Assembly: GCA_964016885.1 (NCBI GenBank)
Contig: OZ024741.1
Span: forward strand, 331,328,001 to 331,392,000
Length of the DNA: 64,000 nt
Origin: Eledone cirrhosa
Taxonomy: Eukaryota
Direction: 5' to 3'
In this document: in pieces, positions 1-64,000 of the stretch
Position numbering within the stretch: position 1 is the first letter of the stretch
Layout: each line of letters starts with the position of its first letter
The notes under the pieces: generated by a model
Databases searched by the model: none
What the model was told of the DNA's origin: nothing
The model's input: the letters and a program-made list of their open reading frames with translations, nothing else
Made by a program: the position numbers and the translations under genes

Positions 1-819
1 GATATGTAATTCAGCAGCTGGACTAGAGTCTCATTTAAGGCATAACCAAATAAAAAGAATGAACTGAGAAGACGGTTACACCCCTCCATACGTTGATATA
101 CGCCAAGAGAGTCCATCACACACACACATATATATATATACAATATAAATGACAATCATTTAATCACTTACGACATGCAATTCATATATAAATTTTAAAC
201 ATACATCTCCAAAAAATATTATATTTCGGCTCTGTAGTATACTTGGTATTTTACATTGAGGTATTTTCCTATTTGTAATTGCGCAATATTTATTATTACC
301 CACATTTCAAATCCCCCACAGTTCAAATCCCGCCGAGGTTGACTTTGCTTTTCATCCTTACGGGGTTGATAAAATAAAGTACCAGTAATGCACTGGGTAA
401 TTGCTGGCCTTGTGCCTAAAGTAGAAACATTTATTATTACCCACATTATATCATCATCATCATCATCATCATCATCATTTTACGTCCGCTTTTCCTTGCT
501 TGCAAGGGTGGGACGGGAACTGATTCTGGCTTGATTTCTACAGCTGGATGCCCTTCCTAACACAAACCTCATTTACAGTGAGTACTGGGTGCTTTTTGCC
601 GTGGTACCTCCACGACCACTTTGCAGTGGAATGATAGGGACTCCAGTCCCTATCATCTCATTGCTACAGCTGAGTAAACTGGAGCAATGTGAAATAAAGT
701 GTCTTGCTCAAGGAAACAACACATCACCCGTCTGAGAATTGAACTCACAACCTTTCGATTGCAAGCCCAATGCTCTAACCACTAAGCCATGTACCTCCAT
801 GATATATATATATATATCA

Positions 820-2400
820 TCATTATCATCATCATCATTTTACGTCCACTTTTCCCTGCTTGCAAGGGAGGGACGGGTCCTATTCAGTACAGCATCTCTC
901 TACTTGTCACGGTCCTTCGTCATCTCCTCCGTGAGCTTCAGTGATCTGAGGTCTGCTCTCACCACCTCCGCCCATGTTTTTCGTAATCTTCCTCTACTGC
1001 GTCATCCTTCTACTGGGATTTCTTGGCACTTTCTTCACCCAGCGGTCATCCTCCATGTGCATCACATGTCCATACCATTTCAATCTTCTCTCCCGCACAC
1101 TACAACTTATCGCTTTTATACCCAGTTTCTCTCTCAACTCATCTATGCTTGGTCGTTCACACACATTGACATTGCACATCCAACGGAGCATGCTTACTTC
1201 ATTTCTCTCCAGCCGTCGCATATCCTCTGTAATTGCTGCCCATGTCTCACTACCATGCAGCATTGCACATCTCACACAGGCATCATATAACCGGCCTTTC
1301 ATTCGTAGGGAGAAACCCTTGTTTGTCAACAGAGGAAGCAGCTCCCTAAACTTCTTCCAACCCATCCTTATTGTAGATACTATGGCCTCAGAACACCCCT
1401 ACCCTTACTAATCTGATCACCTAGGTACCAGAAGCTATCAACCACTTCTATAGAACCCACCTGCATTTGAAAAATGCAGGTGTAATCACTGCGATTACTA
1501 CTGCCAAATTTCCCTGTACATCTACTGCATACATAGTTTTCCCTACCTGTTAGTTTGCCTGCTATCCCACTACATCTCTTGTGTACCCAAGATCTGCATT
1601 ATGTACATTTTATAGAGTTCCTTTTCTACATATGAAACATGGCCATTTCCCTGATTGAATCAGAGTTTTGTCTTCTTTTCTACTTATCATCACTTTTGTC
1701 TTACCTATGTTCACTCTCAGTCCTCTTGCTTCCAACTGCTGTTTCCATAGCCAGAATTTATTCTCTAGCTCCTCTACTGATTCTGCTATAAGTACCAGAT
1801 CGTCAGCATAGAGAAGTTCCCATGGGCAGCCAGTCTTAAACTCCTCTGTTATGGCTTGGTGGACTATAATGAACAAGAGCGGGCTGAGGACCGAGCCCTG
1901 ATGTACTCCTACTTGTATCTGGAATTCCTCACTAAACTCCATTCCTACTCTCACATTACTGACACAGCTCTGTACAAAGTTTGCACTGTCCTCACAAGCC
2001 ATTCCTCAACACTTAGTTTCCTTAGGGACCACCAGATGACAGATCGGGGTACCCTATCAAAGGCCTTCTCTAGGTCAACAAAGGCTAAGTATAGTGGCTT
2101 ATTCTTCTCTAAGAACCTCTCTTGTAATTGTCTCACCAAGAAGAGGGCATCTGTTGTACTTTTCCCAGGGACAAAACCAAACTGCATCTCATCTAGTTTG
2201 ACCCTTTCTCTAATTAGTTGCGCTAATATTCTCTCTGCTACTCTCATAGCTTTATGCCCCTATAATTGCTCCTCTCAAGAGCACCCCCTTTACCTTTGTA
2301 GCAATTTATAAGAATACTGCTGCACCAGTCTTTGGGTATGACACGACCATATATAGCTTGATTGATGATGCGTGCAACCAATTTAGTGCCTACTTCTCCT
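820..2400 (-). mobile_element. RTE-clade LINE, 3' portion (RT, Cys-rich insert, C-terminus), decayed
   Basis: QFGFVPGKSTTDA, AFVDLEKAFDRVPR, GVHQGSVLSPLLF, LLYADDL, RRLKWYGHV; (ATG)n tail. Confidence 0.9.
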
Positions 2401-2444
2401 ACATATATATATGTATGTATGTATATATATATATATATATTATA

Positions 2445-2978
2445 TCGGGTCACTCTTGAGTGCTACTGGTAACATGTAACCCTGTACAACCTGTCGCATG
2501 GTCGGGTTGTCAGTGACTAAACCGGCAACCCCACCAAGTTTTCTTGGTGAGGAGGGTGATTTTGGACACCCTGCAGGACAAAAAACAAAACCTGACAAAG
2601 GGCGGAAGAACTCATAAGAGTCAATGGCCATCCGAAAGTGTGTAAATATGTATATACACATGTACCGCGCAGTTAAACCACTGGGAGTGAAGGACCCCTA
2701 GCCTTTGTCAGGGCATTCTTCTAGGAGAAAGCAACTCAGGAAACTGGGATAACTCCGATATAAAACCTGCGGCTCAGTAGTTACCAATGATGTTGATCTT
2801 TTCTTCTTTTCAGGTTATAGCTACTGTCGTTCAGAGAGTGGGATTGGCTCAGTGCACAGTCTTTCCTCACTTTAAAAAATATCTTCACGCACAGGGATTG
2901 CACGATAGAATTAATTAATAATTATTAATAATGGTATATGGTGCAATGACCATACTCGATAATGAGGGGGCAGCCATC

Positions 2979-2980
<2 letters not shown>
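2445..2980 (+). mobile_element. Non-autonomous retroposon/SINE family C
   Basis: gtgctactggtaacatgta...ggtgaggagggtga...ggcagccatcat; homologous pieces at 50770-51380, 48860-49360, 24640-24800 (-) and 25035-25130. Confidence 0.7.
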
Positions 2981-3012
<32 letters not shown>

Positions 3013-3469
3013 TTTTTTAGACAGCAAGACAGACAACCTATCATGGCTTTACTCTTACTCTCTTGCATTCACTTCACACACATCTTCAGCCTGACTCTCT
3101 ATTTCATATTTACAGGCTCAGTACACATAACCATTCCCATTCATTAATTCGTCCAAATCTTTACACCATAACATCTCAACACAGACATTATACAGTGTAC
3201 AAATTTTCACTTGTTATAATTATATTGTAGTTCATTAGATTGCTGAATCAACTTACAATTATTTTTAGGGTTACACAAATCATCCCAAGATTTGAACATT
3301 GGTTGCTTGTTCTATCTGTGTGTGTGTCAGGTTTGTTTTATTAGTTTAGTTCTTATGTGTCTCAGCATGTCTCTATCTTGTCCTTAATTACTAGTTGTAA
3401 TTCTGTTGCTATTCCACTCATGTTTTCTGTTTAATTTTGGTTGGAGTTTGTTTATGTTTGTTGCTTCTG

Positions 3470-3800
3470 TAATCTGTTGGAGCATTGCGTCATTTCTGTG
3501 TGTTGATATAATCTTTATTTCTATGTTCTCTAGTGTGCCCCCCTATTCTATTTTAGCATGTTGGTGGAGTACTGATGAGTTCTTTCCATCTTGGAGTTCT
3601 CGCCAGTGTTCATTTATCCTTTCTCCTATGCTACAGGCTGTTTCACTGACACACTGTCTTGCGATCCTGAACACTTGATGCCTTTGGTCCTCATGCTGCA
3701 AAATATGCTTAAATATTTTATTTTCCACTTCCCTTCATGCAAGGTATACTTGTCACCTAGCTTCTCTCCTAGAATTCTAGTAGATTTCTCTACTACCCCC
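3470..3800 (-). mobile_element. Penelope-like GIY-YIG endonuclease fragment
   Basis: ORF 3543..3728: VSETACSIGERINEHWRELQDGKNSSVLHQHAK matches the (I/V)GET..R..EH pattern. Confidence 0.6.
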
Positions 3801-3849
3801 ATTTTGCCATTCCTTCCATGACTGTCTTTTGGCCTTAATTTTCTCATCT

Positions 3850-4420
3850 ATCTTACTATTCCACCACTAAGTCACTTCCCTTCTCCCTAGAGACCTACTC
3901 CAACCACAGATTTCATTTGTCGCCTTCAGTAGGTTATCTTTCAGGAACTCCCACTGCTTCTCTATATCTTATGTCTCTATTTGCTCTTCCTTACTATTGA
4001 AAGTGTCACTCATCATACTTCTAAATTTGTTACTGGTTGTTGGGTCTTTTAACTTCCATATTATTCTCCTCCAGGTTGTCTTCTGTTGCCAGGTTGGGAG
4101 GTGCATTCTTCACCAGAGAGGGACTTTGTGTTCACAACAGTCACACTGTCTCATCTTCTGGTAAGAATAAAATGTATCTGGCTGATGTGCTCACTTGATC
4201 TATAAGTGATTAAGTGGTTGTCCCATTTTTTGAAGTCCGTGTTATAGTTAGGTCATTAGTGTCGCAGAATTCCAGGAGCCTGAAACCTTCCTTGTTTCTA
4301 GCACCAAACCCATTGCTCTTGTGGATTCCATCGAAGCCATCACAGTGTTGCCCAACATGCCTGTTAAAGTCGCTTACAATGTATATGAGGTCACTGTCAA
4401 TTATTTGGGAGGTAGTAAGC
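3850..4420 (-). mobile_element. RTE-type APE endonuclease/linker fragment
   Basis: SDFNRHVG...GFGARNKEGFRLLEFC (GDFN motif region). Confidence 0.65.
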
Positions 4421-4769
4421 ATTAGAGACTCATGTTATGAATCCCAAACCACATGGTTGTAAAGCAACCTCTTTAACGTACAAATTCATATGAAATTGTG
4501 ATGCCTAGTTGGTCTGAATTGAAGCACTCTGTTTCTGAATATAATAATATCCTTCATTTCACTGTTATTTATCAGAATATATCTACAGCAATGGTCCCCA
4601 ATCTTTTGTGCACCATGCCCCATTTCAAATCTCCAGAATTCTTATGCCCTGCTTTAATATGAAAACAGTGATGATCAACTAGAAAGTGTAAACAAATTAG
4701 CGTATAGGTGGTGCCAGATGCACAATAATACATGTGTGAAGGAGGAGATCTGACAGGAGTTTCCGACAG

Positions 4770-4847
4770 TACAAGGGTCGGCTGAATAGTTCACATGCTG
4801 ACTATGAAGGAATGATGCTAGTGGTGTGAAATCTAGTGTGTTGTGAA

Positions 4848-4897
<50 letters not shown>

Positions 4898-5308
4898 GTA
4901 TGTATATATGTATATATATATATACATGTACATATATATATATGTATATAAATGGGTATATTTACGAGGGCTAGGCTGAAAAATTCATAGGCTGATTATG
5001 AAGGTGTGATGCTAGAGCTGTCAAATCTTGTAGGAAGGAAAGCATGTGTGTTTAGTCATCCATTTTTGGGAAGTATATATATATATATGTATATATATAA
5101 ATGTGTATATATGCAAGGGTGGACTGAAAAGTTCATAGGCTGATTATGAAGGAGTGATACTAGAGCTGTGAAATCTTGTATGCATTAATTTCAATTCTTC
5201 TTACTAATAACTGCATTGTTTCTTTCCAGGGACAATGTTGAAAAATATACCTTATTTGGTCATTTAATATCTTGGTCAGCATATGAAGTTTTCAGCCGGC
5301 CTTCGTAA
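4770..5308. mobile_element. Mariner-derived MITE cluster (one full ~195-bp copy and two left ends)
   Basis: TIR ..AGGGT..GCTGAAAAGTTCATAGGCTGA / TCAGC.TATGAA.TTTTCAGCC; other copies at ~45035-45220, ~55397-55603 and pieces at 46550-46700. Confidence 0.7.
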
Positions 5309-5430
5309 TGTATACCAAAGTTGCTTTGGTGCAAAAGTAATAAGGTAAAACTCGAATGTTTATTCTTATTAATATCATTTTCAAATTGCCTCCATTAAAT
5401 ATTCAAATGAAAATATTCAAATTGCTCCCC

Positions 5431-5672
5431 TTAACCCTTTAACGTTTAATTTACTCTATATTTACTATTGTATTTTCACGGTAATTCACATAATTTTCAC
5501 GGTATTTTCACATAATTATCTCACATAATATTGAATTTACGAGATTTTCATATTATTTATTTTGCGAACCATACCTTAATATCAGTATGAGTGGCTGGTT
5601 ACAGCTGGTTTGAACAGAAAGAGGTGAGATAAGTTTGGCTGGATATGGCTGGTTTAAATGTTATAGGGTTAA
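5431..5672. mobile_element. piggyBac-type MITE (TTAA ends)
   Basis: TTAA-CCCTTTAACGTTTAA...TTAAATGTTATAGGG-TTAA; a related left end starts at ~38405. Confidence 0.6.
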
Positions 5673-5933
5673 ATATTCATATTATCCCCTCTACCTCTGT
5701 GGAGCTTGTGCCCCATGCTGGGAATCCTTGATCTACAATTAACTAACCTTAGATTATACTCTGATCTAACTTCTAATACTTTCATACTTCACACTTTCAG
5801 GTGTTACACTAATTACATATTCTCCCCCACCCCACCTCATTCAGATCCAAATTTGTCTCTATTTCTGTTTCAATCATTTTTAGATAAACCCCCACCGCCA
5901 AAAAATAACCCCAAAAAACAAAAGAAAACAAAA

Positions 5934-5980
<47 letters not shown>

Positions 5981-6039
5981 AAAAAAAAGTAAAAAAAAAA
6001 TGTAACATTTATATCAAATGTTCATTTAATTGGCTTACC

Positions 6040-6680
6040 ATTTGCTGTTGTTGTTGTTGTTGTGTTGTGGTTGTTGTGTTGTAGTTGTTGTTGCTGTTGT
6101 TGCTGTTGTTGTAGCTGTGGTCGTTGTTGTTGTTGTAGTAGCTGTTGTTGTGTTGTAGTTGTTGTTGCTGTTGCTGTAGCTGTGGTTGTTGTAGCTGTGG
6201 TCGTTGTTGTTGTTGTTGTTGTCGTCGTCATAGTAGTTGTTGTTGAAGCTGTGGTGGTTGTTGTTGTAGTTGTTGTTGTTCATTTCCCCATGTCTATTTG
6301 TTGCTATTATTGTTGTTGTTATTATTGTTGTTGTTGATGATGATGCTGTTGTTGTTATTGTTGTTACTGTTGTTATTGTTGTTGTTGTTGATGATGATGA
6401 TGCTGTTGTTGTTGTTATTGTTGTTATTGTTGTTGTTGTTGATGCTGTTGTTGTTTTTGTTGTTGTTGTTGTTGATGGTGCTGTTGTTGTTGTTGATGTC
6501 GTTGTTGTTCACCCCCCCCCCATGTCTATTTGTTGTTTTTATTGTTTCTTTTCCATTTCTATTTGATGCTATCATTGTTGTTGTCGTTATTGTTGTTGTT
6601 GCTATCTTGTTGTTGCCATTGTTGTTGTTGCTACGATTGTTGTTGTTGTTGTTGTTGCGATTGTTGTTGTTGTTGTTGAT
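6040..6680. repeat. (GTT/GAT)n trinucleotide low-complexity block
   Basis: Direct inspection; accounts for the poly-L/V/N/Q ORFs here. Confidence 0.95.
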
Positions 6681-7484
6681 GTCTATTTGGGAATTGGCTG
6701 CTGCTCTTTTTACAGAGAAAGTTTTAATTGAAAAACTTCTTTTAACGCATGTTTACACTAAAAATATCTTTCTGCTGTCTGCCTGTAGGTTATAGATTTA
6801 CATTCATTAAATACGTGTTTTGGGCTGCCCCTATTTTCTCCTTTTCTTTTCTTTTTGGTGGAGGGAGTGTTCTTCCATTTTTATTCTCTTAATTTTAAGT
6901 TTTGCTGTTTCGTTTCACTATAAACTGAAATTTAATGAGTGTTAATTTGTTGTTGTTTAATTCATATTTTATTTTTCAATTCTGTTTTGTTATTATTTAT
7001 TTTTTGGATGTGTGGTAAGTGTAGGTGGGAGGTATGAAGAGTCTAACAAGCATTTCCATATTTGCTTTATAATTTGCATTCTTAGCTACGTTTTGAGGTT
7101 TCTTTCACCTATTGATTAAATATGTGATGTATGCACATTGCTACACCTTTATTTTTACTTTTAGTTTACTCCTGGTCTTTGTTTCAATGGAATTGCAAGC
7201 TTCTTGTAGATAGCTAGGTAACAGATAGTTTTATTTCAGTATCTGCATTATTCATGCTGAAGGCAAATTTAATAAACATTTAAACTCCCTGTCTTCTAGA
7301 ACAGATTTGATATTCATGGGTTATTGCTATAAGAATAAAGAAAATATTCAGATCTCTAACAGAAGTATCATGAAAAAATTGAATTTGTTGTTGTCATTGT
7401 TATTGTTGTTTTTGTTGATCAGAGCAATGATCAAATGAATTTCAGCCAAATGCCTTCTAAGCTAGAATATATATATATACATAT

Positions 7485-7775
7485 ACGGGAGAGGAGACTG
7501 AGGTGGTATGGACATGTGATGCGCATGGAGGATGACCGATGGGTGAAGAAGTGCCAGGAAATGCCAGTTGAAGGAGGACGTGGTAGAGGTAGACCACAAA
7601 AAACATGGGCAGAGGTGGTGAGAACAGACCTCAGATCGCTGAAACTCACGGTGGAGATGACGAAGGACCGTGACAAGTGGAGAGATGCTGTGCTGTATAA
7701 GACCCGTCCCACCCTTGCAAGCAGGGAAAAGCGGACGTAAAATGACAATGATGATGATGATGATGTTGATGATGA
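7485..7775 (+). mobile_element. RTE LINE 3' end
   Basis: RERRLRWYGHVMRM...GRGRPQKTW; ends gcggacgtaaaatga(tga)n. Confidence 0.85.
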
Positions 7776-7780
7776 TATAA

Positions 7781-7814
<34 letters not shown>

Positions 7815-10800
7815 GTGTGTATATATATATATATATTATAAGAACAGATTAAAGTTTAAGAAAAGAATCGCTGCTTTCACCCTTAACGGGATCTGAAACT
7901 GAAAAAAAATCAATCTGGATGCAGAAATAAATATTTAAAAAAACGTTACAACCGAAGGAAAACAGGAAGATGATACGTTAATTCGTGAGGACGTTCTCTG
8001 GCGATGGACGAAAAAAATGAGAGGACAATTACATCGTTATGTGATGAGGGAAGAACAATTTCTTACAAAGACAAAAACACATTTATGCTACAAAAGAAAT
8101 CAATGGATTAATATTCTATTTAGAATAACCGAATGATTTCTAGCTCTGGAGTTTGAGAATAAAGTAAATAAAATTATTAAATGAAAATGACAGATGTTAT
8201 TAATAATAGTAAAAGTAAATAATTACGAGAACATTAAAGAAATGTTATAGGATTTAGGCCTGTGCATAAGTATGTGCTTATGCATACAAACATATACATA
8301 TACATATAAAAAATATACATACATATATATATATATATACATAAATACATACACATATACACACATACATACACACACATATATATATACATACACGCAC
8401 AGATATGCATATGTTCTATATGTTTTTTGTACAAGATATCTAAATTGTACCAATAACAATATCTTGTGAATTCCCTTTGTTCGGAAAGTTGGCACCTTTA
8501 CATTGAGGGGTTATTGGTCAGTAAGTCGATATATTTTCATTATATATGTGTGTGTGTGTGTGTGTGTGTATGAATCTACAGTTACCTGTGTGTTTGTATG
8601 TATTTGATACAACCTTATAGTTACTTGTTACTTGTGTTATATATATATAATTAAGAGACGAAGCTTATCAAATAGAATGGGCACAGCTTTGGTCGTTTCT
8701 TCACTCACTCAATAATTAATTAAGTTTGTATTATTAAAATTCAAACTCAACTGATTAGAGTGCACACATATGTTAATTAGTGAGGAAGACGACTTCATAT
8801 AGATAGGAAAATTGGGATACCTGGACCTATGTATCAGTTTCTACGATTCCGATCTCCTGGCAGCGTTCCAAGTGGAACAACCATGTGCAGAATATAAGGT
8901 AACGTTAGCATACATTATGTAATTTGGTGAGGAACCGTGTCACCACCCTGTTATGGAAAGATCCATATGGCGTGCTTTTACCTTCAGTTGCTGGCTGCAA
9001 ATGAATAGTAGTTTTCAACTTCTAGTGACATCACATCAAAGAGAAGATAAGCCAGGTCTGGCCATTTACAGGGAACACACATTAGCATTTGATTCAAATT
9101 GAAAAAATATGACCATGCCAAAATCACTCTAGCAGGGTGTTTTCATATAGAAAAAAAGACACGGTAGCAAACGATAAATAAATCAAACTAGAATAAACAG
9201 AGTAAGAAAGTTCAATTTACAATTTAAATGCAGTTTAGTGCCCTGGGAGTTAAAATAATTAAGAGACAAAGCTTATCAAATAGAATGGACACAGCTTCGG
9301 TCATTTCCTCACTTACTCAATAACCAATTAAGATTGTATTATTAAAATTCAAACCCAACTGGTTAGAGTGCACACAGAGGAAGACGACTTTGTGTAGGTA
9401 GGAAAATTGTGATAACACAAGTAAGAAATAACAATATATCAATGAATAGAATGCAACTTGCCATAGGATCAATGTGAATAAGTGAACAGAATGAGAAGAT
9501 ATTACATGTAACTGGTCTAAATAATAAATGAGGTAGATATCAATTTAAAATACAAACAACATTTCTGTTTTGTTTGAACTTAAAATATAGGATTGAACAA
9601 AGAATAACATAATACATACATACACACATAATACATACATACATACATATATGCATACGCTTATGTAAAGTCACATGGCTCTGTGGTTAGGGTTTTGGGC
9701 TCATGATTGTAAGGTTATGAAGTGATGACTGTGCTTGAAGCTTTTTTAAAGTGAAGAAAGGCCTTGTAATGGACCAATTTCACTCTTTGAACAACAGTAA
9801 CAGTTATCCCAAAAGAAGAACGGATCAATATCATTGGCTGTTATCAAGTCGCAGGTTTTGCATCAGAGTTTCCCTTCTCCTAGAATGATGCTGGTGGGCT
9901 AACCGCCTCCTTGGACACCAAACTGAGTATTTCCCTGTCCCTGTGCATGCATGTATACATACATATATACATGCATACATTAATGGAACAGTAAAAATAT
10001 GTAAAACATTTCAAAATTTCTGCATCTAATAACTGCATGTACACATGTACAGATACAAAGCATATACTCATGCACACATACAACTCAAAACATACACATC
10101 TACACATACAATAGCATCCTTACCTGCACACACATGCATGCATGTAGACATGTATACATATCTACCTAGTTGATGTTGTTTTATGTCTATGTTAGAAACC
10201 AACTCTCCCTTTATTGGTAAACATTTATAAAATTATAAAACCAGAACATACATACATACATAGTGTTTATATATTTAAATATGAGGTCAGTCAAAAAAGT
10301 AATTGAAGTTAGACTGGGGAAAAGAACAAATTAGGAAATTAGTGGAGTTCAATAGCTAATTCCCCGTTGAAGTGTATATATAAAACAAGAATAATTAGTG
10401 AAGTTAAAATAGTTTGTGGGGTCAAAATCTCCTTTGAAGTGTATATATAAAACAAACAAACTAATTATAAATGAACAGGAATATTGGCCATCTAATCCTT
10501 CCAGCAGCATTGTCAGTGTTCTTGTGATATATAATCAACAGCAGTGGACTGACATATACATCACCACCACCACCATTATCATCATTTAATGTCTGTTTTA
10601 CCTGCTAGCATGGTTAGGATAGTTCATTACAGACAGGGTCAGTATTCATGTGGACACATCATCATCATTATCTGTTTTCCATGCTAGTAAGGGTTGGACA
10701 GTTCATGAGAGTCAGGGTCAGTACTCATATGGAGCTACTGACTTTTTAAATGGTCTGAACACTCACATCCCACTTACATATGCACCCACACTCTACAAAG

Positions 10801-12539
10801 AGCTTTATGGGACCAGGGCCCCACATCTCCCTCACATATATTCCCACACTCTAACAAGTGATCCCTGGTGCCAGGGCCCTACATCTCACATACATTCTCA
10901 CACTTTATCAGGTGGTTCCTGGGTTTAGGGCACTCACATATCACATACATTCTCACACTCTACTAAGTGTTCACTGAGGCCAGTCCCCACATTTTGCTTA
11001 TGTACATTTCCACACTCTACTAAGTGCATTTTATCAAGGTATTGGTACTAGAAAGGTTGTCATATCTTTCACACTGACTGAAGGATCCTCTAAAACTCTT
11101 TGGATTCTTCAGGTGTGTCAAAAGCACAACAACCTATCTGCTCTGTTTTTAACATTGAGTTATTTTCTAATTGTTGATATCTTCAACCATACAATGGAGT
11201 TTATCAAATCATCCATCCCTCTACATCTCTATCTAATCTGCAGATAGACTGACTGACAGATTGACAGGTAGATAAACAGAGGTAAAAACGATAAGTAGAC
11301 ATATATATACATAAAGAATGTTATATTTTTCTCATCACCAAGCTGGTATTTAGAACATAATTCTTACATAACATTACGATGGATGTCTTTTAAATAAATA
11401 TAAACAATTTAAAACAAGCAGTTTTGTAACACAGAAGCAGGGTTGGTTTAAGGCATTTTCTTATATGGTTAAATAATTTTCTAATTGTTGATTTCCTCAA
11501 CCATATGATGGGCTTTTAAAATTATCCATACTTCTATATCTCTATCCAATTTGCAGATAGACTGACTGACAGATAGAGAGGTAGACAGATAGACAGGTAG
11601 ATAAACAGAGGTAAAAAGATAGGTAGACATATACATAGAGCGTATTATATTTTTCTCATCATCAAGCTGCTATTTAGAACACAACTCAAAGGTTTTTACA
11701 TAAAATTATGAAGGAAGGCTTTTAAATAAATATAAACTGTTTAAAACAGTTTTGTGAAACAGAAGCAGGGATAGTTTAAGACATTTTTGTATCAAAAGAG
11801 TTAAATAAGTTTCCTCATTATCCGCATTATCATTTAATATATTCGCCATTTTGTCTGCCAGGACTACAAAAGATTTACATGACTCATTCTGGTAAAATAA
11901 AATATTTACTTATCAATGAATAGAATGAAACTTTTCTTAGGATCAATGTGAATAAGTGAACAGAATGAAAAGATATTTCATGTAACTGGTCTAAATAATA
12001 AATGAATGTATATAGGTAATACAACATGAGGTAGATATCAATTGACTAAAGAAACACAATTTAAAATACAAACAACATTTCTGTTTTTGTTTGAGCTTAA
12101 AATATAGGATTGAACAAAGAATAACACAACACACACACATATATATACATATGTGAAGTCACCTGGTTCTGAGGTTAGGGCATTTGGCTCATGATCTCTG
12201 GAGGTCATGAGTTCAATTTCTGTCAGCATGTTGTGTCTTTGAGTAAGACACTGTATTTTATATTGCTCCAGTCCACCCAGCTGGTGAAAAATAAATTGGC
12301 CCTGGAATTCAAAAGACCAAGCCTTGTTACTCACACTGTGTCATGCTGAATCTCCCTTAGAAAAACGTTAAGGGTGCATGTGTCTATGGAATCCTTAACC
12401 ACTTGCATGTTAATCTCATAAGCTGGCTGTTCTGTTATTTGAACAACTGGAACAGTCATTGCTGGAACTGACCGAGGTCCAACACACACATACATACACA
12501 TACAGTCACCCCCCCCCCCCACACACACATATATGCATG

Positions 12540-12700
12540 CAAAAAGTAAACAGAAACAACAAAGCAAACAACGAAGAAATATATTAATTTAACACTTGAT
12601 ATAGTAGGAAAAGAGGCTTTGTTTCAGACACTAGTCCTTCATCAAAAGATAGAATGAAAAATAAAAGTGAACTAGAAAGATAGAGAATGAAAAGAGGAAG
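12540..12700 (-). mobile_element. Possible PLE terminal-repeat remnant with a decayed hammerhead core
   Basis: Minus strand at ~12621-12645 reads TTGATGA-AGGAC-TAGT-GTCT-GAAAC; stems I and III are not intact; similar sequence at ~19840-19920. Confidence 0.35.
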
Positions 12701-13441
12701 GAACGGGTAAATATGTTTGGGTATGTTTCATTGTGACAGCAACACTAGAGGGATTGTCTTGTCCACTGTATGGCTAAACAGATCTCTCAACTCTAACTCT
12801 TTGCTGTTTCTGTTTTGTCAAGGTAAATGTGACTGAGAGTGATGGTGTGATTATAATAAATGGAGTGATGGTCAACAGTGGAAAGAGTAGAATGTGTGCT
12901 TATATGGGAGTGCGAAGGGGAGCAGTGAAATAAAAGGTATAGAGAGGTGAGGGTAAGGAGGTTAAAGAGGAGCAGGAAGTGGTGAAATAGGACATGGCAA
13001 AGAAGAAATAGGTGAAAGATAAGGATGTGGATGATGATGATGATGATGATGATGATGCGAGGAGGATGAGGAGGATAGGTAGAAAGAGAGATGAGTAGGG
13101 AGATGAGAATAAGGAGGAAGATGAGGGTGAAGTGGATGAATATGGTGTGAGTATGAGGAGGATAGGGAAGAAGAGATGAGGAGGAAAGTGAAGGTGAGGA
13201 GAAGGAAGAAGAAAATGATGATGATGATGATGATAATTATGAAGATCACGATAATAATGATAACGATGATGATGACAATGACAAAGAGGTGGGGAAGGGG
13301 AGGGACAATAAGAAAACAACAACACCATACTATTTATTATTTCTAATTACCGTTCTTCCAGATTAAATAGAAACTAGATTTACCTTGTTTCATACTTCCC
13401 AACTACCACCCCCTGCCGCACTATTGAAGCTCTCTCTCTCT

Positions 13442-13521
<80 letters not shown>

Positions 13522-13829
13522 GAGTGTGTCGGTGTGTGTGTGTACTCACTCACACTAACTGTGACCGTCTATAGTTCTACAGATTTGATGCTGTGTTGGT
13601 ATATGTATATATATATATTTTTCTTTGACCTCGGGTCGTGTGTGGACCCACTCACATTAACAGCGTCTTTTACAGCTATTTGGGAGATAGAGACTTGATA
13701 GTTTTATGATCCTAACTGAGGACGAAAGCAGTCGCCGTGTTTTGACTGCTTGATCTTCATATGAGGGACTAAACTCTGTGAGTGAACACCGTTAATTTTC
13801 TCCCTCATATCAAGGATTTGAAGACAATT

Positions 13830-13916
13830 CATTTTCACCTGACGAGATCAGTAATAATCGATCATGGCTGCACGATCGATCTATCTCTTATTGAAACATG
13901 CGTCGTGATTAAAATG
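13830..13916 (+). ncRNA. Type I hammerhead ribozyme
   Basis: TCAC-CTGACGA(13839-45)-stem II containing ATCGATC/GATCGAT-GAAAC(13893-97)-ATGC-GTC^-GTGA; stem I extends with CATTTT/AAAATG. Confidence 0.75.
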
Positions 13917-14242
13917 ATTGGAAATTTATACCATACCTTTGGATATTTATTTTGATATATATATAGAGAGAGAGATGGAAAAGAATGAAACGAAATTTCA
14001 TTTCTCACTCTTAGTACGGCTGATACCTACATATAAGTATGTATACGTACATACGTATATGTGTACAGACGTACAGTAGTATGTATATATATACATACAT
14101 GCACACACATATATATATATGTACGTATATATGTACTGAACATTTATTATAATGTTCGGTTTGTTTGTAAACAAACAGCCTGAATTACGCCGTACAGTGC
14201 TCAGCAACCATCGTCGCCCTTTTGTTCAACACTGACACAGGA

Positions 14243-14285
14243 ACGATGTACTAGTTTCAAGCTTATTAGCTATCGTCAGCATTGT
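14243..14285 (-). ncRNA. Minimal type I hammerhead ribozyme
   Basis: Minus strand reads ACAATG-CTGACGA-T-AGC-TAATAA-GCT-T-GAAAC-TA-GTA^-CATCGT; stem III region is the palindrome ACTAGT. Confidence 0.75.
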
Positions 14286-14515
14286 AAACCTTTCTTTCAG
14301 ATGATTGAACGTTTGAAAGTATATACTTTCCAAAAGGGCGACGATGGTTGTCGAGCACTGTACGGCGTAATTCAGGCTGTTTGTTTACAAACAAACCGAA
14401 CATTATAATAAATGTTCGGTAAAGCCATACGTACATATATATGTGTGCATGTATGTATATATATATATACATACTACTGTACGTCTGTACACATATATGT
14501 ATGTACGTATACATA

Positions 14516-14609
<94 letters not shown>

Positions 14610-14890
14610 TATGTATATATATAGAGAGAGAGAGACGCACACTCTCATTCTCTTTGTACATATTTATATATATACATATAGACACGCTCACACATGCAGT
14701 CTCTCTTTCTCTCTATTTCTCTCTTTGTATATATATATATATATAATATAGATATATATTTATACAGTATATACACACAGAAACATATATATACATATAT
14801 ATATATAAATATACTTAAATATACATATAAATAAATATATATGTATAAATATAATATATAAGATCAAAAGATGGTTAAATGAGTTCCATG

Positions 14891-14961
14891 TATTTTATTA
14901 TGCGCATTTCAAAAACAAATATCATCATGCAATAACATTTGTGTTTTCATCAGATAAAATA
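14891..14961 (-). ncRNA. Type I hammerhead ribozyme with 8-bp stem I and long stem II
   Basis: Minus strand reads TATTTTAT-CTGATGA-[36-nt hairpin aaacacaaatgttattgcatgatgatatttgttttt]-GAAA-T-GCGC-A-TA^-ATAAAATA. Confidence 0.8.
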
Positions 14962-15856
14962 GGACATGATATGAAGGTTAAAAACACTTGTGGATAGTGC
15001 AGTTTTAAATCAACAAAATCAGTTTAAAATGCGCATAATAAAATACATGGAACTCATTTAACTATCTTTTGATCTTATATATTATGTATACTCCAGTCCT
15101 ACAAACTGTAGAGTGCTTCTTATCCGATATCTGCATTGCTTTATTGTACTACAATAAAACTCACCTCCTACATATGTATAAATATATATATATGTACACA
15201 CACACCCACGTATATATATATACACATATAGCTATGTATTTTTTCCCTACTGTGATTGTAATTCGATTTACTCATGTTCCTCCTGTCACTTCAATTTATT
15301 TTCTCTGATTATCTTCTTACATGGAATAAAAATAATATTTCTGTCTTATACACACAAACACATACATACCTACACACATACACACATACATACATAATAC
15401 GTACATATATACATACATACATATATACATGTATACATATATACATACATATATACATATGTACATACATACATATATACATATGTACATACATACATAT
15501 ATACATACATACATACATATATACATGTATACATATATACATACATATATACATATGTACATACATACATATATACATATGTACATACATACATATATAC
15601 ATACATACATATATACATACACACCTACATGCATATCTACATACATACATAATATGTACATACATATATATATATACACATATATATATACATATATGTG
15701 TATATGTATATATGTATGTACATATTATGTATGTATGTAGATGTGCATGTAGGTGTGTATGTATATATGTATGTATGTACATATGTATATATATATGTAT
15801 GTACATATGTATATATGTATGTATATATGTATACATGTATATGTATACATAATATG

Positions 15857-15904
<48 letters not shown>

Positions 15905-16514
15905 CATGCATATATACATAATATGTACATACATACATATATACATCATACACACCTGCATGCACATCTACATACATAATACGTGCATACATTTACACAA
16001 ACATATATATAAATGCATACATACACACACACTCATATTTTTATGCACACACTCACACACATATATGTACATACATATGCACACACACACACACGCATAC
16101 ACACACACATATAAACACATGCACACAGGTTTAGTAAAAACAATCATAATTATAATGGTTGTAGTAATTAAACTGATTATGATGATGATAACCACACATA
16201 AAACATAAAACACACATACATACACACAAACATACATACATGCACACACACAAAACACACATTTACACACACAACTAGATGTCTGTTTTACAAATTTCAA
16301 AGATTTATTCCAGTCCATATCACCTGTCTTAGACTCTTTATCACTTAACCAGGAACTTTTCTAGTTTTCCCCTTCTTTACAGGTACCTCTCTCCCACAAC
16401 ACTACTCACCTCCCCTCATACTTTATAGAATTAACATTTCCAATGTCTTTCTTTTCTTCTTTAGTCTTCAGATTTGCAAAACATTTCACTTTCTTAACGC
16501 CTGCCATTATTGGA

Positions 16515-16892
16515 TTGGCAGTGGTGGATTGGCAGCATCAGTAGAGGGTCGGACGCCATGCTTTCCAGCATAGTTACGTCCCTTTACGATCTGAGTTCAA
16601 ATCCCGCCGAGGTTGACTTTGCCTTTCATCCTTACGGGGTCGATAAAATAAAGTACCAGTAATGCACTGGGTAATTACTGGCCTTGTGCCAAAAGTAGAA
16701 ACAATTATTGGATTGGCAGTATTGGTAGAGGGTCGGACGCCATGCTTTCCAGCATAGTTACGTCCCTTGCCATTCTGAGTTCAAATCCCGCCGAGGTTAA
16801 CTTTGCCTTTCATCCTTACGGGGTCGATAAAATAAAGTACCAGTAATACACTGGTTAATTGCTGGCCTTGTGCCTAACGTAGAAACAATTAT
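16515..16892 (+). mobile_element. tRNA-derived SINE family B, tandem dimer
   Basis: B box GAGTTCAAATCC; body cccgccgaggttgactttgcctttcatccttacggggtcgataaaataaagtacc; other copies at ~320-430, 27720-27990, 33030-33200, 38950-39145. Confidence 0.85.
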
Positions 16893-17146
16893 TACGTCTT
16901 TCTTACTTTTTTTAAAAACTTCTATGAGAATTGTTACTCTTTATAATAATCTAGAGATGCTGTTATTGCTGATGGTGGTGATGGTGGTGACGGTGGTGGT
17001 AGTGGTGGTGGTGGAGGTAATGGTGGTGGTGGTGGTGGTGGTGGTGGTGGTGGTGGTGGTGGTGGTGGTGGTGGTGGGGGGGGGGGGGGGGGGGGCTGTT
17101 GTTGCTGCTCATTGTTTCAGCTATACGCGTATAGCTATATTGGTTT

Positions 17147-17231
<85 letters not shown>

Positions 17232-17372
17232 ATAGAGTTTTTGCTGGTAGTGGTGGAGGTGTAGCTGGTGGTGGTGTTGCTGCTGTTGCTGCTGCTGTTG
17301 TTGCTGCTATACAGCCATATTGGTTTTCACACACACACACACATATGTATGTACATATGTATATATGCATAC

Positions 17373-17403
<31 letters not shown>

Positions 17404-17864
17404 TGTACGCATATGTCCATGTGCATGTATGTATATGCATAACTATGTATGTACGTATGTATGTATGTATGTACATATGTACGTATGTATGTATATACAT
17501 ATGTATGTATGTAAGTATATATGTATGTATTAATAATGGGAATAACTATTTAGCATGAAAATATTTTTTGTGCAATGGATTTTATGAGAGGGCTCAATAA
17601 ACACGGAAACATATTCATATTTAAAACAATAATATATGAGGTATAAACATGGGGAAGATGAAAAGACTAAATAAATACTGGCTGTTCATATTAAGAGGAA
17701 ATATATGCATATATTTACATATTGTTCTCAAAAAAATACACACACACACATATATATATATATACATATTTATACATATATATATATATATATATACATA
17801 TTTGTATATATATATATATTTATATATATATATTATATATATATATATATAATATATTTATATA

Positions 17865-17940
<76 letters not shown>

Positions 17941-18659
17941 ATACTTTGGGAGGGTCATGTTGCCAATAACAAAGTATAACAATATCGGTTTCAACACACG
18001 TTTTCAGATAAAGAATCTTGCTAAACAAATTCAGAAACGATATATTTATATATGTATATGTATGTATGTATGTATATATATATATATATTTATGTATATA
18101 TATATCAATAAAAGATCTTTTATCAAGATATATATAATGCTCCAGCTTGCACCATTTATACAGATCGTTGAACGGTTCCTTTTATCTGCTTCACAACCGA
18201 CAGACCATAATGTTGTCCACATATCCCTGTTAGGTTAACCCCATACTATAATATATATATATATTCCCATGGATACAAGTTGAAGCTGAAGCATATAGAC
18301 AGTATGCCCCCAACCCCCTCACACTGTAAAGTGGTCGTGTAGGTACCACACTAAAAAAGCACCAGTACTCACTGTAAATGAGGTTGGCGTTAGGAAGGAC
18401 ATCCAGCTGTAGATATCATGCCAGAGTCAGTTCCCGTATGAGGAAGACATGGTCAGCCGACCGGCCACTGCCCACAATAGGACAACCCGTCTAACCCATG
18501 CTAGCGTGGAAGAATGGACGTAAAATGGTAATGATGATGATGATATATATATATATAAGAAAAATCTGGGCCCAATGGCTGAGCTTTTGCCATTTCAACA
18601 ACTAGTTCCAGCCCCCCCCCCCCCCCCCCCACACACACACACGAGCGCGCGCATGTATA

Positions 18660-19089
18660 AACCTTATGCATTTCTACAGAATTTTCACCAAACTTAAGAC
18701 ATAGGTTACTTATGTACTCCGGATGGTCATGGGCACTTTCATTTTTCCAGATATTGATTATAGGGCCTCCCGGCAGATAACCCCCTTTAACCTCTTCCTT
18801 GGAGTCGACTGAAGCACTGCAGTGCAATACAACAAAACGTCATAACTTCTGGAATTCGCAACCAATTTTCACAAAACTTGACACATGGGCTACGTTTGTC
18901 CTACAGATGAATGTGAACTCTCAGAATTGGCACATATTGAGTAGAGGACCCCTGGGGGCACGAACTCTCTTTTGGAAAAAGCCGATGATTTTGTAAAAGT
19001 ATAGTTTTCGAAGTAGCACTGAAGTATTGACATAAATGGTATACACAACTGCTATTTAATACCCGAGCAACGCCGGGTACCTCTGCTAG
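18660..19089 (+). mobile_element. Helitron-like non-autonomous element 3' end
   Basis: Subterminal hairpin ACCCG-agcaacgc-CGGGT (19061-19078) followed 7 nt later by CTAG; repeated ttttcac.aaactt motifs. Confidence 0.6.
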
Positions 19090-19090
19090 C

Positions 19091-19125
<35 letters not shown>

Positions 19126-19262
19126 AGGAGGAATGAGATGTTAATAGCTAAGAGTAATAAGACAATTATTATTCAACTTTGTACTAGATACAAGCTTAAA
19201 CCATTTCAATGGAAAGATGGGAAATAAACCCACACCTACTCACACACATGTATATATACATA

Positions 19263-19360
<98 letters not shown>

Positions 19361-19440
19361 TTATTCCGGGTTGAATCGGAGGTAACCACAGTAAGTAAGG
19401 TAATCAATACATAGCAGAGTATACAAGTTTTAATATAGAA

Positions 19441-19512
19441 GAGCTTCTACAGGACTAGGACTGTTTCATTCGTGAGAAATCATCAAGGAGCCCTGATGAT
19501 TTCTCACGAATG
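19441..19512 (-). ncRNA. Hammerhead motif (slightly degenerate) with a truncated inverted copy
   Basis: Minus strand reads GCTCC-TTGATGA-T-TTC-TCAC-GAA-T-GAAAC-AGTCCTAGTCCT-GTA^-GAAGC; the + copy CTGATGATTTCTCACGAATG is cut off by (TA)n. Confidence 0.55.
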
Positions 19513-19986
19513 TATATATACACACAGGTGTCACAACAATATATATATATACATAGGTGTCATGACAAAAAAGCACCCAGTACACACTGTAAAGTGGTCG
19601 TGTAGGCACCACGCTAAAAAAACACCCAGTACTCACTGTAAATGAGGTTGGTGTTAGGAAGGGCATCTGGCTGTAGAAATCAAGCCAGAATCATTTCCTG
19701 TATGAGTAAGATATGGTCACCTGACCTAGCATTGCCCACACCAAGACAACCCGCCTAACCCATGCTAGTGTGGAAGAATGGACGTAAAACAGTGATGATG
19801 ATATATATAAAGTAAATATTAAAAGTAAATGGAAACAGTAAAGCAAACAACAGAGTACAATGAACACATATTAGTTTAATGCTTGATATAGTAGAAAAAG
19901 AGTTTTTACACGTCTTCAGACACATATATATATATAAATATATATATATATGTATGTATATTCAAATATATATATATAAGTATTGT

Positions 19987-20370
19987 GGAGGCACATGGCT
20001 TAGTGGTTAGAGCATTGGCCTTGCAATCGAAAGGTTGTGAGTTCAATTCTCAGACTGGGTGATGTGTTGTTTCCTTGAGCAAGACACTTTATTTCACAGT
20101 GCTCCAGTTTACTCAGCTGTAGAAATGAGATAAAGTCCCTATCATTCCACTGCAAAGTGGTCGTGGAGGTGCCACGGCAAAAAAAGCACCCAGCCCACAC
20201 TGTAAAGTGGACGTGTAGGTGCCACGGGAAAAAATAACACCCAGCACTCACTGTAAATGAGGTTGGTGTTAGGAAGGGCATCCAAGTTGTAAAAATCAAG
20301 CCTGAATCAGTTCCCGTCCCACCCTTGCAAGCAGGGAAAAGCGGACGTAAAATGATGATGATGATGATGA
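19987..20370 (+). mobile_element. tRNA-derived SINE with an RTE-like 3' tail (family A)
   Basis: A box TGGCTTAGTGG, B box GAGTTCAATTC; tail cccttgcaagcagggaaaagcggacgtaaaatg(atg)n; other copies at 450-798 (-), 50124-50470 (+), 57372-57695 (+); partials at 18310-18545, 19555-19800, 51425-51557. Confidence 0.9.
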
Positions 20371-20829
20371 TATATATATATATATTCAAATATATATATA
20401 TATATTCATATTCACTCATGCATACATCATTATCATAGCTTATAGATGCATGTATGTGTGTATAAATATACATAAATACATACATATAAATACATACGAT
20501 GATGATATTATATATAAATATTCATTTATTGAGTTAACACTGACTACTTCTTAGATGCCGCCATATTTCTTCCCTTCTAATTATCATCCTAACACTTATA
20601 TCTTTTGCCTTTGTCAATGAGTTATTGTAAATGAAATACAAATGGAGACAAAATAGAAAAAATAACCCTACAACAACAAAATTCCTGATTCTAATCTTTA
20701 AGAATCCTCATTATGAAGAGAGAGAAAATAAATTGAAAGTTTAGAATGTGGAATGTCAGACTGTGAGAATATCAGGATGTATGACTGTATAACTGTTTGG
20801 GTGGAACATGTGTAGAAGTTTGTATGATG

Positions 20830-20837
20830 TTGTGTTA

Positions 20838-20883
<46 letters not shown>

Positions 20884-20917
20884 GTGTATGTGTGTGTGTG
20901 TAGAGAGAGAGAGAGTA

Positions 20918-20952
<35 letters not shown>

Positions 20953-21780
20953 TGTATGTGTGTGTAGAGAGAGGGAGAGAGAGAGTGTATGTGCGTTTAT
21001 AGAAGTGTATGTGAGGCTGTTATATGTGTGTGTAGAGAGGGAGAAAGTGTGTGTGTGTAGAATTGTGTGCGAGGCTATGTTATATTTGTGTGTAGAGAGG
21101 GTGAGTGTGGAAGTGTGTGTGTGAGGCTGTGTGTGTAGAGAGTGAGTGTGTGTGTGTGTGAGGCTGTGTGTTATATGTGTGTGTAGAGAGGGTGTGTGTG
21201 TGGAAGTGTGTGTGAGGCTGTGTTATATGTGTGTGTAGAGAGGGTGTGTGTGTGTGGTAGTGTGTGTGAGGCTGTGTTATATGTGTGTGTAGAGAGGGTG
21301 TGTGTGTGTGGTAGTGTGTGTGAGGCTGTGTTATATGTGTGTGTAGAGAGGGTGTGTGAGGTTGTGTTATATGTGTGTTGAGTGTATATATTTTTATAGA
21401 AATGTGAGTTTGAGTTGAATGTGTGTGCAGTGTGTGTGTGTATATATGTGTGTATGTGTGTGTGTGTGTGTGTATGTATGTATAGAAGTTTGTGTGATGT
21501 GTTAAATGTGTGTGTAGGAGGCTGTATAATATGTGTGTAGAGTGTGAGTGTGTATAAGCTAGCATGAGGTTGTAATATGTGTGTGTGTGTGGAGAAGTTT
21601 GCATGAGGTTGTATTATAGGTGTATGTGTGTGTGAATGTGTGTGGGGGGGGGGATAGTTTGCATGAAGTTATGTTAAATATGTCTCCGTGTGTGTGTGCG
21701 TGCGTGTGTGGAGGGTAGTTTGCATGAGGTTGTGTTAAAAATATGTGTGTGTATGTATGTGTGTGGAGGGGTAGTTTGGT
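20830..21780. repeat. (GT)n/(GA)n-derived minisatellite (~46-bp unit)
   Basis: Unit gtgtgtgaggctgtgttatatgtgtgtgtagagagggtgtg repeated. Confidence 0.85.
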
Positions 21781-21956
21781 TGTTTGTTTATATTTTCACA
21801 ATGAGATATGACCCAATGTAGCAGAAGAAAATGAGAGAATCACTGAAGCAATGTAGAATTGATCCTGATCCCACAATATTTTTAAACCTACTTAATGCAG
21901 CTAATATCCTTTAATTCTTTGACATGTTCTCATGTTTTTAAACTGTTTCAAGAAGG

Positions 21957-22104
<148 letters not shown>

Positions 22105-22520
22105 TAATAACAAATGTGAAGACTAAAATCCAAAGAGGGCTCGATAAGGATAAATATATATCAAATATATAAGAACCGTAGAGCAAATATTTATTAAAAT
22201 AACAGATTAAAGTTTAAGTAAAGAATCGCTGCCTTTACTCTTCTGAAACTAAAAAAATCAATCTGTGAACGCTGAAGTAAATATTTCGAAAAACGTTACA
22301 ACCGAAGGAAGCGTTCCCTGGCAAAGAACGAAAAAAAAAACGAAGATAATACGTCATTATGTGGATCGTTGAGAACAATTACACGCAAAGACAAAACCAC
22401 GTTTATGGTATAACTGAAGTCGTAGACTAAAATTCTATTTAGGAAACCGAATGATTCCCGGCTTCAGAGTTAAGAATAACGTAAATAAATTACAGAGGTT
22501 ATTGAAATCAACAATAATTA
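22105..22520. repeat. ~400-bp dispersed repeat; an inverted copy lies on the other side of the PLE RT
   Basis: Core ttattaaaataacagattaaagtttaag-aaagaatcgctgc; inverted copy ~24055-24340; direct copies ~7835-8200, 25175-25270, 25445-25545, 25735-25910; fragment ~47055. Confidence 0.8.
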
Positions 22521-23034
22521 AATATATACATGCACGCATCCATATACGTACATACACATGCATACGCGAACACACCCGCCGTTTGTATACAAATACAGGC
22601 ACGTACACAAAAACACGCGCACACATACAAAAACCCACGCAACGCCTGTACCCGCACACATACGAACGTATACACCAAATACACATAAAACATATATAAA
22701 AAATATATACACATGTGTGTGCGTGTGTACGCGTATACATATAATTATATAAACGTATATAAATATACACACATAAAAACGTATATAACGCGCGCGCACA
22801 CACACACATACCTACATGTAAATACACATATGTTCGCTAAACGTATGTCAACTAAAACACAAAGTACACATACACACACACCCTACATACATGAAAACCC
22901 GCATACACACATGTACCAGTATATATAATATAATATATACACCTATAACAAATACAAGCAAATATACGTACGAGAAAGTATACGTATCTTCACAAAACAT
23001 ACAGGTAATATATACTTTGGACCCTATTTCTACC

Positions 23035-24065
23035 CACTTTACCCTGAAGGATCACAAATTCAATTTCCCGAAGAACCCCTCTATTCGGCTTAGTAAAAAG
23101 ATTTTAGATAGAATTATACCTGAAATTAGAAGCTTGGCCCCTCTTGCACTGTGGAACAATTCTTTCGCGGTGATTGATTGGTTCAACGCCATATGCAACA
23201 AGGAACATTGCCGTTTTATCCAATTCGACATCAATAATTACTACTCCTCTATCACTTTACCACTCCTTCTTAGAGCTATCAATTTCGCTAAAACGCTCAC
23301 GGTGGTTAAAGATTTCGAAGTTGATGTCATCCTCAATGTCCGGTGATTAATTTCGACGATTCTATTTGGATTAAAAAATCTAATAGTACCCCATTCGATG
23401 TGAGTATGGGAGCCAGCGATTCTGCGGAGGTTACTGATCTTATCGGCCTTTTCCTTCTTTTCTCTATCAAGGAAGAATTCCCCAACGTGGGCGGTGGTTT
23501 GTACCGTGATGATGGTCTTTTGACCATGTCTAAGTGCGGCCCACATGCTTGCGACAGGTTCAGAAAAGAACTCACAGCCTTCTTTAAAGGCTTCAACCTC
23601 TCCATACAGGTTGAGGCCAACCTCTCGGTCGTTAATTACCTCGACGTTACCCTCAATTTGTCGAATGGCTTGCACTACCCGTATAGAAAACTGAATGATA
23701 CGCTTAATTACATAAGCAAGCATTCTAACCATCCTGCCAGTATAACCAAGAACCTGGTAAGAAACGTTTCTTTGAGGCTTTCCCGTCTATCTACAAACGA
23801 GTATATTTTCACCGACCATTCCACATCTTACAATGAAGCTCTTGCTCGGAGTGGATTTTTCGATAAGGTAGCATACACCGAGCATGAGCATATACCTAGG
23901 AAAAATAGATCCCGACGCATTATATGGTATAACCCACCATTTAATATGGAGGTGGCCACACCATTAGCTAAGATCTTTCTCTCCCTTATTATGAAGAATT
24001 TCCCCCCAGCACATAAATATAATAACATTTTTAATAGAAATACCATTAAAATTTCTTACTCTACG
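23035..24065 (+). mobile_element. Penelope-like element reverse transcriptase fragment (frameshifted; resembles the Naiad group)
   Basis: ORFs 22891..23346 and 23343..24083: FIQFDINNYYSSI, FDVSMGASDSAE, GGLYRDDGL, NYLDVTLNL, IIWYNPPF, FNRNTIKISYS. Clade assignment is from motif recall only. Confidence 0.8.
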
Positions 24066-24813
24066 ACTTCATTTATACCATAAACGTGGTTTTGTCTTTG
24101 CGTGTAATTGTTCTTAACGCTCCAAATAATGATGTATTATCTTCGTTTTTTTACGTTCTTTGCCAGGGAACGTTTCCACGAACCAAAGTATCGTCTTCCT
24201 GTCTTCTTTCGGTTGCAACGTTTTTCGAAATATTTACTTCTGCGTTCACAGATTGATTTTTTTTAGTTTCAGAAGGTCCCGTTAAGAGTGCAAGCAGCGA
24301 TTCTTTGCTTAAACTTTAATCTGTTATTTTAATAAATACATATATCTAGGGCGGGTAAAATTCCCGAGATCCATGGACGAGTTCTCTCCAGCGGTCTCTG
24401 TCCCTCATTATCGCTGCCATGTCCTGCGTCTCTAACAGACCAGTGTCTGTACTTAGGGCATCAACATACGTTAACCTTGGTCTTCCTCTTCCAGTGTATC
24501 CATGTAGGGCTCCCACAGGAGCACTGAGTGCAATGTCAACTCTGGATGTCGGTGAGGATGTCCAGCTAACCTCAATCTCCTCTGTGTCACTTTTGAGCTG
24601 ACTTTTGGGCCAATCCCACTCTCTGAGCGACAGTAGCTATAACCCCAAAGAAGAAAAGATCAACATCATCGGTAACTACTGAGCCGCAGATTTTATGTCG
24701 GAGTTATCCCAGTTTCCTGAGTTGCTTCTCCTAGAAGAATACCCTGACAAAGGGTAATTATTAATAATTATCAATTAATGCCATCGTGCAATACATACAT
24801 ACATACATATGTC

Positions 24814-24863
<50 letters not shown>

Positions 24864-24867
24864 CATA

Positions 24868-24953
<86 letters not shown>

Positions 24954-24960
24954 CATATAT

Positions 24961-25007
<47 letters not shown>

Positions 25008-25360
25008 TATATATATATACACACATATGTATGTATGTATTGCACGATGGCATTAATTGATAATTATTAATAATGTTATATCGTGCAATGCCCATACACG
25101 ATAACGAGGGGGCAGCCATCATCATGTATATATGTATGTAGGTCTGTATATATTAGAAATAGTCGGGCTGGATAATAATAATAAATTTGAAGACTAAAAT
25201 CCAAAGAGGGCTCGATAAGGATAAATATATATCAAATATATAAGAACCGCAGAGCAAATATTTATTAAAATCTGTTATTTTAATAAATATATATATATAT
25301 ATCATCGTCATCATCATCGTCGTTTAACGTCCATCTTCCACGCTTGCATGGGTTTGGACG

Positions 25361-25454
<94 letters not shown>

Positions 25455-25969
25455 TAACAGATTAAAATTTAAGCACCAAAGAATCGCTGCTTTCACACTT
25501 AACGGGATCTTCTGAAACAAAAAAATCAATCTGTGAACGCAGAAAATGAATCGCTGCCTAAAAGCAGTATGAAGTACACTAGGACTAACTGATGTAACCG
25601 TTGGCCTTGTTTGTTTATATTTTGTTTTTGTGTATGCAAAAATATCTGTCAGTGATGCATGTGATTATGTAATCGCCAGCCTTGTTTTTTTATATTTTGT
25701 TTTTGTGTATGCAAAAATATCTGTACAGGAATATCTATATTAAAATAACATATTAATGTTTAAGCAAAGAATCGCTGCTTTCAACCTTAACGGGATTTTC
25801 TGAAACTAAAAAAAATCAATCTGTGAACGCAGATGTAAATATTTCGTAAAACGTTGCAACCGAAGGAAAACAGGAAGACGATACTTTGGTTCGTGAAGAC
25901 GTTCCCTGGCATAAGAATATATATATATATACACACACACACTATATATACATATATACACACACACAT

Positions 25970-26301
25970 TGATCGCGTCATAATGTCGTAATGCAGACAG
26001 TCAGGCATACAGACAGATATTATGAAGGCGCGACGTCTATGTATCTATCTAAAAAGAGAAAGACTAAGAGAAAGAGATCGCTAAATGGCCTAATGCGGTC
26101 CCTAGGGCATAGAAAATTTGAATTTGTTTTTGCTCAGAACACTCAATAAGACCATAAGTATTACATGTGTAAAGTTTGATAAAAAAACGGTTGGGTAGTT
26201 CTCGAGTTTTAGGGAAACAGATACACAGACATTCTTTGTTTTATATATATAGATTATGTATACTAGCAGAAAAACCACCCCTCGGGTGGTTTTCTGCTAG
26301 C
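25970..26301 (-). mobile_element. Helitron-like 5' part plus a palindrome of two CTAG ends
   Basis: Minus strand begins TCTATATATATAAAACAAAG at ~26253; CTAGCAGAAAAACCACCC-ctc-GGGTGGTTTTCTGCTAG at 26263-26300. Confidence 0.45.
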
Positions 26302-27698
26302 ATGTGTAGTGTGTATATTGATATTATATGCAAGTATATATGCATGTAGAAATGATGCATCAAATAAAATCGTAATTGACAATATATAATACATAGAAAT
26401 TGAACGAAGACTACGTTACACTGTCTTATGTAATCAGTAACGTAATCCATGATACATTAAAAAAAGACGATATTATATATAAACTCCATTAGGAGGAAAT
26501 TAGTATGTTTATTTAAGCGATCGCCAACTGGAAGTGTTGATATTTCAGAAATTTTAAAGAAGTGAATCTTTAAATAAACAAAATATATTTAATCAATAGC
26601 CACGAAATTTAGTAGATAAATTATGTAATATTCATTCATTATTTATTCAAAGTAATCCAACTTATTTTACTAATGGGATAAAAAATTATAAACCGTACGC
26701 AGTCCCGCGCTCCTCCCTTTATTATAGTTTAGATATATTATGTATATATATTTTGTACCTATTTTATGTATATATATTATGTATATATATTTTATATCTA
26801 TATTATGTATATATATTATGCACATATATTTTGTATATAAAGGTAAAGACAACATGATAAGACAAGGCAGAAAGCAGGTACAACTAATTTTTGCGACCTG
26901 AGCAGACTGGAGAAAACGTGAAATAAAAATATCTTGTTGAAGGACAAAACACACTGGGAGGAATTGAACTTGCAACATTACAAACGTAGTTTGGACACTC
27001 TAACTACTAAGCCAAGTGCCTTCACATGTATGTACATATCATCATCATCATCATTTTATATTCACATCATATGTGTATATATACATAATCATCATCATCA
27101 TCATCATTTTAAGCCCCTCTATATGCTAGCACAGGTTGGATTGGTTATTACATGTATATATATATATATAGCATCACCACATCACCACCACCACCACCCT
27201 CATCATCACCATCATCATCATCATTATCATCATTTCAAGGTTGGTTCTCTTGTCTATTTCTTTCCTTCTTTCTTTCTTTTTTTTAACTACAATTAGCTAT
27301 TTAGATAATAATTATTCTCCTAATTAAGAATATAATTTAATTGATTTAGATTTTTTTGCTTTACCCTTTTGATACTAACCTTCCTGAATCTGTTACTGGT
27401 TCTATGTATGATACAAAGCAGTTTGTTTTAAAGTGTTTATATTTATCAGGCGTTATGACCGGTAGATAATATCGGTAATGGAAAGACTAATGGAAACATT
27501 GTTTCCTTGGTTTGATTTGATGAATTCCACCTTACTTGGTAAGCGAATGTGCTCTGGGATCTTGTTGATCAAACTCTATGCTATCTAGATTTATCTAAAG
27601 ACTTTTCATCATAATATTATGTCAGAACATTTCTTAAGTTCCAAACACCAACTTTATAATGACAAAGTTAGTTGTATTATTAAACTCATGTTTTAAAC

Positions 27699-28010
27699 AA
27701 TCAAGATTTTCAATGAGTTTAATAATTGTTTCTACTTTAGGCACAAGTCCAGCAATTATCCTAGTGTATTACTGGTGCTTTATTTTATCAACCCCGTAAG
27801 GATGAAAGGCAAAGTTAACCTTGGTGGGATTTGAACTCAAACCGTAAAAGTTATGGCCCTTTATGGTCTGAGTTCAAATCCCACCAAGGTTAACTTTGCC
27901 TTTCATCCTTATGGGGTTGATAAAATAAAGCACCAGTAATGTACTGAGATAATTGTTGGCCTTGTGCCTAAAGTAGAAACAATTATTAAACCCATTGAAA
28001 TTCTTGATTT
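27699..28010. repeat. ~150-bp-arm inverted duplication of SINE B plus flanking DNA
   Basis: aatcaagattttcaatg...tttgaactcaaaccgtaaaag, short loop, ctttatggtctgagttcaaa...cattgaaattcttgatt. Confidence 0.85.
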
Positions 28011-28597
28011 GAAATCCATAGGCAGCGTTGTTCAGTAGAAATATGGTAGTAAAAAGTTTATTGTTTCAAATATATTATCTACCAATTTATTATATAATTA
28101 TTCATTTCTGAAGACACTTATAAATAATCTGGTTATATTCCCAAGATTTGAGAAGATTTACTGAGCCTTTTAGAGTCAAGAAACATCTGATCTGATTTTA
28201 ACACATAAAAAAAAAAAAAAAAATCATAATTTTTCTTAAAATGAATTTCTTATAACACTGAGGTTTATTTAATTATTTACATGATGAGGTTGGTATAAAG
28301 TAGAATTGGTAGTGTACTAGTCTTGCAATGTTTGGTTATACCTCGTTTCTATGTGGGAATTTAAATCCTTACTAGTGTTAATTTGTCTTTCACTCTGCCA
28401 AAATTCAATCATCTATAACTCTTACATATTCATGACCTTGCACCAAAATTAGGAATTGTTATTTACACCAGAAGTCTGATGTAATTTGTTGTATTTCTAA
28501 AGCAATTTTTTCCATTTCTATGTTTTCCATTTCTATGTTGTTACAAAAATATTTTTTTCTATTCTGTTTCAGGAAAACTTTGGTGATTCCGACAGTG

Positions 28598-30979
28598 ATG
28601 TCTGGCAAAATATGGTTGTCTGCCTTTAAGATATTTTTGATATTTATTGGGTGTTGTTCTGCTACTACTTTTGATCTTACATATAGCATCGAAGAAGAAA
28701 AACCTTCTGTAAGTTATATTGGAGATATTGCAGTTGATTCTAAAATCGTTCATGAACTAGATTCTAAAAATCTAGAATCAATCACATTCAACCAGTTACA
28801 GCAGACTATGGTAGATACCCCATCATTATTCAATGTCACCAAAGCAGGGAAACTCTACACAACCGCATCTCTTAATGCTGAGAATCTCTGTAGCAAGAAT
28901 ACGGAATGTTTTCAACTTTTAAATGTGGCAGTTCAGCAAGGAGAATCATTTAAAAAAATCTTAAAGATCAAAGTATTAATTCAAGACATAAATGATTATC
29001 AACCAATATTTCCTAGTAACCAAACAAGCCTAAACTTTACTGAAACTGATGGTAAGGGAACAAAAATAGCAATTCCTAATGCAATAGATGGAGATATTGA
29101 AAATCCAAATAATCAAGTGACATATACATTAAAAGAACAATCTCATCCACATTTTGGTCTGTTTGTGCAAAAGAGGGAAGTTGGTGCTGACATAATAGAA
29201 GTTGTTTTGGAAGGAGAACTGGACAGAGAGTCTCAAGTGTCGTATATGTTGGAAGTTGTGGCATCTGATGGAGGTTTACCTCCCAAACAATCTGTTTTGT
29301 TAGTTAAGATATTGGTGACAGATGTGAACGACAACTGGCCACTTTTCTCACAAGAGGTCTATAATGTTTCTATAAAAAACACACATAAACCATCGTTACC
29401 CATTATAACAGTACATGCCACAGATAAAGATGCAGGTAATAATGGCAAAATTAACTACAAGTTGATACCTGATGTAAAATTATTTAAAATTAATCATGAA
29501 ACAGGAGATATTTTTCTAAATGAAAATTTCACTTCAGAGAAAAAAGAACGTTATAAGTTGATTATTGCAGCAGAAGATAATGGGAAAATTCCATTAGTTT
29601 CTAATGCTATAGTTAATGTAAACTTCTTGAACCAATACAACACTCCTCCAAAAATACTTATTAGTTTTGCAACCAGTTTTATAAAGAATACAGTTACCAT
29701 TTCAGAAGGGATTCCTGTTGGTAGCTTTATTGCTTATGTAATAGTTGTTGATAAAGATATTGGACAGAATGGAGATGTTGAGTGTCATTTAAAACATAGT
29801 AATTTTGAACTTCGAAAGTTAAACCCTAAAGAGTATAAAATTGTGATTAAACAACCTGTTGATAGGGAGACAACTGATCATTATAAGATCAATGTCTTCT
29901 GCCAGGATAAAGGACTATTTTCAGTGATGGTAAAAAATCATTTCTTCATCCGAGTAAAAGATATCAATGATGTACGACCACAGTTCAATAAAAAGGCATA
30001 TAAATTCCTGGTCTATGAGAACGAAAAAGCTAACTACCCTGTTGGTTTTGTCACTGCCACTGACTTAGATATGGGACCTGGAGGGCAACTGGAATTTTCT
30101 ATTTTGAGTAAGAACAAAAAGAAGCCGGTTTTTCAGATAAATAATGCCGGGTTTATTACGACAACAAAATTATTGGACTACGAACAAGAAAAACATTACC
30201 AATTCCATGTACTTGCCAAAGACAATGGCACACCATCCCTGAATGACACAGTAGGTGTTATTGTTGAAGTAATGGACAAAAATGACAATGCTCCCTATTT
30301 TAACTTCCCTACTATTAACCCTTTCAGCATGGATGTTCACTACCACCCACAAAGTGATAATGAAATCACTGTTTTAAAGGCTTCTGACAAAGACAGTGGA
30401 AGCAATGCTTTCCTCCATTATCAAATACTTGAAGGAAATGAACTGCAGTTGTTCATGTTGAAACCTTACTCTGGAGTATTATTGTTCTCACGCAAAGTTT
30501 ATCCGATTGATGCCGGAACATATAGACTTATCTTAGCAGTAAATGACAGTGGTGTGCCATCTCTGTCAGCAATGACCACATTGACTTTGACACTAACTGT
30601 CAGTAACAGCTCCTTACCAATGCTATCAGAAGTACAGGCTCAGTCAAAAAGAATGACTGATGTAAACTTATCGATAATAATAATAGTTGTGGCTGTAATA
30701 TTCTCAATAATTCTTGTAGTTTCAGCAACAGTGTGCATAGTTCGATATATAAATGTCACAAGTAGGACTCGAAATCAAAGACTAAATCAGTTAAATGAAT
30801 CTAACATTGATGGCAAACAGTTAATATACCAAGCAACTAGTCCTACTACATTAATAAGAGTCCCTGAAGAAGGTGCTAATGAGAATAATCCAGCAACAGC
30901 ACCATTTTATTCAGTAGTTGAATTACCTAGTGATTGGACGATAGCTACTCTTACTCGGAGACATCCAGTACCAACACAG
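28598..30979 (+). CDS. Protocadherin, large first coding exon: signal peptide, EC1-EC6, TM helix, proximal cytoplasmic tail
   Basis: ORF 28520..30994; likely start is MSGKIWLSAF at 28598, 25 nt after the acceptor ttttctattctgtttcAG (ends 28572). Hydrophobic signal peptide; cadherin motifs DINDYQP, LDRE, DVNDNWP, DKD, VDRE, DINDVRP, LDYE, DKNDNAP; TM LSIIIIVVAVIFSIILVVSATVCIV; consensus donor CAG|GTAAGT after 30979 (phase 0). Ectodomain plus TM in one exon is typical of protocadherins. Confidence 0.95.
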
Positions 30980-31497
30980 GTAAGTTATAAGTAATGGTTT
31001 CTACTTTCTACTTTTGGCTGAAGGTCAGCAATTCTTAGAGAAGGAGGAAGTCGATTAAATTGACCCCACTACTTGATTGGAGTTTTATTTTATCATAAAG
31101 GGTGATCGAACAAATTGACTGAAAGATCACATATCTCACTCACTTATCAAGTGGGGTGGAACATGTTAAATCGGACTGAGGAAACAATGTTTCCATTAAT
31201 CTTTTCATTGCTGATACTATCTACCTGTTGCAACTCCTAGCAGAAAGAGCAACATGAAATAAAGTGTCTTGCTCAAGGACGTAACACATAACACATCACT
31301 GCCACTACCACCAGCAGCAATACTACTCCATCAATAGAACCCCACTACCAATACCACCACCAACACCCCCTCCTCCTACTCACAATCTGAATCAAATCAA
31401 ATAATAATAATCTTCCACTGCTAACAAGGGCGTGATGATGGAGTAGTGAAATACAGTAATAGTCATTGTGAAGTGAACTGAAATGTTAGGGGGTGAG

Positions 31498-31588
<91 letters not shown>

Positions 31589-31834
31589 ATTTGCATGAAA
31601 TGTGTTTGGCATTTTCCCAGTTTCTCAGCAATAACAACAGATTCATTTGGTGAAACAGATTCATTTAATTCATTATGTATCAATATACGCTGTACAGTGA
31701 CTGAGTAATCTGGACATCTGGACATGGAGGAGGAAATTAGAAGATAAGGAAGGTACAACCTAAAACTGTAATAACAGCTAGATAAAGAGGGATGGAGCTG
31801 AATGTATAAAGTCATTAGCAGTGGTAATAATACA

Positions 31835-31879
<45 letters not shown>

Positions 31880-31881
<2 letters not shown>

Positions 31882-32725
31882 TTTCTTTATTGGCCACAAG
31901 GGCTGACATCAAGAAAAATATTACAGACGGCACAGGACGGTATGATGTGGGTTTTGTGCGTGTAAATATTTTTATTATTTATATAAGAAAAGAAAAAAAG
32001 ACATAGAAACATATATATATATATAAACAATAAAAATGAAAATTGAAACAATGAAAAATTCCCCAATAGGGGGGGAACCGCCGAGGGTTACTCGTGGCGA
32101 AAACCACACAAAAGACCACGGCCACCCTGACCACCAGGGCAAGCGCCCTCTCTCAATTTTTCCATTTCTCAAACTACAGACGTATATTCAGAGCGGTCCC
32201 GTTCACTCGGACCATTCTCGCTACATTCACCCACCTTTCAACAAACTTGCTAGAAGGCAGCACTTGCCTCTCCACCCTGATTTTCCTCTTCAAGTGAAAC
32301 TTGAAAAAGTTAATTAGGGATTCGCCGAAGAGGAAAGTGTCTGTCTTTAACCCTTTCAATCTTGTCCACCACACAATCTCTTTCGCCATGGCCACCAGGC
32401 AGATGAAAACCGCCTCCCCTTCGAAGGAAGACGGCGAGACCATCTGCACAATGGACTCAGTCGATAACCGGATCAGTCCTACACGCGACAGCAACTGTTC
32501 GACATAGCCCCACAAGTCAGCAATGCTCGGGCACTGAACGAGTGCGTGCATGACAGTTTCGTCGCTCTGCACACATCTCGGACAGGCTCGGCTGACGGCA
32601 CTTCTGTGCCTGTAGAGCTTATCTTGAACCGGCAGCGCTCCCCGGTAGTACTGCCAGGCCAGGGATTTTTGGAAGTTATCCATAGGCCCTGGGCTGAAAG
32701 TTCTCCGGAAGAGAGCAAACAGCTG
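31880..32725 (-). mobile_element. Tx1/L1-like LINE 3' end
   Basis: ALPVQDKL...CPRCVQSDETVMHALVQC (CCHC knuckle); 3' end abuts (TAA)n. Confidence 0.75.
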
Positions 32726-33199
32726 ATATAATAATAAATTATTTAAAGTGGGATTTAAAGTGGGAGTTAAAAAGGATTTGGAACTGCCATGAAATCAATG
32801 TCATCCCGATTGTCATAGGCACACTAGGTGCTATCTCAAAGAGTTTCCAAGGATGGTTAAAGAAGATTAGTCCAACCCCGCTTTTTGGAACACTTCAAAA
32901 GCATCCTTGCTGGGAACAGCAAGAACCCTCCGATACGTCCTGAATATCTGAGGCTGCAGGTAATGGCTTGATATTCATTTCAACAAACTTTAAATAACAT
33001 CAATGACTGAGACTCAAAGAACAATAATAATTGTTTCTACTTTTGGCACAAGGCCAGCAATTACCCAGTGCATTACTGGTACTTTATTTTATCGACCCCC
33101 ATAAGGATGAAAGGCAAAGTTAACCTCGGCAGGATTTTAACTCGGAACGTAAAGGGCCATAACTCTATGTTGTAATGCATGGTGTCTGACACCCTACCG

Positions 33200-34860
33200 A
33201 TACATGGTACCTCATTCTTGGATAACCAAAAGCCTAGAGATCTTCAAGGTGGCAGACAATATCAGACAGCTATTAAGTAAAAGTATGAAGTCCTGGGAAA
33301 TAGAACTAACATCAGGTGGAGAATCTTTGGGAGGCGTGAAGATCAAGAGAGGTATCTTCCAGGGAGATAGTTTGTCCCCTTTGTTGTTTGTCCTTACCCT
33401 CATACCCTTGTTCATCATATTTCGAAAGGTGAGAGCAGGATACAAGCTGGAAGAGGAGAACTTACCATAAACCACCTCCTCTTCATGGACGATCTTAAAC
33501 TCTTTGGGAAGAGTGCGAAGGAGTTGGATGTACTTGTTGACACTGTCCGTATTTTCAGCAATGATATATGTATGGAATTTGGTGTTAATAAGTGTGGAGT
33601 CCTAGTGATGAAGAGGGGGTAAATTGAGCAGAAGCAATGGAATCCAGGTACCAACAGGTGAGATGATAAAGGAAATTGACACTGAAGAGGGATACAAATA
33701 TTTAGTTGTTCTGGAGGCAGATGACATCAAGAACAAAAAAAATGAAGGAATTGATAAGATCTGAATACATAAAGAGAGTAAGGAACATACTAAAATCACA
33801 TCTAAATAGTACGAATGCCATAAGTGCCGTCAATTCCCGAGCTGTGCCTACTATTAGGTACAGTGCGGGCATTTTGAAATGGAACGTTGCTAAACAAAAA
33901 GAAATGGATAGGATGACTAGGAAGCTAATGACTATCTACAACATGTTCCACAAGAGAAGTGATGTTGATAGACTCTACTTAAAGAGATCTGAAGGTGGAA
34001 GAGGTCTTATCAGCATAGTGGACTGTGTTCAGATGGAGAAAAACAGTCTGCACAAATATGTGGCTGACAGTAAGGAGCCAATGCTCAAAATTGTACCAAA
34101 GGAGAAGACCAGGGGAAGTCCAAGGAAGAAATAACAACAAGGAGGAAGAGCAACCTTCATGAAAAATCCCTTCATAGCACCTTCTTTAAGAAAATGGAAT
34201 TCAGAGATCCTCAGACATGGAACTGGTTAAAAAGAGTAGACCTTAAAAAAGCTACAGGGGGAATGCTAATGGCTGCACAAGAGCAAGCCCTCAGAACGAA
34301 GTGGGTGAAAAACCATATTGACAAGGAGGAGGCTAGCTCACTGTGTAGGATCTGTGGAGAGAGAGAGGAGACTCTGGCTCACATTGTATCCAAGTGTAAA
34401 CACCTAGCCCAGACTCACTATAAAGGCTGGAGACATGATGTGATGGGCAGGGTGATCCACTGGCATCTATGCAAACTAAACAATTTACCACATTCTGAGA
34501 AGTGGTATGAGCATAAGCCAGAGTCGGTGATAGAAAACGATCAAGTGAAGGTGCTGTGGGATTTTAGGATACAGACGGACAAGAAATTAGAACACAATAG
34601 GCCTGATTGTAGATGTAGCCTGCCCATTTGACACAAGAGTGCAAGAAAAGGGGAGGGAGAAAATTAACCGATACCAGGATTTAAAGTGGGAGTTAAAAAG
34701 GATTTGGAACTGCTATGAGATCAAGGTCGTCCCGATTGTCATAGGAGCACTAGGTACTATCTCAAAGAAGATTAATCCAGCCCCATTTTATTCATTTCAA
34801 CAAACTTTCCAGTTAAATAACATCAATGACTGAGACTCAAAGAACAATAATAATAATAAT
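33200..34860 (+). mobile_element. R4/Dong-like non-LTR retrotransposon (RT, CCHC knuckle, restriction-like endonuclease), decayed
   Basis: RGIFQGDSLSPLLF, HLLFMDDL, CRICGEREETLAHIVSKC, RHD, WDFRIQTDKKLEHNRPD; ends in (TAA)n; second copy of the 3' end at ~32745-33030. Confidence 0.85.
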
Positions 34861-34864
34861 AATA

Positions 34865-36320
34865 ATGGTTTCTTTATTGGTCACAAGGGTTAACATGAAG
34901 AAAAACATTACAGATGGCACAGAACGGTACAGGACAATACAAAGTGGGTTTTGGCTGTGTAAAAAGGTTATAACAAGAAAATAGAAATGTGTAAAAACAA
35001 ATTAAAAATTTCAAACAACAAAAATTCCCCAACAGTGGGGAAACTTCTGAGGGTCACTTGTGGTGAAAACCACACAAAATATCACGGCCAACCTGACCAC
35101 CAGAGCAAGTGCCCTCTCTCAGTTCTCCCACTCCTCAGTCTACAGACACATATTCAGAGCAGGCCCGTTCACTTGGACCAGATTCGCCACTTTCACTCAC
35201 CGCTCAACAAACTTACTAGAAGACAGCACTTGCCTCTCCACCCTGATTTTCTTCTTCAAGTGAAATTTGAAAAAGTTAATCAGGGATTCACTGGAGAGGA
35301 AAGTAACCATCTTCAATCCTTTCAACCTTGTCCAGCACACAATATCTTTCACCATGGTCACCAGGAAGATGAAAACTGCCTGCCCTTTCTCTTCCTTAAA
35401 TGAGGACAGTGGGGCTATCTTCACAATGGACTCAGTCGATAACCAGATTCATCCTACATACAACAGCAATTGTTCGACATAGCCCCCTAAGTCAGCAATG
35501 TTCGGGCACTGAACGAGTGCATGTACGATGGTTTCATCGCCCAGTGCGCATCTCAGACAGGCTTGGCTGATGGCACTTCCATGCCTGTAGAGCTTATCTC
35601 GAACCGGCAACACTCCTCAGTAGCACTACCAAGCCAGGGATTTCTGGAAGTTGACCATAGACCCCGGGTTGAAAATTATCTTGAAGAGAGCGAATAGTTG
35701 ATCGTCTTTGATGCCCAGGGTCTCCACGAGGATGTCGTCACTCTTCCCCTCCACTAGACCTCTATAGAACACAGAGGTGGATGTTCCACCGATACTAGTG
35801 CCCAGCTGGTAGAGGGCGGTGAGTGCTTGGAGACATTCCAGCTTCCAAGCGCTATCCCTCAGTCTTTTCCTGATCCAGGACTGCAACTCCATCAAGGAGA
35901 TGAGCTGGGGAAAAACACGTCTGGCAAACAGCGACCACACCTGTTCACCATCAAGGAAGCACCAGAGATGTTGCAGCCTCCATGCATGTTTGCGCATCAT
36001 CAGCTACAGCATGCCCTGTCCTCCACACAACGGGTGCTAACAGCAGATGGATCATCTGACCGTGGAGCACGTCCCTTCCACAAAAAGTGGAAGAGGAGGC
36101 GCTCCATTTTTGTCAGACTTGGGTCAGAGAAAGGCACGACGGTCAAGTGGTAGCAGATGACGGATGTGATGTACGCATTCACCACCTCCGTCCAACCTTT
36201 CAGGAACAGCTTCCTCTTGGCCCATTTCTGAGTGAGAGAGGCCACCCTGCTCGTCTCCTTGCTCCAGTTTTTCTCCATCTGGAGGTCTGGACTGAACCAG
36301 ATCCCAAGCAGTTTACTGGT
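34865..36320 (-). mobile_element. Tx1/L1-like LINE 3' portion, same family as 31880
   Basis: ORFs 36000..36278, 35626..36000 and 35197..35424 (LLFHFLWKG, FQKSLAW, FFKFHLKKKIRVER). Confidence 0.75.
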
Positions 36321-37113
36321 ACTTTATTTTATCGACCCCAAAAGTAACATTGTTATTAAATATTTGTACCAATGAACTTTAACCTTAACAGTCAATACAA
36401 TATGAAGTTCATTTGCTACATAGCTGAATAAGATCTAAATTTAAAAGATCTAAAGTCTGTCTCAAGCCAGAAGTCTCATTAGGCCGGCACTTATCTCAGT
36501 TTCTTGGTGTGAAGCGACAGAGAATACAAGACTCTGCACCCCTGGACAGGACACCAGTCCATTGCAGGTACTTGTTTTCAGCTGAGTATACAGGAGTAAC
36601 GTGAAATGAAATGTTTTACTTAAGAACACAACATGCAACCCAGCCCATGAATTGAACTCATGACATTGTGGAGGCATGTGGCCAAATGGTAAGGGTGTTG
36701 GATTTACGATCATAGCTGAATAAGCAGGTGTAAATACTTTCTCCACCCAATATCCCTTCCTTTTGTTTAGACCTACCTATGCCAAAATTTCCCCTTACTC
36801 TTTTATGTTTATGTTTACAATATCAACTAAGTCTTATAACTCTGGAGTTTCACCTATGTACTCACAGGATCAACAGACAAAACTGTGACTACACAGGTGA
36901 AATGCCAGAGTTACAAAACTCACCACGTAGACATAATAAAAAAATATTTAAACTTTACTCTGGTATTGAGTATTCATTCTCACGTCTGTCAACATCACAT
37001 GTCCTAGGGTGTCAGCAGAAATTGTTTGCTTAAACTTTCAATCTGTGCTAATAATAATAATAATAATAATAATATATATATATTTATTTATACACACACA
37101 CAACACACATATA

Positions 37114-37175
<62 letters not shown>

Positions 37176-37554
37176 AATTTCCCACAATGCACTCTATATA
37201 TAAAAACAAAAGATTTTGTAGCCCACCTGAGGCACATTTCACATTTTACATAATTTATATATTGTCATTTTAACATAGTCAATATAAAAATAGAGAAGAA
37301 ATTTCCTCACAAGCTGAAGACTTTTACAAGTCTGTGTCTGAGTCTAGTTATGTTGTGAAAGAAAAACCAGACAATAACATACTGCTTACAGCTACCAGAC
37401 TTGTCTCTGGGAAGGTGAAGAAAACATACTATTCCTCTCCTCCACCACCACCACCACCTCTACCACCACCACTACCAACATTACTGCCACCACCACTGCT
37501 ACCACCGCCACTACCATCACTACCACCATCATGATCACCACAACCACCACCACC

Positions 37555-37870
37555 GCAACCATAGAAACCATGCTCTTAGTACACATTGTAAAGTGGTTTG
37601 TGTTAAGAAGGGCAACCAGCTCTAGATACTATGCTCACAGTACACATTGTAAAATGGTTGGTGTTAGGAAGGGCATCAAGCCATAGAAACCATGTTCTTA
37701 GTACATTCTATTAAGTGGTTGGTGTTAGGAAGGGCAACCAGCCATAGAAACCATGCTCTCAGAGTATACACTGTAAAGTGATAGGTGTTAAGAAGGGCAT
37801 CAAGCCATAGAAACCATGCTGTAAAGTGGTTGGTGTTAGGAAGGGCACGCAGCTGTAGAAACCATGCAAA
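37555..37870 (+). repeat. ~60-bp tandem array derived from SINE A / RTE 3'-UTR-like sequence
   Basis: About five units of ...tgtaaagtggttggtgttaggaagggca...gccatagaaaccatgct. Confidence 0.75.
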
Positions 37871-38236
37871 AAATGGAATGTCTGAACATGGTATAGTCAG
37901 CTGACCTGTCAAATCCCAGTGTGTGACAACTTATCTAATCCATGCCTGCATAGAAACTGGATGTAAAACAGTGATGATGATGATGATGTACAGTCCATCT
38001 GACAAGCATCTGACAGGCTTCCAGACAGTTTCTGCCTATCCAATTTCACTCACAAGGCTTGTGTCAACCTGAAGCTCTGATAAATGACCATCACTACCAT
38101 TACCACCACCAGCACCACCATTATCCCCCCTACCTACCACCACCACCACCACCACCACCTAATACCCTTAATGTTGTTACCATGTTGTCATTCCAATTCA
38201 CATAATTTACATGAGATAAAAACCTTCTTTCCATAG

Positions 38237-38381
38237 GAGAGCAGACCTCCACATATAACCGAAGATGGTGCTAAAGAAGGGAATGGTATTAATACAATTG
38301 GTAGAAGAGGCACCAGTCGCAGAGATAGCGAAAATGGATGGCGAATAGATGATTCAACAAAACATTATGAAGAAATACCAG
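38237..38381 (+). CDS. Protocadherin cytoplasmic exon (ESRPPHITEDGAKEGNGINTIGRRGTSRRDSENGWRIDDSTKHYEEIP)
   Basis: Acceptor ccttctttccatAG ends 38236; phase-0 entry matches the 30979 donor; 48 open codons of unique sequence ending in a HYEEIP tyrosine motif; possible phase-1 donor CAG|GTTATT after 38381. Confidence 0.7.
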
Positions 38382-41323
38382 GTTATTTTTTTAAATTGTT
38401 TTTCTTAACCCTTTAGCATTTAAACCGGCCACATTGGGCCAGAATTTTCTCACCTCTTTCTGTTCAAACTGGCCGTAACTGGTCGCTCATACTGATGTTA
38501 AGGTATTTTTCTCTAAATAAATAACATCAAAATCTCATACATTCGGTATTATGTGAGATAATTATGTAAGATAAAGCCTTTACCACAAAAAATACAATTA
38601 TATATAGAGAGAGTAATGTAAATGTTAAGAGAGAAATGGATGTGTAGCTGTGTGGTTTACAAAGTGAAGAAATATAAAGAGTGTTTTGATTTTTACTTAA
38701 GAGAATTTCAGGCATAACTGGGTGGCTAAGAAGTGAAGAATTATTAGGTAAGTGTTTTTGATTCTTATTTAAAAGCAATTCAAGCATAGCTGAGTGGTTA
38801 AGACATGAAGATATTCTAGATAAGTTTATTTTTTATTTTTAGTGAGAGAAATGCTGGCATAGCTGGGTGGCTATTTAGACGTAGTTGTGTGGTTAAAAAT
38901 GGAAAAATGGAAAAAAAATACTAGGTATATATTAAGAATAATCTAATAACAGCTTTAGGCACAAGGCCAACAATTTTTGGGGAAAGGGAAAGTAAATTAA
39001 ATCGACACCAGTGCGTTACTGGTACTTTATTTTATCAACCCCGTAAAAATAAAAGGCAAAGCTAATCTTAGCAGGATATGAACTCAGAACATAAAGGGTC
39101 GTAACTCTATGCCACTAAGCATATTGTCCGACGCCCTATCAATTCTGAGGGGATATATAAACCCCCATAACAGATAAAATTAGGCATCAGCACATCCTTG
39201 AGTCTATGAGGTTCAAGAAGTGAAATCAACTCAACAGTAGTGATTTATGAGTATCTAACTTTACTAAATAAGGTGGTGAATTCGCAAAGACATTAGAACA
39301 GTAGATAGGTTCTGTTCTGTAGATGGTTTCTGTTCTGGGTCTCTGCTCTCCAAGCTCAAATCCTGCTGAGATTAACTTCACCTTTCATCCATTCAAGGTT
39401 GATAAAAAGTGCTGGGACTGATTCTTCTTCTATATCACTTTCTCATTCCCATTCTCTCTCACTTCCTATCATTCTCTGGAAGAAATCTGCTGTAGTCAGG
39501 CTTGGAGAGGGATGGGCTCTGCCCTAAGAAACACTGTATGTTAATATGGCGCCCCTATGACTCCATCAAGAGTTACAAGACTATATCATACCATACCAAC
39601 TCTACTAGCTCTTGAATATTAGATACCAGATCTTTAGGGAAAATTAATTACAAACATCCTCCCATATAAGTAGGATTTACTTCACTGGAGTGAAACACTA
39701 GCACTCTGAAAGGTGAGCTGTCAGATGAATTGGTTGCTCAGGTAAATTTATCACAGGTAATTACATCACAGGTAAATACATCACATTGTAATTTCATTGT
39801 AAGTTGATTACATTGTCAAACAATACATTGTTATATTTCTTATGAGCAGAATTAATTTGATCTTGAACATTATTTAATGTTTTTCATACCAAAACCATCT
39901 GAAACTGCTGGTTCTATGATAGAAAGATGTTTATTATAAAGCATTTTGATGGATGTTGCACTACCCTTCTGGGAAGGGCTCAAAATATTCCTTGGCAGTC
40001 CCATCCTATGCTCAATCAGATAAACGGAAAATCTCAAAAGTAAGTGCACAACTGATTGAATGTCATACATGGTTTACTGGTCACTGCTTCCGCACAAAAG
40101 TTGAGATGGTTTCAAATCTCTTGTGGGAAATGGGAGATCTCCACTACTAGAAAGCTCAGATACCAGGATACCTTAACAAGAGACACTGGAATTGACAAGG
40201 ATGACCTATAACCCTTGATGGGAAACAGAGACTGTTAGCAGGAAGTTGTGCTTACTGTCTTGCCTAAGGGTGATGTATAAGATAAGATTATATTTATATC
40301 AATCCTTCCATCATAATTTTATGTAAGAACCTTTGTTAAATAATGTTCCAAACACCAACTAATAAGAAAGTTATATTGCTAAATCCCTCTAAATTCTTAA
40401 TTGCATCATTTGGGTTAATTCAAGCCTTGTCATACACAGTGTCATGCTGAATCTTCCTGAGAATTATGTTAAGGGTATATCTGTCAGTGGAATACTCAGC
40501 CACTTACACTATAATACAAGTACAAGATGTACTGTACCAGTAATTCAAAGAGCCAGCCTTGTCACACACAATGTAATGCTGAATCTCCCTGAGAGTTCTA
40601 TTAAGGGTACAACTGTCTGTTGAATGCTCAGCCACTTGTATGTTAGTTTCATAAGTAAACTGTTCTATTAATTGAACAACTGGTCTATTCCACCTTCCAT
40701 CTATTCACAGAGCCAGCTTTGTTCTACACTGTGCCATACTGAATCTTCCTGAGAATTGATTATATTAAGGGTACACATATCTGTGGAATACTCAGCCATG
40801 TTACGTTAATCTCATGAGCAGGTTGTTCTATTAATTGAACAAACAAAACATCAATCATTGAAACTCTCATAAATCCATTCCACATTTCCTATTTTGTAAC
40901 ACACTGTGTTATGCTGACTGTCCCTGAGAATTATGTTAAAGTTCAACTATCTGTGGAATACTCAGCCATGTTAGGTTAATCTCATGAGCAGGTTGTTCTA
41001 TTAATTGAACTAATAAAACATCCATAATTGAAACTCTCACATTCCACCTCCTACTGAGCAGATTAACGAAGCAGTTGAGAAATTAGAGGTAATTAGTGTA
41101 AATTCTCCATTGTAAACTGCCTCCATATTAGGGCGGTCTTTACTGTTATTGCTGGTAATAAAAATTGATGGCGCTTTTTATGGGGATTCTTCTTAAGGAA
41201 GCTTACAATTTCTTGTGAGATCTGTGACTAATTATCTATCATTGAGAGAGTCTTAGATAAAATAGATTAGTGTTTGGTGGGAGACCTCCATTAGATGTCA
41301 TGTCACTAGTGGTAGTTTATAAT

Positions 41324-41358
<35 letters not shown>

Positions 41359-41964
41359 CTAATGAGAGGAGAAAGATGAGAGAGTGAGAGAGACAATGAG
41401 AGAGGAAGAAAGAGAGAGAAATAATGAGAAAAGAAGGGAGAGAGAGAGGAATAATGAGAGAGGAAGAGAAATAGAGAGATAAAGGGAGAAGAAGAAAGAG
41501 AGGGTAGGGTGGGGTCAGAAGGAGAAATATAATTATAGATAAATACTTAGACAGACAGACAGATAGCTAGATATACAAATAGACACTGATAGACAGATAG
41601 ATAGATAATGTTAGAAGCTAATGAAAAATAGATAAACATACAAACAACATTAATTTCCCTGCCTCCCTTGCAGCTCAAAGTTACTAAGAGGGGGTGGGGG
41701 TAGACATTTCCGAGGATGAAGAATTCTTCAGAGTATTTAGTATAATAATTAGAAACTGGAAGAGATGAAATGACTAACTGGATAATGGAGGGTACTAACA
41801 TTTCATGGGTCAAGAATTCAAAGTGCATATAAAGCATTCCTGTTGTATTTCAGCTCAATACCCTAGGGAATTGGTTCCCTCCCTACCTTTTCACTACCAA
41901 AGACCCCTTTTGTTTAAATTAACTTTCCCCATGGACACCCCACTACAATTATATTCCTAGATAA

Positions 41965-42745
41965 TGGTTTCTGATTGCTAATTTAGGCACAAGGCCAACA
42001 ATTTTGGTGGAAGGGAAAGTCAATTAAATTGACCTCAGTGCATTACTGGTTCTTTATTTTATTAATCCTGTAAGGAGAAAGGCAAAGGTAACCTCAGCGA
42101 AATTTGAACTCAGAATGTAAAGGGTCATAACTCTATGCTGAAAAGAAAATATATAAAGGCTTCTGATTTAGGCACAAGGCCAACAGTTTTTGGGGAGGGC
42201 AAAGTTGATTAAATCAGCCCCAGTGCATTACTGATTAAAGTGCATTTATTTTATTGACCCCGTAAGAATAAAAAGCAAAGCTGACCTCAGCGAGATTTGA
42301 ACTCAGAATGTAAAGTGATGTTACTATATACCACAAAGTATGTTGTCCGATGCTCTACTGATACTGCCAATCCACTGCCCTAACAATAATAACAATAATA
42401 ATTGTTTCTACTTTAGGCACAAGGCCAGCAATTTGAAGGGAGGGGAAAGTTGATTAAATCGACCCCAGTACATTACTGGGTCTTTATTTTATCGACCCCA
42501 TAACGATGAAAGGCAAAGTTAACCTCGGCGGAACAACAATAATAATAATTGTTTCTACTTTTGGCACAAGGCCAGCAATTATCCCAGTGTATTACTGGTA
42601 CTTTATTTCATCGACCCTGTAAGAATGAAAGGCAAAGTTAACCTCGGCAGGATTTGAACTCAGACCATAAAGGGCTGTAAGTCATTGCTGCAAAGCATGA
42701 CATCCGACCCTCTACCGATACTGCCAATCCACCACCCTCAATAAT
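41965..42745 (-). mobile_element. Stack of four to five SINE family B copies in the same orientation
   Basis: Repeated ggcacaaggcc...gcaaag.t.acctc.gc...tttgaactcag units, some joined by (AAT/AAC)n. Confidence 0.8.
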
Positions 42746-42877
42746 AATAATTTTAATTAAAATGTTTCTTTATAGAGAAGAAAGATAACCATTAGTGTGT
42801 GTATATTATGTTTTTAATAAAGTGCTTGAGATTTAAAAATTAACTCAATTCCCCAATCCCTTGTTCTATCTTTACAG

Positions 42878-42960
42878 AGCCAGGTCTAATGCCAGGCTTT
42901 GAGGCTCAAAGAATAGAAGGCGGGGCTAAGAACATTTTGGGGTGGGGGTGGGCACTCTAA
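42878..42960 (+). CDS. Candidate last protocadherin exon A (E-PGLMPGFEAQRIEGGAKNILGWGWAL*)
   Basis: Strong acceptor cccttgttctatctttacAG; open in phase 1 to TAA at 42958-42960. Confidence 0.25.
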
Positions 42961-43974
42961 TTCACAGTAATTCTAAGGTGGGGTTTTGGAATAAGTTTAT
43001 CACCATAGATTTTTCTAAACCTGAGGGTGTACAATTGAAAAGTGCCATCTTGTGTTCCCCTTCATATCTTGATAATGGGTTCTTACTGACCTCAGGCTAG
43101 GAACATTGACCTAGTGATTCTGTTGATTCACCTTCCCCCTATAACTGAAGTATAAGTTGTATGTAGATTTTAAAAAAAAAGGGGGCAATACAATTTATTT
43201 TGAGATGGCCATTCTGCAAGAGCATGTCTGAAACCACATCCGGTTCTACAATCATTGTCTTTCATTAAAAATATGGCAATGAAAGGATTAAAGTGTTTAT
43301 ACTTATATAAACAAATTTCTATCATGATTTTATGTAAGAAATGTTGTTAAGTTATGCTCTAAACATCAACTTGATAATGAGAAAGTTAATCATATTTTTA
43401 AATTCTTCCATTTTTTGATAATTTAAAAAATAATTTGAAAATCATAAGCAGTGTCTTTCATCAGAAACATGGTAATGACAGGGTTAAGCATTTTACTCTT
43501 TCTAATCCTAGTTCTCCTAGTCTTCTTTGTATCTCACCATTTTCCCCACACATCATTTCAACTCCCCCTCATCACCTTCTGTCACATCTTCAGCCATATC
43601 CTCCTGCTTCTAATTCCACCCCACACCTCTGTTCCTTATCCCCTATTCCTTTCTTTAGCTCAAAGGTAGTCAATATCCTCAGAAAAGTAGAGGAGAGAAG
43701 TTATCAATTAAATTTATCTCACCTCAATAAACAGCACAAAACTGGTTTCAGGCTGCCACATTTGCTGTTTACATCATCCCCGCCCCCGGGCTTCCACTGC
43801 TTCATTTGTCTCAGTTTCTCATTCTCATTTCTACACCTTTCCCATTTCTCTTCCTGTCAGTCTGCATACTTGCCTGTCTGTCAGTTTACTCCACCCCTAC
43901 TCACACACACAGAGACACACACACACACACACACACTCTCCCCCTCTCTCTCTATATATATATGTGTGCATGTG

Positions 43975-44005
<31 letters not shown>

Positions 44006-44485
44006 ATGTGTGTGAATATATATATGTGTGTGTGTGTGAATATATATATATGTGTGTGAATATATATATTGATGATGATGGTGATGATGATATATATATA
44101 TATATATAATTATATGTGTGTGTATGTGTGTATATGTGTGTGTGTGTGTATTACTTGTACACTTCTTATACCTTGCTAAAGAGACGTGCAGACACACCAC
44201 TGAAAACTAACAAAAAACACAAAAGAACTAAAAATTAAAATATAAAAATACAAAAAGTATATCAACGCACAGACAGACACACATACAGACAGACACACAC
44301 ATACATACGTCCACCCACCCACCTACACATACACATACCCCACATATACAACACAAAGAAACCCTCCAAATAATCTCTTCTAATCAGTAAGCCAGTGATT
44401 AACAAAGAGAAGTAAGTCTGAGATATTTGAGATAAACAATATGATAATAGACTGTCATTTAAGATTCATCTCATTGTTTACAGAG

Positions 44486-44935
44486 AGATTTTGGTAGAAT
44501 TCTTTGGTAAAATATTCCATTGTTTTCCTTAGATTTTGGAAGAATTCTTAGCCAAAATATTCCATTCACTTCCTTAGATTTTGGTAGAACTCTTTGGTAA
44601 AATATACCATTGTCTTCTTCAGATTTTGGTAGAATTCTTTGGTAAAATATTCCATTGTCTTCCTTAGATTTTGGTAGAACTCTTTGGTAAAATATACCAT
44701 TGTCTTCTTTAGATTTTGGTAGAATTCTTTGGCAAACAATGTTATTGTCTTCTATAGAATTTGGTAGAATTCCTTGGTAAAATATTTCATTACCTTCCTT
44801 AGATTTTGGTAGAATTCTTTGGCAAAATATTTCATTGACTTCCCTAGATTTTGGTAGAATTCTTAGCCAAAATATTCCATTATCTTCCCTAGATTTTGGT
44901 AGAATTCTTAGCCAAAATATTCCTTATCTTCCTTC
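44486..44935. repeat. 45-bp minisatellite, 10 copies
   Basis: Unit AGATTTTGGTAGAATTCTTTGGTAAAATATTCCATTGTCTTCCTT recurs every 45 nt from 44486 to 44891. Confidence 0.9.
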
Positions 44936-45859
44936 AGTATCCTAACTTTTTATTTTTAAAAAATATTTTTTCACTTCACATTATGATATTATAAAAAGTG
45001 TCATTAGCTTTTAGTGGAGATTTAATGGCAATATACAAAGGTGGACTGAAAAGTTCATAGGCTGATTATGAAGGAGTGATGCTAGTGCATGCATTAATTT
45101 CAACTCTTCTTATTAATAACTGCATTGTTTCATTCCAAGGACTTTGTTGAAAAATAAACCTCATTTGATCAATCCATGAGAGTATCTTGGCCAACCTATG
45201 AACTTTTCAGCTGTCTCTCATATTGACATATGGTGTGTGTTGAGCATTTGAAATCTCTCCAAGTTGTAACACAGCCAGAGAGAGAGAGAGAGAGAGAAAT
45301 CAACCCTAGTACTGGATGGGTTCTTTAGCTATAGACCTAGAAAAGATGAAATGCAAAGTTGACATCACTCACAAGTAGTATATGATAAGAGAAAGCGAGA
45401 GAGGGGGAAGAATCGACCCCGGTACTAGATTGGTACTTTATTTATCGACCTTGAAAGGAAGAAAGAGCAATATAATTTACTTCAGCAGGATTTGAACTTA
45501 CAGTGCAGAGAATTGGAACAAAATACTGAGGCATTTTAAATCCAACACTTTTACACCTCTGCAAATGCACCTTATTAGGATATTAAAAATGCAATTCATT
45601 CAGGAACAGAAAAATGAAAGATAGTCAATATATATATATCATCATCATCATCATCATTTTACATTCGTTGTTCTACGCTTGCATGTGTTGTACAGGTCCT
45701 TCTCAGTATAGCATCTCTCCACTTGTCACGTTCCTTTGTCATCTCCTCTGTGAGCTTTAGTGATCTGAGATTAGCTCCCACCACTTCGATTCGGGTCTTC
45801 CTTGGTCTTCCTCTACCATGGCCTCCCTCCACTGGGATTACTCAGTACTTCTCCACCCA

Positions 45860-46200
45860 GTGATCCTGGGCATTACTGTCAGCAGCGATTTGTGTTGGAC
45901 AAAGCATGTCTCTAAAATCGTCAAGAAGGCCGAGGGTGTCTTAGCATCACTCAGCAAGACCTTTGTCAGTCGCTCTCCAGCTATCTATTTAAAGCTGTAT
46001 ATAGCTATGATGCGGCCACACTTAGAATTTGCATCACCAGTCTGGAACCCCTATCTTGCTCAGAACATTGATCTCGTGGAAACTGTTCAGAGACGTGCAA
46101 CCAAGCGAATACCCTCCCTCAGGCATCTACCATACTCAGAACACCTTTCTTCCCTGGGCATGGATACATTGAAGCTCCAACGTCTGGCAACGTGGACATG
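45860..46200 (+). mobile_element. CR1/L2-group LINE RT C-terminal fragment, fused to an inverted RTE 3' end (45650-45860)
   Basis: LGITVSSDLCWTKHV...RPHLEFASPVWNPY...VQRRATKRI. Confidence 0.75.
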
Positions 46201-47006
46201 CCCACAATGGAGAAAATCACAGTGCAGCTTTCTTTAGCCAGGTGAAAAACTAAAAGAAGAATATTTTCTAATGATCTGTCTGCCCCAGGAGGATATAAAA
46301 GGTGAATGTTGCATATTATGTTTGTGTGAAATAAGATGTTATTGGAGCAAGAACTGTGTCTGAAATGACATTTTCACACTTTTTACTTTGAAAGGTTGCA
46401 GAATATAGACTACAAATGAGACAGTGAGAATATAGTGCTAGTGTAAGTAATAAAAGGGGTCAGTTATATAGGTTAACTCAGACAGAACAACTTAGAGAAT
46501 TAGCCTACTGTCACCATTTGCAAGATTTTATAGCCTTAGCATCTCTCCTTCGTGGTCAGCCTATGAACTTTTCAGTTGACTCTCATAGGTTAACTCAGAC
46601 ACAGAAATCTAAAGAATTAATCTACTGTTACCACTTGCAAGATTTTACAGCCTTAGCATTCCTCCTTCATGGTCAGACTATAAACTTTTCAGCTGACATC
46701 TCATAGGTTAGCTCAGACAGAACAATCTAGAGAATTAAACTACTGCCACCACTTGCAAATGAGGATGATTTGGTAACATGTACTATGCTTTTGTTAATAA
46801 ACAATGTACGTAGCTGAGAGATTGGACTTTGAAGCACTAAGAATATAGAATTAATATAAAGGATGATGTGCAGAATGCTATAAAGATAGCTTATAAAATT
46901 GGGTGAAGACAGAAAAAAAAGTTGCCATCAGCCACTATGAGGAATTAAACCTCATAGCGGCTGATGGTAACTACTGTTGCTGCTGTTGCTACCACTACTG
47001 TTGCTT

Positions 47007-47048
<42 letters not shown>

Positions 47049-47376
47049 AAGATCCTCTTCAGATTTTAGTCTTCACATTTATTATTACTATATATATGTA
47101 TATGCATTTTTTTCTTCTAACTTTAATTTTATACCTAATTGTGTATGGTTGACGGTATATTTAATCGATTTCCACGTGCTGTTGAAATGTTGGGTAAATA
47201 TTCTATGGTGGTTGGTCGCGAAGAGATTGCTGTAGTATATTTATCTACTATTTCTTCATAGGTGCCTTTTAATCTTATAGCCTGGTCTAATTGATTTTTT
47301 GAGTGGTTAATTATGCTAATTGGGAGAGGAAATGGTGTATATATATTATCAAATGATTCTATGGACATACTTTATA

Positions 47377-47417
<41 letters not shown>

Positions 47418-47420
<3 letters not shown>

Positions 47421-48693
47421 GGTGTGGACGATATTTGTTCGCAAGATTACTGTCTAGGAAAAAATAACACAGTAGTTTTATTTTTTAAGATATATTTATC
47501 AAACTTAGGTCAGTTTGTCTTCATGACTTGTTCTTTCGATATCACTCGATAAACCCGCCATTGGCTTTGATGACGGCCTCAAAGCGGCCTTGGAACCGGC
47601 TACAGGCCTTCGTCACTGTCCCCCGACTTAGGCCCCTAAAGGCACTTGTGATCCTGGCCTTCAGATCGTCTTTCGTATTGCTGCTAGATTTGTTGGTGTC
47701 TCGTTCCACTGCGCCCCACACAAAGAAGTCGAGGGGGTTGCAGTCAGGCGAGCTTGGAGGCCAGATGTCGACGAAGTTCTGACAGCCAGGCTTGGGTCTT
47801 TCGGCTGGTATGGCAAGGCGCTGAGTCTTGCTGCCAAACGTACGGCCTACCTGCAGCTACCTGGTCGATCCAGGGCTTTACTACCTCGCTCAGAACGCGG
47901 ATGTAGCCATCGGATGTAGCCAGGGAAACAGTGAGGTGGAATGATGTCACCTTGACCGCTGGCGACACCTAAGACCAATGTTGTCGCTGGAAACTTTGTC
48001 TGCATGACTCTGGGCACATCTTTGGATGAGACAGCGAGCTCCCTGTTGTTCTGGGAGTTGATCTTCTGGTCTTGGCAGAAGTTTTTCTCGTCGGAAAAAA
48101 ACCACAGCATGTCTGGCTCCAGCGGGTGTTTCAACTTGTTGATCAGCTTCTTTGCGTGCTTCAGTCGCTTTTCTTGCATCGCCTTTGACAGAAATTGTCC
48201 TTTCCTCATCTTGTATGAAATGTAGCGAATGTCTTCATGTACCACCAGCCTAATGAGCTTTTCATCCACGCCTTTCTCCCTTGCAATGGCATGCATCGAC
48301 TTGCTAGGTTCATTGTTGATGATATCCTGAACTTCAGCGACGAACTCGAGCGTTCTGAAGGCATCAGATCGTCGATCATATGTTTTCCTCTCTGATGTTG
48401 CTTCGTAGTCGAATCTTGAATCTTCCAATTCCTTTCTGACCTTTTCCACCATTCTCCTGGTGACGCTGAGAAAGTCTGAAATTTCCTTATTTGTCCTCCT
48501 GGCGTGGATTCCAAGAAGAACTTCGTGTCTCTTCCACAAATTTGGAGGTTCAAAATTATTCATAATCAATTATTCCAAAAATAAATAATGGAAATATAGT
48601 CACTGTTTTTATGAAGACAAGAGTGACAACGGAAGTAAAAAAAATTTGCATAAAATTAGCAGTTGAAAAATGCGAACAAATATCGTCCACACC

Positions 48694-48696
<3 letters not shown>
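47418..48696 (-). mobile_element. Tc1/mariner DNA transposon (maT/DD37D-like) with both TIRs and a disrupted transposase
   Basis: Perfect 26-bp TIR CAGGGTGTGGACGATATTTGTTCGCA flanked by TA, inside (TA)n; motifs FFSDEKNF, WQQDSAPCH, WPPSSPDCNPLDFFVWG split over three frames. Confidence 0.92.
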
Positions 48697-48730
<34 letters not shown>

Positions 48731-49399
48731 GGAGCGAGAGACTCCTAGTCTTCATTAAGACATCTCTGTTGGAGAAGGTCGCTTTGATATAAAAAATGTG
48801 CCTTTGTCTGCATCCAATGATGTAGATCAGTTTTACTTTCGACATTCAATGAGTGGGATTGGTCCTGTGCAAAGCTTTTCCTCACTTAAAAAAAGCTTCA
48901 AGTACAGGCATCACTTGATATGTGACATTTTTAGCCATGCGTGGCATGGCTGGCCATAGGTAAGTCCTAGCAGCACTAGAAAGCCAAGTCCGTGATGGTC
49001 ATGCTTAAATATCAAGCAATGGCATTACCCGAAATTGAGTTGCAGCCATCATGCATGTATGTATGTATGTATCTTGGTTAAGAGAGTGGGACTGGCTTTG
49101 TGCAGTGCCTTTGCTCACTATAAAAGCTTCACGGCACAGGCATTGCTTTATATCTGGAGATCTCTCTGCACTTGTCGTCACATGGTACCATGGGCCCAGC
49201 ACTATGTGTCAATAATTGTCACAAGTGTAGTGTTTGTACCAGAGTTTTCAAGTCGCTGGCTGGACTAAAAAGTCACACTCGTTCAGCGCATCGGTAGGGG
49301 TTCTCCTACATGGATATAAAGTGTGGCCATACTCGAAAACGAGTTGGCAGCCACCATGTATGTATGTATGTATGTATATTCTTCTGGTTTTATAATTTC

Positions 49400-50090
49400 A
49401 CAAATTTTTGCCAATAGAGAGAGTCGGTTTCTAACATAGGCACAAGATTCTCTCATTGGAATTTACAGAACATCAACTAGGTAGATATGTCTGCATGTCT
49501 GCATGCATGTGTGCAGGTATGGATGTTATTGTATGTGTGGATGTGTTTGTTTTGAGTTGTATGTGTGCATGTGCTTATGCTTTGTATCTGTACAAGTGTA
49601 TATGCAGTTATTAGATGGAAAATATTTAGAATGTTTTACATATTTTTACTGTTCCATTAATGGATTGTACTTGTAATTTCCTAACTAGTTGTGTTCTTTC
49701 TGTGAAGCCCAGCTTCTCAAGATTTGTATTGAGGCAGTTACAAACATATCCCAGGGCCCCAATATTCACAGGCATAAATCTGAAGGTATAGTCAGAGTGG
49801 AGTATCTGCAGATTTCTCATTAGTTCTGCATAAATATTCTCCTTTTCGTTAATCTTTGATATTATATTGGCATCTGTTGGGCAGCTAACTTCCACTACTT
49901 TGCATGTCTTCTTTTCCCTGTCCCATATCATTATATCTGATCTGTTATGCCTGCACTTTATTGGGGTTTTTACTGGAACATTCCACCAGTACTCTTTCAT
50001 ATTATGTATATGGATGTCTTCCACATTGCTGTAGCTTTAATGTGTTTGTCATCGGGGCTATCTTTTCTACGGATTGCCTTGTACAGTGTT
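49400..50090 (-). mobile_element. R4/Dong-like element 3' end (restriction-like endonuclease)
   Basis: ORF 49626..50024: HNRSDIMIWDREKKTCKVVEVSCP...IGALG; related decayed pieces at ~50560-50680 and ~62660-63560. Confidence 0.75.
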
Positions 50091-51555
50091 TTGGGTATAT
50101 TTGGGTATATTTAGGTATATTTTGGAGGCACATGGCTTAGTGGTTAGAGCATTGGCCTTGCAATCGAAAGGTCGTGAGTTCAATTTTCAGACCGGGTGAT
50201 GTGTTGTTTCCTTGAGCAAGACACTTTATTTCACATTGCTCCAGTTTACTCAGCTGTAGAAATGAGATGATAGGGACTTGGATCCATATCATTCCACTGC
50301 AAAGTGAACGTGGAGGTGCCACGGCAAAAAAGCACCCAGCACTCACTGTAAATGAGGTTGGTGTTAGGAAGGGTATCCAGCTGTAGAAATCAAGCCAGAA
50401 TCAGTTCCTGTCCCACCCTTGCAAGCAGAGAAAAAGCGGACATAAAATGAAATGAAATGAAAAATGAAATGATGAGACAGTTTCTCTGTGATACTATTTA
50501 TCTTGTCATTAAACCCCTTGTCCTTTCTGCTCAAGAAATGTGAAGGATACATCATTGGCTAGCAGGAGAACAGAAATACAAACCTAACCCATAATTTCTT
50601 TGTGGATGATCTGAAACTCTATGCCAAGAACATAGATGGGATGAAGAAAAATCTTAAACTGGTTACAACATTCTCAAAGAACATGTATGTATGTATGTAT
50701 GTATGTATGTATGTATGTATGTATGTATGTATGTATGTATGTATGTATGTATGTATCTATGTATGTATGTCAGGTCACCAGTTGGTGCTACTGGTAACAT
50801 GTATCCCAGTACAACCTGTCTCATGGTCGGGTCGTTGGCGACTAAACTGGCAACCCCGACCAAGGTTTCTTGGTGAGGAGGGTGACTTTGGACATCCTGC
50901 AGGACTAAAAACAAAACCTGTCAAAGGGCAAAGGACCTCTTAAGAGTCAATGGCCATTCCAAAATCACTGGGAGAGATGACCCCTTAGCCTTTGTCAAGG
51001 CAGAATTCTAGGAGAAGGAAAACTTTGATATAACACCTGCAACCCTGATGGTATCCAATGATGTTGACTTCTTCTTTTTGGTAAATATCATCTTGGTTAA
51101 GAGAGTGGGACTGGCTTTGTGCAGTGCCTTTGCTCACTAAAAAAGCTTCACGGCACAGGCATTGCTTTATATCTGGAGATCTCCCTTTACTTGTCGTCAC
51201 ATGGTACCATGGGCCCAGCACTATGTGTCAATAATTGTCACAAGCGTAGTGTTTGTACCAGAGTTTTCAAGTCAATGGCTGGACTAAAAAATCACACTCG
51301 TAGGGGTTCGGTAGGGGTTCTCCTACATGGATATAAAGTAGTGGCCGTACTCGAAAACGAGTTGGCAGCCACCATGTATGTCTGCATACATATGTCTGTA
51401 TGTATCTACATCCAGTCCTATAATCTCGTTTCTACAGCTGAGTAAACTGGAGCAATGTGAAATAAAGTGTCTTGCTCAAGGAAACAACATATGACTCAGT
51501 CTGAGAATTGAACTCACAATCTTTCGATTGCAAGCTCAATGATCTAACCACTAAG

Positions 51556-51615
<60 letters not shown>

Positions 51616-51622
51616 ATATATG

Positions 51623-51795
<173 letters not shown>

Positions 51796-51863
51796 GTGGT
51801 TACACAACAGTTAGTTCACCATACCGAGAACAATTGTTTCTCCTTAGCGGATCCTCAGCATTA

Positions 51864-51901
51864 CGAGCTGAGGATCCGCTAAGGTGAAACAATTGTTCTC
51901 G
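51864..51901 (+). ncRNA. Minimal type I hammerhead ribozyme inside a 69-bp inverted repeat
   Basis: CGAG-CTGAGGA-T-CC-GCTAA-GG-T-GAAAC-AATT-GTT^-CTCG; arms 51791-51859 and 51867-51935. Confidence 0.75.
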
Positions 51902-52002
51902 GTATGGTGAACTAACAGTTGTGTAACCACTTCTACCTAACTCGTCCCATGGACTGAGTGCTCTACTACTACGGATATTACCTTCCAGTGTCCTACCACT
52001 AT

Positions 52003-52050
<48 letters not shown>

Positions 52051-52221
52051 AAATGTGTGTAATCCTTGGTACAGTTAGGTATATTAAGACAGGGGGGAAG
52101 AAAAAATGGCTTCACTTGTGCTTTCAACAAATTTATTTTCTTCACAAAATCCAAAAAGAATTTTTCTTAAAAAAAATTATTTTATAAATTATATATATGT
52201 ATTTTATAAATTATATATATG

Positions 52222-52287
<66 letters not shown>

Positions 52288-52329
52288 CATGTATGTATAT
52301 ATATATGTATATATATATATAAAAAAAAG

Positions 52330-54090
52330 TAATAGCGCAACTAATCAGAGAGAGAATTGATCTAGATGAAATGCAGTTCGGGTTTGTGTCAGGCAAAAGT
52401 ACCACAGACGCTCTTTTCATTGTACGACAACTACAGGAGAAGTACCTAGCTAAAAGTAGACCCCCATACTTAGCTTTTGTCGACTTGGAGAAAGCCTTCG
52501 ACAGAGTCCCCCGTTCCATTATCTGGTGGGCTCTTAGAAAACTAGGTGTTGAATGGCTTGTGAGAGCCATATAAGCCATGTATAAAGAAACAGTCAGCAA
52601 GGTTAGAATTAACAACGAATATAGTGAAGAGTTTAGCGTAAAAGTTGGTGTCCATCAGGGCTCTGTTCTTAGCCCCCTACTATTTATTATTGCCCTTCAG
52701 GCTATAACAGAGGAGTTCAAGACCGGCTGCCTATGGGAACTCCTATACGCAGATGATCTAACGCTCATAGCTGAATCAATGGCCGAGCTAGAGAAGAAAT
52801 TCCAAGCATGGAAGCACGGCCTAGAATCAAAAGGCCTTAAAATTAACCTAGCTAAGACTAAAGTTCTAGTTTGTAAGAAAGAAAATAAGGCGGCGGTCCC
52901 TTCCGGGAAGTGGCCATGCTCAGTGTGTAGGAAAGGCGTAGGTAGAAACTCCATTTTATGTCCCAAATGCAAAGTATGGGTGCATAAAAGATGTAGTGGG
53001 ATCACAGGTAAGCTAACTAAGAACATAGATTTTACATGTGGCCGGTGCTCTGGTGCAATAAGTAGCAGCAAGTGCCCACAAAATAATAGCTCTTTCAATT
53101 GCGTTCTATAGAAATAGTGGACAGCTTCCGTTACCTGGGTGACAAAATTAGCAGTGGTGGAGGGTGCTCTGAAAGTACAGTAGCTAGAGTCAGAACTGGA
53201 TGGAAAAAGTTCAGAGAGCTTATACCACTATTAGCCGCTAAAGGGTTCTCCCTAAAAATGAAAGGCAGGTTGTATGATGCCTGCATACGAACAGCAATGT
53301 TGCATGGCAGTGAGACCTGGGCATTGTGTGCAGAGGATATACGCAGACTAGAGAGGAACGAAGCTTGCATGCTCCGCTGGATGTGTAATAGTAATATACG
53401 TGAACGACAAAGCATAAACGAACTAAGGAAAAAATTAGAAATAAGAGGGATCAGATGTTGTTTACTCGAGAGAAGGCTACGTTGGTATGGTCACGTGATG
53501 CGCATGAAAAACGACGGCTGTATAACAAAGTGCAGGGCAATAAAGATAGATGGTAGCCACGGAGCAGGCAGACCCAGAAAAACCTGGGACGACCTGATAA
53601 ATTCCGACCTCACACACTTACACCTCTCCAAGACAATGTCACTGGACCGAGACCTTTGGCGGTACTCAGTAATAGAGAAGACCCGCCTTACCTAAATACA
53701 AAGTAAAACCTACTACAGTCAGTAGGCATCTCTAACAAAATACACCCCCGTCCCACCTTCCCCCACCCCATCCACACCGCCCCTTTCAATGTAAAGTTAT
53801 GTTGGTGCCACAACATCCAGGCCGAAACAAATGAGATCGTGTAGGTGTCACGACAAAAAAACACACAGTCCACGCTGTAATGTGGCCGTGTAGGCAACAC
53901 GGTAAAAACCTCCCAGCCCCACACTGTAAATGTGGTTGGTGTTAGGAAGGGCATCCAGCTGTAGAAAACCCGCCAGACAGTCCTATGCTAGCAATGACAA
54001 CCACTCTTGCCTCAAGTGGGAAAACTCCCGTCCAAACCCATGCAAGCGTGGAACATGGACGTTAAACGATGATGATGATGATGATGATAT
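52330..54090 (+). mobile_element. RTE-clade LINE, 3' portion with 3' UTR and (GAT)n tail
   Basis: ORFs 52371..52574, 52578..53111 and 53099..53695 carry the same RT motifs plus CxxC...CxxC...HxxC...CxxC. Confidence 0.9.
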
Positions 54091-56355
54091 ATATATAAGG
54101 ATAAAAGATGAAATCGAAATGCAACTGGAGTCTTTTTATTTTAAATATATATTTATTTGGTTCCTTTACTGGTTTCGCAGTTCTTCTGCTTTTCAAAAGT
54201 AGAATTGAGATGGAGGGTCTGTGGTTTTTCTCACATCTGGTTGGTCTTTGAATGTTACTTCTGTTTTATATGGAAAAAAGTGGCTCGAAATGAAGGGTGT
54301 TTTTCCATATATGAGTGAAGTTTGGTTGGTTGATGCAGTCATGTGAATAGGCACATCAGCTTTCGCGCCAGTTTGTGTTTGAATTTTTTTTTACTTAAAA
54401 AAGGTGACTCATGAAGGCTTTTTTTTATAAATGTAATTTGATTGGTTATAAATGAAATTATTAAATTTCGCGCCTGTATTTTGGAATTTTTTTGTAGCCA
54501 TTTAGAGAATTTTGTGCCAAACAGAAAATAATTGTTTCTACTTTTTGGCACAGAAAATAATGGTCAAGAAAAAGGGATGGAGAGAGTTGTTCTGAGTATG
54601 ACTGATGTGCTGAAATGTAATTTGATTGGTTATAAATTAAATTATGACTGTCACATGAACAAGTACATTAAATTTCGCACTGTATTTGGGAATTTATTTT
54701 GTAGCCTTTTAGAGAATTATATGACAAACAAAAGATAATGGTCAAGAAAAACAGGATGGGGAGAATTGTTCTGGTTCAGTGAATATGGCTGGTGCGCTGG
54801 GGTGTCAGAATTCAGACTTTCTATTGAAATAAAGAAAGTAGAGATATGTATGTTTATTTGTGTGCTTGTGTGTGTAGGAAGATGATTCTATTAGTAGAAA
54901 TGGTGGAGGCAGTTGTGTGTGTGTATGGGTGTTATGTGCGTGTGTATGTGTGTGTAGGAGTATGGTTAGCATGTTAAGATGGAGAGAATATATATATATT
55001 TTTTTTGTGTGTGTAGCAAAAATGATTCTATTAGTAGAAATGGGGGCGGGAGTTGTGTGTGTATGTGTATGGGTGTTATGTGTATGGGTGTTAAATGTGT
55101 GTGTTTATGTGTGTGTGGGAGTATGGTTAGCATGTTAAGATGGAGAGAATATATATATTTTGTATGTGTGTGTGTAGGAAAATGATTCCATAAGTAGAAA
55201 TGGGGGAGGGAGTTATGTGTGTGTGGTGGGTGTGGTTAGCATGTTAAGGTGTTAGAGTATTAACGTATGTTAAGGTTTATTTAGTTCTGGTTTTTTATTT
55301 TCTAAAGTAGGTGTTATGTGTGTGTGTATGTATGTGACTGTTTGGATGGTTAGCATGTTATGGTGTTGACATAATGTATATTAATATATATATATACACA
55401 AAGGTTGGCTGAAAAGTTCATAGGCTGACCAAAATACTCTCATGGAATGACCAAACGAGGTTTATTTCTCAACATAGTCCCTGGAAAGAAACCATGCAGT
55501 GATTAATAAGAAAAGTTGAAATTAATACATGCAAGATTTCACAGCTCTAGCATGATTCCTTCATAGTCATAAACAGCCTATGAACTTTTCAGCCAACCTT
55601 TATATATCAGGATTGTGATAAAAGGAAGAGCTAAGCTTTTGATAATTCAAAGCTTACAGTGCACTGGAGCAGAGAAATGTATAAAACAGGCATGGATTAT
55701 AATCAATACACAGTAATGTTATATTAGTAAATTCTGCTTCTTACAGCATCACATGGGGTCATATTAATTATTCTTTCTTCAACTTTGCCCTATTTTCCTC
55801 TTTATAGTCATTCCTGAGAGACCAAACTGCATTTTAGGTAAATAGTTTAGACTAGCATAGAAGTTTAAATTGAAGAATCACCTCTTAAGAATTATTATGT
55901 ACAGCTAGAAACAATATAGCTAATAAGATGAATAAATATTTCATTAATATAATTGCTGTCCAATCTCGCAGGAAATAGTTGATGGTTTAAACAGAGCCCT
56001 TAATTGGAGAAGGGGATTACGGGTGGGGATGGGGGTAGGGAAGGGAGAGAGAGGTCATGGCAAACCACATTTACATCCTGCCTCGCTTTTGATTTCTGAT
56101 TGCAGCCATTTCACTTGACTTATGTTACTAATACCTGCAGGAATCACATGAAATATTCTTAATCATGAGGAATTGAGAAATATATGAGAGTGCACATGTA
56201 TGTGTGTGTGTGTGTGTGTGTGTGTATATCATCATTGTTTAACATCCATTTTCCACTAGCATAGGTAGGATGGTCCCTACCTGTCCCTATGTGAAAGATC
56301 ATGTTGAGGGACCATGATTCACTCATGCAGAACTGATTTTGGCTTGATTTCTACA

Positions 56356-56486
56356 TATTTTATTATAGAAATGATTTCTACAAGACTAGAACTGTTTCAT
56401 TTATAAGAAATCATCAGGACTTTCCTGATGATTTCCTATGAATAAAACAGTTCTAATCCTGTAGAGGTAATTTCTATAATGAAATA
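56356..56486. ncRNA. Inverted pair of degenerate hammerhead motifs, same family as 19441
   Basis: ...GTTTCATTTATAAGAAATCATCAGGA-CTT-TCCTGATGATTTCCTATGAATAAAACAG...; CTGATGA-TTTC...(G/A)AAAC...GTA on both strands. Confidence 0.5.
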
Positions 56487-57326
56487 GGTATGCCTATACT
56501 CTTACCATGACTACCAACATTATGTTTCTTATTCAAGAGAGCATTTAAATATAAGTTGAAAGCAGAGGCAATGGAAAATAGTTCCAGCTAGATCCTGTCA
56601 ACAAAATCTCCATATGGTGTAAATACACAGCAAGTCTCCAATTTCCGAATAGCTAAATGTCAGCAGAAGGGTACCCAGTAATCATAATCTGGATGCAGCC
56701 TGGCCCCCTTAGAGTGTAAGAAGGTAAGGGCCGAAACACTCGCTTGAGGAAGTGGGGTTCTTCTCTGATGACCTGCTGTCCAGCTCTCCCGAGTTTTTCT
56801 TACTCCTACTAACAAATGGAGTACCTTTTTTAACTGCGGTTATCTCCTGATACACATTGGGAATACACCTATATACATATATCATCATCATCATCAACAT
56901 TTAATGTTGTTTTTCCATGCTAGCATGGGTTTGACAAGTTACCCCATTGTGCAACAAGGCAGATCAGATGACTGAGTCTTGCTAATACAGGACTGATTTT
57001 TGGCTTGGTTTCTATGGTTATATATATCATTCATGCTAGCAATAGTTTTACAACCTAACAGTACTTATGTACACATTCATGCATTAACCACAGCTTTTCT
57101 ACATATATATCAATACACACACACATATACACACATACATACATATGTATTCATACTTTGGGTAGGTCATGTTATCAATATAGACATATGCATCAGTGCA
57201 TGAGTATTTTTTGTCAACATGACTCTCTCAAAATATAACAATATCTGTTTCAACACATGATTTCACATCAAGACTTTTGCAAAACAATTACAAAAACAAT
57301 GTCTCTCTCTCTTTCTCACTCTCTCC

Positions 57327-57364
<38 letters not shown>

Positions 57365-58105
57365 GGCTAATGGAGGCACATGGCTTAGTGGTTAGAGCAT
57401 TGGCTTTGCAATCGAAAGGTTGTGAGTTCAATTCTCAGACCGGGTGATGTGTTGTTTCCTTGAGCAAGACACTTTATTTCACATTGCTCCAGTTTACTGG
57501 GGTCCCTATCATTCCTCTGCAAAGTGGTCGTGTAGGTGCCACGCCAAAAAAGCACCCAGCACTCACTGTAAATGAGGTTGGTGTTAGGAAGGGCATCCAG
57601 CTGTAGAAATCAAGCGAGAATCAGTTCCCGTCCTACCCTTGCAAGCAAGGAAAAACGGACGTAAAATGAAATGATGATGATGATGATGATGAAATGATAT
57701 ATATATGTATATCTATATATATATATTGTTATACTTTGCGAGGGTCATATTGCCAATAAAAACACACACACCTGGCAACATGACCCTCCCAAAGTATAAC
57801 AATATCTGTTTCAACATACGTTTTCAGATAAGAAATCTTGCACAACAAATTCTAAAACGAATTATATATATATACACACACTCATATATGTGTGTTTGTG
57901 TGTGTTTGTGCATATATATATATATATAAGTTAAAACAATCAAGTCATTAGAGATATACTTCACTGCTTTACGATCGTTTCTAGATGGTGATAATACATT
58001 GTATCTATACTCAGTTATTGATCTATGTAAGTTTACAAACTATCAGATAGAGAGAATATTTACTTACATGCATATCACCAGCTGTTTTCAAAAGCAACTA
58101 CCAGA

Positions 58106-58239
58106 TTGCTTTTGAAAACAGCTGGTGATATGCATGTAAGTAAATATTCTCTCTATCTGATAGTTTGTAAACTTACATAGATCAATAACTGAGTATAGAT
58201 ACAATGTATTATCACCATCTAGAAACGATCGTAAAGCAG
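58106..58239 (+). ncRNA. Variant hammerhead ribozyme (U3-A8 core, ~100-nt stem II), with an identical copy on the minus strand
   Basis: TTGCTT-TTGAAAA-C-AGCTGGTGAT...ATCACCATCT-A-GAAAC-GATC-GTA^-AAGCAG; arms 57938-58097 and 58106-58265. Confidence 0.55.
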
Positions 58240-59362
58240 TGAAGTATATCTCTAATGACTTGATTTTTTATTTCATTGTTTTAACTTATATCATGACTCT
58301 GTTTTCCTTTTAATGTTTTATTGTTTTCTGAGATTTATCTTAACCTACAACATTTTCAACATATGGATTACATTGAGTTCTTCATGCAGAATAGACCCCA
58401 CAACTTACAGTGGATACCTCTGTGCATATATATACAAATATAAATTTAGCGAGAATCGCATTTCGGCGGGTAGAAATTAGCGAAACGCAACTTCCTTATT
58501 GTGCAGACAAGCGCTCCATGGATATGAAGAAGATACCAGAGCTATAGCATAAGTTAAAATGGTCATACATGCTGAGACGATGGTTAAGAAGCCATTAACC
58601 ACCTTAGCCAAAAAAGCGAACAAGCTAAACGGGTCAAACAAAATGAGATATGATTGAAATAGTTACCCGGACCCTCGGGGAAGATGGAATACTCCGAATT
58701 TGGGTTTCTGTGACACCTAAATCAATAATACTGTCTGCTTATAAAAAATAAGCTTTTGGTATAATGATCGAACAAGGCATCGCTTTCTCAACAGGCATTT
58801 TGTTCTTCGTGGGCCAGAATCTCACAGGTTATGAAAGCACATGTGAGGTTCTAAGGGGAGAAAACCCCTATTTTGGCCAGTGAATTCAGCGTGTGTAGTT
58901 ATTGCAAAAATTTGCAAAAATAGCACAAAACGAATAATATATATATATATATAAAAGCAGACGTAAAATGATGATGATGATATATATATATATATGTGTG
59001 TGTGTATGTGAGTGTCTATATATATTCAATTGTCAATTCCATTTTTCCAGCTTCTCTGCTGCTCCACATTCATCCTCCATATCTCACCCCATAAATCAGA
59101 ACACTTTAACATGCCACTCAGTTTCACAGAAATTCTTCTATGCACCTCACACTCTAGCTACTATCCCCAAGTCTGATTCACCTTCTTAATGTAAAATGTC
59201 TCTAAATCAGTAAAACGTTTTCACACCTTCCATTTTCCCACCATTTCTAAGATCTAGATCAACATCTTTATCTGCAGCACTCCCCCATTTCTCACATTAA
59301 CTTAGAAGTTCCTGTCACATAATTTATATATTCTTGATGTACTATCATACACACACACACAT

Positions 59363-59458
<96 letters not shown>

Positions 59459-59709
59459 CATCATCATCATCACTGTTTAACATCCATTTTTCTATATTAG
59501 CATGGGTTAGACCAGTTGTCTCATTGTGAGACAAGCCAGGTCAGATGATCAAATCTTGCTCATACAGAACTGATTTTGGCTTGGTTTCTACACGACCACT
59601 TTACAGCATGGACTGAGTGCTTTTTGTCATGTCACCTACATGACCATTTTACAGCGTGGGAGCAGGAGGGGGAATGTAGTGCGCACAAGATGTTTGCTTC
59701 AACCTTTGC

Positions 59710-60240
59710 ACATGGGAAGGTGGCTTTTCTGTATTACTGCATAACACCAGAGATTTCAATCCTGGTCATCGCCTTCAAGAGGTGCAAGTGTATAAGGTCA
59801 GCTGTTATCACCTCATCCCAAGTCTTCCTACGTCTTTCTACATCACAGCTTCCATCAACTTTGAGCACCCTGCACCTTTTTATACAGCTGTCATCCTTCA
59901 TACGCATCACATGTTCATACCAATGCAATCTCCTCTCCTGCACACTGTTTCTGCTCACTCATATGCCCACTTTTTCTCTCAATCCATTTATATTACTATT
60001 ACACATCCATCAACACCCAGGTCTCATTACCCTGCAACATTGCTGTTCATATACATGCAACATACAATTTGCCCTTCAGTTTGAGGGAAAAACTTTTTGT
60101 GCTTATCAGTGGTAGTAACACCCTGAACTTTCTCCAACCCATTCTCACTCTGGCTACAGTACTTTCAGAACACCCACCTCCACTGCTAATTTGGTCACTC
60201 AAGGTAACAGAAACTATCAACTACTTCTATCAAGCCCTCT
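59710..60240 (-). mobile_element. RTE LINE C-terminal fragment
   Basis: ERRLHWYEHVMRMKDD...KTWDEVI; similar to 53100-53695. Confidence 0.8.
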
Positions 60241-60299
60241 GGTCATTTAAATGAGTTAGTATCTCTGGGCTCTTGCTACTTACTGCACCTGTACAGTGA

Positions 60300-61010
60300 C
60301 CACATATAAAACCTGTGATAGACCTGGTGAAGGTGAGGGCAGGATGAAAACACTGAACAAAAGAAAGGATTTGAACTGTTCAGGGGAGAGAGAGGTGGCA
60401 CTGATACAATCGTTGATGTAATGACTGTATGACTCAGGGGTCAGACCAGTGTACTGGGTGAAGATCATGGCCTCAACATAGCCAACAAATAAGTTGGCAT
60501 AGTTAGGGTCCATTCTTGTACTCATGGCTACCCCAGAGACTTGTTGGTAAAATTCTCTTGAAAAGGAAAAACCATTAAGAGTGAGAACAAGCTCAACAAG
60601 GTGGAGAAGAGTAGAAGTACTAGGATAGGGGGTAGGGCATAAACTTAAAAAATGCTGGAGAGCATGGAGACTGTCATTGTAACGTAGAGAGAGTTAATGT
60701 CCATGGTAAAGAGAAGGTGAGAGGGACCAGAAGAGAAGGAGTCAAACAGTCAAAGAGCATGTCATCGCGGCGTTGTAGGCTGCGCAGAGCAGAGAGTTCA
60801 GCCTGAGTAAGGTTGATGCAATGAGGGTGCTTCTGGAAATTGAAGTGGTTCAAAGTACATTGACAAGTTTCTACAGATGTATCAAGGGAGCCGAACTGCT
60901 CAGAGCTTGGCATCCACTGTGATTTTTCAGCAGCTGAGACTTGTGAAATAGTCTGTTTGGGCTGATGATGGTGTATTGTAAAAAAATGCCTGAAGCCTAA
61001 GGCAACATAA
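60300..61010 (-). mobile_element. Penelope-like RT fragment (Neptune/Poseidon-type), decayed
   Basis: GVAMSTRMDPNYANLFVGYVE...YINDC; upstream LTQAELSALRSLQRRDD. Confidence 0.75.
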
Positions 61011-61630
61011 GAACTGTTCAGCCTCAGCACATGTTCGGAACTCATCACAAACACACACACACACATATATATATATAAACAAACATTAAATGTTGATGAG
61101 GATGATGATGATATATATATGTGGGTGTAGATGTGTATGTAGTGATTTTAGCTTGTAAGACATTGGAAAATTTGAATAACCAGATTTCAGAATATTAATG
61201 CATCATTGAAAACAATATCACACAACACTAAGGTAAATGGTGATATGCCATTTCATTGTCATAACTTTAAGATAAGCAGTTGTGCTCTGCTGTATCACAA
61301 TTAAAACTTTAAGACAAGCTGTGCTCTACTGCACCACTGTCATAACTTTAAGACAAGCATTGCACTGCTGTATCACAGTCATAACTTTAAGATAAGCAGT
61401 GGTCTGCTGTATCACAGTCATAATAAGACAAGCAGCAGTATGCAATAATATATACAGTTCAGTTAAATCTATGATATTATAGAAAAATCATACCCTAAAA
61501 CAAAAACTATATTGAGTACTGATGCAGAACATACATACATTCACACACACACACTCACACATATATATAAAGATAATATATTTTATATATACATACAAAC
61601 ATACATACATACAAGCATACAAACATACAA

Positions 61631-61669
<39 letters not shown>

Positions 61670-62113
61670 CATAACTTTCTTTGCAGTTCATACAAACAGA
61701 TTACATCAGTTTCTTTCTGTTTGCATAGTTGTATATATTTTTCATACATAGTTTGTATATATTGTATATATTGTTTATACATCCATTTTGTCCATAATTC
61801 ATGTCAATATTCTTTACCAAAAAACACACAAAAAAAAACAACAAAAACAAGAAACAAAACAAAAAAACATAAAACAAACGTAAAACCAAACACAGAGAGG
61901 CTGATATGATGAATCGAGATTTCTAAACATTTCAAAGAAGCTATTTCTTTGAAACATTATAGGTTTTGATTCATGAGACTATTTGTTTGTTTGCTTGTTT
62001 GTTTGGGTGTTTTTTCATATTACTTTCAATATAGACAATCTGAAAAATGACATTGTGTTCAATAAACTATAGTCAAGATTTTTCTGAAATAATCTTTATT
62101 GAATCTTTTGCAG

Positions 62114-62214
62114 CACTTCGGTTTCCAAAAGATGTCCCTCCAGTTGAAACACTGTTTGAGAACAAGAACATACTTCACACTGTAAATCTTGCTAAAGGTA
62201 CAACAAATCTATGA
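62114..62214 (+). CDS. Candidate last protocadherin exon B (A-LRFPKDVPPVETLFENKNILHTVNLAKGTTNL*)
   Basis: Acceptor gaatcttttgcAG; open in phase 1, matching the 38381 donor; lies in non-repetitive sequence, with ATTAAA about 40 nt after the stop. Confidence 0.3.
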
Positions 62215-63685
62215 AATGAACTGAACTGCAGCAGCTTCTTATCAAATACATATTAAAAGAAAGGAAAATTAATATTTACATATTTACAATATAAGGTCTT
62301 AAGTTATGGTTTTTCAGATATGTGTTTACATCTTTGGAAATTCTATATAGGAAAAAGGAAAAATGGTATTCGTTGAATTCCATCTGTCTTTCTCCGCCCC
62401 CTCTCTCTTTCTCTTTCTGTATATATATATATATTTATATATACACTTACACACACACACATATATATACACATACACAGACATAAAACATACACATATA
62501 AACATAAATATATCTAAACACACAAACATACATATATATATAAACAAAACATTCATACATATTCATACATATACATACATATATATAAATAAATATTATA
62601 TAAATAAAAAAAAACACACACACATATACATACATACATAAATATAGGCTATATTTCCTTTGCAAGGATAGTGGACGGGTGTTTAAAATGCATTTTAGCA
62701 TCATAGAAGAGCCAGATAGTAACACTGAAGCAACATCTTCAACAAAGGAAAAAGCTCAGTGTTCATCTTGCCCAAGTTTATGAACATGAAAATAATAATA
62801 TTGTTAGGATAACCACTGATCTAGAGGAGAGACAATAAATAAAACTGATACAAATCTCTCTCCCAGAAAAAACTGGAAAACCACTTAATGCGTGAACAAA
62901 ATAAAAATAGACCAGTTCACTGAAAAGGTTGTACATTGGTACATGAGACAGAAAACATAGATCATATGGAGGGTAAACTATATTAAAAGCCTGACATGGA
63001 GTTCTGACAAATTCATAAAATTCAACCTTGAAGGATACCTCCATACAAACCAGGAACAAGAAATATCCACCAAGTACCTACTACACAAAAGAGAAAAGTT
63101 ATTAGTTAATAAATGTAAACTGTGCAAAACAAAGATTGAAGATGTTAGTCACATTATTGCCAACTCTGAAAGAATGTTTTATGACTATCTTCCTGTGAGG
63201 CATGATGTGGTAGCCTGAACAATCTGGAATGCATTATGGAAAATAACAACAGAGACTGATGGCTCAAAATAATATTGGTGGAACCTAGAAATAAAAACTG
63301 CCAACAAATTAAAACACCTGGCCTGATATTGTTTAAGACCACACACTAAAAACATGCTCTGTTGTAGAAGCCAGCTGCATACTTGATGTCAATGTAATAA
63401 GAAAAATACAAGAGAAGGAGAATACCTATGGACAATTGATGAGGAATTTGCCGATCCAGTATCCAAGATACACATTCAATTTCATACCTGTTATTATTAG
63501 AGTTATAAAATATATACCAACTCGCCTGGAGCAAAGTATGATTGAACTTGTATTTGTGAAGAAAGAACACAGCTAAATTGTTTGGTCAAGCAATGCATTC
63601 ATGTTCAATGTTAGTTGTGGAAAAGGGTGTCAGTCGCTCATGGACTGTTGTAGTAGGACAAGACACATCAATAGAATGGACCTTG

Positions 63686-63947
63686 TTAACCCTTTTGGTA
63701 CCAACCCACTTGAAACTGCCCTTCTAACATACAAAGCCATTTGTTTTAAAGTGTTTATATTTATCTAAAAATACCTTCTGTTATAATCTTATGTAAGAAC
63801 TTTTGTTTGTATATATTCCAAACACTAACTGAATAATGAGAAAGTTTGTCATATTACTAAATCCAATCAAATTCTTGATTGTTCGCAAAATGATTTGAAA
63901 ATTATAGGCAGTGTATTTCTTTATAAATATAGTAACGAAAGGATTAA
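63686..63947. mobile_element. Second TTAA-flanked MITE family
   Basis: TTAACCCTTTTGGTACC...GTAACGAAAGGATTAA; related copies at ~27360-28060 (interrupted), ~39870 and ~43210-43490. Confidence 0.55.
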
Positions 63948-64000
63948 ACTTATTTGCTCTTTCTATGATACTATATGAGTAAATCCAAAGACAGATATTT

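What the first reader, a model, noticed from the sequence alone, without database searches (positions are those of the whole stretch)
57938..58265. Perfect 160-bp palindrome containing a variant hammerhead with a U3-A8 core and a ~100-nt branched stem II
Seen: arms 57938-58097 and 58106-58265 are exact complements around the 8-nt loop CTACCAGA. Each arm folds as stem I UUGCUU/AAGCAG, core UUGAAAA, stem II AG(C)UGGUGAU/AUCACCA(U)CU enclosing an inner AUGUAAGU/ACUUACAU hairpin, then GAAAC-GAUC-GUA. Established: the 3-8 pair needs Watson-Crick geometry, and U3-A8 keeps it. Inference: the double change looks compensatory rather than like decay. Arm identity implies a recent inversion or gene conversion. 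A read-through transcript would form 160 bp of dsRNA that blocks the ribozyme fold and could be an ADAR or Dicer substrate.
Basis: partly seen in the sequence, partly recalled or inferred. Interest (0 to 1): 0.75.

Follow-up and report, generated by a model that had tools for sequence, protein, structure and literature searches.

The report
Mirror-image Penelope stub, long-armed hammerhead
This palindrome is the short end of a common jumping gene pasted head-to-head into an intron of a protocadherin gene, a known layout; the unusual part is a predicted self-cutting RNA whose second arm is about 100 bases long and likely carries a splice site just after the element's likely transcription start, with cutting and splicing untested.

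Summary
The 160-bp palindrome and the type I hammerhead motif are real. Both arms are the 3' end (pseudo-LTR) of a young Hydra-clade Penelope-like retrotransposon with over 900 copies here. They were inserted head-to-head into (TA)n, one arm ending at each of the family's two fixed 3' ends (22 of 26 such pairs). So arm identity needs no later inversion or gene conversion. U3-A8 is the family consensus and covaries with C3-G8 in two sister families, but it is already published for Penelope hammerheads. The stem II fold is an unbranched rod, not branched. I did not find in print a 95-115-nt stem II, shared by over 5,400 motifs. It holds a GTAWGT donor-like word about 31 nt after a hotspot of copy 5' ends (a likely transcription start), matched by a conserved AG about 35 nt before the ORF start. 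Splicing there would remove half the ribozyme. No RNA data were available, so cleavage and splicing are untested. This copy lies in intron 2 of a protocadherin gene, so a long pre-mRNA hairpin is plausible. The scan noted long-stem hammerheads and similar palindromes before, on other DNA.

The parts
57924..58097 (-). Inverted copy of the element's 3' end (pseudo-LTR), ending at the family's short 3' end in (TA)n; lacks 12 nt relative to the family
58098..58104 (.). 7 junction bases between the two 5' ends, not continuous family sequence
58105..58427 (+). Direct copy of the element's 3' end, running about 135 nt further to the family's long 3' end ('tail'), then (TA)n
58105..58240 (+). Type I hammerhead motif: stem I 58105-58111/58234-58240, core U3-A9 58112-58118, stem II region 58119-58221, G12-A15.1 58222-58225, 2-bp stem III with palindromic loop, predicted cut after A17 58233
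57964..58097 (-). Mirror copy of the hammerhead motif, predicted cut after 57970
58105..58105 (+). Candidate transcription start: many copies begin within a few bases of this position (inferred)
58136..58141 (+). Donor-like word GTAAGT inside stem II (GTAWGT in 72 of 83 distinct copies of three families); splicing untested
58158..58183 (+). Tip of stem II, the most conserved part of the insertion across three families; role unknown
58365..58385 (+). Motif conserved in the tail of all three families, near the long 3' end; candidate RT-binding site (inferred)
57907..57920 (+). Possible 14-bp target-site duplication, repeated at 58421-58434; ambiguous because it overlaps (TA)n and the element's end
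   Evidence: sequence
38382..62113 (+). Intron 2 of the host protocadherin gene (exons end 30979; 38237-38381; from 62114), which contains the insertion

Best explanation
This is a 5'-truncated, head-to-head insertion of the 3' end of a Hydra-clade Penelope-like retrotransposon in a (TA)n tract of a protocadherin intron, and each arm carries the element's hammerhead motif, predicted to cut but untested. Shown: family identity, copy number, two fixed 3' ends, one used by each arm, and covariation of the core and stem I. Inferred (about 0.6): both ends of a break in (TA)n primed reverse transcription at the two fixed sites of an unspliced RNA that likely starts at 58105; both cDNAs ran to its 5' end and were joined. 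Inferred (about 0.6): the hammerhead cuts after 58233 only weakly, as a dimer through ACGAUCGU or with protein help. Inferred (about 0.45): the long stem II is the start of a 5'UTR intron, so splicing removes half the ribozyme and the upstream AUGs. In the host pre-mRNA this copy would fold into a 160-bp hairpin that blocks its own ribozyme.
For: Family: 1,365 candidates, 40 scored, main matches 99-100% identical; 936 core matches. L062 shows inverted copy + pLTR + RT ORF + pLTR. An intact sister-family ORF has RWR, DKT, CxCx5C, CxxC..E..N..CxH and no CCHH, the Hydra signature in PMC8557442 section 11. Two fixed 3' ends about 55 and 190-200 nt after A17, both into (TA)n, in all three families. 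Of 26 head-to-head neighbours, 22 were one short plus one long end, 4 had one unclassified end, none had two of a kind. On 25 copies: 4 of 9 stem I pairs, the 3-8 pair and pair 10.2-11.2 change on both sides; 91.4% of cells paired against at most 54.4% for slid controls. Stem II folds as a rod in all families despite different sequence, z -2.1 to -6.9 for 5 copies. 5' ends: 11 of 32 family B/C loci begin within about 11 nt of position 3; 5 of 29 other family A loci begin 7-9 nt before it. Donor in 72 of 83 copies; AG|TTGAGCTC 34-36 nt before the ATG in 6 junction loci of three families, with 4-12 ATGs between. Penelope has a 75-bp intron 46 bp after its start (PMC2377424); Chlamys-3 has a 398-bp intron spanning the pLTR boundary (PMC8557442).
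Against: No cleavage or RNA data. One arm prefers a non-hammerhead fold by 3.2 kcal/mol. 10.1-11.1 is unpaired in 21 of 25 aligned copies. The covariation comes from only three to five lineages, not 25 events. Family A has the weakest stem II (z about -2.1). In an anole element, ribozyme mutants did not affect insertion and no reads ended at the cut site (PMC11167929). The donor word also base-pairs in families B and C, so pairing alone may conserve it; the acceptor lacks a clear pyrimidine tract; no spliced genomic copy was found (4 matches, all another repeat). A few pairs join different families and may be chance neighbours. The 5'-end classes were made by eye on loci I picked. A published rival explains head-to-head repeats by self-priming (PMC3846280).
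Confidence: 0.88

Rival explanations
1. The hammerhead is now catalytically idle; the insertion in stem II is kept as a DNA promoter element or protein-binding hairpin of the pLTR.
For: Non-hammerhead free fold; C.A next to the core; the stem II tip is conserved in sequence with little covariation; many copies begin upstream of the cut site, so their template RNA was uncut; ribozyme dispensable for insertion in vitro (PMC11167929).
Against: C3-G8/U3-A8 swap, free variation at position 7 (A, C, U, G) and stem I covariation are what selection on a catalytic core predicts. A mismatch at 10.1-11.1 occurs in 15 of 26 Hydra rows of PMC8557442 File S2, and a U.U mismatch there is described in natural hammerheads and as supporting more cleavage than other mispairs (PMC3088659).
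Confidence: 0.3
2. The head-to-head structure arises by self-priming fold-back of one cDNA or of an antisense template, not by two primed cDNAs.
For: Proposed in PMC3846280. Several junctions overlap by a few palindromic bases (L123, L125, L127).
Against: Arms end at two different fixed sites, each in (TA)n, in 22 of 26 pairs, matching the two initiation sites and two-strand priming seen in vitro (PMC11167929). This junction has 7 filler bases; many pairs have arms of unequal length.
Confidence: 0.25
3. A single copy was later duplicated by local inversion or homogenised by gene conversion, or the unit is a MITE with long terminal inverted repeats.
For: Arms are 100% identical over 160 bp.
Against: 7 of the 30 best loci (this one included) are identical to the arm and 29 are within 2 mismatches (top hits, so biased upward). 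The left arm stops at the family's short 3' end, and the same layout recurs with varied junctions at many loci. The right arm has an unpaired tail.
Confidence: 0.04
4. Assembly fold-back artefact.
For: Perfect palindromes can be read chimeras; this exact junction was not seen in the pieces listed from three contig runs (output truncated).
Against: Arms differ by a 12-nt gap and by the tail, each ends at a biologically fixed site, and flanks are unrelated. A 221-nt contig of run X3 spans a similar head-to-head junction of another copy.
Confidence: 0.03

Closest known systems
Hydra-clade Penelope-like elements and their hammerheads (Craig et al. 2021, PMC8557442; passages, section 11, supplement parts 1-2 of 59 read), including Hydra-1_Obim
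   Same: ORF motifs, C-terminal GIY-YIG-type endonuclease, (TA)n targets, pLTR with type I hammerhead, adjacent inverted 5'-truncated copy, one-sided tail, frequent mismatch at 10.1-11.1.
   Different: All 26 Hydra rows of File S2 have C3, stem II of 3-7 bp and loops of 3-10 nt; here U3-A8 in one family and 95-115 nt between the core halves. Tail about 135 nt against 30-40 bp. Units 4-7 kb against generally under 3 kb.
Minimal hammerheads of metazoan PLEs (Cervera and De la Pena 2014, PMC4209133; parts 1-2 of 4 read)
   Same: U3-A8 variant (about 1,300 hits in Schistosoma mansoni), extra base after A9, short palindromic stem III, opposite-strand pairs 100-700 bp apart, predicted dimer action, low activity.
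   Different: Helix II there is 6-8 bp with a conserved G10.1-C11.1; here about 100 nt with C.A or U-A. In D. virilis the intron's 3' end meets helix I; here a donor-like word lies inside stem II.
Penelope of Drosophila virilis (PMC2377424; abstract and passages) and Chlamys-3_cRei (PMC8557442 passage)
   Same: Start site in the pLTR followed closely by a 5'UTR intron (46 bp after the start in Penelope; 398-bp intron spanning the pLTR boundary in Chlamys-3).
   Different: There the introns are shown by RNA; here both start and intron are inferred. Chlamys-3 has no canonical hammerhead.
Poseidon element of Anolis carolinensis (Frangieh et al. 2024, PMC11167929; parts 1-2 of 4 read)
   Same: Two internal RT start sites that define the tail; both target strands extended; hammerhead in the pLTR.
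   Different: Its sites lie inside the ORF and the tail is the usual short one; here both lie in the 5'UTR, about 135 nt apart.

Membership tests
Hydra-clade PLE | RWK-type motif and DKT in place of DKG in the RT region | tested here: met
   RWR and DKT in P0001, a sister-family ORF; DKT in family A locus L062, RWR in L069
Hydra-clade PLE | C-terminal GIY-YIG endonuclease with CxCx5C linker, CxxC and CxH around E and N, no CCHH | tested here: met
   read in family A loci L039/L043 and P0001; Pfam GIY-YIG weak, E 0.0006-0.0014, below cut-off
Hydra-clade PLE | Insertion into (TA)n | tested here: met
   67 of 75 family A ends run into a microsatellite within 700 nt, mostly (TA)n
Hydra-clade PLE | Phylogenetic placement with published Hydra RTs | not tested
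   published sequences were not brought into a tree; homologues found are unnamed or hypothetical proteins
EN+ PLE insertion layout | pLTRs in partial tandem, inverted 5'-truncated copy, one-sided tail | tested here: met
   L062; tandem units in family B; 22 of 26 pairs long+short
Type I hammerhead ribozyme | Core N3-UGA-N-N8-A ... GAAA ... UH with Watson-Crick 3-8 pair | tested here: met
Type I hammerhead ribozyme | Stems I, II and III closing the core | tested here: met
   stem I covaries; stem II rod in all families; stem III 2 bp, invariant, so no covariation
Type I hammerhead ribozyme | Paired 10.1-11.1 | tested here: not met
   C.A in 21 of 25, U-A in 4 of 25; mismatches here are common in Hydra rows of File S2
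Type I hammerhead ribozyme | Match to an Rfam hammerhead model | tested here: not met
   none at E up to 10, probably because of the 103-nt insertion
Type I hammerhead ribozyme | Self-cleavage after H17 | not testable with these tools
   no assay, no raw RNA reads
Spliceosomal 5'UTR intron of PLEs | Conserved donor and acceptor upstream of the ORF | tested here: inconclusive
   donor 72 of 83, acceptor-like AG in 6 junction loci of 3 families; weak pyrimidine tract
Spliceosomal 5'UTR intron of PLEs | Spliced RNA | not testable with these tools
   no RNA holder listed
Non-LTR retrozyme | Non-coding tandem repeat units each with a hammerhead | tested here: not met
   the motif is the end of an ORF-bearing element
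MITE / foldback DNA transposon | Fixed symmetric termini | tested here: not met
   asymmetric ends and variable centre

The most novel reading that the evidence does not exclude
In these octopod Hydra-clade elements the first 135 bases of the transcript are an active hammerhead whose 100-nt stem II hides the 5' splice site of the 5'UTR intron. The RNA faces a splice-or-keep choice: splicing destroys the ribozyme, the upstream AUGs and both RT start sites to make mRNA, while the folded, unspliced RNA is the only template for copying or is decapped by self-cleavage. That would explain why Penelope-like elements keep their introns.
Probability: 0.3. Interest if true: 0.7.

Novelty: new variant of a known kind. 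Interest (0 to 1): 0.42.

Why it matters
The palindrome and the U3-A8 core are known features, so the locus itself is ordinary. The family is the useful part. Standard descriptors and Rfam miss a hammerhead with a 100-nt stem II, yet over 5,400 such motifs lie in this genome. If the start site and intron are right, the element gives a direct test of two open questions: what the Penelope hammerhead is for, and why these elements retain introns. Such insertions also seed perfect RNA hairpins in host introns, here a protocadherin, in an animal group known for heavy A-to-I editing (recalled, not tested).

Tried and rejected
RNA evidence: no RNA holder listed. The three runs offered are contigs of one sample and unknown kind. 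They showed no intron-like joint on L062:3300-4000 and did not list this junction; this is no evidence either way. They did show loose (TA)n ends at both fixed 3' ends.

Spliced genomic copies: could not have caught the predicted joint; could, and found 4 matches of an unrelated repeat. Absence is expected if only unspliced RNA is copied.

Rfam: only microRNA-hairpin and other sub-threshold matches at the locus.

Neptune clade: my first guess, dropped after reading the motifs. Pfam does not recognise the RT.

RNAalifold on the three-family alignment did not recover stem II because the middle does not align, and proposed an invariant GAUC-GAUC pairing between the stem II tip and loop III; without covariation I do not rely on it. 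My generic hammerhead scan of the window missed this motif through a pattern fault and is not used.

Papers not held: Lunse et al. 2017 on PLE hammerhead variants and Arkhipova et al. 2017. They, and the unseen supplements of PMC4209133, may describe long stem II variants. Searches that found no description of a 100-nt stem II or a donor inside it; most results were seen as listings only. The Octopus vulgaris repeat paper (PMC13282606) has no occurrence of 'hammerhead' or 'ribozyme' in its main text. The retrozyme preprint (10.64898/2026.07.22.740005; part 1 of 5 and passages) and PMC6765202 (passages) added only background.

Full report
Observation. The arms 57938-58097 and 58106-58265 are exact complements around CTACCAGA. 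The match resumes for 14 bp after a 12-nt gap in the left arm. The right arm reads as a type I hammerhead: stem I 58105-58111 with 58234-58240, core UUGAAAA, 103 nt, GAAAC-GAUC-GU, A17 at 58233. Positions 10.1-11.1 are C.A. A single arm prefers a non-hammerhead fold by 3.2 kcal/mol. Rfam gives no hammerhead match.

What it belongs to. The arm is a young dispersed repeat: 1,365 candidates, 40 scored, main matches 99-100% identical, and 936 exact matches to a 19-nt core pattern. Upstream, other copies run through an AT-rich UTR into an endonuclease and RT frame. Locus L062 holds an inverted 5'-truncated copy, an upstream pLTR with the hammerhead, the ORF and a downstream pLTR. An intact 813-aa ORF from a sister family has RWR, DKT, CxCx5C, CxxC and CxH around E and N, and no CCHH. 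These are the Hydra-clade features in PMC8557442. I did not build a tree. The host protocadherin's C-terminal part is 84% identical to an Octopus bimaculoides protein, so the genome is likely an octopod's.

How the palindrome arose. In families A, B and C copies end at two fixed sites, about 55 and 190-200 nt after A17, nearly always into (TA)n. Of 26 head-to-head neighbours in the fetched loci, 22 paired a short with a long end, 4 had one unclassified end and none paired like with like. A few join different families and may be chance. This locus is short (left) plus long (right). The inverted copy and one-sided tail are the described layout (PMC8557442; PMC3846280). An anole element extends both target strands from two RNA sites that define the tail (PMC11167929). 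I infer that two cDNAs were primed from the two sides of one break and joined at their 5' ends. Self-priming (PMC3846280) remains a rival. Arm identity needs no conversion: 7 of the 30 best loci equal the arm and 29 are within 2 mismatches (top hits). An assembly artefact would not give the 12-nt gap or the two fixed ends.

Is the hammerhead under selection? In family A, 936 copies have A8 and 2 have G8; the first 100 listed all have U3. Families B and C have C3-G8. Of 95 distinct cores read without fixing positions 3 and 8, 57 were U-A and 38 C-G (loci were seeded by such cores). On 25 copies, 4 of 9 stem I pairs, the 3-8 pair and pair 10.2-11.2 change on both sides; 10.1-11.1 is U-A in 4 and unpaired in 21. 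These reflect three to five lineages. Stem II differs in sequence between families but folds as a rod in each (z -2.1, -2.2, -5.0, -5.4, -6.9). The 3' half of the motif occurs 5,463 times, control 0. U3-A8 is known in nature (PMC3088659, passages) and in Penelope hammerheads (PMC4209133). Such ribozymes cut weakly and as dimers; the stem III octamer self-pairs at -10 kcal/mol. Cleavage here is untested.

What is different. All 26 Hydra rows of File S2 have C3, 3-7-bp stem II and 3-10-nt loops; 15 have a 10.1-11.1 mismatch. Here the region is 95-115 nt. GTAWGT lies in its 5' strand in 72 of 83 distinct copies. AG|TTGAGCTC lies 34-36 nt before the ORF's ATG in 6 junction loci of all three families (7 loci given to the script; the seventh shows the same word). 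The 335-442 nt between hold 4-12 ATGs and both fixed 3' ends. Copy 5' ends cluster at the 5' edge of stem I. Of 32 family B/C loci picked from the listing, by eye 11 begin within about 11 nt of position 3, 13 run on upstream, 4 abut another repeat at that spot and 4 begin inside stem II. Of 29 other family A loci, 5 begin 7-9 nt before U3. An earlier scan note (e1-9836276) suggested reading such a cluster as the RNA start. The spacing, donor 31 nt after the start, resembles Penelope (46 bp, PMC2377424). Against: no RNA run, no spliced genomic copy, a weak pyrimidine tract, and the donor word also pairs in B and C.

Context. The insertion lies in intron 2 (38382-62113) of a three-exon + strand protocadherin gene. 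In pre-mRNA the two arms would pair (-273.7 kcal/mol), hiding the ribozyme and the donor-like word. Editing or dicing is plausible and untested.

Verdict. The palindrome is a known Penelope insertion layout and U3-A8 is published. The 100-nt stem II with a likely start site and splice donor is a variant I did not find in print (searches listed under Tried and rejected; two key papers not held). Earlier scan notes report long-stem Hydra hammerheads in other genomes. Interest 0.42.

Noticed in passing
window 28598-30979, 38237-38381, 62114-62212 (+): Three-exon protocadherin gene; its C-terminal part of exon 1 is 84% identical to an Octopus bimaculoides protein.
   Followed up: yes
window 51793-51935: A second near-perfect palindrome that appears to fold back inside a hammerhead stem II: each arm keeps only GAAAC-AATT-GTT with a palindromic stem III.
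   Followed up: no
window 22822-24083 (-): Fragment of another Penelope-like RT with GGLYRDD and similar motifs, probably a more distant Hydra-type family.
   Followed up: no
window 24161-24341 and 25731-25911: 181-nt inverted repeat, 91% complementary, 1.4 kb apart, next to that RT fragment; similar sequence precedes the truncated element in L039.
   Followed up: partly
L158, L160, L161, L167, L088; window 16525-16893: A repeat of about 184 bp, tandem in the window, abuts stem I of family B hammerheads in 4 loci and interrupts the tail in one, suggesting a preferred target or a template switch.
   Followed up: no
L129, L130, L135: Family B occurs as 6-7-kb tandem units, some with an intact 813-aa ORF, so it is probably still active.
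   Followed up: partly
window 58437-58930: The right flank is another repeat with 70-91% matches in several loci; not identified.
   Followed up: partly
L137-L140: Four copies of an unrelated repeat with a CUGAAAA word followed by a short hairpin; C3 faces A8, so not a standard hammerhead core.
   Followed up: no
window 58180-58183 and 58227-58230: The invariant GAUC at the stem II tip is complementary to the palindromic loop III; no covariation, meaning unknown.
   Followed up: partly
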